Source: a bacterium (GTDB lineage Bacteria; Patescibacteriota; Minisyncoccia; Phycocordibacterales; UBA10002). Taken from it: a stretch of 41,745 bases of DNA. The position numbers and the translations under genes are program-made. Shown piece after piece: positions 1-41,745 of the stretch. Position 1 is the stretch's first letter. Every line of letters begins with the position of its first letter. Where the stretch lies: NCBI GenBank assembly GCA_030697445.1, contig JAUYPY010000030.1, positions 1-41,745 on the forward strand, written 5' to 3'. Under the pieces are notes generated by a model. The model was not told the DNA's origin and did no database searches. It saw only the letters and a list, made by a program, of their open reading frames with translations.

Positions 1-1443
1 AGGACTCGCGTGTCGTACCGGCTGAAATGCCTCCTGCCTTCGCTCTTGCCCCCATTGTTGTTTCCGTTCCTGCCAATACCCTTTTCCGCGATTATCGTGT
101 GGAGGAACGTTCGGACGTCGGTCTGGAGTCGGCATAGGCGCAATAGGTGCGCTTGGAGCATGCCATACTTTTATTTTCTCTTCCACCACTGCGCGCGGAA
201 TCGCAAATTGCCGTCGCGATGCAGCAATCACTTGCGCCTTGAAACTTTCTTTCGGAGGCGCTATGGGAGGCAGAGTCGTTGCTGAAAACGGCGGCGAGGA
301 AATGCCGTCTATCATTAGTTTCAAGTAAATCTGCACAAAACCAAGATTCACTAAATCCTCCGCCAGAAATTGCGGAGCAAATTCTTTTTCCAAAAACTCC
401 GCATCGCGCGCACCGACACGGAATGTGACCATAGTGCCAATGTTACCGAACACGGCCGCGGCGACCTCCTCTTCCATTTGCTCAATGTATTGGTGCGCAA
501 TCGTGAGCGCTAGCTTGTACTTGCGCGCTTCGGAGAGAATGTCCGCAAAGCTCTTGTTCGCAAACGACTGAAACTCGTCTACATACAAATAACACGGGGC
601 GAGGTTTTTTGCTGCGAGCTCCGGCACATCGGCGCGCGACATCGCAGCAAGGTACATTTTGGTTACAATCATGCTACCCAAAAGCTTCGCATTCCCATCG
701 CCCACGAGGCCCTTGGAAAGATTGACGATAATAATTTTCCGCGCGTCCATCATTTGCCGTAAATCAAAACTGGATTTTTCCTGCCCGATGATGTTGCGTA
801 TGAGCGGGTTTGAGGTAAATTGACCGATTTTATTTTGAATAGCTGGAATTGCTTCTGCGGCAAATCGTTCCGTATATCCGGCGTATTCTTTTGTCCAGTA
901 TGTTTTAACGGATGGGTCGGTAATACGGGCGATGACTTTCTGACGATAATCCTTTTCTGCCAACATTCTGTTTACTCCAAGCAGTGTTGCTCCGGGATAT
1001 TCGAGAAGCGCCAAAATAGTGTTTTGCAACATATATTGCATTCTGTCGGAGAAACTCTCTTCGCCAAAGAGTTTTTTGAAGGCGCTCATCAGCCCGCTGA
1101 CCACGAGGTGCCTTTTTTCCGGACCGATGTCCTCCATTATGTTAAAGGAGACGGGGTGTTCCAAATCAAACGGCGCAAAGTAGAGCACGTCATTCACGCG
1201 CTCTTTCGGAATGTAATCCAAAAGCAATTCTGCCGACTTGCCGTGCGGGTCTATAAAAGCCAAACCGTTGCCGGACTGGATATCCTGAATCGCCATATTC
1301 TCAAGAAGCGTGCTTTTGCCCATGCCGGTTTTGCCGATGACATACATATGGCGCGAACGGTCTTTTTCTTTAATGCCAAACGGAATGCGCCTGCCGCGTG
1401 CGTCGGTTTGTGCGAAATAGGTAATTCGTTCGCCGGAAGACAT
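1..1443 (-). CDS. TraD/VirD4-like P-loop ATPase (T4SS coupling-protein / DUF87-type); C-terminus runs off the window
   Basis: Absent from the ORF track because it runs off the edge. My translation from the ATG at 1443 is open for 481 codons down to nt 1: MSSGERITYFAQTDARGRRIPFGIKEKDRSRHMYVIGKTGMGKSTLLENMAIQD... Walker A is GKTGMGKS. A Walker B-like motif is CYLYVDEFQSF, followed by KYKLALTIAHQY. Confidence 0.8.
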   Translation of the reverse strand, partial: MSSGERITYFAQTDARGRRIPFGIKEKDRSRHMYVIGKTGMGKSTLLENMAIQDIQSGNGLAFIDPHGKSAELLLDYIPKERVNDVLYFAPFDLEHPVSFNIMEDIGPEKRHLVVSGLMSAFKKLFGEESFSDRMQYMLQNTILALLEYPGATLLGVNRMLAEKDYRQKVIARITDPSVKTYWTKEYAGYTERFAAEAIPAIQNKIGQFTSNPLIRNIIGQEKSSFDLRQMMDARKIIIVNLSKGLVGDGNAKLLGSMIVTKMYLAAMSRADVPELAAKNLAPCYLYVDEFQSFANKSFADILSEARKYKLALTIAHQYIEQMEEEVAAAVFGNIGTMVTFRVGARDAEFLEKEFAPQFLAEDLVNLGFVQIYLKLMIDGISSPPFSATTLPPIAPPKESFKAQVIAASRRQFAIPRAVVEEKIKVWHAPSAPIAPMPTPDRRPNVPPHDNRGKGYWQERKQQWGQERRQEAFQPVRHASP

Positions 1444-1463
1444 AGTGCGCATAGTATAGCAAA

Positions 1464-1498
1464 GAAAAAAGGTCCAGCGCAGTGCACGCAGGACCTTT
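1464..1498 (-). terminator. intrinsic terminator-like hairpin after the 1507-1707 ORF
   Basis: Arms aaaggtcc (1468-1475) and ggaccttt (1491-1498). A U-run follows on the minus strand (plus-strand A-run 1464-1470). Confidence 0.5.
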
Positions 1499-1506
1499 TG
1501 GGGGCA

Positions 1507-1707
1507 TCAACGCATCGAAACGCGCATATGTTGCGGCGCGCGGCGCGCTGGCTCAGCAAATCGAGGCGGGGGCGGTGTTTTCTGTTTATGCTCCGCAAGG
1601 AGTGCGGTTTTTTCTTCCATTGCCTTTCTTTCCACTTCTCGCTGAATCTGTTTTACCTCTTCTTCAGTGATACTTCTTCCGTTTAGAGAATACCGTACTG
1701 CTGACAT
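1507..1707 (-). CDS. small hypothetical protein (66 aa), charged/coiled
   Basis: ORF-track entry, same strand as its neighbours, bracketed by two terminator-like hairpins. No family recognised. Confidence 0.35.
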   Translation of the reverse strand: MSAVRYSLNGRSITEEEVKQIQREVERKAMEEKTALLAEHKQKTPPPPRFAEPARRAPQHMRVSMR

Positions 1708-1748
1708 AATGATTTATTTTTTCACCGCTTTGACCAACCAACGAGGAA

Positions 1749-1773
1749 CAAAAAAAGACACTACACCGTGTCT
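1749..1773 (-). terminator. intrinsic terminator after the DUF4015 gene
   Basis: Arms agacac (1756-1761) and gtgtct (1768-1773). On the minus strand the hairpin is followed by TTTTTTTG. Confidence 0.6.
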
Positions 1774-1806
1774 TCATCCTCTAACGCAGAAGTGTACGCC
1801 TCCCAT

Positions 1807-2952
1807 TTATTCTGTCAACAAAGCATCCTGTGTATATCTATTTGACGGATTCCATAACATCCAACTTGTAAAGCCCGCATCATAGGTTGCTTGAATCTGC
1901 GCGCGCACCATATCCGCTGTATAGTCGGCGCCTAAGTCAAAATCCTGAAGCCACGGGCGGATTTTCTCCGGAGTTGTGGAAGCGCGGTCCCACGCGCGGT
2001 CAAGCGAATAGCGAATCACGCGATACGGCTCCGCCGCTGGATTTTGTATGCCGAGAAAACCAGTGGGGTAATGCGAAGGATAGACCATGGGGGCCACATA
2101 ATCAAAATGTTTGAGCGCTACTTCAAGCACTTGCCCGATATTCAAATCATCTTTGTTGGTTGTGGTCATGCCAAATAGGTCGGCGGAAATAACCGCGCCG
2201 GTTGGTTTAAGTTCTTGCGCAAGAAAAGAAAAGAACTCGCCAAGCACTTCGCTTTTAACGCGCCCACTACTCCACGGATACGCGATGTCGTTCATATCGC
2301 CATCAGACGGAAAACGAACATAGTCAAAATTGAGTTCGTCAAAGCCAAGTGCATATGATTCTTTCGCAAGAGCAACGGTATAATCCCACGCTTCGCGCGC
2401 GCCGACATCAATCCACGCCAAGCCCTTGCGATCGCGCCACACCACGCTGTCAGATGCCCTCAAAACCGCCCAGTCCGGTCGATACGCTGCAAGCTTAGGG
2501 TCTTGAAACACGGAAATGCGGCCGATAACATAAACACCCTTCTCGTGTAGTCGTTCAATAAACTCACGAATATCCGGAATGCGGTTTTCCGACGCATCAA
2601 CTGCCGTCAAAATTGGATTTTCAACAGAAAATGCGATTGTGCCGCTGTAGTCCTTTATATCAATTACGGCTGCATTAAGTTCGCTTGTATCCAAAAGAGA
2701 AATAAGAGCTTCACGCCGCGCCGAGTGCCCCGCCACATAACTTGTCATATACAGTGCTTTGAGCGGCTGCGGCGTTGCAATATGCGTCGCGCGCCACGGC
2801 GCAGGAAGCGCCGTGGCGGCGGTTGCCGCGGCAATGTCGTACACGACGTTGCCGCGTTTAGATAAAAATATCCATATTCCGAATACCAACGCGCCACAAA
2901 AAAGAACCGCTATAGCAAGGCCAGTTCTTCGTGCCGTCCGTAGTCGATTCAT
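1807..2952 (-). CDS. putative glycoside hydrolase, DUF4015/COG1306-like TIM barrel, with N-terminal membrane anchor
   Basis: 381-aa ORF. N-terminal TM segment GLAIAVLFCGALVFGIWIFL. Body motifs AAVIDIKDYSG, DELNFDYVRFP and the C-terminal WMLWNPSNRY are typical of this family as I recall it. Confidence 0.7.
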   Translation of the reverse strand: MNRLRTARRTGLAIAVLFCGALVFGIWIFLSKRGNVVYDIAAATAATALPAPWRATHIATPQPLKALYMTSYVAGHSARREALISLLDTSELNAAVIDIKDYSGTIAFSVENPILTAVDASENRIPDIREFIERLHEKGVYVIGRISVFQDPKLAAYRPDWAVLRASDSVVWRDRKGLAWIDVGAREAWDYTVALAKESYALGFDELNFDYVRFPSDGDMNDIAYPWSSGRVKSEVLGEFFSFLAQELKPTGAVISADLFGMTTTNKDDLNIGQVLEVALKHFDYVAPMVYPSHYPTGFLGIQNPAAEPYRVIRYSLDRAWDRASTTPEKIRPWLQDFDLGADYTADMVRAQIQATYDAGFTSWMLWNPSNRYTQDALLTE

Positions 2953-2957
2953 AATAA

Positions 2958-3128
2958 TTAAGAGAGCGTGTTATCCGATTTTATTTTCCTATATTCCCTA
3001 TACGCGGAAATAAAAAGAAAAAACGACAGCAAAAATTGCGCAATAGTTTTCCACGACAGTGGGACACCGATAAGCGGTAATACCGCAAATACCACGCTTG
3101 CTATAAATACAGTGCGTATGAATGACAT
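2958..3128 (-). CDS. small two-TM membrane protein (56 aa), not in the ORF track (<60 aa)
   Basis: My translation: MSFIRTVFIASVVFAVLPLIGVPLSWKTIAQFLLSFFLFISAYREYRKIKSDNTLS*. A TATACT box ends 9 nt upstream of the ATG. The stop lies 5 nt before the start of the next gene. Confidence 0.4.
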   Translation of the reverse strand: MSFIRTVFIASVVFAVLPLIGVPLSWKTIAQFLLSFFLFISAYREYRKIKSDNTLS

Positions 3129-3195
3129 AGTATTGGGAGTATAACATAATATTTTTTTATGATATACTTCATCCTAGATTTTGAGAAAGGAAAAA

Positions 3196-3651
3196 ATGCA
3201 TGCATATCGTTGGGACAGGAAATATCTCAAAGACAAGCTAACAGAATTTGATGGCGGGCAGTTCTTAATGGACACAAAAGAAGGACTTATATTCAGGGGC
3301 GAGATAAAAGAATGCGTCATTCCGAACGACAAAGCGAGAAGGGTTTTGGTTTCTTTCAGTTGGCTTTGCGAACGCCGATTGTTCCTTGATGAGTTGTGGA
3401 AACCGAAGCCGCGATGGGTGCTTATCGAACCGCCGCATGGATCTTCGTTTCTTGATGTGGAATTTTCCTCCTATTACACGCAACAAGACGAAGATAGGGT
3501 AAAAATGTGGGGAACATTCGGCGAGGTATGTCGTTTTTTCAGAAAAGAGGACCATACGAATCTGATACGGGACGAAGACCGCATCGTGTCGTATTGGGAG
3601 TTGCATAAGTTAAACTTCTTCCGCGCAATTATTATTGCGTTTAAAAAGTAA
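3196..3651 (+). CDS. hypothetical protein
   Basis: The track ORF 3181-3651 starts at TTG. The ATG at 3196 (MHAYRWDRKYL...) is preceded by GAAAGGAAAAA. No family recognised. Confidence 0.5.
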   Translation: MHAYRWDRKYLKDKLTEFDGGQFLMDTKEGLIFRGEIKECVIPNDKARRVLVSFSWLCERRLFLDELWKPKPRWVLIEPPHGSSFLDVEFSSYYTQQDEDRVKMWGTFGEVCRFFRKEDHTNLIRDEDRIVSYWELHKLNFFRAIIIAFKK

Positions 3652-3680
3652 ATCCGCCCCGAGCTTGTCGAGGGGCGGAT
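3652..3680. terminator. bidirectional terminator hairpin between convergent genes
   Basis: Arms atccgcccc (3652-3660) and ggggcggat (3672-3680). A/T-rich flanks on both sides. Confidence 0.65.
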
Positions 3681-4358
3681 TTAATTTTGCACTATCACCA
3701 CAAACTCCCCTCTTACTTTTTCTTCGTTTGTCTTGAAAAACTCCAAAAGCTCCGACGCCGAACCGCTTTTTATTTCTTCATGAATTTTTGTAAGTTCGCG
3801 GCAAATTGTAATGCGCTTTTCCGGTGCATGTTTTTGTAATGACTCCAGCGTCTTCAAAATCCGATGCGGGGATTCGTAAAAAATCATCGTGCGCTCCGAG
3901 GTGGCAATTTCTTTGAATAATGTCTCCCTCCCCTTCTTGTGCGGCAAGAATCCCAAGAATACAAAATCATGTACTGGTACGCCTGCTATTGAAAGCGCGG
4001 CCGTAAGCGCAGAGGCCCCCGGTACTGATTCTATCTTCACTTCTGGCAGGGCTTCGCGCACTTTCTGCACGAGCATCGAACCGGGGTCGGAAATCCCTGG
4101 CGTACCCGCATCCGACACCAGCGCGACATTCTTTCCATCTTGCAATAGCGCGCACACTCGTTCCGCGCTCACTCCGCTTTTTTGCTCGTTGTACGCAAAC
4201 AACTGCTTTCCAACTACCTCGTATTTTTCAAGCAGACGCTTCGTCATGCGCGTATCCTCGCACAAAATTACATCAACCTCTTTCAATACACGCAATGCTC
4301 GCAGGGTGATATCTTCAAGGTTTCCTATCGGCGTTCCAACCACAAATAATGTACTCAT
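3681..4358 (-). CDS. rsmI: 16S rRNA (cytidine1402-2'-O)-methyltransferase
   Basis: The N-terminus MSTLFVVGTPIGNLEDITLRALRVLKEVDVILCEDTR is the canonical RsmI start. I use the internal ATG at 4358, which forms an ATGA overlap with the nagZ stop. Confidence 0.85.
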   Translation of the reverse strand: MSTLFVVGTPIGNLEDITLRALRVLKEVDVILCEDTRMTKRLLEKYEVVGKQLFAYNEQKSGVSAERVCALLQDGKNVALVSDAGTPGISDPGSMLVQKVREALPEVKIESVPGASALTAALSIAGVPVHDFVFLGFLPHKKGRETLFKEIATSERTMIFYESPHRILKTLESLQKHAPEKRITICRELTKIHEEIKSGSASELLEFFKTNEEKVRGEFVVIVQN

Positions 4359-5479
4359 AAATTTGATTTCAAGCGCCATACACGAAGTACAGATTGATTT
4401 AAACGCTCCTCCGAAATGCGACCAGAAATAACTGCCCATTCAACGGCTTTAATAATCGGCTCATGCAGTTTAGTGGTATAAGTACTAATAATCATATCGG
4501 CACCCGCTTCAATGGCCTGCACAGCGGCTTCTTCAGTTGATATGTTATTTATTCCTTTTGTAGAGGCCATTTCAATGTCGTCGGTGATAATCACCCCATT
4601 ATATCCCCACTCGTTACGGAGTATGCCTGTGAGAAATGTTCGCGAACGTGTTGCCGGAACATCATCAATACTTCCATAAACAATATGTGCAGTCATCAAA
4701 GGCACTTCTGGTAATCTTTCAAGAGCGAAATGAAACGGCTCCAAGCTTTTTGAAATAGAAATTACTGTTTCGTAGGCATTTTTTTGATGCGGATCAACCC
4801 TAATCGCTCCGTACCCAGGAAAATGCTTAAAGACAGGAATCACGCCTGCCGCTTGATATCCGCGTGCCATAGCGACACCAAAATCCGCGGTAATGTTTGT
4901 GGTGGTCGCAAAAGTCCGGTCATATAAATAAGCCAGTTTATCCGGTACATAATCAAGTACAGGCGCAAAGTTCATATTAATACCTAGATTCTTAAGTTCC
5001 GTTCCTCTTTTTTGCGCCACACGAAATGCTTCTTGTTTATTTTTAATATCTTTCTCTGCGGTTAGTTCAGACAAAAAAGGGAAACGAACAACGGTACCCC
5101 CCTCTTGATCGACTGCAATAAAGAGAGACGGCACTCCGGCTTCAGACGCAAGTTTTTGCAATGACGCAGAAAGATTTCTGCTCTGTTCTGCGTTTTCTAT
5201 ATTATGTCTTAAAAGATTTACTCCGCCAATACCATACCTTGTTATCAATTGCTTGATATGTTCATCGGGGACTTTTGTCGCAAAACCAAAAATCATAAGT
5301 TGCCCAATTCGTCTTTCCAAAGAAAGATTTCTGATTTTCTCAAGCAGGACTTTTTCCTTGTCAATCGTCGGAGAAGCATCGATGTCGTCTTTTTGAAATG
5401 GAACTACATATCCATGAAATAAAAAAATGGGTGAAAGAACGATACCGAGCACCAAAAGTATTTTCAGATTTGTATTCAT
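4355..5479 (-). CDS. nagZ: GH3 beta-N-acetylhexosaminidase with N-terminal signal anchor
   Basis: 374 aa. GH3 N-domain motifs VDQEGGTVVRF, KHFPGYG and ITDDIEMAS. N-terminal TM segment LKILLVLGIVLSPIFLF. Confidence 0.8.
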   Translation of the reverse strand: MNTNLKILLVLGIVLSPIFLFHGYVVPFQKDDIDASPTIDKEKVLLEKIRNLSLERRIGQLMIFGFATKVPDEHIKQLITRYGIGGVNLLRHNIENAEQSRNLSASLQKLASEAGVPSLFIAVDQEGGTVVRFPFLSELTAEKDIKNKQEAFRVAQKRGTELKNLGINMNFAPVLDYVPDKLAYLYDRTFATTTNITADFGVAMARGYQAAGVIPVFKHFPGYGAIRVDPHQKNAYETVISISKSLEPFHFALERLPEVPLMTAHIVYGSIDDVPATRSRTFLTGILRNEWGYNGVIITDDIEMASTKGINNISTEEAAVQAIEAGADMIISTYTTKLHEPIIKAVEWAVISGRISEERLNQSVLRVWRLKSNL

Positions 5480-5490
5480 ACATATTCACT

Positions 5491-5518
5491 ATTCTGATAT
5501 TCTCAAGAACATCAGAAT
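5491..5518. promoter_or_regulatory. 28-nt palindromic operator-like site, copy 1 (12 nt upstream of nagZ ATG)
   Basis: attctgatattctcaagaacatcagaat. The outer arms ATTCTGAT and ATCAGAAT are reverse complements. Confidence 0.55.
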
Positions 5519-5535
5519 GGGTGGTGTGCCAATGC

Positions 5536-5823
5536 TTATTCTAATGTTCTCAAGAACTTCAGAACATACTCAGCGCGGTCGGTAAGTTTGTGTCGAATAG
5601 AAACACTGTCGGACTTTTTAAGCACCAAACCAGCAATCGCAAGACGGCGCAGGTGGTCGGCGGCAGTCTTATAGTTGATATCAAGCAGTTCAGTGATTTC
5701 ATCTACAGACATTTCCGGTGTATTCTTCAGAATCTCCATAATCTGAATGCGCCGATGATTTGAAAATCCGCGCACCAATCGCTCAAGCGTGCGATAATTC
5801 TTTGCCTCTTTATTTTTATTCAT
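5536..5823 (-). CDS. ArsR/SmtB-family winged-helix transcriptional regulator
   Basis: 95 aa. FSNHRRIQIMEILKNTPEMSVDEITELLDINYKTAADHLRRLAIAGLV matches the ArsR HTH pattern. Confidence 0.8.
   Translation of the reverse strand: MNKNKEAKNYRTLERLVRGFSNHRRIQIMEILKNTPEMSVDEITELLDINYKTAADHLRRLAIAGLVLKKSDSVSIRHKLTDRAEYVLKFLRTLE
5538..5565. promoter_or_regulatory. 28-nt palindromic operator-like site, copy 2 (overlaps the last codons of the ArsR gene)
   Basis: attctaatgttctcaagaacttcagaac. It lies 19 nt from copy 1, giving a tandem pair upstream of nagZ. Confidence 0.5.
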
Positions 5824-5841
5824 AGTGCATCTAGTAGTTAT

Positions 5842-5869
5842 GTTCTAATGTTCTCAAGAATATCAGAAT
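5842..5869. promoter_or_regulatory. 28-nt palindromic operator-like site, copy 3 (19 nt upstream of ArsR ATG)
   Basis: gttctaatgttctcaagaatatcagaat. Confidence 0.55.
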
Positions 5870-5898
5870 ACAAACTACAGTGCAACACGCAACACAAA

Positions 5899-6351
5899 TT
5901 ACTGTATACCAGCCATTTGCAATAACAAAGATACGGCGGGCCTATGCGGATTTGGAAGCGTGGACGGAACATACCATCCTGCTTCTGCGATTTCTATTCC
6001 GTCAACATGAAAAATGGGATTTTGCACTGTCGCACGGAAACAAACCACAGTATCGCGCTTGTGTTCTTTTCGGCTTTCATATTCTCCAATCTTTTTTATA
6101 CCGTCGAGTACAATACCAACCTCTTCTTTTATCTCCCTACGCGCCGCCTCTTCATAAGATTCGCCGCGATGAACACCACCGCCGGGAATCGTCCACTCCA
6201 GATGCGCGTATCCCAAACGAACCAAAAGTATTTTCCTCTCCCACACAACAAGCACTTTTACCCCACGCGTACGCGGTTTAAAAATAAACCAGTAAAGCCG
6301 TCGAAATGGATTTATGGTATTCCAGAACATGTTTATAAAGAATCTCTTCAT
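5899..6351 (-). CDS. NUDIX hydrolase
   Basis: Nudix box GGGVHRGESYEEAARREIKEEVGI. I use the ATG at 6351 (MKRFFINMFW...) because the first 18 track codons are encoded by the palindromic repeat. Confidence 0.8.
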   Translation of the reverse strand: MKRFFINMFWNTINPFRRLYWFIFKPRTRGVKVLVVWERKILLVRLGYAHLEWTIPGGGVHRGESYEEAARREIKEEVGIVLDGIKKIGEYESRKEHKRDTVVCFRATVQNPIFHVDGIEIAEAGWYVPSTLPNPHRPAVSLLLQMAGIQ

Positions 6352-6370
6352 ATTTTTGCGATATTTATTT

Positions 6371-6398
6371 ATTCTAATGTTCTTGAGAACATTAGAAT
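6371..6398. promoter_or_regulatory. 28-nt palindromic operator-like site, copy 4 (20 nt upstream of NUDIX ATG)
   Basis: attctaatgttcttgagaacattagaat. Perfect 13-nt arms (ATTCTAATGTTCT and AGAACATTAGAAT) around a 2-nt centre. Confidence 0.6.
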
Positions 6399-6414
6399 AG
6401 ACCAAATCCTGCGA

Positions 6415-7704
6415 TTACTTACTAACTAATATATCTGCGACTTTGTTGGTCTCACCCGCGCCAAGTGTAAGAACGAGGTCTCCTGTGCAGGAGAGTTTTT
6501 GCGCACATACAGCGGCTTCGGCAAATGTTTTTACGAAATATGCGGACCGATTGTTTTTCTTGATTTCCGTCACTACCATTTCTGAACTGATGTTGCCCGG
6601 GTCTTGCTCACGCGCAGGATAAATCGGAAGGAGTATGACGGCGTCGGCGTGCGAGAAGCATTTCCCGAATTCAGAAAGGTGCTGTTTGGTGCGAGAATAC
6701 AGGTGCGGCTGGAATACGACGACAATCTTTTCCGTAGGAAATAGTTCGCGCGCGCCTTGTAGTGTTGCAGAAATCTCGGTCGGATGATGACCGTAATCGT
6801 CGTACACCAGCGCGCCATTTTTTGCCTTACCGCGATATTCAAACCGCCGCCATGTACCGGAAAATTCGGAAAGGGATTTAAATGCGGTCTTTTCTGGAAT
6901 CTTTAAAGCGCGAGCGACAGCGAGCGCGGCTTTTGCATTCTCAAGATTGTGTTTGCCGGGAACCTTTAATGTAAAATCTGTTGGAAATATCGGACATCCG
7001 ATGTTGGGGGCTTCAAACATCGGATGTCCGACAATAAAGCCGTCTTTCGGTACTTTCGCCGCAAGCTCAGCGAAAGCACTCTTAATGTCGTCCAGGTCTT
7101 TGTAATAATCCAGATGGTCGGCATCAATGTTGGTTATCACAAGAATCTTCGGCGACAAATTCAGAAACGAACGGCGATACTCGCATGCTTCTACTACTAA
7201 GTATTTACTTTTTCCGGCAATAAAATTAGTTTTAGTGTCATTTAAAAAACTCCCGACAATCACCGTCGGGTCCAGTCCTGCATCAATCATTATCTTTGCA
7301 ATCATCGCAGTCGTGGTTGTCTTGCCGTGCGTACCGGAAATCGCAATCGTGTATTTTTCTTTAGAAATAATCCCGAGCACTTCGGGGTATGAGAGCATCG
7401 GAATCCCGCGCTTTTTCGCTTCCGCAAACTCAGGATTATCGGGAGTTACGGCAATGGTATAAATTACCAAGTCGCAATCCGCTGGAACATTCTCGGCGCG
7501 CTGGCCAATTGAAACCTTCGCGCCGAGCTTCCGCAACTCTTCCGTTACTTCGCTCTCCGCCACATCCGACCCGCTTACACTTATTCCAACACCCTCTCGA
7601 CTACGCTCGGGGTAAAGAAACATCCGCGCGACGGCGGAGGTGCCGATCCCGCCGATGCCGATGAAGTGAACAGTTTTAATTTTTGAGAAATCTATTTTAA
7701 ACAT
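6415..7704 (-). CDS. murC: UDP-N-acetylmuramate--L-alanine ligase
   Basis: 429 aa. VHFIGIGGIGTSAVA, ISGTHGKTTTT and DDYGHHP motifs. Confidence 0.9.
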   Translation of the reverse strand: MFKIDFSKIKTVHFIGIGGIGTSAVARMFLYPERSREGVGISVSGSDVAESEVTEELRKLGAKVSIGQRAENVPADCDLVIYTIAVTPDNPEFAEAKKRGIPMLSYPEVLGIISKEKYTIAISGTHGKTTTTAMIAKIMIDAGLDPTVIVGSFLNDTKTNFIAGKSKYLVVEACEYRRSFLNLSPKILVITNIDADHLDYYKDLDDIKSAFAELAAKVPKDGFIVGHPMFEAPNIGCPIFPTDFTLKVPGKHNLENAKAALAVARALKIPEKTAFKSLSEFSGTWRRFEYRGKAKNGALVYDDYGHHPTEISATLQGARELFPTEKIVVVFQPHLYSRTKQHLSEFGKCFSHADAVILLPIYPAREQDPGNISSEMVVTEIKKNNRSAYFVKTFAEAAVCAQKLSCTGDLVLTLGAGETNKVADILVSK

Positions 7705-9065
7705 TTTACAATTTTCACAAACTGCGCTCCCCTATCATACTCGTTCTTGAACCATTTTCCGAATGAGGCGAAGGAGGGAGAAAAGAGAATAAGGTCGCCC
7801 TTTTTTGCAATTTTCATCGCTTCTTCAACGCATTCTTTCAGAGTTTCTTTTTTAAAAATTGGAAATTGATTGGAAATTGGAAATTGGAAATTGATAATTA
7901 GTTTTTCTGTACCAGATTCCTTCAGAAAAACTACTGCCTTGCAGTGATTCGGAATCTCTGCGACCAATTTACTCATATCAAGTCCTTTATCCGTGCCGCC
8001 ACAGATTAAAACAATATCCTTACCTAGCGCGCGAAGCGCAGCGATGGTCGCATCTGGCGTTGTTGCATTGGTGTCGTTGTAGATTTTGATACCGCGCACT
8101 GTCCGAAGATATTCCAATCGTCCCGAAATGCCTTTGAATAATTCAACCGCTTTCCGAATCGCCAGCTCGGGGATTTTGAAGTGCCGCGCCGCGGCAATCG
8201 CGCAAGCGATATTTTCGCGATTATGTTCACCGAGTAGTTTGCTCTCCCATTCTTTTGGAACATCAACAGAACGAGCAACGATTTTCTTTTGTGAAGAAAC
8301 AAACAGTGAAGCTTGTTCACCCACTACCAACACATCATTCTTTTTCTGATACTTAAATATCGCCGTTTTGTCTGCAAAGTATTTCTCGCGGCTTGCCGTG
8401 AGCGAAGTCGAACGGTAATACGAAAGATGGTCGTCAAGAAAAGTTGTAAATACCGCAACCTGCGGAGAGATTTTTGCATCGTGAAATCCTTGCAACTGCC
8501 ATGAGTCCAGTTCAAGTACGACAATATCGCCAGATTTTACTTTCTTAAGCAACGGTAGTGTGGCTTCTGGAACAAGGTTGCCGGCTTTGAATACAGAACC
8601 CACCACCCCGCCTTCGGCACCCCTCCTCAACCGAGGAGGGGATGAAGAAAGAATTTCATAAATAAGTGCAGTGGTAGTGGATTTTCCGCGTGTACCCGTT
8701 ACACCGACCAGAAGTACTCCTTTCGGCATCAGTTTCGCGAAGAGTGATGCATCCATCTCAATCGGGATTTTGTTTTTTCGCGCTTCGGCGATATATGGTG
8801 AATCAAGTGGCACTCCTGCAGCTTTCAAAATAAAATCTCGATTTCTGAAATCTTCCAATTTATGTTCGCCGAGCGTGTAGCGTATATTTTTATATTTCCG
8901 GAGCTTTTTAAGCGACGACCCGAGCGCAGTCGAAGGTTTTAAATCAGTCACAATAAGTTCCGCTCCATGTTCGGCAAGAAAAACCGCATCGCCTATGCCG
9001 CGCCCTAAAAGCCCGAGCCCCATAAGCGTTACTTTTTTGCCTCTGAAAAATCGCTTCCAGTCCAT
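7692..9065 (-). CDS. murD: UDP-N-acetylmuramoylalanine--D-glutamate ligase
   Basis: 457 aa. GLGLLGRG, VTGTRGKSTTT and C-terminal FSPSFASFGKWFKNEYDRG motifs. 13-nt overlap with murC. Confidence 0.9.
   Translation of the reverse strand: MDWKRFFRGKKVTLMGLGLLGRGIGDAVFLAEHGAELIVTDLKPSTALGSSLKKLRKYKNIRYTLGEHKLEDFRNRDFILKAAGVPLDSPYIAEARKNKIPIEMDASLFAKLMPKGVLLVGVTGTRGKSTTTALIYEILSSSPPRLRRGAEGGVVGSVFKAGNLVPEATLPLLKKVKSGDIVVLELDSWQLQGFHDAKISPQVAVFTTFLDDHLSYYRSTSLTASREKYFADKTAIFKYQKKNDVLVVGEQASLFVSSQKKIVARSVDVPKEWESKLLGEHNRENIACAIAAARHFKIPELAIRKAVELFKGISGRLEYLRTVRGIKIYNDTNATTPDATIAALRALGKDIVLICGGTDKGLDMSKLVAEIPNHCKAVVFLKESGTEKLIINFQFPISNQFPIFKKETLKECVEEAMKIAKKGDLILFSPSFASFGKWFKNEYDRGAQFVKIVKCLK
7854..7898 (-). 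repeat. heptanucleotide tandem repeat (TGGAAAT) inside murD
   Basis: Three perfect units at 7871-7891 with degenerate flanking units. Encodes INFQFPISNQFPIF in frame. Confidence 0.8.
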
Positions 9066-9103
9066 AAGAAATCACACTAACAAAAAAACTAGAAAATAGA
9101 AAA

Positions 9104-9132
9104 CCCCCTCACTTGTCGGACAAGTGAGGGGG
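9104..9132 (-). terminator. intrinsic terminator after the 9152-9595 ORF
   Basis: Arms ccccctcacttgtc and gacaagtgaggggg. On the minus strand the hairpin is followed by TTTTCTATTTT. Confidence 0.7.
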
Positions 9133-9151
9133 TCGCGATTGCGAACAATTA

Positions 9152-9595
9152 TTATGCCGCAACCAACTGTCGGTCTGGTCGGCGGGTCGTCGTCCCCGCC
9201 CGGCGACCATTCGTGGAGCGCGCGAGGGCTTCCAGTTCCGCGTCCAAATCAATTTTTGGTACGGAAACAGAAGGCAGGAAGGAAGCGGTGGCAGGTGTCC
9301 ATGTCTTCAACTGCCCACACGCCTCATCGTACTCCGCCATTGTTCCCCACAACCACAATCCATCACGAGGCACAAAAACAACTTTTTGGCCTTGGTGAAT
9401 TGTTTGATTCTGGCCGGTCGCAAACACAATCCCGCCGGGAGCAGCCTCAACGCGTCGCAACTGACTCCAAAAGAGGCGTATTTCTTGACCTCCAGTCCCG
9501 TTTAGCACTGGGTCTGGCTGAACAAATGCCCATGTGCGACAACGTTGAACAACTCTGCCTGTTTTTACTGTCTCCTGCCGAATAGCAGTTTTCAT
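9152..9595 (-). CDS. hypothetical protein (147 aa), locally GC-rich
   Basis: Chosen over the overlapping plus-strand ORF. It has a correctly oriented terminator downstream and a TTGACT-N16-TATACT promoter upstream. No family recognised. Confidence 0.5.
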   Translation of the reverse strand: MKTAIRQETVKTGRVVQRCRTWAFVQPDPVLNGTGGQEIRLFWSQLRRVEAAPGGIVFATGQNQTIHQGQKVVFVPRDGLWLWGTMAEYDEACGQLKTWTPATASFLPSVSVPKIDLDAELEALARSTNGRRAGTTTRRPDRQLVAA

Positions 9596-9705
9596 AATTT
9601 AATGAACAAAAATACTTTCCGTAACAAAGGGCGCAACCGCGCACTCGTTTTCGCATATTCCAATATGCAAAAACGCTTCAGGAAAGCATTTACTGTCTGT
9701 GTGCC

Positions 9706-9733
9706 AGTATAGCACACCCCATATAAAAGTCAA
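9706..9733 (-). promoter_or_regulatory. sigma70-type promoter (TTGACT-N16-TATACT) with ~100-nt structured leader
   Basis: On the minus strand, TTGACT is at 9733-9728 and TATACT at 9711-9706. The leader contains the hairpin CGTTTTTGCATAT/ATATGCGAAAACG. Confidence 0.5.
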
Positions 9734-9815
9734 TGGGCACGGAGAGACTCGAACTCTCAACCCTTTCGGGATACGGTTCTGAGCCGTACGCGTATACCAA
9801 TTCCGCCACGTGCCC
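9734..9815 (-). tRNA. tRNA-Leu (anticodon CAG), class II long variable arm, no encoded CCA
   Basis: Minus strand: GGGCACGTGGCGGAATTGGTATACGCGTACGGCTCAGAACCGTATCCCGAAAGGGTTGAGAGTTCGAGTCTCTCCGTGCCCA. Anticodon loop CTCAGAA. Confidence 0.9.
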
Positions 9816-9825
9816 GTTTACCAAA

Positions 9826-9898
9826 TGCGCGCACTAGGATTCGAACCTAGGACCCCATCAGTATCAGTGATGTGCTCTACCAACTGAGCTATGCGCGC
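9826..9898 (-). tRNA. tRNA-Ile (anticodon GAT)
   Basis: Minus strand: GCGCGCATAGCTCAGTTGGTAGAGCACATCACTGATACTGATGGGGTCCTAGGTTCGAATCCTAGTGCGCGCA. Anticodon loop CTGATAC. Confidence 0.9.
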
Positions 9899-9932
9899 GA
9901 CATACACGACTATACCAAAAAAACCGCATAAG

Positions 9933-9971
9933 AAAAAGCGCCCGTGATGTTTCTGCATCTGGGCGCTTTTT
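9933..9971 (-). terminator. terminator-like hairpin between 16S and tRNA-Ile
   Basis: Arms aaaaagcgccc and gggcgcttttt. On the minus strand the hairpin is followed by TTTTTCTTATGCGGTTTTTTT, then a TATAGT box just before tRNA-Ile. Confidence 0.55.
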
Positions 9972-10130
9972 CTTTTTTATCCTCCTTTTTGTTCCGTTCG
10001 TTTTTGCCGGTCTTCCCCGACTTCCATTCCGTTTTAGGTTTCGGAAAAACCCATGCTCCGCTTGTGACGGAATATGATCGACCTGTCAGTCCTTCATCTT
10101 TGAAAAAACAAATATGAAAAACGATTTTCA

Positions 10131-11650
<1,520 letters not shown>

Positions 11651-11878
11651 AAATCTGTCCACAAAAAATTTGTAAAACAAATTTTGAACGGAACAAAAAG
11701 GAAGATTAGAATTTAATTTCGCTCTTTGGAATCAAAATACTTAATCACTAGGAATTTACTTTACTTGCACTTAACCCCGACAACCCGTCGGGATGTTCTC
11801 AATACTACTTCTTCAATTTTCAACGAACGCGCCCCTTCACAGGGCGTATCTGACAGTATATAGATACCGTAAAACAAG

Positions 11879-12781
11879 TCAACCCCGTGCCTGCCACTTC
11901 TCCACCGTAACCAAGAGCGGGCTCGCGATGCAGATGGAGGAATAGGTGCCGGCGATGATGCCGATAATGAGCGCGAGGGAAAAATACTGCGTAGAAACTG
12001 GACCAATGAAATACAGAACCACTAGCGCGATAATTGTGGTAAGCGAAGTGTTGATGGAGCGGCCCATCGTGGCGGCGACACTTTCTCCAACCACTGTTTC
12101 AAATGACTTGTTCTGGTTGAGTGTTTTGTTCATTCGCAAATGCTCGCGCACGCGGTCAAACACCACAATCGTGTCATGCACCGAAAATCCAAGTACGACG
12201 AGAAGCGCAGTTACAAACAGCGTATCCAATTCCACTCCAGCACTATGTCCGAGGTATGCAAACACACCGACCGGAATCAAGACATCATGCAAAAGCGCCA
12301 CAATCGTAATCACGCCATATTTCCACGACGACACGGGCTCCGACACTTTCCGAAACGCAAAGGTTATGAAAAGAACGATGCAGATAATCACGAGAGCAAT
12401 CGCCAAAAGCGACTTCAGCGCCGCTTCGCGGCCAAGCAAAGGCCCGATAGAATCAAAACGAACTTCGGTTGCCGCGTGCGCGCCGCCAAATGAAAGCTCA
12501 GTCAAAAGTGCACGATGCTCATCATCTGTAAGCTCGCGCAGGCGAATAATAAAACCACTCTCGCCAACGGAGCGCACCGATGCATATGCGTCAATCGGTG
12601 CAAGCACTTTCTCTATGTCCGTCTTTTCGGGCATACCGCTTGAATAATTAACTTCCAACAGCGCCCCGCCCTTAAAATCAATGCCGAGGTTCAGACCCCA
12701 CAACGCGAGCGCGGCTAGAGACGCGACAACGAGAATGCCGGAGACGATATAAAAGAATTTTCGGTGTGTTATGACAAACAT
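11879..12781 (-). CDS. secF: protein translocase subunit SecF
   Basis: 300 aa. LGIDFKGG, a multi-TM C-terminal half, and position immediately after secD. Confidence 0.9.
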   Translation of the reverse strand: MFVITHRKFFYIVSGILVVASLAALALWGLNLGIDFKGGALLEVNYSSGMPEKTDIEKVLAPIDAYASVRSVGESGFIIRLRELTDDEHRALLTELSFGGAHAATEVRFDSIGPLLGREAALKSLLAIALVIICIVLFITFAFRKVSEPVSSWKYGVITIVALLHDVLIPVGVFAYLGHSAGVELDTLFVTALLVVLGFSVHDTIVVFDRVREHLRMNKTLNQNKSFETVVGESVAATMGRSINTSLTTIIALVVLYFIGPVSTQYFSLALIIGIIAGTYSSICIASPLLVTVEKWQARG

Positions 12782-12786
12782 ATATT

Positions 12787-14106
12787 TTATTTAATTCCGC
12801 TTCCGAACAAAAACCGCGCGACGCTCCCGTTACTTTGCGTACCGAGTGCATACAAAAACATTCGCGATGCGGTGATTGCAGTGAACATACTTACGACGAC
12901 ACCGAATCCGAACACGAGCGCGAACCCGCGCACCACGGGCGTTGCGGCAAAGTAATACAAGATAATAGCCGTGATGATGCTAGAGGTATTCGAATCGCGA
13001 ATAGAAGGCCACGCGCGCGCAAAACCTTCTTTCAGCGCATCGGTAACTACTTTTCCTTTTCGCAATTCTTCTTTGAGCCGGGCGAAAATAAGAATGTTTG
13101 CATCTACCGCCATACCCATAGAGAGCACAAACCCAGCAATACCCGCCGCCGTGAGCGTTACCGGAATCAACTTAAAAATCGCGAGGTTCAGCGCCACATA
13201 CGCACCGAGCGCGAGAGTTGCGAGAAGACCGGGCAAGCGATACCACAGCACCAAAAACGCGGCGATAATGGCAAATGCCCATAGCCCCGCGCGCACGCCG
13301 GCAGCAACCGCTTCAGTGCCAAGCGATGCACCAATGGTCTGCACCGATGCAAGCGCGACCGGCACCGGAAGCGCGCCGTAATTTAGGTCGCGCACAAGCG
13401 TGCGCGCTTCTTCAATTTTAAAGTCGCCGGAAATCTCGGTACTGCCGCTTGCAATCTCTTCGCGAATCACCGGAAGTGAAATTGGCGTGCCGTCCAAGAA
13501 AATGCCAAGCGTCTTCCCCACATTTTCTTTGGTTAATTTTGCAAAAAGTTTCTCGCCTTCGCTCAGCCACGCGAGCACGACAACCGGCTCGCCTGTTGTC
13601 TGGTTGAACGAAATCGTGGCGCGGCTTACGAGCCGCCCCGTGAGCCCCGTGTCTGTAAAAAGCTCATCCGCTGTTTTCTTTTTAATTTCTTCTTCCGAAA
13701 ATCCAGACACATCTTTCATCAACTTAAACTCCAAAAGCGGGGTCTTGCCGATTTGCGCCGCTGCCTCCTTAACGTCCGTAATTCCCGGCAATTCCACAAT
13801 CAAACGATTCTCACCGGCGCCGAAGGCGCCGCCGCGCTCAACTTGCACAATTGGCTCAGATACGCCGAATAGGTTCACGCGCCGCTCCACCACATCGCGG
13901 AGCGACTTCATTGCGTTCGTTACTTCTCCAACGGGCACTGACTTGGTATCGGCGCGATACACAAGGTGCGCTCCGCTCTTCAAATCAAGCCCGAGACGGA
14001 ACGCAAACCGCCCGCCGCTCATTTCACTTTTATACACAAAAAACCCGACCAACGAGGCCGCAACAAAAATCACTATGGCGATTATTCTATGTTTCCACAT
14101 TACCAC
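12787..14106 (-). CDS. secD: protein translocase subunit SecD
   Basis: 439 aa. LGLDLKGG, periplasmic domain, and C-terminal TM bundle with DANILIFARLKEE. Confidence 0.9.
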   Translation of the reverse strand: MVMWKHRIIAIVIFVAASLVGFFVYKSEMSGGRFAFRLGLDLKSGAHLVYRADTKSVPVGEVTNAMKSLRDVVERRVNLFGVSEPIVQVERGGAFGAGENRLIVELPGITDVKEAAAQIGKTPLLEFKLMKDVSGFSEEEIKKKTADELFTDTGLTGRLVSRATISFNQTTGEPVVVLAWLSEGEKLFAKLTKENVGKTLGIFLDGTPISLPVIREEIASGSTEISGDFKIEEARTLVRDLNYGALPVPVALASVQTIGASLGTEAVAAGVRAGLWAFAIIAAFLVLWYRLPGLLATLALGAYVALNLAIFKLIPVTLTAAGIAGFVLSMGMAVDANILIFARLKEELRKGKVVTDALKEGFARAWPSIRDSNTSSIITAIILYYFAATPVVRGFALVFGFGVVVSMFTAITASRMFLYALGTQSNGSVARFLFGSGIK

Positions 14107-14152
14107 CGCATACTAGCGAAACCGCTCAAAAGAATCAAGAAATCAAAAGAAA

Positions 14153-14212
14153 TCAGCCGCTGCATGAAAGTTTAGTCATTACGACTATACCCTTTCACAC
14201 AAACGGCTGCTT
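14153..14212 (-). terminator. long imperfect hairpin followed by a U-rich tract, upstream of secD
   Basis: Nested pairs CAGCCG/CGGCTG, TGAAAG/CTTTCA and AGTC/GACT. On the minus strand the hairpin is followed by ATTTCTTTTGATTTCTT. Confidence 0.45.
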
Positions 14213-14316
14213 ATTCTTGCAATGGTGCGTGGCCTGTCACCGGACCCTGTGATTATCTCGACAGGATCGTATGTTGGTGGCTTTCGGCTTTCGCCTGTGG
14301 TCTCACGCCTCTCCGG

Positions 14317-14454
14317 TTATAACCCATAGTCGGTTTGTCCCGGTCTGGCTACAAAACCAACTATGGTTTTTTGTTCGCAAGAATTTTCTTTTGAGATGGG
14401 AAATTCGTCATCCTCCGCCTCAAAGAAATAATCTTCGCAGGTGTGCTTGAACAT
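14317..14454 (-). CDS. small acidic protein (45 aa), not in the ORF track
   Basis: My translation: MFKHTCEDYFFEAEDDEFPISKENSCEQKTIVGFVARPGQTDYGL*. AAAGGGGGTGA lies 5 nt upstream of the ATG, and a consensus-like promoter lies further upstream. Confidence 0.45.
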   Translation of the reverse strand: MFKHTCEDYFFEAEDDEFPISKENSCEQKTIVGFVARPGQTDYGL

Positions 14455-14479
14455 TCAAATCACCCCCTTTCTAAAATAG

Positions 14480-14508
14480 AGCATAACATACCCCATTCTA
14501 GAAGTCAA
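14480..14508 (-). promoter_or_regulatory. sigma70-type promoter (TTGACT-N17-TATGCT)
   Basis: On the minus strand, TTGACT is at 14508-14503 and TATGCT at 14485-14480. Confidence 0.55.
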
Positions 14509-14566
14509 TCCCCCCGTAATGTAGCAGTGGGTGGAATTGTCAAAAAACCCTTGTTTTGAGCCATAA

Positions 14567-14660
14567 AATCAAACTCCGCTCCTTGAAAGCAGAACCTTAA
14601 TCGTCTTCAGCGCAATTTTTACATCCAAAAAGAACGAGTGGTTTTTGATGTAGTACAAAT
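14567..14660. repeat. 94-bp direct repeat, copy A (orphan copy of the sugar-transferase 3' end)
   Basis: Identical base for base to 15250-15343: aatcaaactccgctccttgaaagcagaacc...gatgtagtacaaat. Confidence 0.95.
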
Positions 14661-14670
14661 AAAATGAAAT

Positions 14671-14934
14671 TTATTCTTTCACAGAATACTGATGAATGAG
14701 CGAACTGATAAAGGTTTGGTACGGAAGACCTTTTCCAGCGGCAACTGCTTTAATTTTGCTCAATGCCTTCTGCGATAAACGAATATTGATAGTACGAGGT
14801 TTGCTGAGTGTAAAGTTTGCATATTCCTTATAACGGCGTACTTCTTTTTGCGCACCCTTAACACGCTTGAGTTTTCCCGACTCAAATCTCATGAGGATGT
14901 TTTTTTCATCTTTGGTTAATATGCTTTTGTTCAT
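14671..14934 (-). CDS. brnA: BrnA-family antitoxin (RHH/CopG-like)
   Basis: 87 aa. RTINIRLSQKALSKIKAVAAGKGLPYQTFISSLIHQY matches the BrnA pattern. 4-nt overlap with brnT. Confidence 0.75.
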   Translation of the reverse strand: MNKSILTKDEKNILMRFESGKLKRVKGAQKEVRRYKEYANFTLSKPRTINIRLSQKALSKIKAVAAGKGLPYQTFISSLIHQYSVKE

Positions 14935-15209
14935 ATGTTTTTTTGAATATATTTCTTCGTCGCTTTTCTGCTTGGGATAATCGTCTTTAAAAAGATTTTC
15001 TCTTCATCTTCTGCGAAAGGAACAAGATAGACATAGTCATGCAGACGAATAACAAACAATTTCTGGTTTGGGTATCTTTTCTCGTTGGGATGCTGAACGA
15101 TATCAAGTATGTCTCCTTCTTCAATCGCTATGAGTATTTCTTCAAAACCAACTCCTCGTTCCTGTTTGAGCAAATCATTCTTCTCCAAATCCCAATCGAA
15201 ATACTTCAT
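14931..15209 (-). CDS. brnT: BrnT-family (DUF497) ribonuclease toxin
   Basis: From the ATG at 15209: MKYFDWDLEKNDLLKQERGVGFEEI...KTIIPSRKATKKY. This matches the DUF497 pattern FEWDxxKNxxNxxKHGVSFEEA...IISARKATKKE. Confidence 0.75.
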   Translation of the reverse strand: MKYFDWDLEKNDLLKQERGVGFEEILIAIEEGDILDIVQHPNEKRYPNQKLFVIRLHDYVYLVPFAEDEEKIFLKTIIPSRKATKKYIQKNI

Positions 15210-15249
15210 ATATACATTGTATACGAAACACGCACCAGTTGTCAATGTG

Positions 15250-15343
15250 AATCAAACTCCGCTCCTTGAAAGCAGAACCTTAATCGTCTTCAGCGCAATT
15301 TTTACATCCAAAAAGAACGAGTGGTTTTTGATGTAGTACAAAT
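15250..15343. repeat. 94-bp direct repeat, copy B (functional 3' end of the sugar-transferase gene)
   Basis: Identical to 14567-14660. Encodes the last ~30 codons and the stop of the 15252-16586 ORF. Confidence 0.95.
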
Positions 15344-16586
15344 CGTATGAGAGCTTCACTTTTGTTTCCGACACATTCGCACGGTAGTGCGGATGGTTCT
15401 CGTGATACAACTGTGCCCAGCCGGAAAGCCCGGGTTTGATGAGGTGTCGGATGTTGTAATACGGAATCTCTTTTTCATAGAGGCGCACAAGTTCGGGAAG
15501 TTCGGGTCGCGGCCCGATAAGCGAGAGGTCGCCGCGCAAGACATTCCAAAGTTGCGGTAATTCGTCTATGCGCGTCTTGCGCAAGACCTTCCCGACGCGC
15601 GTAATTTCCGCAGGGCCTCCTCCCGATGCAACGCACATACTGCGGAACTTCAAGGTCTTAATAACTTTTCCACCCTTCCCTATCCGCTCCTGCATAATGA
15701 AAAATGGGCGGCCGTTTTCTAAAAGCATGGCAAGAAATACTATAGGGTACAAAAGAAGTGACAACGCGCCAAGCGCGCCGGCAATTGCGATGTCCATTAG
15801 GCGTTTCAGCGTATCGTAAGTAATATTCGGCGCGGTGGATACATTTTCCAAAAACCAGTTGTAGCGCACGAGGGAAAGCGGAATCCGATTGAACATTTCT
15901 TCGTAGATTTTGTGCATATCTATGAAGCGCACGCCGGAAAAGATAAGGTTGTACAGGTGTGGAAGCACCGGCAAGATTTTGTCGCTCCGCAAATCAACGA
16001 CAATGAGGTAGATTCCTTCTGTATAGACGCGCTTCACAATCTCTTCTTTGAAATCCATACTACCGAGGTCTTTCGCATCAACAGAAGAAACGAATGAAAT
16101 GTTATAGTGCCAGTTGTTGTTTACTTCAGTAATGAGCTCTTTCAATTCTTCGCCTTCGCCGATCGCAATCGCCTTTTCGCGCTTCCACGGCGAAAGCATG
16201 GCGCTCCCGTAAATACGCCACAGGAGCATCAGCGGAAACGAAATAATGAGATACAAAAACAAGCTGCCTTTCGGCGTAATCTCAAATACCGGAAGAAAAT
16301 AAAAAAAGACGACCGCGAGTATGCTGTTTAAGAGGAGTGTGTTGAACAGCAAGTGCGGCAGGCGATGGCGTAAAATGACGGTCTGCTTTTCGTAAAGACC
16401 GGCGATGAAAAATACGACAATCCAGAGTATGAACAAAAAAAGAAACGGAAAGAGGTGCTCGGCAAAAAGGCCGCGCTCTGGAAGCGCGGCATAGCGAAAA
16501 AAGAGCGTCAACCACAAGCTCGCAGCAAAAACGAGAATGTCGCCCAAAAGGAGCGCAATGTGTTCCCGACTATTGAAGATATTCAT
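15252..16586 (-). CDS. polyprenyl-phosphate glycosyl-phosphotransferase (bacterial sugar transferase, WbaP/EpsL-like)
   Basis: 444 aa. N-terminal TM segments. C-terminal catalytic domain with RPFFIMQERIGKGGK, DELPQLWNVLRGDLSLIGPRP and PGLSGWAQ. Confidence 0.85.
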   Translation of the reverse strand: MNIFNSREHIALLLGDILVFAASLWLTLFFRYAALPERGLFAEHLFPFLFLFILWIVVFFIAGLYEKQTVILRHRLPHLLFNTLLLNSILAVVFFYFLPVFEITPKGSLFLYLIISFPLMLLWRIYGSAMLSPWKREKAIAIGEGEELKELITEVNNNWHYNISFVSSVDAKDLGSMDFKEEIVKRVYTEGIYLIVVDLRSDKILPVLPHLYNLIFSGVRFIDMHKIYEEMFNRIPLSLVRYNWFLENVSTAPNITYDTLKRLMDIAIAGALGALSLLLYPIVFLAMLLENGRPFFIMQERIGKGGKVIKTLKFRSMCVASGGGPAEITRVGKVLRKTRIDELPQLWNVLRGDLSLIGPRPELPELVRLYEKEIPYYNIRHLIKPGLSGWAQLYHENHPHYRANVSETKVKLSYDLYYIKNHSFFLDVKIALKTIKVLLSRSGV

Positions 16587-16640
16587 ATAACGATGGTTCG
16601 ATTACGCTAACCACGAGAGGTAGTATAATTAAAAAACCCA

Positions 16641-17819
16641 ATGAATACAACGACAAAAAAGAAGATTTTGTTCCTTGTCACCAAGGGAAATTGTGGCGGC
16701 GCACAGCGGTATGTGTTTGATGTTGCAACTGCTTTACCGAAAGAAAAATTTGAGGCAGTGGTTTATTGTGGAGAGGGAGATGCTTTACCTGAAAAACTTG
16801 CGGGTGCGGGAATACGATGCGCGCGCGTTCCGTCTTTGGGCCGCGAAGTCGGCTCTGCCGACTTCGCGGCATTCCGAGAAATTTTCCAACTTCTCAAAAC
16901 AGAACAGCCAGATATTTTGCATCTCAGTAGCTCAAAGGCGGCGGCACTAGGCGCGTGTGCCGCCGTACTTTATAAACAATCCCGACGCTTCGGTCGGGAC
17001 CCCGACCGCTTCACGTCGGGGCTTAAAACTATATTCACCGTCCACGGCTGGCCGTTTAACGAACCGCGTCCGTTTGTAGAGCGCGTGGCGATTTTTCTTC
17101 TCTCATGGCTTACAGCGCTCCTCTCGCACGAAGTTATCGTGATTTGCTCCGCCGACCGAAGATCGGCGGAACGGCTTCCCTTCATACACAAAAAGACGCG
17201 GCTCATTCATAACGGCATTGAACCATTTGCCGTGATGGAGCGGATTGTGGCACGCGAGGCGTTTGCGCCACACGCTTCCGCCGACACAGTGCTCATCGTT
17301 ACCATTGCAGAACTTACCAAAAACAAAGGGCTCGCACATGCGCTCCGTGCGGTTGCAACGCTTGCGCACGAACAAAATCTCCCGCCATTCCAATATGTGA
17401 TTATTGGCGAAGGCGAACTGCGCCAAGAATTGGAAAAAATAATTTCAGAAAAAAACCTTGCGAGTTTTGCGCACCTCGTGGGTTTTGTTCCTGACGCAAA
17501 AACATTGCTTTCCGGTGCCGATATTTTCATTTTGCCGTCGCTCAAAGAAGGTCTGCCATATGTTCTTCTAGAAGCTGGTGCGGCAGGCGTGCCAGTCGTC
17601 GCAACGAATGTCGGCGGCATTTCGGATATTATTTCCGATATGGAATCCGGTATGCTCATCCGAGCAAAACGCGAAAAAGAAATCGCTGACGCGCTTCGCT
17701 TTTTGCTCACCAATCACAAAAAACGCGACGCCTTCGGCGCCGCGCTCAAACAAAAAGTCTTCGCTGATTTTAGTTTTGAAAAGATGCTTGCAGCGACGAT
17801 TGCGGCATATGAATCGTAA
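16641..17819 (+). CDS. glycosyltransferase family 4 (GT-B fold)
   Basis: 392 aa. The C-terminal region PSLKEGLPYVLLEAGAAGVPVVATNVGG is the EX7E-type GT4 region. TATAAT lies 11 nt upstream of the ATG. Confidence 0.8.
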   Translation: MNTTTKKKILFLVTKGNCGGAQRYVFDVATALPKEKFEAVVYCGEGDALPEKLAGAGIRCARVPSLGREVGSADFAAFREIFQLLKTEQPDILHLSSSKAAALGACAAVLYKQSRRFGRDPDRFTSGLKTIFTVHGWPFNEPRPFVERVAIFLLSWLTALLSHEVIVICSADRRSAERLPFIHKKTRLIHNGIEPFAVMERIVAREAFAPHASADTVLIVTIAELTKNKGLAHALRAVATLAHEQNLPPFQYVIIGEGELRQELEKIISEKNLASFAHLVGFVPDAKTLLSGADIFILPSLKEGLPYVLLEAGAAGVPVVATNVGGISDIISDMESGMLIRAKREKEIADALRFLLTNHKKRDAFGAALKQKVFADFSFEKMLAATIAAYES

Positions 17820-17839
17820 AGAAACACCGTCACATCTTT

Positions 17840-18958
17840 TCACACCACCCCGACGAATTCGCTTTTTACCGACTCCTTCTGCGCCGAGCGCGCGTGGCGG
17901 CGCAGACCCATCACCATTCCAAGTGATAGAAACTCCATAAGCAAGTGCGAACCGCCGTAGGAAAGGAATGGGAGTGTTACGCCAGTCACCGGTAGGAGCC
18001 CGATATTCATACCGATATTTACTAGAAAATGCGCGGTGAAAAATACGGCGACGCCGAGCGCGAAGAGTGTCTCAAAGTTGGTTGCGCCAGCGTACGCCGC
18101 AACGAGCAGGCGCCACATCACGACACCGTAGAGCGCGAAGAGTGCGAGCGCCCCCGCAAACCCCCACTCCTCGGCAAATGCGGCAAACGAAAAGTCGGTT
18201 TGGTATTCGGGGAGAAACTTTAGGCGCGACTGCGTGCCGTACCCGACCCCCTTGCCGAACGCCTCGCCGGAACCCACCGCAATCATTGACTGTAGCGCGT
18301 TGTATCCGCTCCCGCGCGCGTCCGCAAGCGGATGGATAAAATTAATGACGCGCGCTTTCTGATAATCCGAAAATACAAAAAACCACAACCCCGCAAACGA
18401 GAGAGCGCCGAGCGTGAACACGAACGCGATGTGCTTTTTGGAAATTCCGGAAAGCGACACCATGCCGAGCCACACGAGAAAGACAATCACGGCGGAACCG
18501 AAATCCGGTTGAATCAAAAGAAGTCCGAACAGAAAAAGCGCATACGCGCCAGACACAGCAATGTGCCGAATGTGTGCAATTTCAATATGACGGCGAGAAA
18601 AATATTTTGCGAGAAGTATAATGAGCGCCAACTTTGCAAACTCAACCGGTTGGAAAGAAAATGCGCCAAAATCAAACCAGCTCTGTGCGCCTTTAATCGT
18701 CGCTCCAGAAATCGCCACTATGGACAAGAGCAGGACGGAAGCGAGATACGCGCCGAACGCGAAGCGCGTTCGGCGCGAAAAACGCCAGTCAACGAACGAT
18801 GCGGCAAAAAACGCGACGACTGAAATGCAGAGCCAGATAATTTGCCGAGAGAAAAAACGCTCATCTCCGCCAAACGATGCCAAAACCGAAAGCCCGGCAA
18901 GAGTAAGCGGGATCGTTGCGCCGAAAAGTATCCAGTCAATTGCTGTTCCTTTGCGCAT
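17840..18958 (-). CDS. SEDS-family peptidoglycan polymerase (FtsW/RodA)
   Basis: 372 aa, multi-TM. QPVEFAKL, IQPDFGSA and EYQTDFSFAAFAEEWGF motifs. Confidence 0.85.
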   Translation of the reverse strand: MRKGTAIDWILFGATIPLTLAGLSVLASFGGDERFFSRQIIWLCISVVAFFAASFVDWRFSRRTRFAFGAYLASVLLLSIVAISGATIKGAQSWFDFGAFSFQPVEFAKLALIILLAKYFSRRHIEIAHIRHIAVSGAYALFLFGLLLIQPDFGSAVIVFLVWLGMVSLSGISKKHIAFVFTLGALSFAGLWFFVFSDYQKARVINFIHPLADARGSGYNALQSMIAVGSGEAFGKGVGYGTQSRLKFLPEYQTDFSFAAFAEEWGFAGALALFALYGVVMWRLLVAAYAGATNFETLFALGVAVFFTAHFLVNIGMNIGLLPVTGVTLPFLSYGGSHLLMEFLSLGMVMGLRRHARSAQKESVKSEFVGVV

Positions 18959-18963
18959 ATAAA

Positions 18964-19722
18964 TTACCGGACGGCGCGCGCCGCGGTCAGTACTTCAGCG
19001 CGCACGGGAGTGCGCGCAAACGGCGCGCGCCATACAAAGGAAATTGGTGTGGGGGCACCCGCGCGGATCTGTTCCGCTATGGTCTGTGACGCTCCCACGG
19101 CGTTTCCATCTGCATCATATAAAATCGCAACGGCAGTTGCGCCGACTTGGCTTTTCAGTGCTGTTGTCAATTCTGCTTGAACGCGCGGTTGGGAAACGAT
19201 AGAAAATTGCAATCGTTCCACGCGCACGGCGTCCAAAGCCAACACATCGCGGCGCCATACAATCGGCGCGGTGCGCTCAAACGATGCGCGCACCGGTATG
19301 CGCTCGCCGACAAAAAGATTTGGGGCAAATACGGCGAATGTTCCATTGGGAGGAATGAGCGCGGTTACGCGCTTTTCTGCAACCAAAAGCCCGACAGAAT
19401 CATAGACCTTTACCTGATACGGCGCTTCAAAGGCACCGGCACTTTTATTCGGATTTTCTGCATATAACACTGCGCTCGCAATACCACCGCCTTCCGAAAA
19501 TACCCTTTGCCAAATGGTGCGCGGCTCGCCCGCTGTGTTCGGACAAAGTAGCGCGCACACGCCTCCGCAGTCCGTACCTGTTTCCGCGCCGTTTTGCCTT
19601 CCGTCAAAACACGAAGACCCGCGAATTGTGCGCGACAAAAATGGAACGCTGACAACCAACACAAAAAACAGCGCAACGATTCCGCCGTAGGTAAGTTGTC
19701 TTTTTCTAGCCCATGATAGCAT
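18964..19722 (-). CDS. membrane-anchored hypothetical protein with Cys-rich CFDGxQNGxETGxDCGG motif
   Basis: 252 aa, one N-terminal TM segment. TATACT ends 6 nt upstream of the ATG. Confidence 0.6.
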   Translation of the reverse strand: MLSWARKRQLTYGGIVALFFVLVVSVPFLSRTIRGSSCFDGRQNGAETGTDCGGVCALLCPNTAGEPRTIWQRVFSEGGGIASAVLYAENPNKSAGAFEAPYQVKVYDSVGLLVAEKRVTALIPPNGTFAVFAPNLFVGERIPVRASFERTAPIVWRRDVLALDAVRVERLQFSIVSQPRVQAELTTALKSQVGATAVAILYDADGNAVGASQTIAEQIRAGAPTPISFVWRAPFARTPVRAEVLTAARAVR

Positions 19723-19753
19723 GGGAATAGTATACTAAAAATCAAGTACTTTG

Positions 19754-19865
<112 letters not shown>

Positions 19866-19891
19866 GCATAATACTCGATACGAAAAAAATC

Positions 19892-19917
19892 AATCAATGG
19901 TAAAAAGCAGAACTAAA
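19892..19917 (-). other. 3' arm of a perfect 26-bp processing stem bracketing 23S
   Basis: aatcaatggtaaaaagcagaactaaa is the exact reverse complement of 24550-24575. Confidence 0.75.
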
Positions 19918-20047
19918 GGGTTACTTGTTTCCAGACAGGGTCGTCCGATTAGTACGCCTCGGCTAAGCGCATTGCTGCGCGTACACCTAGCGCCTATCAA
20001 CGTCGTAATCTCCGACGGGACTGATAACGATTCCTTATCTTGGGGTT

Positions 20048-20080
<33 letters not shown>

Positions 20081-20159
20081 GTTCCGAACATAGCTACCCG
20101 ACGATGCCCTTGGCAGGACAGCCGGTACACCAGAGGTCCGTTCATTTTGGTCCTCTCGT

Positions 20160-20930
20160 CACATATTCACTTATCACTAAGTGTGCAGACTATATCTTCA
20201 CCCTGCGTCGCTTCACACGAAAGCAGGGGTCGGCGTATTATGGCGCCTATTACAGCACCATCTTCATACCAACATGGTGTTGGTATTCCAGTCGTTACGG
20301 GGTCAAATCTAACATCTTGCGTAATTCTTTTTTTGTCTTTTTTTTCTTTGTTACATAATTCTCACCCTGAATAACAAGAATAAAACTAAGTATTCGCGTT
20401 AATTGCACCTTTGTAAGGCGTTGTAGTTCCGTGTTACTCAATAATTGAGCGGCGGAATAGAGCGCTTTCGCTTGTAATTTTTTAAATCGGATAAACGGAA
20501 GTAGTGCGTGTAGAATATCTCGCACCTGCTTGAAGCCGTTCACTCGCAGTTCTGTCATTCCGTCGTTTCTGCGACAAATGTATCCAATTCCAATTTTTTC
20601 ACGAATCCAATAGAGATCATGCTCATGCCGCGTGTCTTGATAAAAACACACGGTACACATAAATCTCTTTTTCAATCGCCCATCTTTTCTCTTTTTGATT
20701 TGAAGCATTAAGCTTCCATCTCCATCGAGAAAACCGGCGATATATGCAAGATCAGTTTTAGATCGACTTCCCACGGTATTGTCTTAATTATTTTCTGGTC
20801 CTCAAGTATATTGTACCATCGCTTTTGAACCATTCAAAGCGGTGGTTATCAACAGACCGAAAAAAACAAAGATTTCACCGTTATTAGCCGCATTGTCATC
20901 GCGAATTACTTCGCGAAGTAGCAATACTTT
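20160..20930 (-). mobile_element. group I intron (771 nt) in the sarcin-ricin loop, carrying a LAGLIDADG ORF
   Basis: The 5' exon ends in U (..CATTTTTAGT) and the intron ends in G. The joined exons give CATTTTTAGTACGAGAGGACCAAAATG, a restored helix 95. AAGATATAGTC J8/7-P7 motif. Confidence 0.8.
20295..20774 (-). CDS. single-motif LAGLIDADG homing endonuclease (I-CreI-size, 159 aa; GTG start)
   Basis: LAYIAGFLDGDGSLML motif, same strand as the rRNA, inside the intron. Confidence 0.85.
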   Translation of the reverse strand: MGSRSKTDLAYIAGFLDGDGSLMLQIKKRKDGRLKKRFMCTVCFYQDTRHEHDLYWIREKIGIGYICRRNDGMTELRVNGFKQVRDILHALLPFIRFKKLQAKALYSAAQLLSNTELQRLTKVQLTRILSFILVIQGENYVTKKKKTKKELRKMLDLTP

Positions 20931-21311
20931 ACTAAAAATGACTCCCCTCAAGAATCTGCGCCTGCAGTAGATAGGAGACCAACCTGTCTCACGACGGTCT
21001 GAACCCAGCTCACGTAACTTTTTAAATGGCGAACAGCCATACCCTTGGAAGCTTCTCCACCTCCGGGATAAGTTGAGCCGACATCGCTGTCGGATTTTTC
21101 TGCGATTACTCGCAGGATCGGACTATATCTTCATCCAACTTTTACAAGATTGGAGCTCGGTGTGTTAGCGGAAGTTAGAACTTCCACTCCATTCCTTTCG
21201 GAATAAGTCTCTACGGGGTCAATCTACTCATATTTTTTGGGTCAAATAATATATATTTGACAATTCAAAACGCTTATAGTATCTTTCCTCTGGAAATAGA
21301 GAAAGGATTCT

Positions 21312-21503
21312 ATGGAAAAAATTGTTAACGTTCTTCTCGCGTTTGGATTCGTTATCTTGTGGTTCGCCGTGTGTATCTTTATACTGTTGCTTCAGACTGA
21401 AATGTACAAAATCCTTATCAGGAAGTTGTCATCGCACATCGTTAAGAAGTTGCGACTAGAGGAAAGTCTCGCACTTCTCCAAAGCATGATCAAGAAAGAT
21501 TAA
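21312..21503 (+). CDS. small single-TM protein (63 aa) encoded antisense inside the 23S intron
   Basis: MEKIVNVLLAFGFVILWFAVCIFILLLQTEMYKILIRKLSSHIVKKLRLEESLALLQSMIKKD. GAAAGGA lies 4 nt upstream of the ATG. TTGACA and TAGTAT lie upstream, and a terminator lies downstream. Confidence 0.5.
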   Translation: MEKIVNVLLAFGFVILWFAVCIFILLLQTEMYKILIRKLSSHIVKKLRLEESLALLQSMIKKD

Positions 21504-21521
21504 CGAATTTTTATTTCTCAC

Positions 21522-21551
21522 ACACTCCCCTAAAAAGGAGTGTCTTTTTTT
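21522..21551 (+). terminator. intrinsic terminator of the intron-borne antisense ORF
   Basis: Arms acactcc (21522-21528) and ggagtgt (21537-21543), followed by c and T7. Confidence 0.65.
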
Positions 21552-22279
21552 CCCAAAAATCTGAATAGATGACTTCCCACGGTATTGTCCATATTTTACC
21601 ATACGGAGTCCACCGTTATAAACCAAGTTTTTTGTTCTGGCACACCAGCTCCTACACTGAATTGCCAAAACGGCTGAATACCATTGCTGGTATGGCACCC
21701 CGATGTGTTAAGGTGCCGAACTCCGCCGCCGATTAGGACTCTTAGGCGGAACTAGCCTGTTATCCCCGGAGTAGCTTTTAGCAGATGATCTCTGGCCGCG
21801 TCTAACGCGTACCATCGGTTCACTATGCCCCGCTTTCGCGTCTGCTCGGCTCTGACGCCTCACAGTTAAGCCAGCTTTTGCCATTGCACTATCGGCACGG
21901 TTTCCATTCGCGCCTAGCTGACCTTGATGGGCTCCTTTGTTACTTTTTAAAAGGATAGCGCCCCACTAAAACTGCCCCCCAGGTACTGTCTCTCGCGCGT
22001 TTGGCGCGCGAGGTTAGCATGCATATTTTTAAAGAGCGGTGTTTCATCGACGGATCCATCCCGCCCGAGAGCGGGACTTCAAATCCTACCGCCTACGCTA
22101 CGCATCAAAAAAATGCAGGCAATACCAAGATACAGTAAAGCTTCCGGGGTCTTTTCGTCTAACTGCAGGTAACCGGCATCTTCACCGGTATTGTATTTTC
22201 ACCGAGCGAGTCTCCGAGACAGTTGCCCAGACGTGACACTATTCAACGCGCGGGAACTTACCCCGCAAGGAATTGCGCT

Positions 22280-22486
22280 CTTCTATTCCTATAAAGAAGG
22301 ACTATGTCTTCATCCTTCGACTTCGTTCAGGATAAATCCCGAAGAAATCTAGGGAGCGCGGCGTATAGTCTCTTGGAGCCGCGTGTACGCTTTGCATTAC
22401 TGCAAAGTAAGGTAGCTTTTGCGTTTTCAACATCGGCATACAATCGTCCCAATCCTTTCCGAAACGAATTTTACTTCGCATCGGAA
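22280..22486 (-). mobile_element. ORF-less group I intron (207 nt) at the CCUAAGGU|AGCG site (about E. coli 1931)
   Basis: The 5' exon ends CGTCCTAAGGT, the intron ends ..AATAGAAG, and the 3' exon starts AGCGCAATTCCTTGCGGGGTAAGTTCC. GAAGACATAGTCC motif. Confidence 0.7.
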
Positions 22487-23970
22487 ACCTTAGGACGATT
22501 ATAGTTATCGCCGACATTCACCAGGGCTTATATCAGTCACCACTCCATCTTGCGACAAAGCAACGCCGATATTTGACCTTCTGGCATTGGTCAAGTGTCA
22601 CCCCCTATACATCCTCTTACGAGTTCGCAGGGAGCTGTGTTTTTGATAAACAGTCGCCAGGCAGACTTTAGTTGTAGCCCCTCTTGCGAGGGGCAAGCAA
22701 TATCCCTAAGTTACTGCTGCTTTTTTGCCGAGTTCCTTGGAGACCTCTCACTCGTTCGCCTTACTCTACTCGAGCTGACCACCTGTGTCGGTTTGCGGTA
22801 CGGTCGCGTCGCGTTTAATTTTAGAAGTTTTTCTTGAAAGACGGCTCCTTCAGATTTGCGATGGCCGAAGCCAACACATTTTCACAACGCTTGGAAATCG
22901 CATTGAAGCGAGGACTCCGGATTTTCCTGGAATCCTTCCTTATGTTGCAAACGACAAATCCAATAATGCGCCTGAAGTACTCATCTTCGTCACTTCGTCA
23001 AAACGCGCCGCGGTCACGGAATATTAACCGTGTGTCCATCGCCTCCGGCGTTCGCCATCGGCTAAGGCCCGACTAACCCTCCTCTGACAATCATTGAGGA
23101 GGAAACCTCGGTCTTTCGGCGTGCGGGTTTCTCGCCCGCATTGTGGTTACTTGTGCCAACATTCTTACTTCGCAACGCTCCACCGTGGCTCACGCCTTCG
23201 GCTTCACTGCAGATGCGAATACTCTCCTACCGCGCTCCGACTTTCTTGCGAAAGTCGGAGCACCCTCAGTTTCGGTACCATGCTTTAGCCCCGATCATCT
23301 TCGGTGCGGAATCTCTCGATGAGTGAGCTGTTACGCTTTCTTTAAATGATGGCTGCTTCTAAGCCTACATCCTCACTGTTTGAGAAATACCACTTCCTTA
23401 CGATGCACTGAGCATGGATTTAGGGACCTTAACTGGAGATCCGGGCTCTTCCCCTTTTGACCGGTGGAGCTTAGCCCCCACGGTCTAACTGCTGCGCTTT
23501 AACTTTTGGTATTCGGAGTTTGATAGGTTGAGCGGTCTTTCGACCTGTCCCGACCTTCCAGTGCTCTACCCCCAAAAGGAACACGCAACGCTAACCCTAA
23601 AGCTATTTCGGAGAGAACCAGCTATTACCAAATTCGATTAGCTTTTCACTCCTTGCCACAAGTCATCGCAGAGTATTGCACAGCTCTAGCGTTCGGGCCT
23701 CCCTTCGACTTTCGTCGAAGTTCACCCTGCTCATGGCAAGCTCATCTGGCTTCGGGTCCCAAAGAGAGAGCGCGTCCGCCTTGCGGCGGACTACGCGCTA
23801 TTAACACTCGCTTTCGCTACGCCTCCGCCCTTGTTTAAGGGGCTTAGACAAGCTCTCTCCCTGGACTCGTTGGCTCATTCTTCAATAGGCACGCTACAAC
23901 GGAGCAAGCTCCGCCGTAACTCTTTGTAAGCATACGGTTTCAGGTCTATTTCACCGCCCTCATCGGGCTG

Positions 23971-24010
<40 letters not shown>

Positions 24011-24549
24011 TTGAAAGATATTTAGCCTTGCCGGTTAGTTCCGGCGGATTCCCCCAAGGTATTCGTGTCTTGAGGTACTCAAGGACAAAGACAAGAAAGA
24101 TTGTTTGTTTTCGTGTACGGGACTATCACCCTCTGGGGTGCTTCTTTCCAGAAGCTTCCACTAACAAACGGTTTTGTAACTTTCCTCTCGATAAATCGAG
24201 ACATCTCTGCCTTACAACTGCACTTCGTTCTTGCGAACAAAATACTCTAGGCTTCTGCGCGTTCGCTCGCCGCTACTGACGCAATACCAATTGGTTTCTT
24301 TTCCTCCGGGTACTGAAATGTTTTACTTCCCCGGGTGTGCTCTCCGACTTTCGTCGGAGTCTCGCGGTTTTACTCGCGAGGGGTTTCCCCATTCGGACAT
24401 CTTCGGATCAAAGGTTGCTCGGCACCTCCCCGAAGCGTATCGCCGCTACGCCGCGTCCTTCATCGCTCTTTCAAGCCAAGGCATCCACCGTACGCCCTTG
24501 TTTCCTATCCGGAAACATGTAACCCTGCCCCGACTTTGCGTCGGGGCAT

Positions 24550-24575
24550 TTTAGTTCTGCTTTTTACCATTGATT
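24550..24575 (-). other. 5' arm of the 26-bp 23S processing stem
   Basis: tttagttctgctttttaccattgatt is the reverse complement of 19892-19917. Confidence 0.75.
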
Positions 24576-24696
24576 TACTACCCGCGCGCCATACAATCCG
24601 GCGCGCGGTGAACTTACACTCCCGTCTGCTTTAAGACCCCTCAAAGCGACGGACTGCAATTTTCAAAAAACATTCGTGCGGTCTTGCGAAAAAGAA

Positions 24697-24726
24697 AAAC
24701 ACCCGTCTTTTCTAAAACGGGTGTTT
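24697..24726 (-). terminator. terminator-like hairpin inside the 23S leader
   Basis: Arms aaacacccgt and acgggtgttt. On the minus strand the hairpin is followed by TTTTTCTTTTT. Confidence 0.5.
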
Positions 24727-24805
24727 TTGGCTGGCTCAAAAAAGCCGGTCAATTTCTCCGCTTTAAAAAAAGTTTATTGGGGTTCAACATATATGGAATA
24801 CAGGC

Positions 24806-24833
24806 AGTATAGCCGAAGCAAAAATCCTGTCAA
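24806..24833 (-). promoter_or_regulatory. sigma70-type promoter (TTGACA-N16-TATACT) upstream of 23S-5S
   Basis: On the minus strand, TTGACA is at 24833-24828 and TATACT at 24811-24806. Confidence 0.55.
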
Positions 24834-24954
24834 CCTCGTTAGAAGCGGAATAGGTACAAACTGTTTATAACTCCCGTAATCCATACATACAAAAACGCAG
24901 TAACCCGTGCGCTGTTTTGCTGCTTCCAGTGGTGTCAAATGCCTGTACGGTATT

Positions 24955-24987
24955 AAAAAAGCCCCGCTCGATAAATCGAACGGGGCT
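24955..24987 (-). terminator. intrinsic terminator after the 25008-25325 ORF
   Basis: Arms agccccg and cggggct. T6 follows on the minus strand. Confidence 0.75.
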
Positions 24988-25007
24988 TAATGGAACACAA
25001 CAAGAAG

Positions 25008-25325
25008 TTAGGCACTAACTTTTTCCAGATGCGGACTCTTGGTTCTTTTTTTTCCTTTTTTACCGAGGTGGTTGAGTTGAGATTTTGTTTGTTGGGTTTT
25101 TTGCAAACCCAACCGTTGTCTTGCTTCTTCCAAGCTGGAACCAAAAACACTCATCTCAACTGTTGAGTAGAGCATCGCCGAAACTTCCGGTAATCTTTCT
25201 TTGATGTTTTCCAGCAAAGACACAAGATAAACTTCCGGATATTCTCCGGCAAGTTTTCCGTATACTTCGTTGTTTAACCGGCTAAACACTTCTTGCACGA
25301 GTTTCTTTATTTCAGGGTGAATCAT
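25008..25325 (-). CDS. hypothetical protein (105 aa), basic C-terminal tail
   Basis: GAAAGGAAAA lies 9 nt upstream of the ATG. The gene starts 24 nt after the upstream gene and has a terminator downstream. Confidence 0.5.
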   Translation of the reverse strand: MIHPEIKKLVQEVFSRLNNEVYGKLAGEYPEVYLVSLLENIKERLPEVSAMLYSTVEMSVFGSSLEEARQRLGLQKTQQTKSQLNHLGKKGKKRTKSPHLEKVSA

Positions 25326-25349
25326 ATTATTTTTCCTTTCATTTCTGGG

Positions 25350-26135
25350 TTAAGTGTTAGTTGCGTTGCTTTCAGCGCGACGAATGACATTGAGGTTCTG
25401 GTTAAAGAGATGTGTTACCCATATCTGTTTTTCGTCGAGCTGTTCGGCAAGTACTTTCTCGCCGAATTGCCTTACCAGGTAGGCAAAGATGAAGAGCGCT
25501 CTATCGTCAATCCATTGGTTGACCTCTCTGACAATTGGAGCATAGTAATGCTGCACAAAAGCGCGTTTATTTTTCGGCCACGGTTCGTGGCTCGCCACAA
25601 ATCGCTTTTCTTCTGCTTTTCCCCAGCGTTTATGTTCATTGAGATGTCCTTGCTGGGCAATAACTGAGAAGAGTATACAGCGCAATACATCACTGCAATC
25701 GGCTTGTGCCGCCATTGCGGCATAAGAACTCTCAAAACGAAACATAATACGAATTACTTGTACGGCTTCCTCATACATTTTTCCGGTATCATCATCAAAG
25801 AAAACCCCGTCTACGCTGTAGATTGACCAACCCTTAAAGGGTGATTTATACATCTCAATGCGCTTCTCCGCTTCCGCAATAGAAACCGGAGTTTTTACCC
25901 TCCGTACTTTCGTGTAGTCATCAGGGTCAAAGAGTGCTGGGTAGTCCTTAAACTCATCGAGAAGCGCCTCGTTATTCACACCGATTGTGAGATAGTCCTT
26001 CACATGAGCCTCTTTATAACCATCCCTCAACGCACCGAAGATAGTGCCTTGATACGCGGCGTGTTTGGGAAAGTAGATTTCAGAGAAGATGCTCTGCTCG
26101 CTCCGAGCAAAGACATACCGTGTTTTTTCAAGCAT
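25350..26135 (-). CDS. hypothetical protein (261 aa)
   Basis: I use the ATG at 26135 (MLEKTRYVF...), preceded by CAAAGGAAGCGTT; the track start is a TTG 12 codons upstream. No family recognised. Confidence 0.55.
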   Translation of the reverse strand: MLEKTRYVFARSEQSIFSEIYFPKHAAYQGTIFGALRDGYKEAHVKDYLTIGVNNEALLDEFKDYPALFDPDDYTKVRRVKTPVSIAEAEKRIEMYKSPFKGWSIYSVDGVFFDDDTGKMYEEAVQVIRIMFRFESSYAAMAAQADCSDVLRCILFSVIAQQGHLNEHKRWGKAEEKRFVASHEPWPKNKRAFVQHYYAPIVREVNQWIDDRALFIFAYLVRQFGEKVLAEQLDEKQIWVTHLFNQNLNVIRRAESNATNT

Positions 26136-26206
26136 AACGCTTCCTTTGTTTGTGTGTAGTTTGTTTGTCAATGACCGAACTAAATGCTTTATACACTATA
26201 TTGTAG

Positions 26207-26241
26207 AAAAAAGCAAAACTCCGCTTAAGCGGAGTTTTGCT
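26207..26241 (-). terminator. intrinsic terminator after the 26355-26840 ORF
   Basis: Perfect 13-bp stem agcaaaactccgc / gcggagttttgct with loop ttaa. A U-run follows on the minus strand. Confidence 0.8.
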
Positions 26242-26354
26242 TTGCATAAGCCCACAATTCACCATACTTTGTACAATCTTTTAAGCTCTGCAATTGTGCC
26301 TTCTATCCATCAATTGTTCCTCCCGATCTCTGAGATCGATTAGGCTGACGCTTC

Positions 26355-26840
26355 TTAATGTTCTGGATAAACAAAATCATATTTACCCGTCCGTATTCGA
26401 TGAACTATGCTTTCAGGAGATACAACAACACCAATCTCTGTATTCAGATGCCGGAGATCCTCCCTTCCCACTTTGGAAAAAGGATCGTTGACCTTCCAGA
26501 CATGCCACTGTTCGGACACCTTAATTGCCGGGTTGCCATAGTCATTTGTATTACGAAAAAGCACTTGAGGATGCTCCACTTGCGATACGGTCCCAACTTT
26601 CTTCCAATACCGCAGTTTGAGGCCAATCTTAATAAATGTATGAGCGTAAAATGCGACATCCCCTTTTGCGACCTGGTTTAGATTGACTTTGCCAGTATAT
26701 GGCGTCTTGAAAACCCGAATCACCTGACTGTTCAACTGCGTTAAGTCATTACCTAGATATTGAAAATACTTGATACTGGAATCTTCCATTTCCACTGCGA
26801 AACAATCGCCCAATGTTATCTTTGTTTGTGATGCGCTCAT
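26355..26840 (-). CDS. hypothetical protein (161 aa)
   Basis: Monocistronic with its own terminator. No family confidently recognised. Confidence 0.5.
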   Translation of the reverse strand: MSASQTKITLGDCFAVEMEDSSIKYFQYLGNDLTQLNSQVIRVFKTPYTGKVNLNQVAKGDVAFYAHTFIKIGLKLRYWKKVGTVSQVEHPQVLFRNTNDYGNPAIKVSEQWHVWKVNDPFSKVGREDLRHLNTEIGVVVSPESIVHRIRTGKYDFVYPEH

Positions 26841-26934
26841 TGAATTAAGGACCTCTCGCTACCCCTCAAGTAGGACAGAAGCGGTTACTGACGAATAATA
26901 CTCCCGCGGACTCCGAAAGCCAATGCCCTGTGCA

Positions 26935-27795
26935 TTACTTCCGCAACTGCATCGTCTCGCCGTCGGAAATAAATACGACCGTGCCGCGTTCGTAGGTGCC
27001 GAGCACCGGCACATCAAACCGCGTGAGGCGCTCCAATACTTCGGTGTGCGGGTGCCCATAGCGATTGTCTTTGCTTGCAGAAATAACCGCAAACAGCGGA
27101 GAGGCAAAACCAAGGAGCGCATCGCCGGTTGATGTCTTTGAACCGTGGTGTCCGGCTTTCAGTACATCCACATCAAGCTGTTTTCCATCAATGTGCGAAA
27201 GATAATTCTCAACCGCTTCAGTGGTATCGCCGGTAAACAAAAAAGAAGTGGCGCCGTACGAAAGTTTTGCGACCACAGAACCCTCGTTTGGATTTAAGCC
27301 GGGCACATCTCTGTCGGGAAAAAGAATTTCAAGAACCGCGCCTCCGCCGAGTTGTATCACTTGTCCACGGCGTGCAAGAAGTTTTTTCGCGCCCTCTGCT
27401 TCAACGAGTTTTTCAAATGCCGGATACTCGGCGGAGGCGCCAACCGTCCCCGGCTCCATCACGGCGCCTACTTTGTATGCGCGGATCACATCCAAAAACC
27501 CCGCGAAGTGGTCTTTGTCTGGGTTTGTCACCACCAACATATCAATCGAGCGGTCATAAAACGGCATCATCTTACCAAGTTGGCGCAAAACGCTTTTGTC
27601 AGGCCCTCCATCAATCAAAATCTGACTCCCCGTCGGGGATTCAATAAAAATCGCATCCCCTTGCCCCACATCCAAAAACGCCACGGTCAGTTTTCCTCCC
27701 CTGTCCTCCGACGACACCGCGTACCAAATCAAAATAGTTGCCGCAAAAAGCATCCCCAAAATCCACCAGTGCAGGTGCGCTCGCATTTTTTGCAT
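26935..27795 (-). CDS. metallo-beta-lactamase-fold protein resembling the ComEC C-terminal domain, with N-terminal TM
   Basis: 286 aa. VAFLDVGQGDAIFIE, NPDKDHFAG and KAGHHGS motifs. Confidence 0.75.
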   Translation of the reverse strand: MQKMRAHLHWWILGMLFAATILIWYAVSSEDRGGKLTVAFLDVGQGDAIFIESPTGSQILIDGGPDKSVLRQLGKMMPFYDRSIDMLVVTNPDKDHFAGFLDVIRAYKVGAVMEPGTVGASAEYPAFEKLVEAEGAKKLLARRGQVIQLGGGAVLEILFPDRDVPGLNPNEGSVVAKLSYGATSFLFTGDTTEAVENYLSHIDGKQLDVDVLKAGHHGSKTSTGDALLGFASPLFAVISASKDNRYGHPHTEVLERLTRFDVPVLGTYERGTVVFISDGETMQLRK

Positions 27796-27816
27796 ATGCG
27801 ATTATAATATACCTAT

Positions 27817-28410
27817 ATGTTCATCGAACAAAAATTTAATATTCCTCCCCTCAATGGAATCTCGCAGAAGACGGTAGAGGAACACTTGAAACTCTACGCG
27901 GGATATGTGAAGCATGCGAATTTGGTGTTGGAAAAAATAAAAGAGTTGAAACATGATGTCGAAAAGAATGCATATGCGCTTGCCGAAGTGAATCGTCGTT
28001 TCGGATTTGAGTTTAATGGGATGCGTAATCACGAGGTGTACTTCAGGAGTTTGGAGGGCGGTTCGACTACGCTCACCGCAAGTGGACCAGTTGCAAAAGC
28101 AATTGCCGAACGCTGGGGTTCGTTTGAAGTATGGCTCACGGAGTTCAAAGCAATAGCATTGACGCGCGGCATCGGCTGGGCGATGTTGTACTATGATCCT
28201 GTTTCAAAACAATTCTTGAATGCATGGGTAGACGAACAACACTTGGGGCAACTCCAGAACTGTTCGCTCATTCTTGGCCTTGATATGTGGGAACATTCTT
28301 TTGTATATGACTACCAACCTTCTGGTAAAAAACAATATGTTGAGGACTTTTTTGTAAACCTCAATTGGGAAGTGGTTGAGCAGAATTTTGCGGCCGCAAC
28401 TTCCAAATGA
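27817..28410 (+). CDS. Fe/Mn-family superoxide dismutase
   Basis: 197 aa. DMWEHSF (the D-x-W-E-H metal-ligand motif), NGMRNHEVYF and GWAMLYYD. TATAAT lies 8 nt upstream of the ATG. Confidence 0.75.
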   Translation: MFIEQKFNIPPLNGISQKTVEEHLKLYAGYVKHANLVLEKIKELKHDVEKNAYALAEVNRRFGFEFNGMRNHEVYFRSLEGGSTTLTASGPVAKAIAERWGSFEVWLTEFKAIALTRGIGWAMLYYDPVSKQFLNAWVDEQHLGQLQNCSLILGLDMWEHSFVYDYQPSGKKQYVEDFFVNLNWEVVEQNFAAATSK

Positions 28411-29818
28411 CAAAACCGTACGCGCCGTACCAAAACACGACTAGCCAGAGCGGAAACGAAGCGAGCGCGATTGCCGCGAACGGCAATCGCACGAACCATT
28501 CAACAATCGCGAGCTCGTATGCGAGGAGCGCGTAGGCAATCCATGCAAACGGCAGTGCGAATATAGTCGTAATGAACCCGACAATTCCCGCCAGAAATCC
28601 GAAAAGCATCGTTAGCGGAATCGCCGCGAGAATAAGAAGATTGACCGGAAGCGATACTAGGGAAAGAATTCCTGTTTTGTATAAAAGAAAAGGAAGAACA
28701 AAGAGTTGGGTTGCAATGGTCGCCACCACAATTTCGCGTATTCTGTATTTTTCCGTTATCCACTTCACTTTCGGCTCAATCAAAGGTGAGAAATAAATCA
28801 GCCCGACCGTTGCGAGAAAAGAAAGTTGAAATGAAACATCAAAGACCAAAATCTTCGGGTTGTGAAGCAACATAAAAAAGCCGGCGACGAGAAGTGCCCG
28901 TGTCACGGCATACATTCTTCCTGTTGAACGCGCTAGAATTACGAGGAGCGCCATAATCGTCGCGCGTACAACTGTTGCAGATGCGCCGACCATCAGCGCG
29001 AAGAGAATCATCGCTCCAGCCGCAACGACAAGCCGGAGGTCTTTGCGCAGGCGCGAGAAGAGCCATTCAATAAAGTAGGCGATAATCGTGATGTTGTAGC
29101 CGGACAGCACGACAATGTGAATCACCCCCACTGTTCGGAAATCGTCAAGAAGTTTTTTCCCGAGCGACTGCTTTGCACCAACCACGAGCCCGCCCAAGAG
29201 CGCCGCGTGAGGTTGCGGTATAAGGCGATTTATATTACCGATAAATGCGCGTTTGAACGCGAACAATTTTTCTACGACCCAATTCCCTTCTCCATGCGCA
29301 ATAAGTTCAATGTGTGGCTTAAACATTTCATAATAAATGCCGTCTTTCGCCAGATGCGACACATAATCCACTTCGCGGAGCGTTGTTTCATCCGTAAAGT
29401 TTCTTGGCTTCTCTAATTTTCCGTTGATTGAAACGCGGTCGCCGTATGCATACTTCGGTTCTCTATTTGTGGTAACAAGAATCTTTGTTTGTTCTATCGC
29501 AACAATAAGTCGAGTTACGCTCTCGCGCTCGTCCGGCTCGTCAACAACGAACCCATCAATCTCAATTGATTGTCCTATATGAACATCAAGCGCGCTTCGC
29601 GGACCATTCCTATCTGCAAGGTCATAGCGAAACATCCCAAGCCCCGCGGCAAAAAGAAAAATGGCAAAAAGTACTGTTTTGCGTTCTGCCAAAAATAAAA
29701 TTCCTCCGAGCAAAACAAAAAACAGCGCGAAACCTGCACCAAAATTAACAAACGACCGCAGAAAAATCCCAGCGACAAACCCACCTAATACTGCATACAA
29801 ATATGAATCACGAGACAT
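28361..29818 (-). CDS. comEC: ComEC/Rec2 DNA-uptake channel, N-terminal OB (DUF4131) plus competence TM domain only
   Basis: 485 aa, multi-TM. HIVVLSGYNITII and GASATVVRATIMA motifs. Lacks the MBL domain. 50-nt convergent overlap with the SOD gene. Confidence 0.8.
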   Translation of the reverse strand: MSRDSYLYAVLGGFVAGIFLRSFVNFGAGFALFFVLLGGILFLAERKTVLFAIFLFAAGLGMFRYDLADRNGPRSALDVHIGQSIEIDGFVVDEPDERESVTRLIVAIEQTKILVTTNREPKYAYGDRVSINGKLEKPRNFTDETTLREVDYVSHLAKDGIYYEMFKPHIELIAHGEGNWVVEKLFAFKRAFIGNINRLIPQPHAALLGGLVVGAKQSLGKKLLDDFRTVGVIHIVVLSGYNITIIAYFIEWLFSRLRKDLRLVVAAGAMILFALMVGASATVVRATIMALLVILARSTGRMYAVTRALLVAGFFMLLHNPKILVFDVSFQLSFLATVGLIYFSPLIEPKVKWITEKYRIREIVVATIATQLFVLPFLLYKTGILSLVSLPVNLLILAAIPLTMLFGFLAGIVGFITTIFALPFAWIAYALLAYELAIVEWFVRLPFAAIALASFPLWLVVFWYGAYGFVIWKLRPQNSAQPLPN

Positions 29819-30314
29819 TCAAGATATTTCTTATGCTGTAATTCTCAAGAATACCAGAATAGAGTTTTAGTGGTTCATTATCGGCAAATGCGGTTGCGAT
29901 TTCATCGCACCGCTCGTTACCCACGATTCCCTTGTGTCCATCAATTCTTTTCCATTGAATTTCTTTTCCATCTGCGGCAGAAAGCAGCCGTTCCCACAAA
30001 TCCTGATTTTCCACTGGCTTTTTGTTTGCGGTTTTCCAACCATTTCTTTGCCACCTTTCTATCCACTCGGTCATACCAAGCACAACATAATTAGAATCCG
30101 CATAAAGTGTGATATTTTTGGCTTCTGTTCCCGAAAGATATTCAAGGGAGGCAATCGCGCCCATAAGTTCCATTCTATTATTCGTTGTGTGAGCTTCTCT
30201 TCCGCCAAGCTCGGAAACTTTATCGCCAAAGATAACAATCGCGCCGAACCCGCCCGGTCCAGGATTCCCCCGCGCCGCCCCGTCGGTGAAGATGACTATT
30301 GATTTATGATTCAT
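29808..30314 (-). CDS. rnhA: ribonuclease HI
   Basis: 168 aa. IFTDGAARGNPGPGGFG, TNNRMEL, DSNYV and GHKGIVGNERCDEIA motifs. Confidence 0.85.
   Translation of the reverse strand: MNHKSIVIFTDGAARGNPGPGGFGAIVIFGDKVSELGGREAHTTNNRMELMGAIASLEYLSGTEAKNITLYADSNYVVLGMTEWIERWQRNGWKTANKKPVENQDLWERLLSAADGKEIQWKRIDGHKGIVGNERCDEIATAFADNEPLKLYSGILENYSIRNILNVS
29833..29860. promoter_or_regulatory. degenerate fifth copy of the 28-nt palindromic site (15 nt upstream of comEC ATG)
   Basis: atgctgtaattctcaagaataccagaat. 21 of 28 positions match the consensus; the right arm is well conserved and the left arm is degraded. Confidence 0.4.
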
Positions 30315-30338
30315 AGCGATATAATTATAGCACCCGCC

Positions 30339-32099
30339 TCATCGGCGGGTCGCCGAAGAGGCGACAATATCAACAATCCGGAGCCGAAGCTCGGGGCGGT
30401 TTCCGAACGACGAGTTTTCAAGGTGCGCGAGCAGATTTATGTTCTGCCCGTGCGCAATGCCGCCAAAATCCTCCGGTTTTGCAACAAACTTCACCGCAGA
30501 CCCGCGCTCGCCGGTTGATTTCACAAACATAAGTTTCAGGTGCTGTCTTTCTTTCCCAATTAATTCGACTGCGCCGACCGCAACCTGCTCAAACAAAAAA
30601 AGCGGCTTCGGATTCCCGACCCCGAACGGCGCGAGTTTGACAATGTCGTTCCACAGAACCGAATTCACTTCATCTATACTGATGCGCGCATCTACTGCGT
30701 ATCGCGGCTCCGCTTCGCGGCTCAAACCTGCCCGCCGATTGGCAGGCGGGCGCACTTTCTCGTATGCGCGCTCCAATTCGCTTTCTAATAAATGCACTTT
30801 TTCCAGCACAATAGAAAATCCGCCCGCTTCTTTATGCCCGCCAAAATCAGAAAACACGGAGCGCGCTTCCTGCATTAAGAGCGACAAATCAACGCTTCCG
30901 TCCGAGCGGCACGAACCTTTCAGGTTCGTGCCGCCTTCCCTCCCCCACACAAAAACGGGCTTTTGATAATCTGCAACTAGTGTATTCGCCACCAAGCCAA
31001 GAAGCGCGGGTCTCCAGTTCGGGTTCCCCGCAACCACTACTTTCGGCGCCTGCCCTGAACTTGTTGAAGGGTGCTGTTCCGCTACAATCTTACGCACTTC
31101 TTTCACAAGCGACGCCACAGTTCCCTTGCGCTCATTATTAATATGATTCAAATGTTTCGCGAGCGTTCCTGCTTCCGCCGCGTCAGTCGTTGCCAACAAA
31201 CGAAAGGCATCCATCGGCACGCCCATGCGCGATGCGGCGTTTATGCGCGGTGTAATCATAAAACCAATATCGTCTTCTGTTAGATCGCCCCTATTTATGC
31301 GAAGTTCTTGCAACAACTGCCCAAGCCCAATGCGCGGTGATCGGCGCAATACCTTCAATCCGAAATGCGCAAAAACGCGATTTTCTCCGGTAAGCGGTAC
31401 CATATCGGAAAGCGTTGCAATACCGACCATATCTAACAACCACTTTTCCCAACCCGACGAGAGTCGGGTTGCACCGAGCGAAGTCGAGGGGCTCAATGAT
31501 AACTTCTTCACCAGCGCCTGTACCAGCTTAAAGACCACACCGCTTCCGCAGAGCATTTTTTCAGGATAGTGACAGTCCGATTGTTTTGGATTTAAAATTG
31601 CAAACGCCGGTGGAACAGATTCGCCCAACAAGTGGTGGTCGGTGATAATCACCTCAAGTCCGAGTTCGTTCGCATGCGCAACTTCTTCCGCATCAGTAAT
31701 ACCGCAGTCTATTGTAATGAGAAGCCGCGCGCCGCGCTTTGCCAGTTCCTCAATCGCGCCATTGTTTAATCCAAAACCCTCACCGTGCCGGTCTGGAATA
31801 TAATTCTCAAAATTCACATATCCTATTTTCTTAAAAAAATCGTGGAGTACGACTGCACCCGGAATTCCATCCGCATCATAGTCGCTAAAAATCGCAATTC
31901 GTTCGTTATTCTGAATCGCCCGCAAAATTCGCTCCACCACCTTCTCCATATTTTTCATCAAAAACGGGTCATGCGTATGTTTTTCATAATCAGGATTTAA
32001 AAACTTCTCTGTATCTTCTTGTGATTCAATCCCACGATGAAAAAGCAAATGCTCAACAAGATTTTCTTTCTTTCTTTCCCGCACCGCATAGTTTTTCAT
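30339..32099 (-). CDS. recJ: single-stranded-DNA-specific exonuclease RecJ
   Basis: 586 aa. DHH motifs IFSDYDADGI, ITIDCG and ITDHH, and DHHA1 GGHKEAGG. Confidence 0.9.
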   Translation of the reverse strand: MKNYAVRERKKENLVEHLLFHRGIESQEDTEKFLNPDYEKHTHDPFLMKNMEKVVERILRAIQNNERIAIFSDYDADGIPGAVVLHDFFKKIGYVNFENYIPDRHGEGFGLNNGAIEELAKRGARLLITIDCGITDAEEVAHANELGLEVIITDHHLLGESVPPAFAILNPKQSDCHYPEKMLCGSGVVFKLVQALVKKLSLSPSTSLGATRLSSGWEKWLLDMVGIATLSDMVPLTGENRVFAHFGLKVLRRSPRIGLGQLLQELRINRGDLTEDDIGFMITPRINAASRMGVPMDAFRLLATTDAAEAGTLAKHLNHINNERKGTVASLVKEVRKIVAEQHPSTSSGQAPKVVVAGNPNWRPALLGLVANTLVADYQKPVFVWGREGGTNLKGSCRSDGSVDLSLLMQEARSVFSDFGGHKEAGGFSIVLEKVHLLESELERAYEKVRPPANRRAGLSREAEPRYAVDARISIDEVNSVLWNDIVKLAPFGVGNPKPLFLFEQVAVGAVELIGKERQHLKLMFVKSTGERGSAVKFVAKPEDFGGIAHGQNINLLAHLENSSFGNRPELRLRIVDIVASSATRR

Positions 32100-32126
32100 T
32101 CGGACAGTTTAGCATATACTGTATGA

Positions 32127-32540
32127 ATGACTTCCTGCATTTTCTGCAAAATTATTGCGAAAGGAGAAATACCTTCAACAGAAGTGTATGAAGACGACAA
32201 TGTGTACGCATTTCTAGACAACAGCCCATCAAGCATCGGCCATACCCTTGTGGTGCCTAAAAAACATTACGAAAACCTTTTTGATATTCCGGATGCAGAG
32301 CTCGGCATACTCGGCGCGCGCGTGAAAAAAGTTGCGCGCGCCGTAAAGGACGCGCTCAAGGCCGACGGCATCAACATTTCTATGAATAATGGCCGCGCAG
32401 CGGGGCAAGTGGTTTTTCACGCTCACATTCACATCATTCCACGATTTAACGATGATATTTTTTCACACGGAAAAGAGCGTAAACAATATCGTGACGGCGA
32501 AATGGTTGAGATTGCCTCCAAAATCCGGAAATCCTTCTAA
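32127..32540 (+). CDS. HIT-family (histidine triad) protein
   Basis: 137 aa with the HAHIHIIP triad. TATACT lies 6 nt upstream of the ATG. Confidence 0.85.
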   Translation: MTSCIFCKIIAKGEIPSTEVYEDDNVYAFLDNSPSSIGHTLVVPKKHYENLFDIPDAELGILGARVKKVARAVKDALKADGINISMNNGRAAGQVVFHAHIHIIPRFNDDIFSHGKERKQYRDGEMVEIASKIRKSF

Positions 32541-32543
32541 CTT

Positions 32544-32573
32544 AGCATTAAGATACGGCCGTATCTTAATGCT
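32544..32573. terminator. perfect 30-nt palindrome between convergent HIT and pgk genes
   Basis: agcattaagatacgg / ccgtatcttaatgct. No clear U-run. Confidence 0.45.
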
Positions 32574-32577
32574 GAAA

Positions 32578-33651
32578 TCATTTTTGCAGTGCTTCAATTC
32601 CCGGAAGCGTACCGGTAGCCAAAAATTCAAGCATCGCGCCGCCGCCCGTTGAGACAAACGAAAACTTGTCGTGGATGCCGAGCCGAGCAATCGCGGCGAG
32701 TGTGTCGCCGCCTCCGACAATCGTTTCTGCGCCGCTTTCGGCAAGCGCGCGCGCCACTCCTTCCGTGCCTGCAGTAAAACCGCGCTCGTATTCTCCAAGT
32801 GGCCCGTTCCACACTATCAACTTCGCCTCGCGCGCGCGCGCGCGAATGTCGGCAACGGTTCTCTCTCCCGCGTCCACAATTCTATCCTCGCTTCGCACGG
32901 CATCTTGTGGCGCACATAATTTTGAGTTATGCAACAAAACGCTCGGAAAAGCCGTCGCGGAAACAGATGAACTACCCACCGGCTCGCCACGCGCCTTAAG
33001 TACATCATTTGCAAGCACCCCTCCGATATATACCGTATCGGCAATAGAAAGAAATTTCTCAAGAAGCGGTAATTTTGTTTCCGTCTTTGCGCCTCCGAGT
33101 ATAAACAAAAACGGGTGCGCTGGAGAAAATGCTTTTGAGAGATTCTGCACTTCTTCTTCAAAAAGAAATCCTGCGTAATGGGGCAGAAACTTCGGTACGC
33201 CGACCACCGACGCATACGCGCGATGCGAGGCGGAAAATGCTTCGTTTACATACACATCCGCAAGCGATGCAAGTTTTTTTGCAAATGCTTCTTCGTTTTC
33301 TTTTTCGCCTTTTAATTGGCGGATGTTCTCCAATAAAACAAACGAGCCATTCTCCGTTTTTTCAAGCGCGGTTTTTGTTTCTTTAGTTGTTTTTGCAAAA
33401 ATGACTGGATACTGCTTCTTCAATTCTTCATACACCGGAACGAGCGAGTCATTTTCATTGGTTCTGTGCGATACAAGAAGCGTGCGTGCGCCGTTTTCTG
33501 CCAAAAAATCAAGTGTTTTTTTGCTGCGTGTAATGCGGTAGTCATCAACCATCTTTCCACCCTGTATCGGCACATTCAAATCAATTGCCAAAAATACGCG
33601 TTTCCCGCGTAGGTCTACGCACTCCCGAATCGTCTTAAAATTAAGCGTCAT
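32578..33651 (-). CDS. pgk: phosphoglycerate kinase
   Basis: From the ATG at 33651: MTLNFKTIRECVDLRGKRVFLAIDLNVP... The C-terminus reads STGGGAMLEFL. The first 88 codons of the track ORF overlap tpiA and are rejected. Confidence 0.85.
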   Translation of the reverse strand: MTLNFKTIRECVDLRGKRVFLAIDLNVPIQGGKMVDDYRITRSKKTLDFLAENGARTLLVSHRTNENDSLVPVYEELKKQYPVIFAKTTKETKTALEKTENGSFVLLENIRQLKGEKENEEAFAKKLASLADVYVNEAFSASHRAYASVVGVPKFLPHYAGFLFEEEVQNLSKAFSPAHPFLFILGGAKTETKLPLLEKFLSIADTVYIGGVLANDVLKARGEPVGSSSVSATAFPSVLLHNSKLCAPQDAVRSEDRIVDAGERTVADIRARAREAKLIVWNGPLGEYERGFTAGTEGVARALAESGAETIVGGGDTLAAIARLGIHDKFSFVSTGGGAMLEFLATGTLPGIEALQK

Positions 33652-34405
33652 TGGCAATTTGTATAATCCACGCGAACGCCTCGGCATCCAAGCTTTCGTG
33701 CCCCACGAGAAATCCGGAAATGTCACCGTCGCGCAAAAGCGCTCCGGCATTTTCCGGACCCACGCTCCCGCCGTACAAAATGGGAACCGCAACGCCTTCC
33801 TCACCAAACATATCAGCCATAACTTTGCGGATAAAGATTGTGGTCTCGCGCACGATCGCGGGCGACGCGGCATCGCGCCAGTTCTTACTGATCGCCCACA
33901 AGGGTTCATACGCAATCACGATATCCGATAAAAATCGGCGCTGGACTTTTGAAAACGACGCCTTCATCTGCTCGCGCAACACGCCAAAAAAATCACCATT
34001 TTCATCACGCGCGCGTTCTCCTATGCACACAAGCGCTGACAAGCCCTCACGCACAACCGCTTGCGCCTTTCGCGACACCATATCATCTGTTTCCCATCGC
34101 GCGCGACGCTCCGAGTGCCCGACGATTGAAAGCGTTACGCCAATGTCTTTCAGCATTTCCGGAGACACTTCACCGGTGTGCGGCCCACCGTTTCGCCAAA
34201 ACGCGTCTTGGGAGCCAAGCGTAATAACGCCATTTGAAAGACGCGAAAAAAGCGGCACAAACGGGAACGGCGGACAAATCGTGACGGAGACCCGCCGCGC
34301 TTGGGTTGCGGCGCGGCGGGTTGCGAGAAAAAGCGCACGCGCCTCCGCCGCCGTCCCCGGGTTCATCTTCCAATTCGCGATGATCAACTTTTTACCATTT
34401 TTCAT
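33641..34405 (-). CDS. tpiA: triosephosphate isomerase
   Basis: 254 aa. IIANWKMN, VGHSERR and YEPLWAI motifs. Confidence 0.9.
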   Translation of the reverse strand: MKNGKKLIIANWKMNPGTAAEARALFLATRRAATQARRVSVTICPPFPFVPLFSRLSNGVITLGSQDAFWRNGGPHTGEVSPEMLKDIGVTLSIVGHSERRARWETDDMVSRKAQAVVREGLSALVCIGERARDENGDFFGVLREQMKASFSKVQRRFLSDIVIAYEPLWAISKNWRDAASPAIVRETTIFIRKVMADMFGEEGVAVPILYGGSVGPENAGALLRDGDISGFLVGHESLDAEAFAWIIQIANDA

Positions 34406-35408
34406 TTCGTCTAGTATACAACATTTCTTTTATTTTAGATGCTGTACGGAATCCTTTACAGTGCTCCAATAATCCAAGATATGACGGTAGATTTATACGG
34501 TTCACCCGCTTCAGCATCCTTTTTCTGGTTCGCGTCCGCAGTACCCGATAATGCGGAAGAGAAACATATCCAAGAAAATCAGTTCCTTGTCGCAGTTTCC
34601 GTAGGGAAACTTTGCGCGGGTGGAGTTCCAGCAAGAGTTTGTCGCGCAAAAACATCTGAATGCGTGCAATCAACCACATCAATGCTGCACGGCTTTTATC
34701 CAAAATCACAAAATCATCGCAGTAACGAATGTAGTATGGTGCCTTGAGCGTGTGCTTTACAAACTGGTCCAGTACATTTAGATAGATGTTGGCGAAAATC
34801 TGACTGGTTACATTGCCGAGCGGCAGACCTTTGTTCGGTGCGACCTCAAAAGAAGAGATGATGCGGTGAATAAGAGTGAGGAGATTTTGGTCGGTGATTC
34901 TGTGTGAAATGCTAGAAAAAAGAATGCGGTGGTCAATGGAATCAAAAAACTTCCTGATGTCGCACTTCAAGACAAATGCGGAATTGGTATAGTTTGTAGA
35001 TACTTTTCGCGCAAAGACCTCAAATTGTTTTACGCCTGCGTGTGTGCCCTTACGTTCTCTAGAAGCATATGAATCGTGTATGAATGTATTATCAAATATC
35101 TGATACAATTCTTGATATACAACTTGAAATAGAACGCGGTCTCGAACGCTCGGGACATGAATGATGCGTGGTTTTGGGTCGGCAATGGGCTGGCGTTCAT
35201 AGGGGTCGTTTGTCCACACGCCAAAAGCAAGCTGTTCGTGGAGAGAAAAGAGGTTTTCTTCCAAATACAACTCAAACCTTGCAAATTCACTATCGGTTCG
35301 CTTTCCTTTGGAAAACCTCCGCCATGCGCGAAGTAGATTTTCCGGAGAAATTAGAGCATAAAAATCACTATTATGACGCCCCCCCCCCGACCGTACTCCA
35401 TCCGTCAT
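34392..35408 (-). CDS. DGR-type reverse transcriptase
   Basis: 338 aa. LGNVTSQIFANIYL (the I/LGxxxSQ signature of DGR RTs), YIRYCDDFVIL (YxDD), and an N-terminal ENLLRAWRRFSKGKR motif. Confidence 0.9.
   Translation of the reverse strand: MTDGVRSGGGRHNSDFYALISPENLLRAWRRFSKGKRTDSEFARFELYLEENLFSLHEQLAFGVWTNDPYERQPIADPKPRIIHVPSVRDRVLFQVVYQELYQIFDNTFIHDSYASRERKGTHAGVKQFEVFARKVSTNYTNSAFVLKCDIRKFFDSIDHRILFSSISHRITDQNLLTLIHRIISSFEVAPNKGLPLGNVTSQIFANIYLNVLDQFVKHTLKAPYYIRYCDDFVILDKSRAALMWLIARIQMFLRDKLLLELHPRKVSLRKLRQGTDFLGYVSLPHYRVLRTRTRKRMLKRVNRINLPSYLGLLEHCKGFRTASKIKEMLYTRRNEKW
35379..35388 (-). repeat. G10 homopolymer (C10 on plus strand) in RT codons 7-10
   Basis: gacgCCCCCCCCCCgacc, encoding S-G-G-G-R. 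Confidence 0.95.
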
Positions 35409-35409
35409 T

Positions 35410-35742
35410 TTGAAGATTCGTCTGTTGCATAAAGAGATTTACGATATTGGGAAGAAATTGCCGAAGGGGGATAAATTGGGGATTCACACGACTGTTGAAA
35501 AATACACTCTAGAACTACTCGCCACAGCCATCGCGGCATCCCTTACTTCAGGAAGAGAGAAAATCCCCTTACTGAAAAAAGCGCGCATTCAAGTTCACCA
35601 AGTAATTCACCTCATCCGAACAGAATATGAACTTGGTATTGTTATGGAGAAAATATACCTGCGCCTGTCCGCACAACTAGTTGAAATTGCAAAGATGTTG
35701 AATGGTTGGATAACCTACGAAACGAACAAAGAGTCGCGATGA
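35410..35742 (+). CDS. avd: Avd-like four-helix-bundle protein (23S rRNA IVS protein family), TTG start
   Basis: 110 aa. KEIYDIGKKLPKGDKLGIHTTVEKYTLELLATAIAAS...EIAKMLNGWI matches the four-helix-bundle/Avd pattern. Opposite strand to RT, TR and VR. Confidence 0.7.
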   Translation: MKIRLLHKEIYDIGKKLPKGDKLGIHTTVEKYTLELLATAIAASLTSGREKIPLLKKARIQVHQVIHLIRTEYELGIVMEKIYLRLSAQLVEIAKMLNGWITYETNKESR

Positions 35743-35750
35743 CTCTTTGT
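35726..35750 (-). other. perfect 10-bp hairpin 12 nt 3' of the TR
   Basis: Arms acaaagagtc and gactctttgt, loop gcgat. Overlaps the avd stop codon. Confidence 0.7.
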
Positions 35751-35761
35751 GCGAGAAATTT

Positions 35762-35875
35762 CTGAACGGGCGCCGTTATTCGGGTTGCAGTTGTCGGCAT
35801 AGTTCCAGTTGAGGTAGACCTTGCGATTGTCCGGATTCCAGTTGCCGTTCGCAACCTTGTCGTCGCGGAGACGGT
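35762..35875 (-). repeat. DGR template repeat (TR), 114 nt
   Basis: Aligns without gaps to 36142-36255. In the VR frame it reads RLRDDKVANGNWNPDNRKVYLNWNYADNCNPNNGARS, which is rich in AAC/Asn codons. Confidence 0.9.
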
Positions 35876-36050
35876 ACCTCGTTATGCCGCGCTTCGTCCG
35901 TATCACCGAGAACCTTTTTCAAGATTCTCTGTGTTTCCTCGTGGTAGAACGAGCGTAGTATAAAGACGTGGCAAGCAATTTCTTTGTGTGGCAAACTGTT
36001 ATCGCGCCAGAGGCGGACCAATTTCACAGCCAGTTTTAGTATAACAAAAG

Positions 36051-36089
36051 CCCCGACTTTGTCATCCGTAAGCGGAGACAAAATCGGGG
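36051..36089 (-). terminator. terminator hairpin after the DGR target gene
   Basis: Arms ccccgactttgtc and gacaaaatcgggg with one wobble. On the minus strand the hairpin is followed by CTTTTGTTAT. Confidence 0.6.
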
Positions 36090-36115
36090 CGGGGTAAGGA
36101 TTAAGGGAAGAAGGG

Positions 36116-36916
36116 TTAAGACCTAAGGGGAACCTTCTTTGCTGAACGGGCGCCGTAAGACGGGTTGCAGCTGCCGGCATAGCTCCAGTAGAGGTAGACC
36201 TTGCGATAGCCCGGATGCCAGTAGCCGTACGCAACCTCGCCGCCGCGGAGACGGTCTTCTGGGAACCAAGTCCATGTCTCTGGATCTAGATGCTCTCCGG
36301 TAACGACATGATGCATGGTGTCTGCATCGCACCAGCCGAAGAGACCGAGCCAGAGTTTGTTCTGGATTTTGACGAGTTGGTCTGGACTTTTGGCGTAGTC
36401 GCTGAGGGTGTCGTCGTCTGGTTTGACAGAACGATTGATGAGGTAGAGTTCGGGCTCTTTCTGGCCTTTGCTGTTTGTGTACTTCATCACATCTGTCTCT
36501 TCGTATGGCTTGTTTTCTCCCATTTTCAGTTTCCATTCAATCGCATGGCGATTGGTGGCGCCTGCAGGACGGAAGGCGGGCATGAGGGTGGTGCTTGCGA
36601 GTTCTTCGTCCGTAAGGGAGAAGAGGTCTCGTAGTATCACTAGTTCTCCTATGAAGAACCTGTGGAGTTCCTCTCGCGCTTTAAGCCAGTCGGCGAGGGT
36701 GTGACCGGTGGAGCGGAGGGTGGGGATGTGCGGGGATTCCTCAATCTGCGTCTTCTCCTGTTTAGGAACCCAGCATGGTTCCTGTCTGTTGAACTTATTG
36801 AGTTCAGTGAGTACCTCTTGACCCTTTTCTCCGTTTAATTTCACGAAGAGGTCAGAAATCGGTCCCTGCAAGAGTACACGGAGCGATTCGTTGTTGCCGA
36901 GCATGCCGGTTTGCAT
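36116..36916 (-). CDS. DGR variable (target) protein, VR at C-terminus; no signal peptide seen
   Basis: 266 aa. The C-terminus reads RLRGGEVAYGYWHPGYRKVYLYWSYAGSCNPSYGARSAKKVPLRS. GAAAGGA lies 8 nt upstream of the ATG. Confidence 0.85.
   Translation of the reverse strand: MQTGMLGNNESLRVLLQGPISDLFVKLNGEKGQEVLTELNKFNRQEPCWVPKQEKTQIEESPHIPTLRSTGHTLADWLKAREELHRFFIGELVILRDLFSLTDEELASTTLMPAFRPAGATNRHAIEWKLKMGENKPYEETDVMKYTNSKGQKEPELYLINRSVKPDDDTLSDYAKSPDQLVKIQNKLWLGLFGWCDADTMHHVVTGEHLDPETWTWFPEDRLRGGEVAYGYWHPGYRKVYLYWSYAGSCNPSYGARSAKKVPLRS
36142..36255 (-). repeat. DGR variable repeat (VR), 114 nt
   Basis: 15 mismatches to the TR, all at TR positions that are A on the minus strand (plus-strand T changed to a, c or g). 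None of the 82 non-A positions differs. Confidence 0.9.
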
Positions 36917-36993
36917 GGTCAGTCCTTTCTTTTTTTAAGTTACCGAAGAACGGTCGTGAGAGAGCGGGTGCCCACTCATCCATTCTGTGGAGA

Positions 36994-37021
36994 AGTGTAG
37001 CACGAGACGATTTATAAGTCA
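36994..37021 (-). promoter_or_regulatory. sigma70-type promoter (TTGACT-N16-TACACT) for the DGR target gene
   Basis: On the minus strand, TTGACT is at 37021-37016 and TACACT at 36999-36994. Leader of about 85 nt. Confidence 0.5.
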
Positions 37022-37038
37022 ATAGCACTGTAAATGAA

Positions 37039-38331
37039 TTATTCAACCTCCTTCCAACTATCAATCGTGTACCCGCCAGACGGGCCGCTGGTAAAAATGA
37101 GGTTCGCCAAGCCGGTTTCGTACTTTACTTCCGCGCTGTTCTTGAGCCGAATGCGATATCCGCTCGCCTCTTTAACATTGACCGAATCCTGAATCAGCAC
37201 TTCGCCGTGCGGCGCGTACACGAGCAACGCGCCGTCAACTGAGTTTTTAAGGTCAATTGCGGTTTCGCTTCCACCTTGTTCGGCGCTTTTATTTTGCGAA
37301 ATCATAAGGACATACGACCCCGTCGAGCCAGAACCTTGAAATACCGCAGAGTTCTGCAGTTCAATTTTACTGCTGGTCGTCTGATTTGTCGGCTTATCGG
37401 CAATAACAGGGACGCTCGTGTTTCCAAGCGAAGACGAAACGCGAACGATTGCGGTGTTTTTAATTGTAATATTTCCAGAAACCCATAATGCGCCGCCAAG
37501 CGTAACCACGGGGTCGTTGGTAATTTCCAAATCGCAGTTTATTTTCTTCGGTCCAATGGTCGTATTGATGTCAATCTTGTATGGACATGGGGCAGACACG
37601 GTGCCGCCTGCAAGCGCATCCGCTTCCCAGTCCGCAATCTGCGCATCGGAAATGGCGAGCGATGAGGTCGCTTGGTCGGCACTCCCTGGGTGAAGCGCGC
37701 CGTCTACAGTCGTCCCTGAAATTGTTTGGTAGTACGCATCGCCGTCTATATCCGAGTCCCGTATCGTATGCGCGTATGCGGTACTCGTTGCATGCACCCT
37801 GTCAATCAACCCCGCTGGTCCCGCAGACACAACGGTTCCTTTTACTACATTTCTATTCTCTCCGGTCACCGGACCGTTTGAATACACATTTCCCAAAATG
37901 CTCGTGGTATTCAGCAGGTCAATCCCGCCCGCCCCTGCCTGCATTCCATAATTGAACGAGGCACCAGCGCCTTGCGCGAGATGTACGCGCGATTTTCGCG
38001 TAAAACGCGCCCCGCTCGCTGATGTATTTACTTCCTGTCCTCCGGACACCGCCGTTATTATTGCGGTTGCTGTTACTCCGCCAACAGTAAGCGATTCCGA
38101 ATCGCCTACAGCCAGTCCTTTTATTTTCCGATACGCCACATCTTCAGACGCAGATGAAATCGTGTACAAACCTTGCCGCGCGTCCGCAAACGCGCGCGCC
38201 GAGGCGGCGCGCCGCAAAGCGGGGCCAGCCGCCGCGGCGGAAATCGCCGCGGAGGCGGCAAGAAAGAACAAGCAGGCAATAATCATCACTTGCCCACGAT
38301 TAGTATGAATTGCGTAGAATGGTTGTTGCAT
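37039..38331 (-). CDS. large pilus-associated protein with PilX-like N-terminal hydrophobic segment
   Basis: NRGQVMIIACLFFLAASAAIS, then a long Gly/Ser/Thr-rich, beta-rich region. Last gene of the pilus operon. The start is uncertain (38331 or 38286). Confidence 0.6.
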   Translation of the reverse strand: MQQPFYAIHTNRGQVMIIACLFFLAASAAISAAAAGPALRRAASARAFADARQGLYTISSASEDVAYRKIKGLAVGDSESLTVGGVTATAIITAVSGGQEVNTSASGARFTRKSRVHLAQGAGASFNYGMQAGAGGIDLLNTTSILGNVYSNGPVTGENRNVVKGTVVSAGPAGLIDRVHATSTAYAHTIRDSDIDGDAYYQTISGTTVDGALHPGSADQATSSLAISDAQIADWEADALAGGTVSAPCPYKIDINTTIGPKKINCDLEITNDPVVTLGGALWVSGNITIKNTAIVRVSSSLGNTSVPVIADKPTNQTTSSKIELQNSAVFQGSGSTGSYVLMISQNKSAEQGGSETAIDLKNSVDGALLVYAPHGEVLIQDSVNVKEASGYRIRLKNSAEVKYETGLANLIFTSGPSGGYTIDSWKEVE

Positions 38332-38908
38332 AAAATTTTTTGGTGATAGATGCGGAACCGACACCGCTTTGGATCGACAACTCAATTTTCACCGCCTCCG
38401 ACTTTCCCGTTGCAATGCGCCGCGCAACAAAACTTGAGACGGCAACCTTGCTTCCGGTAAGCGCCCCACTGTCCGTGCTATTTTCTTTTATACGCAAAGC
38501 CGAGCCGGAAACAAAAAACTCAACCGTGCGCGCGGCGCCCGCCTCATCAGTCGTATTAAACACCAACTGGCTTGGATTCACGCCAAGAATACTTGTTCCA
38601 ATATCAACCCTTTCCGAACCGCGCGCTTCGCGCGTGATGCGCTCCAATACCACCGCGCCATCGCGTTCAATGCGCGATAGGTTTGCAACTCCTCCATACG
38701 CGCGCGAAAGCCCGAGCGCCGTTCCGACAATCATTACAAGCGCGGTCGCAAACACCGCGAGGTACACGAGGAGCTCTACAATTGAAAAACCGAAAGCGAA
38801 ACAAAAACCCTTTTTCAAAACTGGGGTGGGGGCGTGGCCATTCCATTCTGATGGAATGGGGGGGAAAGTTTTGGAAAAGGGTTTTTGTGAAGCACTCATA
38901 TTATTCAA
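38300..38908 (-). CDS. prepilin-type N-terminal cleavage/methylation domain protein (pseudopilin)
   Basis: KKGFCFAFGFSIVELLVYLAVFATA class III signal-like segment. Confidence 0.65.
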   Translation of the reverse strand: MNNMSASQKPFSKTFPPIPSEWNGHAPTPVLKKGFCFAFGFSIVELLVYLAVFATALVMIVGTALGLSRAYGGVANLSRIERDGAVVLERITREARGSERVDIGTSILGVNPSQLVFNTTDEAGAARTVEFFVSGSALRIKENSTDSGALTGSKVAVSSFVARRIATGKSEAVKIELSIQSGVGSASITKKFYATTILRNSY

Positions 38909-39380
38909 AAAGATTCATGAGGTATGTTTCCATCACCCGCTCACCTGCTTGTGGAGTGGTCGTCGCCCACGAGACGCGCACGGTAACTTTTCTCGCGCCA
39001 GCATCAACCGCTTTTGCATCGGTAGAAGTGCTCATCACAATATCTTTGTCCGAATTGCGGCGATACACATCATTCAACACGAATGTCCTCCGGAAAACAC
39101 CGTCAATCATTTGCGGCGTTGCAGTGGTTACCCACTTCGTGCCGTCAAAATTCAAGTAGTACTCCGAACCAACGGCGAGCGATGCAAAGTTGCTCCATCC
39201 TGTATCACGAATCGCGGTTATCGCCTCAATACCCTCCTCCGCAAGCGCCGCGCCTTGCACCTGTTCAAGCGTTCCCCTTCCGTGCCGCGCGGCAACTTGA
39301 AACGCCGTCAGCACCGACACAAACGACGCAAGCAGCACCGCCACCGCCACCAAAATCTCGACCAAAGAAAATCCTTTCAT
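38901..39380 (-). CDS. prepilin-type pseudopilin
   Basis: MKGFSLVEILVAVAVLL (G|FSLVE cleavage/methylation motif). Confidence 0.75.
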   Translation of the reverse strand: MKGFSLVEILVAVAVLLASFVSVLTAFQVAARHGRGTLEQVQGAALAEEGIEAITAIRDTGWSNFASLAVGSEYYLNFDGTKWVTTATPQMIDGVFRRTFVLNDVYRRNSDKDIVMSTSTDAKAVDAGARKVTVRVSWATTTPQAGERVMETYLMNLFE

Positions 39381-39392
39381 CTATTTATTATA

Positions 39393-39845
39393 TCACTCGC
39401 TCTCCACCGTACCGAGTGTGTTTACACTCACTGTTTTTGATACTGAAGGGTTCCCGCGCACCAAGAGCGTTATTGAGCCGGCTGATACTGCGGCACCCGT
39501 AAGCCGTTTAAATATGACTTCATTTCCGGAAAAAGAAATGGTGGAAATAGTTATGCGGCGCGCGAGCATTTCTGTTTTATTATCCGAACTGCCCGCTTGA
39601 TAGGTCGGCGCGCGGAAAAGAACCGCGCGGTCTGATTCAAAATGCACGCCGTACGCAGAACTATTTTCACCCGCGAGCGTCTTGCTCCTCGCCTCTGTGA
39701 TAAGCGCCGCCACGCGCGCCGCGCCGGAATCCAATTCGCGGCGCGCCGCGTAAGACGAAAACGAAAACCACCCCGCGCCCACCACTAGCGCGAGAATCGC
39801 AACACTCACCACCACTTCCAAAAGAGTAAATCCGCGATATTTCAT
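39393..39845 (-). CDS. prepilin-type pseudopilin (GspH/FimT-like)
   Basis: MKYRGFTLLEVVVSVAILALVV (G|FTLLE). Confidence 0.75.
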   Translation of the reverse strand: MKYRGFTLLEVVVSVAILALVVGAGWFSFSSYAARRELDSGAARVAALITEARSKTLAGENSSAYGVHFESDRAVLFRAPTYQAGSSDNKTEMLARRITISTISFSGNEVIFKRLTGAAVSAGSITLLVRGNPSVSKTVSVNTLGTVESE

Positions 39846-39848
39846 ATA

Positions 39849-40919
39849 TTAGACATTATTCATCAAAGTATACATCGGCAAAATCATAGAATAGGCGAAG
39901 AAGCCCGCCGCTATGCCGACGGCGACCATGAGCACCGGCTCTACCACCGCGGAAAGGTTTTTTGTTTTTTGTTCCACTTCCGCCTCGTAAAACAGCGCGG
40001 TTTCCTTGAGCATCTCACCGAGCTTGCCCGTCTCCTCGCCGGACGCGACCATTTCCGAAAAATACGGCTGGTACAACTTACCCGCTTCCGCAAACGCGGA
40101 TGAAAGCGTCTTTCCTTTTTCAACAACAGCACGCGCATTCATAATCACCTTATGGTAATACGAGTTTTGCACCACATCAGCGACTACCCCGAGCGAGGCG
40201 ACAATCGGCACGCCGGCGGAAGTGAGGGACCCTAGAGTGCGTGCAGTGCGTGCGGAATTGAGTTCTACGACAATCTCACGGAGCTCCGGCGTATGGAGCG
40301 CACAAAAATCAAGTACGCGCCCACCAAACGCCGTGCGAAAAAATATAAGCAAGACGGCGGCGACAAATAACACAGAGGAGAGGAACAGAACGCTGTGATT
40401 TTGAAGAGCGTCGCTCGCGTAAACAAGCGCACGCGTGCTCAAGGGCAATGCAACGCCAAACTCCTTAAAAGTAGAAGAAAGTTCTGGCACCACATAGATG
40501 AGCATCAAAATAGCGATTGCAATCATCACTAGAATAATAATCGCGGGGTAGATGAGAGCACCGCGAAGTTTCCTGCCGAGCGCATACACTCGGTCTAGTT
40601 GTTCCGCAAGCGAAGCAAACGACTGCGCGAGCGAGCCGCTCTCCTCTCCTGCAGCAACCACCGCCGGAAAGAGAGGCGGAAATACGCGCGGAAATTGCCG
40701 CAAGGCGTCTGAAAGCGCTCTGCCTTTCCGCACCTCGTCTCCGATGGCAGAGAGCGTTTTCTTGAATGATTTATTTCCGCTTTGGCGCACGAGCACTTCA
40801 AGCGCGCGTGAGAGCGGTAAGCCCGCAGAAAGCATTGCGCCAACATTCCGCGCAAATGCCACCTTCTCGCGCAACGGCACGAACGAAAAAGAAAATAAAT
40901 TTTTGTAAGTAAATTTCAT
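39849..40919 (-). CDS. pilC: type IV pilus / T2SS platform protein (GspF/PilC family)
   Basis: 356 aa. Two T2SSF repeats, including LSAGLPLSRALEVL and ASGEETGKLGEML. TAATG overlap with pilB. Confidence 0.85.
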   Translation of the reverse strand: MKFTYKNLFSFSFVPLREKVAFARNVGAMLSAGLPLSRALEVLVRQSGNKSFKKTLSAIGDEVRKGRALSDALRQFPRVFPPLFPAVVAAGEESGSLAQSFASLAEQLDRVYALGRKLRGALIYPAIIILVMIAIAILMLIYVVPELSSTFKEFGVALPLSTRALVYASDALQNHSVLFLSSVLFVAAVLLIFFRTAFGGRVLDFCALHTPELREIVVELNSARTARTLGSLTSAGVPIVASLGVVADVVQNSYYHKVIMNARAVVEKGKTLSSAFAEAGKLYQPYFSEMVASGEETGKLGEMLKETALFYEAEVEQKTKNLSAVVEPVLMVAVGIAAGFFAYSMILPMYTLMNNV

Positions 40920-41745
40920 TATTCTGATACAACGCGCATCACCTCTTCAATCGTAGTGATGCCTTGTGCGCATTTGAATATTCCATCTTCAAGCATCGTG
41001 AGCATCCCTTCGCTCCGCGCCTGTTTGTCTATATCAGATGTTGTCGCTCCGCGCATCACAAGGTCACGAATGGCGGATGAAATACCCATCACCTCATAAA
41101 TTCCAATTCTGCCTTCGTACCCTTCGGTGCCGTCTGACGCGGTCCGCGGCTTGTAGAACGGCACCTTTTCCCAATGCGTTCCCTTCGGTACGATTTTGTT
41201 TTCAACAAGTGCCGCAAGCGTCTTGTTCAAATCAATACTCTTACCAAGCGCCGCAATGCCCGCTTTGGTTAGAAAATATTTTTCTTTAATACCCGAGAGT
41301 TTGCGCACAAGCCGCTGGGCAATCACTAGATTTACGGTAGACACGAGTAAAAATGGTTCTACTTTCATATCCAAAAGCCGCGGCACCGCTCCCGCCGCGG
41401 AGTTCGTGTGCAGTGTTGAAAGCACCAGGTGCCCCGTGAGCGCGGCGTTAATCGCGAGCGAGGCGGTTTCGTTGTCGCGGATTTCCCCAACCATTACGAT
41501 ATCAGGGTCTTGCCGCACGAGCGTGCGGAGCCCGTCTGCAAAGGTGAGCCCAATTTCGGGCTTCACCTGCGTTTGGTTTACGCGCGCAATTTGATATTCA
41601 ATCGGATCTTCCACGGTGGAAATGTTCACCTCCGGTGTGTTTAAAATATCAATCATTGTATAGAGGGTCGTCGTCTTGCCGCTTCCGGTAGGACCAGTCG
41701 TCAAAAGCATTCCTGTCGTTTGATGGAGCGCTTTGTGCACTTTCT
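40919..41745 (-). CDS. pilB: type IV pilus assembly ATPase (GspE/PilB family), N-terminus outside the window
   Basis: Walker [11 protein letters not shown], Asp box, Walker [13 protein letters not shown] and His box [12 protein letters not shown]. The reading frame is open to the window edge. Confidence 0.9.

Follow-up and report, generated by a model that had tools for sequence, protein, structure and literature searches.

An antisense gene for a predicted small membrane protein in the P6 loop of a 23S rRNA group I intron

Loop L6 of the group I intron inserted after position 2500 of a bacterial 23S rRNA (L2500 intron) very probably carries a self-contained plus-strand unit with a 63-codon gene, and the P6 module to which this unit belongs appears to have been exchanged among introns. 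No report of an antisense, promoter-equipped gene for a small membrane protein as intron cargo was found in the literature searched, and queries combining group I introns with type I toxins or small membrane proteins retrieved nothing relevant. Coordinates refer to the window, i.e. the whole stretch of 41,745 nucleotides that was analyzed, and are collected in Table 1.

The L2500 intron and the position of the cassette

According to Rfam, the minus strand of the window encodes a bacterial 23S rRNA, followed by the 5S rRNA; the 16S rRNA was found 8 kb further downstream, also on the minus strand. The LSU alignment was truncated, and two large insertions were seen in domains V and VI of the 23S rRNA. 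Besides the L2500 intron, the 23S gene contains a sister group I intron after U2656 (L2656 intron), whose ORF was identified as LAGLIDADG_1 with a Pfam E value of 2e-8, and a third, short intron after U1931.

Removal of the L2500 intron restored the conserved 23S sequence GGCACCU-CGAUGUCGG, as in E. coli 2494-2509. The insertion site, which we take to be U2500, was assigned by reading the window against the E. coli 23S sequence. P1 places a U.G pair at the splice site, and the last base of the intron is the omega-G at 21087. The Rfam model Intron_gpI (RF00028) scored the intron at 30.4 bits (E 6e-5), below the gathering threshold of 50 bits, and aligned well with just the J8/7-P7-P9 part, where the S element and P9 were covered. 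A score below the gathering threshold is usual for IA-type introns with large loops.

The core was compared among seven introns, namely the L2500 and L2656 introns of the window, the L2656 and L2511 introns of L001, the L2500 and L1951 introns of L007, and the L1951 intron of L004 (L001, L004, and L007 all carry a homologous gene; see below). One order of elements was shared by all of them. The 5' half comprises P3, J3/4 (UWAUAA), P4 (CGGUG), P5, P4' (UACCG), P6, and L6, and the 3' half comprises P6', J6/7, P7 (GACU), P7.1/7.2, P3', P8, J8/7 plus P7' (AAGAUAUAGUC), and P9. In the core helices P3-P4-P6-P7, including the P3/P7 pseudoknot, 95.9% of the cells were paired as compared with 35-44% in slid controls, in an alignment that was built by hand from anchored segments and leans towards the structure. 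P4, the base of P6, and P7 paired in 7/7 introns, and compensatory changes were present at five of the six pairs of P3. The initial annotation as a 23S group I intron was borne out by the exon junction, P1, the omega-G, and the covarying core. Judged from its sequence, 21087-21710 is a complete IA-like group I intron, and splicing activity is predicted. Phage T4 td is an IA intron with an ORF in its P6 loop, and the layout in the window resembles such introns.

Motifs common to the L2500 and L2656 introns had been noticed at the outset, and exact occurrence counts confirmed that their sharing is not random. The 19-mer GACTTCCCACGGTATTGTC occurs exactly twice (20765-20783 and 21571-21589; 0 expected) and is identical at 19/19 positions between the two introns. 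Two copies were also counted for ACGGGGTCAA, at 20297 and 21213, whereas GACTATATCTT, located at 20188 and 21121, has an additional copy with one mismatch at 22300 in the third intron. In the sister intron, the LAGLIDADG gene fills the same loop, L6, as the cassette does in the L2500 intron; its GUG (GTG) start lies within the 19-mer block and its stop within ACCCCGUAA. The block in the L2500 intron had been read as homologous to this endonuclease frame, a reading that was not upheld. It is conserved because it belongs to the ribozyme core, where it supplies the 3' strand of P4 and the base of P6: its UACCG pairs with CGGUG at 21615-21611, and ACGGGGTCAA forms the 3' base of P6 plus J6/7. The block was thus kept as ribozyme core and is no endonuclease relic.

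P6 is about 19 bp longer in the introns that carry the cassette (AUCUAUUCAGAUUUUUGGG / CCCAAAAAAUAUGAGUAGAU). Across four lineages, 97% of the cells of the extended helix of 25 pairs were paired, with four compensatory pairs, and slid controls reached 27-62%. The G.U wobbles of the extended P6 are valid on the intron-sense strand only. The unit from promoter to terminator lies wholly in the terminal loop of this helix; therefore, the cassette is peripheral and dispensable for the core fold. It had been asked at the outset whether the cassette sits in a peripheral loop or is needed for the core fold, and covariation together with the anchored alignment located it in L6, outside the core fold.

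Table 1. Predicted features of the locus, with positions counted from the first nucleotide of the window
Feature	Position	Strand	Description
5S rRNA	19754-19865	minus	Rfam
Sister group I intron (L2656)	20160-20930	minus	After U2656, sarcin-ricin loop; LAGLIDADG_1 gene in L6
LAGLIDADG_1 ORF	20295-20774		159 aa
Group I intron, IA-like (L2500)	21087-21710	minus	624 nt; 23S, after E. coli U2500
3' core	21121-21209	minus	P7 5' strand to J8/7 + P7 3' strand
J8/7 + P7 3' strand	21131-21121	minus	AAGAUAUAGUC
P8	21154-21134	minus	
P3 3' strand	21161-21156	minus	ACCGAG
P7 5' strand	21209-21206	minus	GACU; followed by P7.1 and P7.2 hairpins
P6 extension, 3' arm + P6 base	21215-21241	minus	CCCAAAAAAUAUGAGUAGAU-U-GAC-CCC; includes ACGGGGTCAA
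L6	21242-21551		Terminal loop of extended P6
Promoter	21257-21285	plus	TTGACA (21257-21262), 17-nt spacer, TATCTT (21280-21285)
Purine-rich leader motif	21300-21307	plus	AGAAAGGA; 4 nt before ATG
63-aa ORF	21312-21503	plus	N-terminal TM helix (residues about 5-28), then basic amphipathic C-terminal region (IVKKL...MIKK)
Intrinsic terminator	21522-21551	plus	7-bp stem (hairpin 21522-21543), then CT7
P6 extension, 5' arm	21552-21570	minus	AUCUAUUCAGAUUUUUGGG; 25-pair helix
19-nt block	21571-21589	minus	GACAAUACCGUGGGAAGUC; P4 3' strand + 5' base of P6 (GGG..GUC)
P1	21694-21717	minus	5' exon GGCACCU (21717-21711) paired with internal guide GGGGUGCC (21701-21694)
Third short intron	about 22280-22478		23S, after U1931

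The mini-gene, its expression signals, and its product

The pattern TTGACA-N17-TAnnnT is found at a single site in the whole 41.7-kb window, both strands included, and this site is the promoter of the mini-gene listed in Table 1. Among the six lineages in which the gene is known, the -35 box reads TTGACA in five and ATGACA in one, and the -10 boxes behind a 17-nt spacer read TATCTT, TACCCT, TCCCCT, TAGTCT, TAATCT, and TAGTCT, conforming to TAnnnT in 5/6. Of the promoter proposed in the initial annotation, the TTGACA was retained and the TAGTAT at sub-optimal spacing was given up, as it is the 17-nt TATCTT register and not the 14-nt TAGTAT register that is conserved in the homologues.

AGAAAGG, within the purine-rich leader motif, is conserved in 5/5 intron-borne copies. 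The GAAAGGA lies four nucleotides before the ATG, as first described; its role as a classical Shine-Dalgarno sequence did not hold. The 3' end of the 16S rRNA encoded in the window (...GGAAUCAUUCAAGG) is devoid of the CCUCC anti-Shine-Dalgarno sequence, so that GAAAGGA cannot act in this way in the host. The leader of the mini-gene measures roughly 20 nt, and the genes of the host appear to be leaderless. At the other end of the unit, a hairpin with a U-run is present on the plus strand in 6/6 lineages, the stem sequences differing. The stem-plus-T7 terminator was confirmed at the position first proposed and is predicted to be unidirectional, acting on the plus strand: read from the rRNA strand, the hairpin has no U-run behind it, and pre-rRNA should therefore not terminate there.

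The antisense 63-aa ORF with a TM helix and a charged tail was recovered as described, on the plus strand opposite to the rRNA. The ORF is open in all six lineages; it has no indels in the close group and differs only slightly in length at its ends in the distant lineages, whereas its flanks contain many indels. Differences are concentrated at third codon positions. In the homologue comparisons, pS was 0.24-0.88, pN was 0.09-0.42, and omega was about 0.1-0.4; between distant lineages, synonymous sites approach saturation (pS 0.57-0.88). A lack of conservation of the ORF and neutral dN/dS values were among the results that, taken together, would have refuted the initial annotation; instead, the ORF is conserved in six lineages at omega 0.1-0.4. 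These substitution patterns identify the 63-aa ORF as a real gene that is under purifying selection.

Hydrophobicity of the TM segment is kept although its sequence differs among lineages: the Kyte-Doolittle maximum over 19 residues was 2.1-3.0 in 6/6 lineages (3.0 in the window). The C-terminal part bears a net charge of +4 to +7 in the six lineages, and its cytoplasmic IRKLP-HIVKKL-L-ESL-MIKK region, not the TM segment, is the best-conserved portion of the protein. AlphaFold2 returned an all-helical model with a pLDDT of 83, consisting of a long helix (residues 2-38) and two short ones. The product is thus predicted to be a single-pass membrane protein in which the TM helix is followed by a conserved basic amphipathic cytoplasmic helix. 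Comparison of the mini-protein with Pfam, NCBIfam, PHROGs, and PADLOC yielded sub-threshold noise only (MP_p6, E 0.11; XrtH_assoc, 16 bits versus a cutoff of 35) and no similarity to any described type I toxin family. A Foldseek search against the PDB gave nothing better than E 5.

Relatives of the gene and exchange of the P6 module

A search for the 63-aa protein in other rRNA introns, suggested in the initial annotation, was successful, and in five lineages the gene lies antisense in P6 loops. Protein searches retrieved two homologues of 63 aa with 79-82% identity, and two distant homologues came from a full HMMER pass over 1.84 billion representatives. The back-translated C-terminal motif led, at the DNA level, to one more lineage (L007-L010), which comprises the Parcubacteria MAG GW2011_GWB1_37_13 and JGI contigs. 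A point variant was detected on four additional Hainich contigs. No match was obtained in peptide scans of GTDB genomes and JGI metagenomes with the N-terminal motif or in viral contigs with the pattern of the C-terminal motif, and a profile of greater diversity added no proteins. With six lineages known, from groundwater contigs and including one Parcubacteria MAG, the family is very small. Its distribution is extremely sporadic (four clusters in a total of 5.8 billion proteins and one species genome out of 185,579).

The homologue in L005/L006 is free-standing. It possesses its own TTGACA-17-TAGTCT promoter and its own terminator and is not accompanied by the arms of the P6 extension. This gene is convergent with sequence that shares motifs with the 5S rRNA of the window. 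Rfam does not call a 5S rRNA in the L005 sequence beside the gene, and adjacency to 5S is tentatively proposed. Two other candidates were rejected. A 172-aa "gene" immediately upstream of the homologue in L001, L002, L012, and L013 overlaps the 23S 3' exon and represents an antisense-rRNA artefact. A 46-aa plus-strand ORF with a KIRRLP-like stretch in another, ORF-less intron of L001 (2905-3045) is of low complexity, T/C-rich, and devoid of promoter and terminator.

Antisense copies of the cassette occupy P6 loops at three positions of the 23S rRNA, namely 1951 (L007/8/9 and L004), 2500 (the window), and 2656 (L001/2, L003, and L012-14). In pairwise alignments, the 5' and 3' ribozyme cores clustered by insertion site (z 4-16). 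The L2500 introns of the window and L007 gave core z values of 4.2 and 14.5, and the L2656 introns of the window and L001 gave 16.2 and 11.2. L6, on the contrary, clustered by cassette at any site (z 27-56). Because the cores group by site and the P6 module groups by cassette, the module must have been exchanged between intron lineages. Thus, the P6 extension with its gene behaves, as far as the alignments tell, as a module exchanged among introns at 1951, 2500, and 2656.

The presence of the gene varies between orthologous introns. The L2500 intron of L007 is orthologous to that of the window and lacks the gene, and the L2656 introns of the window and L009 contain an endonuclease gene instead of the mini-gene. 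The core of the former is orthologous to the cassette-bearing L2656 core of L001; orthologous introns at site 2656 carry either the endonuclease gene or the mini-gene. The L2500 intron of the window encodes no LAGLIDADG, GIY-YIG, HNH, or His-Cys endonuclease, and no remnant of one was detected when four intron endonucleases were compared with the cassette-bearing introns by tblastn (all E > 0.2). The initial annotation had the cassette replacing an endonuclease gene. Its location in the endonuclease slot stands; as no endonuclease remnant is detectable, replacement and insertion into an ORF-less loop are indistinguishable.

The most likely route of exchange would be recombination across the conserved core flanks, which are P4'/P6 at one end and P6'/J6-7/P7 at the opposite end. 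Between the window and L001, nucleotide identity amounts to 86.5% for the ORF and 85.9% for the 23S 3' exon. This match suggests that the module is younger than the split of the hosts and spread horizontally after their divergence.

Possible function and relation to known systems

By geometry, the mini-gene is complementary over its whole length to intron sequence within the pre-rRNA, and the full complementarity of its mRNA to intron RNA claimed in the initial annotation holds. The gene would be transcribed head-on in the most heavily transcribed operon. A toxin-antitoxin-like mechanism with expression inversely coupled to rRNA synthesis is conceivable for such an arrangement, although we rate its chances as somewhat below even. 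While rRNA is made, expression of the mini-gene would be kept low by passing RNA polymerases and by pairing with antisense RNA; it would rise only when rRNA transcription stops or, after intron loss, from surviving mRNA. Following type I toxin-antitoxin logic, endonuclease-less introns might in this way persist as selfish elements, or a membrane-active protein might be tied to growth arrest.

Geometry and protein shape make a type I toxin or addiction reading plausible. Protein shape, full complementarity to an abundant RNA, a selfish carrier, and sporadic distribution all fit it. The proteins have 60-66 aa, which was counted as agreeing with the size of type I toxins, given as under about 60 aa. 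In its complete form, the reading makes the excised 23S intron or the pre-rRNA the antitoxin RNA of a type I-like module that stabilizes endonuclease-less introns and is spread by P6 swapping; in this form, we consider it tentative and on the doubtful side. A simple pore toxin is disfavored by the conserved cytoplasmic helix and by the existence of the free-standing copy. That this helix (IVKKL, MIKK) is best conserved suggests interaction with a specific partner instead of generic damage to membranes. Since the free-standing copy in L005/L006 has its own signals, full antisense cover by an intron is not required. Furthermore, loss of the intron removes toxin gene and antitoxin together, and addiction would therefore need an mRNA that outlives the intron RNA. 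The absent anti-Shine-Dalgarno sequence, the seemingly leaderless host genes, and the small number of lineages also count against this reading.

Type I toxin-antitoxin systems are exemplified by hok/sok, txpA/ratA, bsrG/SR4, and fst/RNAII. They share with the cassette a small protein in which an N-terminal TM helix is combined with a charged tail, an mRNA overlapped by a complementary and more abundant RNA, and residence on a selfish or mobile element whose retention may be favored. The cassette differs from them in that there is no sequence relation, the antisense partner is a pre-rRNA intron and not a dedicated small RNA, and the cytoplasmic domain is the conserved part; its toxicity is hypothetical.

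A serious competitor, though we think it is probably not the correct one, is that the gene is a passenger. It would have an ordinary cellular role exerted via the cytoplasmic helix, with the P6 loop as a tolerated site, the introns as vehicle, and the orientation as an accident of a single capture. A free-standing homologue with its own promoter and terminator, the strongest conservation in the C-terminal cytoplasmic region, and the absence of detectable toxin homology are what such a gene would lead one to expect, and the single P6 extension and single orientation shared by all intron copies fit a single origin. However, presence in just about six lineages is unexpected of a useful host gene, and so are a constant position inside or beside an rRNA operon, swapping among intron lineages, and an age below the host split; a head-on position in an rRNA operon is a poor place for an ordinary gene.

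It is improbable that the cassette is a MITE-like mobile element, whose terminal inverted repeats would be the P6 arms (a 19-bp inverted repeat) targeting P6 loops and for which exchange would equal transposition. A near-perfect inverted repeat of 19-20 bp does bracket the unit in every intron copy and travels along with it, and the free-standing copy is without the arms. Yet no target-site duplication, no direct repeat flanking the cassette, and no transposase were seen. The mismatches of the repeat are G.U pairs valid in intron-sense RNA only, and the changes are compensatory, as expected of a selected RNA helix and not of a DNA end recognized by a protein. Moreover, the base of the stem (AUCUA/UAGAU) is common to the endonuclease-bearing intron, and the cassette-less L2500 intron has a related UUCAG...CUGAA extension of P6.

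Very improbable is a functional product that is RNA, i.e. a plus-strand antisense transcript that regulates pre-rRNA processing or the folding of the intron, or else a structured intron domain, with the ORF being incidental. The transcript would indeed be perfectly complementary to L6, and the orthologous L2500 intron of L007 contains an antisense promoter/terminator pair around about 150 nt without an ORF. This L007 unit, however, gives a fold no better than that of shuffled sequences (z -0.9) and is without an Rfam match, and the third-position excess, the omega of 0.1-0.4, the lack of indels, and the retained hydrophobicity indicate selection on a protein. A chance ORF in a decayed endonuclease region with coincidental look-alikes of a promoter and a terminator hardly merits consideration: single sites of this kind are not rare (the scan of the 5-kb region gave 6 promoter-like sites versus 4.8 expected), but the ORF is conserved in six lineages with synonymous sites near saturation, the positions of promoter and terminator were kept while stem sequences changed, and no endonuclease remnant is detectable.

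As a selected gene carried by introns, the cassette may be compared with other intron cargo. Non-endonuclease cargo in group I introns includes rps3, in a fungal mitochondrial LSU intron, and IStrons, in which a group I intron is combined with an IS200/605-type element. These are, like the intron in the window, composite elements with non-endonuclease cargo within a group I intron; their cargo is read in the intron direction and encodes a ribosomal protein or a transposase. To our knowledge, none of them contains a promoter-equipped antisense gene for a small membrane protein that is exchanged between introns.

LAGLIDADG-bearing group I introns of CPR and organellar rRNA genes (e.g. PMC11270868), among them the L2656 intron of the window, have the ribozyme family, the rRNA host gene, and the L6 cargo slot in common with the L2500 intron. 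In contrast to theirs, the cargo described here is not an endonuclease, is oriented opposite to the intron, is equipped with a promoter and a terminator of its own, and specifies a membrane protein of 60-66 aa; the mini-gene alone gives no means of homing. Homing-endonuclease genes in antisense orientation exist in nuclear rDNA group I introns, e.g. L2066 (PMC9548176). As in the window, the protein gene is opposite to the rRNA and intron strand, has its own signals, and is situated in a peripheral loop. The L2066-type genes encode His-Cys box endonucleases in eukaryotic nucleolar rDNA and use pol II-type signals and spliceosomal introns (PMC9548176), whereas the cassette in the window has a bacterial host, a promoter of sigma-70 type, an intrinsic terminator, and a product that is not a nuclease. 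Tsurumaki et al. (2024), who surveyed rRNA insertions in CPR genomes, annotated ORFs by Pfam domain only and classed 222 group I introns of 23S rRNA as ORF-less; antisense genes are unmentioned (PMC11270868).

The introns described here appear to hold a selected non-endonuclease gene in the endonuclease slot, on the opposite strand, that has moved between introns at three rRNA sites. Peripheral loops of introns in groundwater bacteria can, on this evidence, serve as exchangeable cargo sites, and unannotated genes may be concealed in introns that are listed as "ORF-less". The common view of group I introns is that homing maintains them and that they disappear after decay of the endonuclease gene. 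The locus offers a concrete system for studying the persistence of endonuclease-less introns and a possible gating of an antisense gene by transcription of rRNA. Should the protein be a toxin that is restrained by intron RNA, it would constitute, as far as we could find, the first addiction module on a group I intron and would provide a way out of the cycle of homing-endonuclease invasion, decay, and loss.

Mini-gene and intron variants in the L007 lineage

In three contigs of one lineage, L007 (Parcubacteria MAG GW2011_GWB1_37_13), L008 and L009, the usual stop of the mini-gene was lost, and the frame ran about 20 codons further through the terminator, giving a protein of 82 amino acids. A run of nine A residues lies at the junction of the extension, and removal of one A would bring back the MIKKN-stop ending. 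The 82-residue form could reflect a genuine extension, or it could stem from a homopolymer error common to the three assemblies.

The L2500 intron of L007, which is orthologous to that of the window, was without the mini-gene, and its P6 loop retained an antisense TTGACA-17-TATACT promoter together with a hairpin and T6 terminator. Neither an ORF nor an Rfam match was found in the sequence enclosed by these two elements, and its fold was unremarkable. The antisense unit could represent either a cassette that has decayed or a gene for a small RNA. Within the window itself, AAGAAAGGA was seen upstream of one further gene, as in the cassette.

Coordinates of features in the window and in contigs with mini-gene homologues
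Feature	Location	Strand	Remark
ORF-less third group I intron	window ~22280-22478	minus	~200 nt; after U1931 of 23S
16S 3' end	window 10131-10160	minus	
rRNA gene region	window 10131-24511	minus	
Gene preceded by AAGAAAGGA	window 36116-36916	minus	
L2500 intron	L007 ~215-736	minus	
Antisense promoter/terminator unit	L007 386-575	plus	encloses ~150 nt
Mini-gene read-through region	L007 3093-3174		present too in L008 and L009
23S insertion	L009 9133-9315	minus	
tRNA-like Rfam match	L009 9219-9293		40.7 bits
5S-like sequence	L005 ~1084-1330	minus	
23S 3' half	L001 1-7349		

Introns and insertions in rRNA genes

In L001, another contig with a mini-gene homologue, a single 23S 3' half is interrupted by at least five or six group I introns; sites 2511 and 2656 are among those occupied, as is a point between 20987 and 20992 in window coordinates. 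LAGLIDADG_2 genes were present in two of these introns and the mini-gene in only one. The S element of the short third intron of the window 23S is AAGACAUAGUC. Compared with the window 23S, that of L009 has about 180 nt extra in domain II/III, and the tRNA-like match falls inside this insertion. The free-standing homologue in L005 adjoins a sequence with the 5S rRNA motifs CCCAUUCCGAACAGAGAA and, as 3' strand, AGUAGGCAAUCGCCAGCAC, separated by about 100 nt of extra sequence; Rfam did not call it 5S.

rRNA gene order and translation signals in the window

The rRNA genes of the window are unlinked and unusually ordered: on the same strand, 23S-5S is followed by about 8 kb of protein-coding ORFs and then by 16S and two tRNAs. 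The 16S sequence terminates in ...GUGGAAUCAUUCAAGG. The anti-Shine-Dalgarno CCUCC was absent from this 3' end and from the stretch between 16S and the tRNAs. Across the window, most long ORFs had no Shine-Dalgarno sequence upstream of their starts. Because TATAAT-like boxes sit about 15 nt or less 5' of the ATG in many of the long ORFs, the sequence suggests that leaderless mRNAs are widespread in the host.

Follow-up and report, generated by a model that had tools for sequence, protein, structure and literature searches.

The prototype of the diversity-generating retroelements (DGRs) is that of Bordetella phage BPP-1, with the order mtd-avd-TR-brt and a 140-nt spacer between the template repeat (TR) and the reverse transcriptase (RT) gene, from which cDNA synthesis is primed. 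Typical of DGRs are an IMH at the 3' end of the variable repeat (VR) and, at the TR, an IMH* that differs from it, as well as a GC-rich inverted repeat located downstream of the VR, and a motif 4 of the form [I/L]GxxxSQ is diagnostic for their RTs. The DGRs of CPR bacteria were reportedly described by Paul et al. in 2017. Since no taxon is more enriched in DGRs than these bacteria, and the targets typically lack recognisable domains, finding a DGR in this host group is not unusual. The arrangement TR-(avd)-RT represents architecture B3, to which ~90% of the CPR DGRs belong (Wu et al. 2018, PMC5758913), and the CPR DGRs make up cellular clade 2, with targets that have no TM segments or known domains (Roux et al. 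2021, PMC8144416).

The locus described here is located on a stretch of 41,745 nucleotides of bacterial DNA (GCA_030697445.1 JAUYPY010000030.1:1-41745), hereafter called the window. The DGR at 34392-36916 is another member of this already well-described class, and is very probably a chromosomal and structurally intact DGR of the Patescibacteria (CPR) type, with the layout target(VR), TR, (avd inverted), RT. The features, in window coordinates, are:

34392-35408, minus strand: gene for the DGR reverse transcriptase, 338 aa; carries LGNVTSQ as motif 4 and the catalytic motif YCDD
35379-35388, minus strand: G10 run without interruption, which encodes the Gly run of SGGGRH, a motif at the N-terminus of the RT
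35410-35742, plus strand: avd (accessory variability determinant), 110 aa, TTG start
35726-35750: 10-bp hairpin ACAAAGAGUC-AUCGC-GACUCUUUGU, A-rich on its 5' side, U-rich on its 3' side, immediately following the TR
35755-35762, minus strand: GAARUYUY motif (GAAAUUUC) at the TR 3' boundary
35762-35875, minus strand: TR, 114 nt with 32 adenines, from repeat search and alignment
35876-36031, minus strand: structured 5' leader of the TR RNA, ~156 nt, conserved and supported by covariation
36038-36065, minus strand: promoter-like site for the TR RNA, ATGACA-16-TG-TATACT, a consensus match only
36045-36088, minus strand: target-gene terminator, a strong GC-rich hairpin and U tract, fold z = -4.7
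36116-36916, minus strand: gene of the target (variable protein), 266 aa; 8 codons lie between the VR and the stop
36142-36255, minus strand: VR, encoding target residues ~221-258
36994-37022, minus strand: promoter-like site upstream of the target gene, TTGACT-17-TG-TACACT, a consensus match only

As in architecture B3, the succession is VR, TR, (avd), RT, and avd lies on the strand reverse to that of the RT, TR and target. With the CPR DGRs of this architecture and of clade 2 the locus shares the gene order, orientation, inverted avd, host group and adenine-specific TR/VR differences, as well as a cellular location, groundwater-type metagenomes as source, and a short target in which the VR is C-terminal and neither a TM segment nor a recognisable domain occurs. 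There is no defining difference from these elements, and the Rifle and Hainich-type datasets used in the CPR DGR surveys are also the source of close relatives. The BPP-1 element is similar in RT motif 4 and YxDD, in the presence of an Avd-type accessory protein, in a TR of ~115-135 nt with AAC-rich codons, in a VR that is placed at the very 3' end of the target and closes with a GC-rich, IMH-like stretch coding for G-A-R in both elements, and in a hairpin downstream of the VR. It differs in that avd is inverted here and placed between TR and RT, that the 140-nt TR-RT spacer is absent and the TR is followed by GAAAUUUC and a terminator-like hairpin, that a large conserved RNA structure lies 5' of the TR, and that the Rfam RT-10 motif, which represents the BPP-1 spacer, has no match here. 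Furthermore, the host is a cell, and the target does not represent a tail fibre and matches Mtd significantly in neither sequence nor fold.

The DGR reading is supported by the DGR-clade RT, the Avd, the adenine-only TR/VR differences, the in-frame 3' VR and the AAY-rich TR codons. A complete DGR with the hallmark of mutagenic retrohoming had been proposed in an earlier, sequence-only reading of the window, and this proposal gains support from every testable sequence-level hallmark, from ~50 related loci, and from near-identical natural variants of the target family, which differ almost only in the VR.

Reverse transcriptase and Avd

The motifs LGNVTSQ and YCDDF, which the sequence-only reading had attributed to the RT, are both present in the ORF at 34392-35408, the last 14 nt of which overlap the start of tpiA (33641-34405). 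The encoded protein matches Pfam RVT_1 (8e-23), has 8ub7 as its best solved-structure match (3.8e-38, as compared to 8e-25 for the best group II RT), and is 32% identical over 294 aa to the annotated Brt of phage BPP-1 (E 3e-45). In the latter alignment, GLPLGNVTSQIFANIY falls on GIPIGSLTSQLFANVY, LGNVTSQ on IGSLTSQ and YCDD on YMDD. By sequence relationship, the RT is assigned to the DGR clade, closest to the Brt-type RTs.

The top-scoring NCBIfam models for the RT are those of group II RT/maturase (1.4e-45) and of Drt and retron families, and no DGR RT model occurs among the NCBIfam matches. Group II intron and retron RTs share the common RT fold, with group II RTs ranking next among the structural relatives. 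Identification as a group II intron RT was nevertheless rejected: the score with model TIGR04416 is 156 bits against a cut-off of 300, there is no maturase/X or endonuclease domain, and Rfam scans gave no intron RNA. A retron or defence RT (Drt, Abi) was rejected as well, with scores far below the cut-offs (e.g. 70 vs 200 bits), no retron msr/msd RNA family in Rfam, and Avd, TR and a VR-bearing target as neighbours.

An Avd-like ORF had also been recognised beforehand, and it is indeed present, but its inverted position on the plus strand had been left unmentioned. The start codons of avd and the RT gene are 1 nt apart, with no intergenic promoter. Avd matches NCBIfam DivGenRetAVD (3.5e-10) and Pfam bAvd (6e-8) over its full length, at scores below the curated cut-offs (33.6 vs 40 bits; 40 vs 80 bits), and shows no significant similarity to the Avd of BPP-1 itself. 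The Avd relatives from related loci all match Pfam bAvd (24/24, best 4e-17), and wherever avd was detected in a related locus, its position is likewise inverted.

Adenine-specific differences between TR and VR

An independent repeat search yielded a sole long direct repeat (35759-35875 / 36139-36255). Alignment of TR and VR over 114 nt gave 0 gaps and exactly 15 mismatches, in agreement with the earlier count. Each mismatch is a plus-strand T in the TR, which is an A on the minus (coding) strand, so that 15 of the 32 adenines differ, as compared to 0 of the 82 non-adenine positions; substitutions at the latter, which had been named in advance as evidence against a DGR, are absent from the alignment. 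The probability that 15 out of 15 mismatches fall on 32 adenines by chance is P = 2.7e-10. From TR to VR, A is replaced by G at 7 positions, by T at 6 and by C at 2. In the reading frame of the target (266 aa), in which the Asn-rich TR translation and the VR translation reported earlier were exactly reproduced, 31/32 TR adenines occupy the first or second position of a codon, the codons include 7 AAC and 3 AAT, and a stop codon can be reached by mutation from the two AAG codons only. The window holds no third repeat copy on either strand, and only one VR.

The TR 3' end at 35762-35776 (ACGGCGCCCGUUCAG) is GC-rich, invariant and IMH*-like, and the identical, GC-rich VR 3' end at 36142-36156 is IMH-like. 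Beyond this mutation-free end of 15 nt the flanks diverge at once, with GAAAUUUC after the TR and CAAAGAAGG after the VR. As a separate observation, the TR/VR homology may reach 3 nt further (to 35759), which would add one A-type mismatch.

One may ask whether the TR could be a partial duplication of the target 3' end that underwent ordinary divergence beside an unrelated RT of the retron, group II intron or defence type. The group II and Drt/retron models that rank best with the RT could be taken as an indication for this, but all these matches are far below curated cut-offs, the search for RNA families gave neither a group II intron nor a retron msr/msd nor any other, and the closest characterised RT is Brt. 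The above probability speaks against a duplication, as do the codon-position bias and AAY enrichment, which are not expected from drift, and the adenine pattern is repeated in ~50 loci. A mere duplication is therefore effectively refuted.

The ~50 related independent loci have the same order and orientation as the DGR described here, and their mismatches are almost only at TR adenines (17/17, 24/24, 25/25 and 22/22 in example loci). Within the target family, the entropy is 2.65 bits at the columns of TR A-codons and 1.06 at other VR columns (P = 1.4e-6), and in clusters of target relatives at 90% identity, 13/13 and 13/14 variable columns are inside the VR.

With respect to the copy in the window, we infer that it is probably still active. 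That it was recently silenced or is rarely active, with the TR/VR differences as a fossil of the last homing event, appears rather unlikely, since the lack of any difference at the 82 non-adenine positions implies that no drift has occurred since that event. It is true that the protein cluster of this target has a single member and that silent copies exist among the relatives: three Taylorbacteria loci (L001, L002 and L009) have an avd that is split over two reading frames and a target whose four variants have an invariant VR and differ at 35 columns elsewhere, and L010 has an RT with an in-frame stop, with 7/15 mismatches at non-adenine positions. Cellular DGRs were also reported to be less active than phage DGRs (PMC8632793). 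The RT, Avd and target ORFs of the present DGR, however, are intact, an in-frame ATG precedes the G10 run in the RT ORF, and the leader RNA, motif and hairpins described below fit the conserved pattern.

The target protein and its genomic setting

The VR was found at the extreme 3' end of the 266-aa ORF, in frame, as had been claimed. The protein, the N-terminal part of which had earlier been said to resemble nothing recognisable, has no Pfam, NCBIfam or PDB sequence match. A signal peptide or transmembrane segment is not evident. The 50 close homologues of the target are all from Patescibacteria MAGs, and an exhaustive search gave 298 clusters, all from Patescibacteria and without a known domain.

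Structure prediction had been suggested as a way to look for a C-type-lectin fold; a confident AF2 model was obtained (pLDDT 91), whereas the fold is only suggested, by the identity of the weak matches. The model shows a helix followed by four beta-strands that bear the VR. Foldseek searches gave no match with E < 2 in the PDB and none with E < 0.6 in BFVD, and the weak top PDB matches (E not below 2) are mostly CLec-fold proteins such as Mtd, FGE and CD23. With hhalign, the VR of the target was aligned on that of Mtd at a probability of only 0.3%. The predicted C-terminus may form a divergent C-type-lectin-like ligand-binding surface, which is the most likely reading. The C-type-lectin targets Legionella LdtA, Treponema TvpA and Thermus TaqVP are comparable in that they belong to chromosomal DGRs with the VR at the C-terminus of a cellular protein, and the predicted helix and four-strand module and the weak Foldseek preference for CLec proteins are compatible with the same scaffold. 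These proteins differ by their lipoprotein or secretion signals or FGE-sulfatase/DUF1566 signature, none of which is present in the target, and TvpA and TaqVP are not among the top 50 listed Foldseek PDB matches.

The named homologues of target and RT all originate from Taylorbacteria, Parcubacteria, Paceibacterota or Patescibacteria MAGs, and from such homology the host is identified as an ultra-small Patescibacteria/CPR bacterium and the DGR as cellular. The cassette is positioned between type IV pilus genes and tpiA/pgk, with recJ and comEC also nearby, and unlinked 16S, 23S and 5S rRNA genes are present in the window. Many DGRs are phage-borne, and distant relatives of the RT (<40% identity) occur in 166 phage records, which we take to include the known DGR carriers ANMV-1, Vibrio VP585, Bordetella phages and crAss-like phages. 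A location on a prophage or mobile element, where a phage receptor-binding protein would be diversified as in BPP-1, is still very improbable, in view of the absence of phage genes from the flanking genes examined (28361-34405 and 37039-41740), the pilus, tpiA/pgk and rRNA genes on the contig, and the overlap of the RT stop with the tpiA start. The target, moreover, is a soluble protein of 266 aa without tail-fibre features or a significant BFVD match, related loci are found among housekeeping genes (e.g. ruvX, ruvA, rpsT, pilM), and CPR DGRs were described as cellular (PMC8144416).

The TR RNA and the G run of the RT gene

The 5' leader of the TR RNA is composed of a three-part stem-loop (36031-35990) and a long-range helix (35974-35962 with 35895-35884), with internal hairpins at 35953-35938 and 35933-35904. 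RNAalifold on a leader alignment of 20 loci (A5) gave 33 pairs, 22 of which have compensatory changes. In comparison with the controls, 92.5% of cells in the alignment were paired vs 37–52% with partners slid, the double-change cells numbered 87 vs 18–37, and the observed values were reached in 0/500 shuffles. The leader matches no Rfam family, and no description of a 156-nt leader 5' of the TR was found in the literature searched. At the other end of the TR, the GAARUYUY motif occurs in 40/43 related loci and is missing after the VR, by which donor and recipient can be distinguished. The hairpin that follows overlaps the avd stop codon (35740-35742), and in the 40 folded loci that carry the motif a hairpin with an unrelated stem sequence is found at the same position. 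It is a candidate for a bidirectional intrinsic terminator and/or an Avd-binding stem-loop; an Avd-binding stem-loop just downstream of the TR was reported for DGRs including those of CPR (bioRxiv 10.1101/2023.10.23.563531).

The promoter-like site for the TR RNA sits inside the target terminator, and its -10 box is found again in related loci, as is the conserved RNA start (GGCUGU), located 7 nt past the -10. The terminator hairpin, possibly the counterpart of the DGR hairpin/cruciform element, is 54 nt downstream of the VR, and an equivalent hairpin follows the VR by 45–70 nt in 27 related loci. Together with the promoter-like site at 37022-36994 the terminator flanks the target ORF, which agrees with the original suggestion that this gene has its own promoter and terminator.

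By homology with the BPP-1 DGR, the following mechanism can be envisaged. A non-coding RNA of ~310 nt would start at ~36031, from the promoter within the target terminator, and run through the 156-nt structured leader, the 114-nt TR and the GAAAUUUC motif to the hairpin and U tract at ~35720. The RT-Avd complex would bind this RNA and reverse transcribe the TR, with random bases being built in across from the 32 template adenines, after which the cDNA would take the place of the 3'-terminal VR in the 266-aa target gene, with the 3' boundary set by the GC-rich end common to TR and VR (ACGGCGCCCGTTCAG). This could recode 18 target codons (7 AAC, 3 AAT, 4 GAC, 2 AAG, TAC and TAT), giving at most ~4e17 protein variants, with the variable codons on the predicted C-terminal four-strand beta-sheet of a compact soluble protein. 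Should the hairpin after the TR be where the TR RNA stops, this RNA would have no long 3' spacer like that of BPP-1, and thus either priming differs or read-through occurs.

The G run at the 5' end of the RT gene, of which no description was found in the literature searched, is kept as G7-G12 in related loci (64 non-identical loci). GGG accounts for 76% of the Gly codons at the run vs 22% elsewhere in the same genes, and the run lengths of two loci (L017 and L020) differ by 2 G. We tentatively consider it possible that CPR DGRs combine a differently organised DGR RNA of ~310 nt with a slippage-prone G7-12 tract that gates RT expression. If so, the structured domain of the DGR RNA would be located 5' of the TR, with only GAAAUUUC and one hairpin 3' of the TR in a self-terminated RNA, which would imply another geometry of RT-Avd recruitment and cis-priming, and the G7-12 tract would act as an ON/OFF or dosage switch for hypermutation.

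Repeat pair and natural diversification in its family

The direct repeat found by a repeat search of the region, a single long one at 35759–35875 and 36139–36255, contains the template repeat (TR, 35762–35875), the donor of a diversity-generating retroelement (DGR), and the variable repeat (VR, 36142–36255), the recipient in the target gene. These align over 114 nt without gaps and with 15 mismatches, all 15 at a plus-strand T of the TR, that is, an A on the minus (coding) strand. The TR coding strand holds 32 adenines and 82 other bases, and the probability that all 15 mismatches land on the adenines is P = 2.7e-10. This pair and its adenine-only pattern had been proposed in the sequence-only reading, and the computed alignment bears them out; substitutions at non-adenine positions, which that reading named as evidence against itself, number 0 of 82, and the translations that it quoted match those recomputed in the frame of the 266-aa ORF (36116–36916, minus strand). 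Of the TR adenines, 31/32 occupy codon position 1 or 2 in this frame. The TR contains seven AAC and three AAT codons, and stops can be reached only from its two AAG codons; the 18 variable codons give a theoretical repertoire of about 4e17 protein variants. Scanning both window strands for matches at the TR non-A positions returned these two copies and no third one.

Related loci were gathered via relatives of the target and via relatives of the reverse transcriptase (RT). In all loci where avd was detected, the order is VR, about 360–420 nt, TR, inverted avd and RT. TR/VR mismatches lie nearly all at TR adenines in about 50 independent loci (e.g. 17/17, 24/24, 25/25 and 22/22), and among 31 homologues the mean column entropy is 2.65 bits at TR A-codons vs 1.06 bits in the remaining columns of the VR (P = 1.4e-6). 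When relatives are clustered at 90% identity, near-identical proteins from different samples vary almost solely in the VR, which contains 13/13 variable columns in cluster 2 and 13/14 in cluster 6. The parts described here and below, the adenine-only pattern, its conservation throughout the family and the VR-restricted variation of relatives support the earlier interpretation of the element as a complete DGR; it belongs to the CPR type, which is already well described. Since there are no non-adenine differences and the ORFs are intact, the window copy looks functional, and it may be active at present.

Some relatives look silenced or decayed. In three Taylorbacteria loci from RIFCSP MAGs (L001, L002 and L009), avd is split over two frames (~6186–6510), and their target (the protein cluster of P0009) has four variants, which share an identical VR and diverge at 35 columns elsewhere; the DGR has probably been silenced here and serves as a natural negative control. 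Locus L010 (1375–3438) is decaying: 8/15 of its TR/VR mismatches are at adenines and seven are not; its RT is interrupted by an in-frame TAG behind DVI, contains a G11 run and gives a split alignment. In some other relatives (L038, L041, L044) the region downstream of the RT contains an additional VR, or the sole one; L038, for instance, has its TR at 2008–2117 and VRs at 1643–1752 and 4252–4360. In locus L013, a separate adenine-biased repeat pair (7224–7682, 17/17) lies at a distance from the target homologue. The clade therefore includes multi-target and trans arrangements.

The cassette is chromosomal; the contig also carries 16S, 23S and 5S rRNA genes, tpiA, pgk, recJ, comEC and type IV pilus genes. 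The rRNA genes (9734–11651, 19754–19865 and 21560–24511, all minus) are unlinked, as is typical of CPR genomes, with the 16S gene about 10 kb from the 23S gene, tRNA-Ile and tRNA-Leu downstream of 16S, and protein-sized ORFs between 23S and 5S. On one side of the DGR, comEC and recJ are 2–6 kb away (28361–32099). Directly upstream is a type IV pilus set (37039–41740; PilB-like ATPase, PilC and N-methyl pilin-like proteins), and between these genes and the DGR lies a gene for a 448-aa protein of unknown function that also adjoins the target homologue in locus L011. A link between DGR and pilus does not generalise: pilM is present in seven loci (including downstream in L001 and L004), and other pilus genes occur in the window alone.

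Reverse transcriptase and accessory protein

The two genes on the far side of the TR are as follows.

34392–35408, minus strand: RT gene, encoding an RVT_1 protein
35410–35742, plus strand (opposite to RT, TR and target): avd, 110 aa, with DivGenRetAVD and Pfam bAvd matches

Among solved structures, the best match of the RT is 8ub7 (3.8e-38), the sequence of which is Brt, the RT of the prototype DGR of Bordetella phage BPP-1; group II intron RTs (8e-25) and retron-type RTs come behind. Compared with the annotated brt gene, the RT shows 32% identity across 294 residues (3e-45), and in the alignment GLPLGNVTSQIFANIY matches GIPIGSLTSQLFANVY of Brt and YCDD falls on YMDD. NCBIfam models for group II, retron, Drt and Abi RTs also match the protein, each of them far under cut-off. 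The phage relatives of the RT, all below 40% identity, include the DGR carriers ANMV-1, Vibrio VP585, Bordetella phages and crAss-like phages. At its 3' end the RT gene, including the stop, overlaps the start of tpiA by 14 nt (34392–34405), with pgk next, and the RT may be co-transcribed with these glycolytic housekeeping genes.

The Avd-like ORF noticed earlier is present. Its matches to DivGenRetAVD (3.5e-10) and Pfam bAvd (6e-8) span the full length, both under the curated cut-offs; bAvd is matched by each of the 24 syntenic relatives extracted (best 4e-17). Compared directly with BPP-1 Avd, whether as single sequence or as profile, it gave no significant match. The start codons of RT (minus) and avd (plus) stand back to back, 1 nt apart (35406–35412), and 1–23 nt apart in relatives. 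This leaves no intergenic room for promoters or ribosome-binding sites, so that the expression signals of each gene must sit within the other.

An uninterrupted G10 run (35379–35388, minus strand) near the 5' end of the RT gene encodes residues 8–10 (SGGGRH), and uninterrupted runs of G7–G12 occupy the same position in 64 non-identical loci. The GGGxH motif of the RT N-terminus is conserved at the protein level, and 76% of its Gly codons are GGG, vs 22% in the rest of the same genes, an excess that implies constraint at the nucleotide level. It is possible that the tract acts as a slippage-based switch, that it causes transcriptional slippage, that it has a role in the expression of avd on the other strand, or that it reflects homopolymer errors in assembly. 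In 21/64 loci no in-frame ATG, GTG or TTG precedes the run; 67% of the loci do have an in-frame start, and 67% of the wrong frames hold a start too, so that a start in another frame says nothing on rescue of the start-less loci. Two loci that are 88–92% identical around the run, L017 and L020, have as their sole indel in about 320 aligned nucleotides a G10 (L017) vs a G8 (L020), a difference that disconnects the upstream starts from the RT frame. A search of the other strand for an avd promoter at constant distance from the run was negative. No mention of such a tract was found in the DGR literature searched.

RNA elements flanking the template repeat

Between the VR and avd the following elements can be recognised, all read on the minus strand.

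36088–36045, minus strand: target terminator hairpin, fold z = -4.7, 54 nt past the VR
36065–36038, minus strand: promoter-like site for the TR RNA, ATGACA-16-TG-TATACT, embedded in the target terminator hairpin
36031–35876, minus strand: structured leader 5' of the TR, 156 nt, supported by alignment A5 (20 loci) and covariation
35726–35762, minus strand: GAAAUUUC motif and hairpin, directly 3' of the TR

The strong hairpin 3' of the VR agrees with the earlier claim that the target ORF has its own terminator, and an equivalent hairpin recurs in 27 relatives. Seven nucleotides past the -10 box of the promoter-like site starts the conserved sequence GGCUGUGAAAUUGGUC..., and the target and the TR RNA would presumably be separate transcription units. 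The leader aligns well across 20 loci whose proteins share just 50–70% identity, and folds into a three-part stem-loop, a long-range helix and two hairpins. Compensatory changes occur in 22/33 of its pairs; 92.5% of the cells are paired vs 37–52% with partners slid, double-change cells number 87 vs 18–37 in controls, and the observed values were reached by 0/500 shuffles. A search of Rfam, RT-n motifs included, returned no matching family.

On the other side of the TR, GAAAUUUC was found in 40/43 loci. Next comes a hairpin with a stem sequence that changes from locus to locus; it is flanked by A-rich sequence on its 5' side and by U-rich sequence on its 3' side, and extends into the stop codon of avd, the convergent gene. 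These features resemble those of a bidirectional intrinsic terminator. The adenosine used for priming in BPP-1 is located in a 140-nt spacer 3' of the TR; the window has no such spacer between TR and hairpin, so that its priming geometry may be another one. By analogy, the same hairpin may serve as an Avd-binding stem-loop, since a putative one was described at this position in DGRs, those of CPR included (Handa et al., bioRxiv 10.1101/2023.10.23.563531). As that work covered just 40 nt upstream of the TR, the leader may be previously undescribed.

Target protein and implications

The target (MDP3661560.1, locus tag Q8R17_01800 on the NCBI MAG contig) has 50 close homologues, of which the taxon-labelled ones all belong to Taylorbacteria, Parcubacteria or Patescibacteria. 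An exhaustive profile search extends the family to 298 clusters, the longest of at most 311 aa. No Pfam domain was detected in any of the 50 close homologues or in ten remote, shorter relatives from the exhaustive search, and sequence searches of Pfam, NCBIfam and PDB were empty for the single target, all 32 family members and the family profile, in agreement with the earlier remark that the N-terminal part matches nothing recognised. Direct reading of the sequence reveals no signal peptide or hydrophobic segment.

An AlphaFold2 model based on the family alignment is confident (pLDDT 91) and predicts a short, variable N-terminal helical module (~10–43), a linker and, starting at residue 66, a compact domain. 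The C-terminus of this domain is modelled as a long helix (192–206) followed by four beta-strands (215–262) that bear the VR, and a minimal subfamily of about 170 aa retains this helix-plus-sheet module alone. Foldseek searches of the model against PDB and BFVD gave no significant match; the weak top PDB matches are mostly of C-type lectin fold (Mtd variants, formylglycine-generating enzymes, CD23). With hhalign, the VR falls on that of Mtd, the BPP-1 target, and both end in G-A-R, at a negligible probability that is not significant. The likeliest reading is a putative divergent C-type lectin-like scaffold, which would presumably bind a ligand. Residues 108–185 (36364–36594) recurrently show a weak likeness to antibody VH/VHH framework 2–3 (E 0.0025–1); since the confident model places a helix in this stretch, the likeness is probably due to chance. 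At least three unrelated versions of the N-terminal ~60 residues are found on the same conserved domain (alignment A1 of the target family). One family protein (P0048) combines the version of the window target with a C-terminal domain that has diverged strongly. Both findings suggest that modules have been swapped.

The DGRs of CPR bacteria form a cellular clade with targets that typically lack transmembrane or other conserved domains (PMC8144416). It was known before that these bacteria exceed all other groups in DGR content, with the same architecture and targets of unknown function, and in this respect the window copy adds little. Its value is that of a clean, complete reference on a 41.7-kb chromosomal contig, with promoter, leader, TR, motif, terminators, inverted avd, RT and VR, together with a target family of about 300 clusters that displays natural VR-restricted variation. 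If the RNA observations hold, they bear on cDNA priming without a 3' spacer in the largest group of cellular DGRs, and the G tract, if that observation holds, bears on how cells restrain a hypermutator. The target, compact, soluble and with a confident predicted structure, is a tractable candidate for what these episymbiotic bacteria diversify.

Follow-up and report, generated by a model that had tools for sequence, protein, structure and literature searches.

A diversity-generating retroelement of the Patescibacteria kind with a reversed avd gene, probably expressed as three transcription units

Among the diversity-generating retroelements (DGRs) described to date, those of the CPR bacteria are the closest to the locus considered here. 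In the parts of their catalogue that deal with these organisms, Wu et al. (2018, NAR 46:11, PMC5758913) define an Architecture B3, written TR-(avd)-RT with the parentheses indicating the reverse strand, and report that it accounts for 90% of 126 CPR DGRs. The DGR of the Bordetella phage BPP-1 (mtd-avd-TR-brt) has Architecture B1: its avd gene lies upstream of the template repeat (TR) and on the same strand, the 3' codons of avd forming the 5' flank of the DGR RNA, and its spacer is a non-coding stretch of 140 nt. About 140 nt 3' of the TR are needed in this phage system, in which the cDNA is primed at Sp A56. An "Avd-binding stem-loop" is located just downstream of its TR, and similar elements have been predicted in 207 of 278 Avd-containing DGRs, those of CPR included (Handa et al., preprint, 10.1101/2023.10.23.563531).

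The DNA studied here is a bacterial contig of 41,745 nucleotides (GCA_030697445.1, JAUYPY010000030.1:1-41745), hereafter the window, and the exact locus is known from this one contig in the sequence collections searched. The reverse transcriptase (RT) gene occupies positions 34392..35408 of the minus strand and encodes 338 amino acids with an RVT_1 domain (E=8e-23). RTs of the DGR type are recognised by an [I/L]GxxxSQ motif in RT domain 4, and the translation carries LPLGNVTSQ, which includes the DGR-type LGNVTSQ motif; the residues GLPLGNVTS are invariant in relatives, and a GGGxH motif is conserved at the N-terminus in the alignment of these relatives. The RT has 7290 homologues at E<=1e-10, the named ones being from Patescibacteria MAGs, and the named relatives of RT and Avd taken together include Taylorbacteria, Paceibacteria, Saccharibacteria and others.

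The TR (35759..35875) and the variable repeat (VR, 36139..36255), both on the minus strand, are direct repeats of 117 nt that are 86% identical. The DGR reads on the minus strand because all 16 mismatches between the two copies fall at adenines of the TR on that strand (T on the plus strand). The VR lies within the last ~40 codons of a minus-strand target gene (36116..36916, ORF of 266 aa with no Pfam match) and ends 23 nt before its stop codon. With a DGR-type RT, a TR and VR that differ at TR adenines only and a target gene that carries the VR at its 3' end, the locus is a DGR. A GC-rich inverted repeat read directly from the minus strand downstream of the VR (36050..36090, GCCCCGACTTTGTC ... 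GACAAAATCGGGGC, with 14-nt arms and 1 mismatch) is conserved in one related locus, L096, and may be either the terminator of the target gene or the DGR inverted repeat that follows the IMH.

Between TR and RT, a gene that we assign to avd (accessory variability determinant; 35410..35742, 110 aa) lies on the plus strand. An earlier note on this DNA had described this arrangement, with target gene, VR, TR and RT on the minus strand and an Avd-like ORF facing them, and every element was found where it had been placed. It had also pointed out that the two start codons are back to back and, indeed, the CAT that complements the RT ATG (35406-35408) and the TTG of avd (35410-35412) are 1 nt apart; its statement that no promoter fits between the two genes holds with either of the avd starts discussed below, as the divergent gap is at most 16 nt. 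The layout is nevertheless ordinary, because a reversed avd between TR and RT is the catalogued default of CPR DGRs. Judged by the order TR-(avd)-RT, the reversed avd, the lack of any other accessory gene and a CPR/Patescibacteria host as indicated by the named relatives, the locus is of Architecture B3. It shares with the B3 DGRs of CPR, as far as the catalogue pages concerned describe them (PMC5758913), gene order and orientation, an upstream target gene with a 3' VR and the host group, with no difference in layout; the same pages make no mention of the start-to-start abutment, of the G:C tract at the RT/avd junction or of the structured leader, all of which are seen here. Our main reading, to which we give a probability of roughly 0.8, is that this is a normal DGR of the Patescibacteria (CPR) kind, of Architecture B3, which would be expressed as three units.

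The part of the locus that lies 5' of the TR was examined by comparison with related loci. In close relatives, a four-way alignment showed that nucleotide conservation is higher in the stretch directly upstream of the TR than in the TR. In an alignment of 31 sequences, two helices were found to be 93% paired, as compared with 73% in shuffled alignments and 32-51% when the helices were slid along the sequence, and compensatory changes were present in 17 of the 20 leader pairs; the covariation score was 0.64, against 0.27 for shuffled and 0.08-0.21 for slid controls. A covariance model built on this element (R1) has a single match in the 41.7-kb window, at 35882-36036 on the minus strand (120 bits), directly 5' of the TR. 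R1 also matches 35 related loci, 7 of which were outside the training set, and it detects no leader in a second sub-clade, in which the RT ATG is downstream of the G:C tract. A search of Rfam with the TR flanks and the leader returned no family, the sole match being a chance one to mir-375. Judged from its conservation and covariation, the stretch 5' of the TR is a conserved structured non-coding leader (35882..36036, minus strand) and not a neutral spacer. Immediately upstream, at 36065-36038 on the same strand, there is a sigma-70-like candidate promoter for a TR RNA, consisting of ATGACA, 16 nt and TATACT with a TG before the -10 element; this is a consensus match only (10 of 12 positions), the same elements align in L096, and its -35 element is overlapped by the inverted repeat mentioned above.

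On the 3' side, the TR is followed by a stem-loop (35723..35753, minus strand) whose arms, 35723-35735 and 35741-35753, are 13 nt long and 92% complementary with a perfect core of 10 bp. It starts 12 nt past the end of the TR homology and covers the avd stop codon, in agreement with the earlier note, which had reported a perfect 10-bp hairpin 12 nt 3' of the TR that overlaps the avd stop. Most relatives have a hairpin at the same place that differs in sequence and is preceded by a conserved TR end, CAGAAATTTCTCGC or CAGAAGTTTC. A hairpin followed by a T-rich tail was found on the TR-sense strand of 51 of 73 relatives and in 4.5% of control windows, a 15-fold enrichment, and on the avd-sense strand of 4 of the 73 loci. 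In the sub-clade whose TR ends in ...TTCATTTCTC, this element has the look of a classical intrinsic terminator, as in CTCCCCGA-loop-TCGGGGAG-TTTTGTTT; the tail of the hairpin in the window itself, UCGUUUCG, is only moderately U-rich and weaker than in many relatives.

Covariation in this hairpin, which the earlier note had proposed as a check, was found in part. RNAalifold gave no consensus on the MAFFT alignment of TR-proximal hairpins, in which stems that differ in length and sequence were out of register, and the per-locus enrichment and the four-way alignment were used in its place; the latter showed compensatory changes in the stem between the window, L091 and L003. The hairpin at 35723-35753 matches the published "Avd-binding stem-loop" and is a candidate for this element, for a terminator of the TR RNA, or for both. 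Like the elements of Handa et al. (10.1101/2023.10.23.563531), it is a stem-loop of ~9-13 bp just downstream of the TR, predicted here from sequence. It differs from them in that a duplex between the upstream and downstream flanks is not established, and in that, in most relatives, a T-tract comes after the stem-loop, as in an intrinsic terminator. The duplex that we considered, a "cPRT Stop"-like pairing of the 5' flank of the TR with its 3' flank, could not be demonstrated, as it was scarcely more stable for cognate flanks (-12.3 kcal/mol) than for non-cognate ones (-11.7 kcal/mol; permutation p=0.07).

These elements, together with those found upstream of RT in related loci, suggest that transcription proceeds in three separate units and not in a single one from TR to RT, the transcript ends being those predicted by sequence motifs. 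The first unit would be a TR RNA initiated at the promoter-like site at ~36065-36038 and made up of the ~155-nt leader, the TR and, after a linker of 12 nt, the stem-loop with its U-rich tail. By analogy with the Bordetella phage DGR, RT-Avd would require RNA on the 5' and 3' sides of the TR to make its self-primed, adenine-mutagenic cDNA, and the flanks of this TR RNA would provide it. The second unit would be avd, convergent on the TR unit, so placed that the last avd codons are the other strand of the stem-loop, and the third would be RT, divergent from avd, the promoter of each of these two genes lying inside the 5' coding sequence of the other. The TR RNA would then be used in trans by RT and Avd, with no need for a TR-to-RT transcript antisense to avd.

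The earlier note had deduced that each of the two divergent promoters must lie within the coding sequence of the opposite gene. For RT this is borne out in relatives, where TATAAT-like hexamers occur ~11 nt upstream of the RT ATG, within the N-terminal codons of avd. A match of at least 5 of 6 positions to the -10 consensus was present within 21 nt upstream of the ATG in 19 of the 36 loci in which the RT ATG precedes the G run (8% in controls), and nine of these 36 have a perfect TATAAT upstream of the ATG (0.6% in controls). Loci whose RT ATG is downstream of the run carry a TAnnnT box between run and ATG, ~7 nt from the latter. In the window itself the deduction finds less support: the -10 box of RT is degenerate, its best match being TATCGT, and is weaker than in many relatives.

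The strongest alternative to three units is that the layout is unusual and that TR and RT are co-transcribed, the 350-nt spacer between them being an antisense-avd RNA. Besides acting as the priming spacer, this RNA would repress avd expression or be coupled to it. The geometry of the locus allows such a transcript, the moderately U-rich tail of the window's hairpin makes read-through plausible, and, if the requirement for ~140 nt 3' of the TR known from the Bordetella phage DGR applied here too, the RNA would have to extend at least 25-90 nt into antisense avd. In addition, nucleotide conservation is seen in the sequence GTAGGTTATCCAACC just past the hairpin, although the invariant GW motif of Avd is encoded there too. 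However, the layout is the norm in CPR, the terminator-like hairpin with its T-tail is enriched on the strand that such a transcript would use, relatives have -10 boxes of their own in front of RT and, in the loci with an RT start downstream of the G run, the promoter is located past the antisense-avd stretch. The co-transcript with antisense-avd RNA as priming spacer, which was the reading of the earlier note, is thus not favoured by a TR that has its own promoter-like site, leader and terminator-like stem-loop, and we regard it as improbable, though well ahead of the two other alternatives considered below.

Both of these concern the plus-strand gene, and the earlier note had itself named a homology search as the result that could overturn its Avd-like identity. 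The ORF at 35410-35742 matches the Pfam family bAvd (PF22296) along nearly the full length of the profile (positions 6-105 of 107; E=6e-8), with a score of 33.6 bits that falls short of the gathering cut-off of 40 bits. A family profile built from 39 members retrieved 1483 proteins (E<=1e-8). PF22296 is present in every one of those listed, and many of the homologues have been named "diversity-generating retroelement protein Avd" by NCBI. Residues K19, K51, Y83, E92, M96, G99 and W100 are conserved along the full-length alignment of the family. The top PDB match of the family profile is 4dwl_A, the Avd of the Bordetella phage, which is aligned end to end with an E-value of 0.5 only. The ORF is very likely a member of the Avd family, although this single sequence falls below the strict threshold. 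It is very improbable that the ORF arose by chance, antisense to a functional spacer RNA, and is no real avd gene: such an origin would fit the Pfam score under the gathering threshold and a TTG start without an evident Shine-Dalgarno sequence, but it is contradicted by the near-complete bAvd match, the number of homologues, the conservation of residues along the whole length of the family and the rank of the phage Avd in PDB.

The start of avd deserves a remark. The NCBI annotation gives a 105-aa "four helix bundle protein" that begins at a second TTG, 35425, 16 nt from the RT ATG. The residues KIRLL, located before 35425, are conserved in homologues, some of which begin three codons earlier with ATG or GTG; 35410 was therefore kept as the likelier start.

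We then considered how common the reversed avd is among related loci. For the genome survey, the best 80 RT relatives from GTDB contigs (one genome per species) were scanned with the Avd HMM, and 75 of them had an Avd match, which in 74 of the 75 was on the opposite strand and abutted RT on its upstream side. A metagenome survey used an independent set of 80 loci, of which 60 had enough upstream sequence to be usable: a reversed avd abutted RT in 53 of these, four more had a reversed avd with longer ORFs, and three had no match. An avd on the same strand beside RT was found neither in the 75 Avd-containing loci of the genome survey nor in the 60 usable metagenome loci. In more distant lineages reached by Avd look-ups, the starts of RT and avd are also head-to-head, 9-23 nt apart. 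A reversed avd head-to-head with RT is therefore the rule in this RT clade, and the earlier note's description of the layout as atypical does not survive these counts or the existence of a catalogued B3 class in the pages cited (PMC5758913), a common catalogued class being one of the three results that the note had said would refute it. That note had also envisaged a local assembly inversion, to be recognised by the same RT with a same-strand avd in relatives; a misassembly or inversion in this MAG contig has nothing in its favour except that it is an a priori possibility in any metagenome assembly, and has practically no chance of being right, as independent assemblies agree on the orientation in 74 of 75 and in 53-57 of 60 loci and as close relatives have been assembled repeatedly from different samples with identical junctions.

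The junction between RT and avd has a further feature. A C10 homopolymer (G10 on the RT strand) is present at 35379..35388, within RT codons 7-10 (S-GGG), the TTG of avd being 22 nt further on, and it is the only run of G or C of at least 8 nt in the 41.7-kb window. By a first scan, 64 of 81 loci have a G run of 6-12 nt at this junction, as do several loci that the scan missed. In 485 kb of related loci, 61 of the 64 G or C runs of at least 8 nt are at the RT/avd junction, and the junction run was found again in 46 of 53 metagenome loci. Elsewhere in these genes the codon concerned is not especially used, GGG making up 16% of the glycine codons in RT bodies. The distance from the run to position 1 of the Avd HMM is nearly constant in relatives, mostly 13-20 nt, and the usual TTG start comes 8-13 nt after the run; the distance from the run to the RT core is variable, from 46 to 91 nt.

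Two arrangements of the tract can be distinguished. In the first, to which the window belongs, the RT ATG is upstream and the run encodes the GGG of the conserved GGGxH; in the second, the RT ATG is ~13 nt downstream and the run is untranslated. The loci with an upstream ATG fall into 19 that keep the RT frame across the run and 19 that lose it, a division that homopolymer assembly error could have caused; the out-of-frame loci include both of the close relatives L014 (G7) and L015 (G9). In four loci a dinucleotide repeat occupies the same site: (CT)~19 in L042, (TG)13 in L043, (GT)7 in L185 and (GT)8 in L189. Lengths within strains were sampled by Avd look-ups, as a look-up by identical RT is biased by the tract being inside the RT protein. 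Contigs of the same strain from different samples gave a group of five C10, a group of six C10 and a third group of three C11 and one C10, so that tract length differs in 1 of 15 same-strain contigs (C10 versus C11), all of these being consensus assemblies. An exact-flank search of metagenome contigs for other tract lengths of the strain in the window gave 0 matches.

We also considered that the run might be read on the other strand as an N-terminal extension of Avd (M-x-PPP...). An avd-sense ATG precedes the run in 59 of 61 loci, because it is the antisense of the conserved RT His codon, and is in frame in 20 only (34%, as expected by chance); this candidate was rejected.

That the tract is kept as a nucleotide sequence across the clade, whatever its coding status, and is replaced by other simple repeats suggests selection for an element of variable length. 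A change of length would frameshift the N-terminus of RT in the loci with an upstream ATG and would alter promoter spacing in those with a downstream ATG. It is tempting, although we would sooner bet against it, to see in the junction tract a simple-sequence element that is hypermutable, is under selection and serves to tune or switch DGR expression. Poly-G and poly-C tracts of this sort are known as simple-sequence contingency loci in the promoters of Neisseria porA and opc and of Bordetella fim. Like these, the tract described here is a homopolymer of 7-12 nt located in a promoter or in 5' coding sequence, it varies in length from one relative to another, and it is replaced by dinucleotide repeats in some lineages. 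Unlike them, it shows the low variation among same-strain consensus assemblies reported above, and its switching is putative. In the literature that we could search, we found no work linking DGRs to homopolymer or slipped-strand tracts, nor any relevant work on covariation.

The comparison with the DGR of BPP-1 can now be completed. Both systems have an RT and an Avd, adenine-specific changes between TR and VR, a target gene with a 3' VR and a stem-loop directly 3' of the TR, and both apparently need flanking RNA on each side of the TR. In the phage, the 5' flank is provided by avd codons; by contrast, the 5' flank here is a dedicated non-coding leader, and avd is downstream of the TR on the other strand, where it fills the space that corresponds to the non-coding spacer of BPP-1.

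As a layout, the locus is one more example of the CPR default and carries no weight as a discovery. It may rather serve as a worked example of how CPR DGRs are probably expressed, with the TR in a small structured RNA of its own, apart from the divergent avd and RT. The leader, TR and stem-loop together would be the RNA to supply when a CPR DGR is reconstituted, and the covarying leader RNA, absent from Rfam, may deserve a look of its own. If the proposal for the junction tract were true, the tract would make hypermutation itself phase-variable and, should it control the expression of RT or Avd, targeted hypermutation would have a regulator built into it, in organisms whose genomes are very small.

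The junction between RT and avd carries a G:C homopolymer (35379-35388, C10 on the plus strand and G10 on the RT strand) that is conserved at the nucleotide level throughout the RT clade, with a length ranging from 6 to 12 nt. Runs of G or C of at least 8 nt are concentrated at this position, since 61 of the 64 found in 485 kb of loci are located at the RT/avd junction. In some lineages the G run is coding (GGG) and in others it lies upstream of the RT ATG, and where the ATG is upstream its frame through the run is correct in only about half of the loci. Four related loci have no G run, and in these the same junction upstream of RT is occupied by a dinucleotide repeat: (CT) repeated about 19 times in L042 (~2910-2950), (TG)13 in L043 (~2925-2950), (GT)7 in L185 and (GT)8 in L189. 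The recurrence of dinucleotide repeats at one junction in four loci suggests that it is the repeat nature of this site that counts, and not its sequence.

In the window, three minus-strand ATGs (35401, 35408 and 35430), one per reading frame, are placed upstream of G10 on the RT strand, and all three frames remain open through the tract, so that some ATG would be in frame with RT whatever the length of the tract. The related locus L001 shows the same pattern of three ATGs upstream of its tract. This pattern could be due to chance, with an expectation of roughly 5%.

The closest named relative, Candidatus Taylorbacteria (10 contigs; L003 / L081-L090), has a tract of only G7 and an avd broken into two frames, of which P0138 is a 69-aa fragment; the RT protein is nevertheless identical across contigs of different samples, at least 10 in all. 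This DGR may be a decaying or an Avd-independent copy. Locus L068 encodes a second Avd-like ORF (Avd match 5266-5673, plus strand) directly preceded by a G10 run of its own, and has a further G10 just past the RT gene (positions given for the locus: 3404 and 5253); this may reflect either another DGR cassette or a duplication of the junction.

In the window, the 3' end of the RT gene overlaps by 14 nt (34392-34405) the beginning of tpiA, which encodes triosephosphate isomerase (33641-34405, minus strand). The DGR is wedged immediately upstream of the core glycolysis genes tpiA and pgk, which are on the same strand.

The stem-loop located 12 nt 3' of TR (35723-35753, minus strand) has purine-rich AAAGGAG and CTCCTTT arms that recur in many loci. 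In the window (35720-35742) and in relatives, the opposite strand of one arm is the conserved C-terminal tail of Avd (..TQKE/TNKES..), so that this DNA is dual-coded, specifying both the end of Avd and the RNA stem.

Directly 5' of TR, we found a conserved structured non-coding RNA (35882-36036, minus strand) that is absent from Rfam. Two of its helices covary, and its conserved motifs are GATAACAGTTTGCC, AGAAATTGCTTGC, AACACAGA and CTCGGTGATACGGA. R1, the covariance model of this leader, recovered it in 36 sources but not in the sub-clade whose RT ATG is downstream of the G run. A promoter-like site for the leader (36038-36065, minus strand) has its -35 element overlapped by a GC-rich inverted repeat (36050-36090, minus strand; 14-nt arms and an inner mini-hairpin) situated about 47 nt downstream of VR and, given this overlap, a single sequence may both end the target-gene transcript and start the TR RNA.

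Follow-up and report, generated by a model that had tools for sequence, protein, structure and literature searches.

The canonical diversity-generating retroelement (DGR), a machine for targeted mutation with which the locus analysed here can be compared, is that of Bordetella phage BPP-1. Its gene order is mtd-avd-TR-brt, and it combines a reverse transcriptase (RT) of the RVT_1 family, an Avd protein that forms a four-helix bundle, and a template repeat (TR) and variable repeat (VR) that differ only at adenines; the target gene carries the VR at its 3' end. Synthesis of cDNA in this phage DGR depends on Avd, and it is the only system for which the requirement is known. How the activity of DGRs is controlled is largely unknown, and to mutate a functional target protein without restraint should be costly. 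A full-text search for literature connecting DGRs with homopolymers, simple repeats or phase variation found no paper, the study of CPR DGRs by Paul et al. 2017 lying outside its coverage. No switch or repeat of the kind reported below is described for BPP-1, nor in the DGR survey by Wu et al. (PMC5758913).

The window, a stretch of 41,745 nt, is one whole contig of a patescibacterial genome of 518,130 nt (51 contigs, 49% GC, 94% complete), and it holds a complete DGR whose parts follow each other on the minus strand in the order target gene with VR, TR, inverted avd, and RT. The ORF of the DGR reverse transcriptase spans 34392..35408 on the minus strand, encodes 338 aa as assembled from an ATG at 35408, and matches Pfam RVT_1 (E=8.4e-23); its assignment as a DGR-type RT is further borne out by hundreds of homologues that adjoin Avd genes and TR/VR pairs. 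The TR (35759..35875, minus strand) and the VR (36139..36255, minus strand) were found as a repeat pair and by alignment; they are 117 nt long and 86% identical, and all mismatches within the repeat fall at TR adenines, read on the minus strand. The VR forms the 3' end of the target gene (36116..36916, minus strand), the 266-aa product of which had no Pfam match. The body of avd, which encodes a bAvd-like four-helix bundle, occupies 35389..35742 on the plus strand and is coding from the first codon 3' of the homopolymer described below (DRTPSVILKIRLLHKEIY...). It matches bAvd (PF22296) with E=6e-8 and 33.6 bits, below the curated 40, and the same family is found on 119 of the 120 database Avd homologues listed. 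The locus thus resembles BPP-1 in its RT, its Avd, its adenine-only differences between TR and VR and the position of the VR, and it differs in that avd is inverted between TR and RT, overlaps RT head to head, and carries a simple repeat in its 5' coding end.

A promoter scan around the avd/RT junction found no site at the junction itself; the sole site (ATGACA-16-TATACT with a TG, 36038..36065, minus strand) is a consensus match only, is located upstream of the TR in the stretch that separates it from the target stop, and is a candidate promoter of a TR-containing RNA. On the plus strand, a -10-like box, TAAAAAT, at 35359..35365 ends 7 nt 5' of the ATG taken below as the avd start; it is kept in clade members and would be compatible with a near-leaderless avd mRNA. 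The same box is also the antisense of RT codons D-F-Y, so that the source of the constraint on it is ambiguous.

The homopolymer at 35379..35388 reads C10 on the plus (avd) strand and G10 on the minus (RT) strand, and is common to the overlapping 5' coding ends of the two genes. As the preliminary description stated, ten consecutive G's encode Gly8-Gly10 of RT, to which the third base of Ser7 must be added (minus strand, ATG ACG GAT GGA GTA CGG TCG GGG GGG GGG CGT). No other G/C run of at least 8 occurs in the window. Across the 518-kb genome, G/C runs of 5 number 331, those of 6 number 48, of 7 eight and of 8 two, and there is none of 9, an approximately six-fold drop per added base. Only two runs reach a length of at least 9, the C10 described here and a C11 at C16:10773-10783, and both sit at the avd/RT junctions of the genome's two DGRs. 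The C10 tract is far more than would be expected by chance. Neither the MutS_V nor the MutL family was found in this genome, which is 94% complete; for this reason a tract of G10 should be unstable, and the retention of such tracts at exactly two sites is the more telling.

The second DGR is a paralogue of the first, with an RT 73% identical to that of the window and a TR/VR pair of its own. Its C11 tract lies at the homologous position, and the flanks of the C10 and C11 tracts align without gaps, the sole length difference being that of 10 versus 11. Independent assemblies of the exact locus were also sought. An exact-protein look-up with TpiA returned a single Logan contig (SRR13727529), which matches the window at 99.9% identity over 1549 nt and ends before the tract; exact look-ups with RT and with each of three forms of the avd ORF gave no further assembly, and a variable-gap pattern scan of metagenome contigs gave no match.

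RT homologues were gathered from 60 related genomes, from one-genome-per-species contigs and from JGI metagenome contigs, which gave 178 unique junctions in which the sequence upstream of the RT N-terminus was at least 140 nt long. All come from contigs of MAGs or metagenomes. Where a taxon is given, it mostly belongs to the Patescibacteria (Taylor-, Nomura-, Moran-, Nealson-, Uhr- and Kerfeldbacteria, and others); some of the MAG labels are evidently not to be trusted, and the JGI contigs are unlabelled. The preliminary description had proposed looking for the tract in orthologous RTs, and it is there: a poly-G of 6-13 was found within a 120-nt window at 142 junctions (80%), another simple repeat occupies the same place at seven, and 29 have no repeat. 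The poly-G lengths are distributed as 6 (4 loci), 7 (11), 8 (16), 9 (43), 10 (43), 11 (17), 12 (6) and 13 (2), with a mode of 9-10, and strand polarity is strict, the G's lying on the RT strand in 142 of 142 loci. The seven replacement repeats, (TTGG)7, (GA)9/11/12, (GT)13/14 and (CT)18, all lie 5' of avd helix 1 where the poly-G would be, each with an ATG 5' of it. In the other 712,707 nt of these loci there are only seven G-runs and two C-runs of at least 7, some of which are further avd junctions. The repeat is therefore over-represented against the genome background and keeps its position as unit type and length vary, as is the case for contingency loci. The presence of the tract cannot be an artefact, because it is conserved. 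Avd is on the opposite strand and directly abuts RT in nearly every locus, including almost all of the 29 without a repeat. Since the repeat-less loci keep the same layout, the head-to-head arrangement of avd and RT is ancestral and the repeat is an optional addition, not a structural necessity.

Length varies between loci that are otherwise nearly the same. Locus L086, from a Nealsonbacteria MAG from Rifle, has G10, and locus L162, on an independent JGI contig, has G9; the two show no mismatch and a single gap, the tract, over 3994 nt. In principle, a wrong consensus of the homopolymer in one of the assemblies could account for this one difference. Two loci with a dinucleotide repeat, L083 with (GT)13 and L151 with (GT)14, are 97.5% identical, and among pairs with flanks at least 80% identical the repeat number differs in five of five. 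A relative of the second DGR (L203/L204) has C9 where this genome has C11, with flanks nearly identical close to the tract and about 80% identity over the whole alignment. Length polymorphism between near-identical genomes, a hallmark of contingency loci, is thus found in the relatives (L086/L162 and L083/L151).

The gene in which the tract resides depends on where avd starts. The ORF listing places this start at TTG 35410, and the statement in the preliminary description that the tract lies 22-31 nt upstream of it is arithmetically right, as the tract ends 21 nt before that codon; the start itself does not stand, since TTG 35410 is not conserved and the conserved start is the ATG at 35373..35375 on the plus strand, 6 nt 5' of the tract. 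Related loci share an ATG that precedes the tract by one or two codons, in the form 'CTATGA(C/T)G-Cn', and the seven codons that follow the tract immediately spell [D/E]-x-T-P-S-V-I in 15 clade members. Right after the tract, codon positions 1/2/3 have entropies of 0.65/0.40/1.42; the corresponding values for the avd body are 0.74/0.38/1.25. Of the first ten codons, eight differ between the two paralogues, all eight synonymously and none non-synonymously. The DNA behind the tract therefore evolves as avd coding sequence, which places the tract within the avd ORF and contradicts its earlier assignment to a promoter or 5' UTR of avd. Among the 15 clade members, no start codon downstream of the tract is conserved. 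Codon 35410 is TTG only in this window; eight of the 15 loci have His there, five have CTC (Leu) and one has Val. The TTG codon at 35425 varies synonymously among clade members. On this pattern of substitution, both are ordinary Leu codons and not conserved starts, although they could allow some translation of an N-terminally shortened Avd.

Database proteins point the same way. A profile search of 5.8 billion proteins gave 120 Avd homologues as listed, of which 38 are full length (about 120 aa) with an N-terminus of the form M-x(0-6)-PP..., 66 are truncated calls that begin at an arbitrary internal codon 3' of the tract, 11 have a long upstream extension in another frame, and five, in which the conserved KRDKLG motif was not found, were left unclassified. 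In locus L181 a G9 stays at the avd 5' end even though RT is 264 nt away, and in repeat-less relatives avd opens with an ATG and about four codons, followed by helix 1. From the conserved ATG 5' of the tract, the lack of any conserved start 3' of it, and the M-x-PPP database proteins, we infer that ATG 35373 is the start codon of avd, of which the tract forms codons 3-6 (Pro-Pro-Pro). This ATG has no Shine-Dalgarno sequence. It is in frame with the avd body only at 9 or 12 C's, and the tract between the two is a simple repeat within an ORF near its 5' end, as contingency loci have. One practical consequence concerns annotation: avd is routinely miscalled in these lineages (66 of the 120 listed homologues are truncated), so DGRs may be scored as having no intact Avd, and the true avd start should be given together with the state of the tract.

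The effect of tract length on both genes was followed by simulating the window at n=8-12. At n=8 the ORF from ATG 35373 is 12 aa long and the RT ORF 335 aa (ATG 35401); at n=9 avd is full length with 122 aa and RT has 345 aa (ATG 35430). At n=10, as assembled, the avd ORF ends after 19 aa (MTPPPRPYSIRHFEDSSVA, then a stop; 35373..35432, plus strand) and RT has 338 aa (ATG 35408). At n=11 the figures are 13 aa and 336 aa (ATG 35401), and at n=12 avd is again full length, with 123 aa, and RT has 346 aa (ATG 35430). RT owes its indifference to the presence of an ATG in all three frames: those at 35408, 35401 and 35430 lie upstream of the tract, each in a different frame and with no intervening stop, so the ORF stays open throughout. 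The alternative ATG at 35399..35401 (minus strand) is in frame at n = 2 mod 3 (MEYGRGGG...), and that at 35428..35430 (minus strand), which is the complement of a conserved avd His codon, at n = 0 mod 3 (MQQTNLQNDGWSTVGGG...). Because the tract is inside the avd ORF and RT is open at every length from 8 to 12, the gene toggled by frameshift in this window is, on frame prediction, avd and not RT. By the same prediction the assembled genotype is RT-on and avd-off, and one deletion would turn both on. The second DGR, with its C11, is likewise avd-off; it is off by two, and +1 or -2 would be needed to restore the frame.

These observations are probably best explained by an on/off gate of the contingency type, in which slipped-strand mispairing acts on avd and hence on mutagenic retrohoming. 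The tract would be a hypermutable simple-sequence repeat in the 5' coding end of avd, where that gene overlaps the divergent RT gene head to head. Translation of avd would begin at ATG 35373, pass through the tract as Pro-Pro-Pro, and continue as DRTPSVILKIRLL... Slipped-strand mispairing at replication would add or remove one C/G and so move the avd body into or out of frame with its only start codon, C9 or C12 yielding an Avd of 122-123 aa and C8, C10 or C11 peptides of 12-19 aa. RT, with an ATG in each frame, would stay translatable. The length of the tract would then set, heritably and reversibly, which cells of a population can carry out mutagenic retrohoming. High-frequency switching at the DNA level is what the conserved and length-variable repeat suggests, and loss of Avd presumably stops retrohoming in these organisms. 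That the tract is a phase-variation switch for the DGR had been proposed in the preliminary description, and this much fits a repeat that is conserved in place between RT and avd and varies in length. Gene and mechanism are not those proposed, the frame of avd taking the place of the frame of RT and of the avd promoter or UTR.

The distribution of frames among relatives bears on whether the shift is made in DNA or during expression. Of 68 loci with an ATG no more than 15 nt from the tract, 37 carry one surplus base, 18 carry two, and 13 are in frame; the avd ATG is thus not preferentially in frame, and 'on' is the minority state. It is also the minority in database gene calls (38 of 115 classifiable). 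A low share of 'on' suits a switch whose usual majority state is off, yet it suits recoding too. The tract would in that case be a programmed slippage site, at which RNA polymerase stutters or ribosomes make a +1 shift on CCC-C before CGA, giving a fixed small fraction of Avd from an 'out-of-frame' gene, with DNA length differences as a side effect. Ribosomes are prone to a +1 shift at CCC-C close to a start codon, and transcriptional slippage occurs at long homopolymers. The zero frame in the window does read CCC CGA, and one base too many, the commonest state, is exactly what a +1 shift corrects. In these features the locus is like dnaX in Thermus, IS element transposases and prfB, where a homopolymer stands at the junction of two frames and a one-base correction is needed.

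Recoding of this kind would be expected to conserve its frame offset across homologues, and the present loci do not: the commonest spacer class (ATG+3 nt) has six loci on, eight at +1 and six at +2, and the next class is ordered differently. What is conserved is a tract length of about 9-10, not a frame. The di- and tetranucleotide repeats that replace poly-C are a misfit for a tRNA-Pro slippage site, ten C's far exceed the needs of a +1 site, and about a fifth to a third of the loci and database proteins are simply in frame. The unconserved offset, the substitution by other repeat types and the many loci in frame are also the points in which the locus departs from dnaX, the IS elements and prfB. 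Recoding is accordingly unlikely, if a serious contender, and is ranked second to the slipped-strand switch of avd on account of the unconserved offset and the 2- and 4-nt repeats in place of poly-C.

A further reading, and a good deal less probable than recoding, is the mechanism of the preliminary description, in which the tract toggles RT by a frameshift about 10 codons in and alters avd through the spacing of its promoter or 5' UTR. The tract is indeed inside the annotated RT ORF, and no RT start lies 3' of it in 77 of the 142 related loci. In the lineage of L086, RT is in frame with a TTG at G9 and runs into TGA at G10, so RT can, as read from its frames, be switched in some relatives. 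In the window, however, a slip of one base does not frameshift RT as had been claimed, the ORF of 335-346 aa being open at n=8, 9, 10, 11 and 12. A more distant clade has its RT ATG about 13 nt 3' of the tract, which places the tract outside RT altogether, and the stretch between the tract and TTG 35410, through which avd expression was to be altered, is coding sequence and not UTR. In the 77 loci without an RT start 3' of the tract, a valid start is available in 55, 40 and 55 loci across the three frames, about two of three frames on average, and the assembled frame shows no enrichment for RT start codons; the assembled states therefore say little about selection for the RT frame.

Slightly less probable again is a cis-acting element that depends on the sequence or structure of the nucleic acid and not on its mutability, whether a G-rich ribosome-binding site for RT, a spacer for divergent promoters, or a non-B DNA or RNA structure. 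The strict polarity of the tract and its position about 13 nt before the RT ATG in one clade would suit such an element, and the substitute repeats can all form unusual DNA structures. The G tract is ruled out as a Shine-Dalgarno sequence for RT in this genome, because the 16S rRNA 3' tail (...GGAATCATTCAAGG) has no CCTCC anti-Shine-Dalgarno and a G-rich site would have no partner. Moreover, (CT)18 and (GT)13 can stand in for poly-G, the 29 loci without any repeat almost all have the same layout, and no Rfam family matched. The polarity itself is explained by the tolerance of Pro codons in avd and of Gly codons in RT. Least probable of all is that the true length is a fixed in-frame C9 and the tenth base an assembly or polishing error: homopolymers this long are error-prone, and one locus (L032) has an N10 scaffold gap abutting its G12, but most lengths are out of frame, both in about 140 independent assemblies and in the database gene calls, the second DGR is off by two and not one, and a systematic +1 error would not yield a spread of 6-13.

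If the slipped-strand switch of avd is correct, it would provide a heritable, reversible and stochastic gate on Avd, a form of bet-hedging between keeping a ligand-binding protein and diversifying it. We lean, if only slightly, towards the broader proposition that a second-order switch is built into the DGRs of much of the Patescibacteria. Kept by selection within the opening codons of avd, in genomes where such tracts are otherwise avoided and mismatch repair is apparently lacking, a hypermutable repeat would turn targeted hypermutation on and off stochastically, so that most cells keep their target variant and a minority diversify it, with the tract also gating the antisense RT in some lineages.

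The nearest parallels to such a switch are the contingency loci of Campylobacter jejuni, Neisseria, Haemophilus influenzae and Helicobacter. A few codons past the start, these carry either a G/C homopolymer of some 8-13 or a repeat with a unit of two or four nucleotides, as found here, and the (CCAA)n of locus L035 resembles the tetranucleotide loci of Haemophilus. In those loci too, near-identical strains have tracts of different length, every such change alters the frame, and such tracts are rare elsewhere in the genome; in Campylobacter and Helicobacter, mismatch-repair genes are likewise not found. To our knowledge contingency loci have so far been described mostly in host-adapted pathogens, and the present case, if true, would add one in free-living or episymbiotic ultra-small bacteria. 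It differs from the known examples in that its hosts are uncultured Patescibacteria, and in that one tract is common to two ORFs that overlap in antisense. A further difference lies in what is gated: the described loci control surface or restriction-modification genes, and here the repeat sits in the gene for an accessory subunit of a targeted hypermutation machine.

A second, paralogous diversity-generating retroelement (DGR) lies on contig C16 of the same 518-kb genome, at positions 9810-11130 (locus L002). Its RT is 73% identical to the RT of the window, its avd gene is likewise inverted, and it carries a TR/VR pair of 128 nt with 79% identity between the repeats. The homologous avd/RT junction of this second element holds a C11 tract; the avd frame is off by two, and the RT is in frame from a GTG start. 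Outside the two DGR tracts, G/C runs of more than 7 nt are nearly absent from the genome, and the 94%-complete assembly has no family match to either MutS (PF00488) or MutL (PF01119). A relative of the second DGR (L203:1087-2282) has an in-frame avd with a C9 tract and an RT call that is shortened to 211 amino acids and adjoins rplS, an arrangement that may represent a decaying cassette.

Another relative, L099, has no junction tract and carries a G9 run within the body of the RT (L099:1560-1568), directly 5' of the GLPIGNLTSQ motif, and this run is possibly an alternative switch carried by the RT. On one Patescibacteria contig, L118, two more G10 runs (3404-3413 and 5253-5262) are located downstream of the RT, and because the flanks of the first resemble the 5' end of avd, additional DGR cassettes may be present. 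At the junction of L032 (G007:C19), a scaffold gap of ten Ns immediately abuts the G12 tract, a sign that assembly probably breaks off at this tract, which would be expected if reads disagree in its length.

In the window, the tail of the 16S rRNA (3' end at 10131-10165, minus strand; ...GCTGCTCGTGGAATCATTCAAGG) lacks the CCTCC anti-Shine-Dalgarno motif, implying that translation initiation in this organism is Shine-Dalgarno-independent and probably leaderless. The RT stop and the start of tpiA, which lie on the same strand, share 14 nt (34392-34405), and from this overlap co-transcription of the RT with tpiA-pgk seems likely. A Logan contig from run SRR13727529 (L122) is 99.9% identical to positions 32895-34443, and ends 38 nt upstream of tpiA, within the 3' end of the RT. 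The sole good sigma-70-like site of the region is positioned between the target stop and TR (36038-36065, minus strand), and matches the consensus as ATGACA-16-TATACT with an extended TG. This site is a candidate promoter of the TR RNA, which, if transcribed from here, would run antisense through avd and towards the RT.
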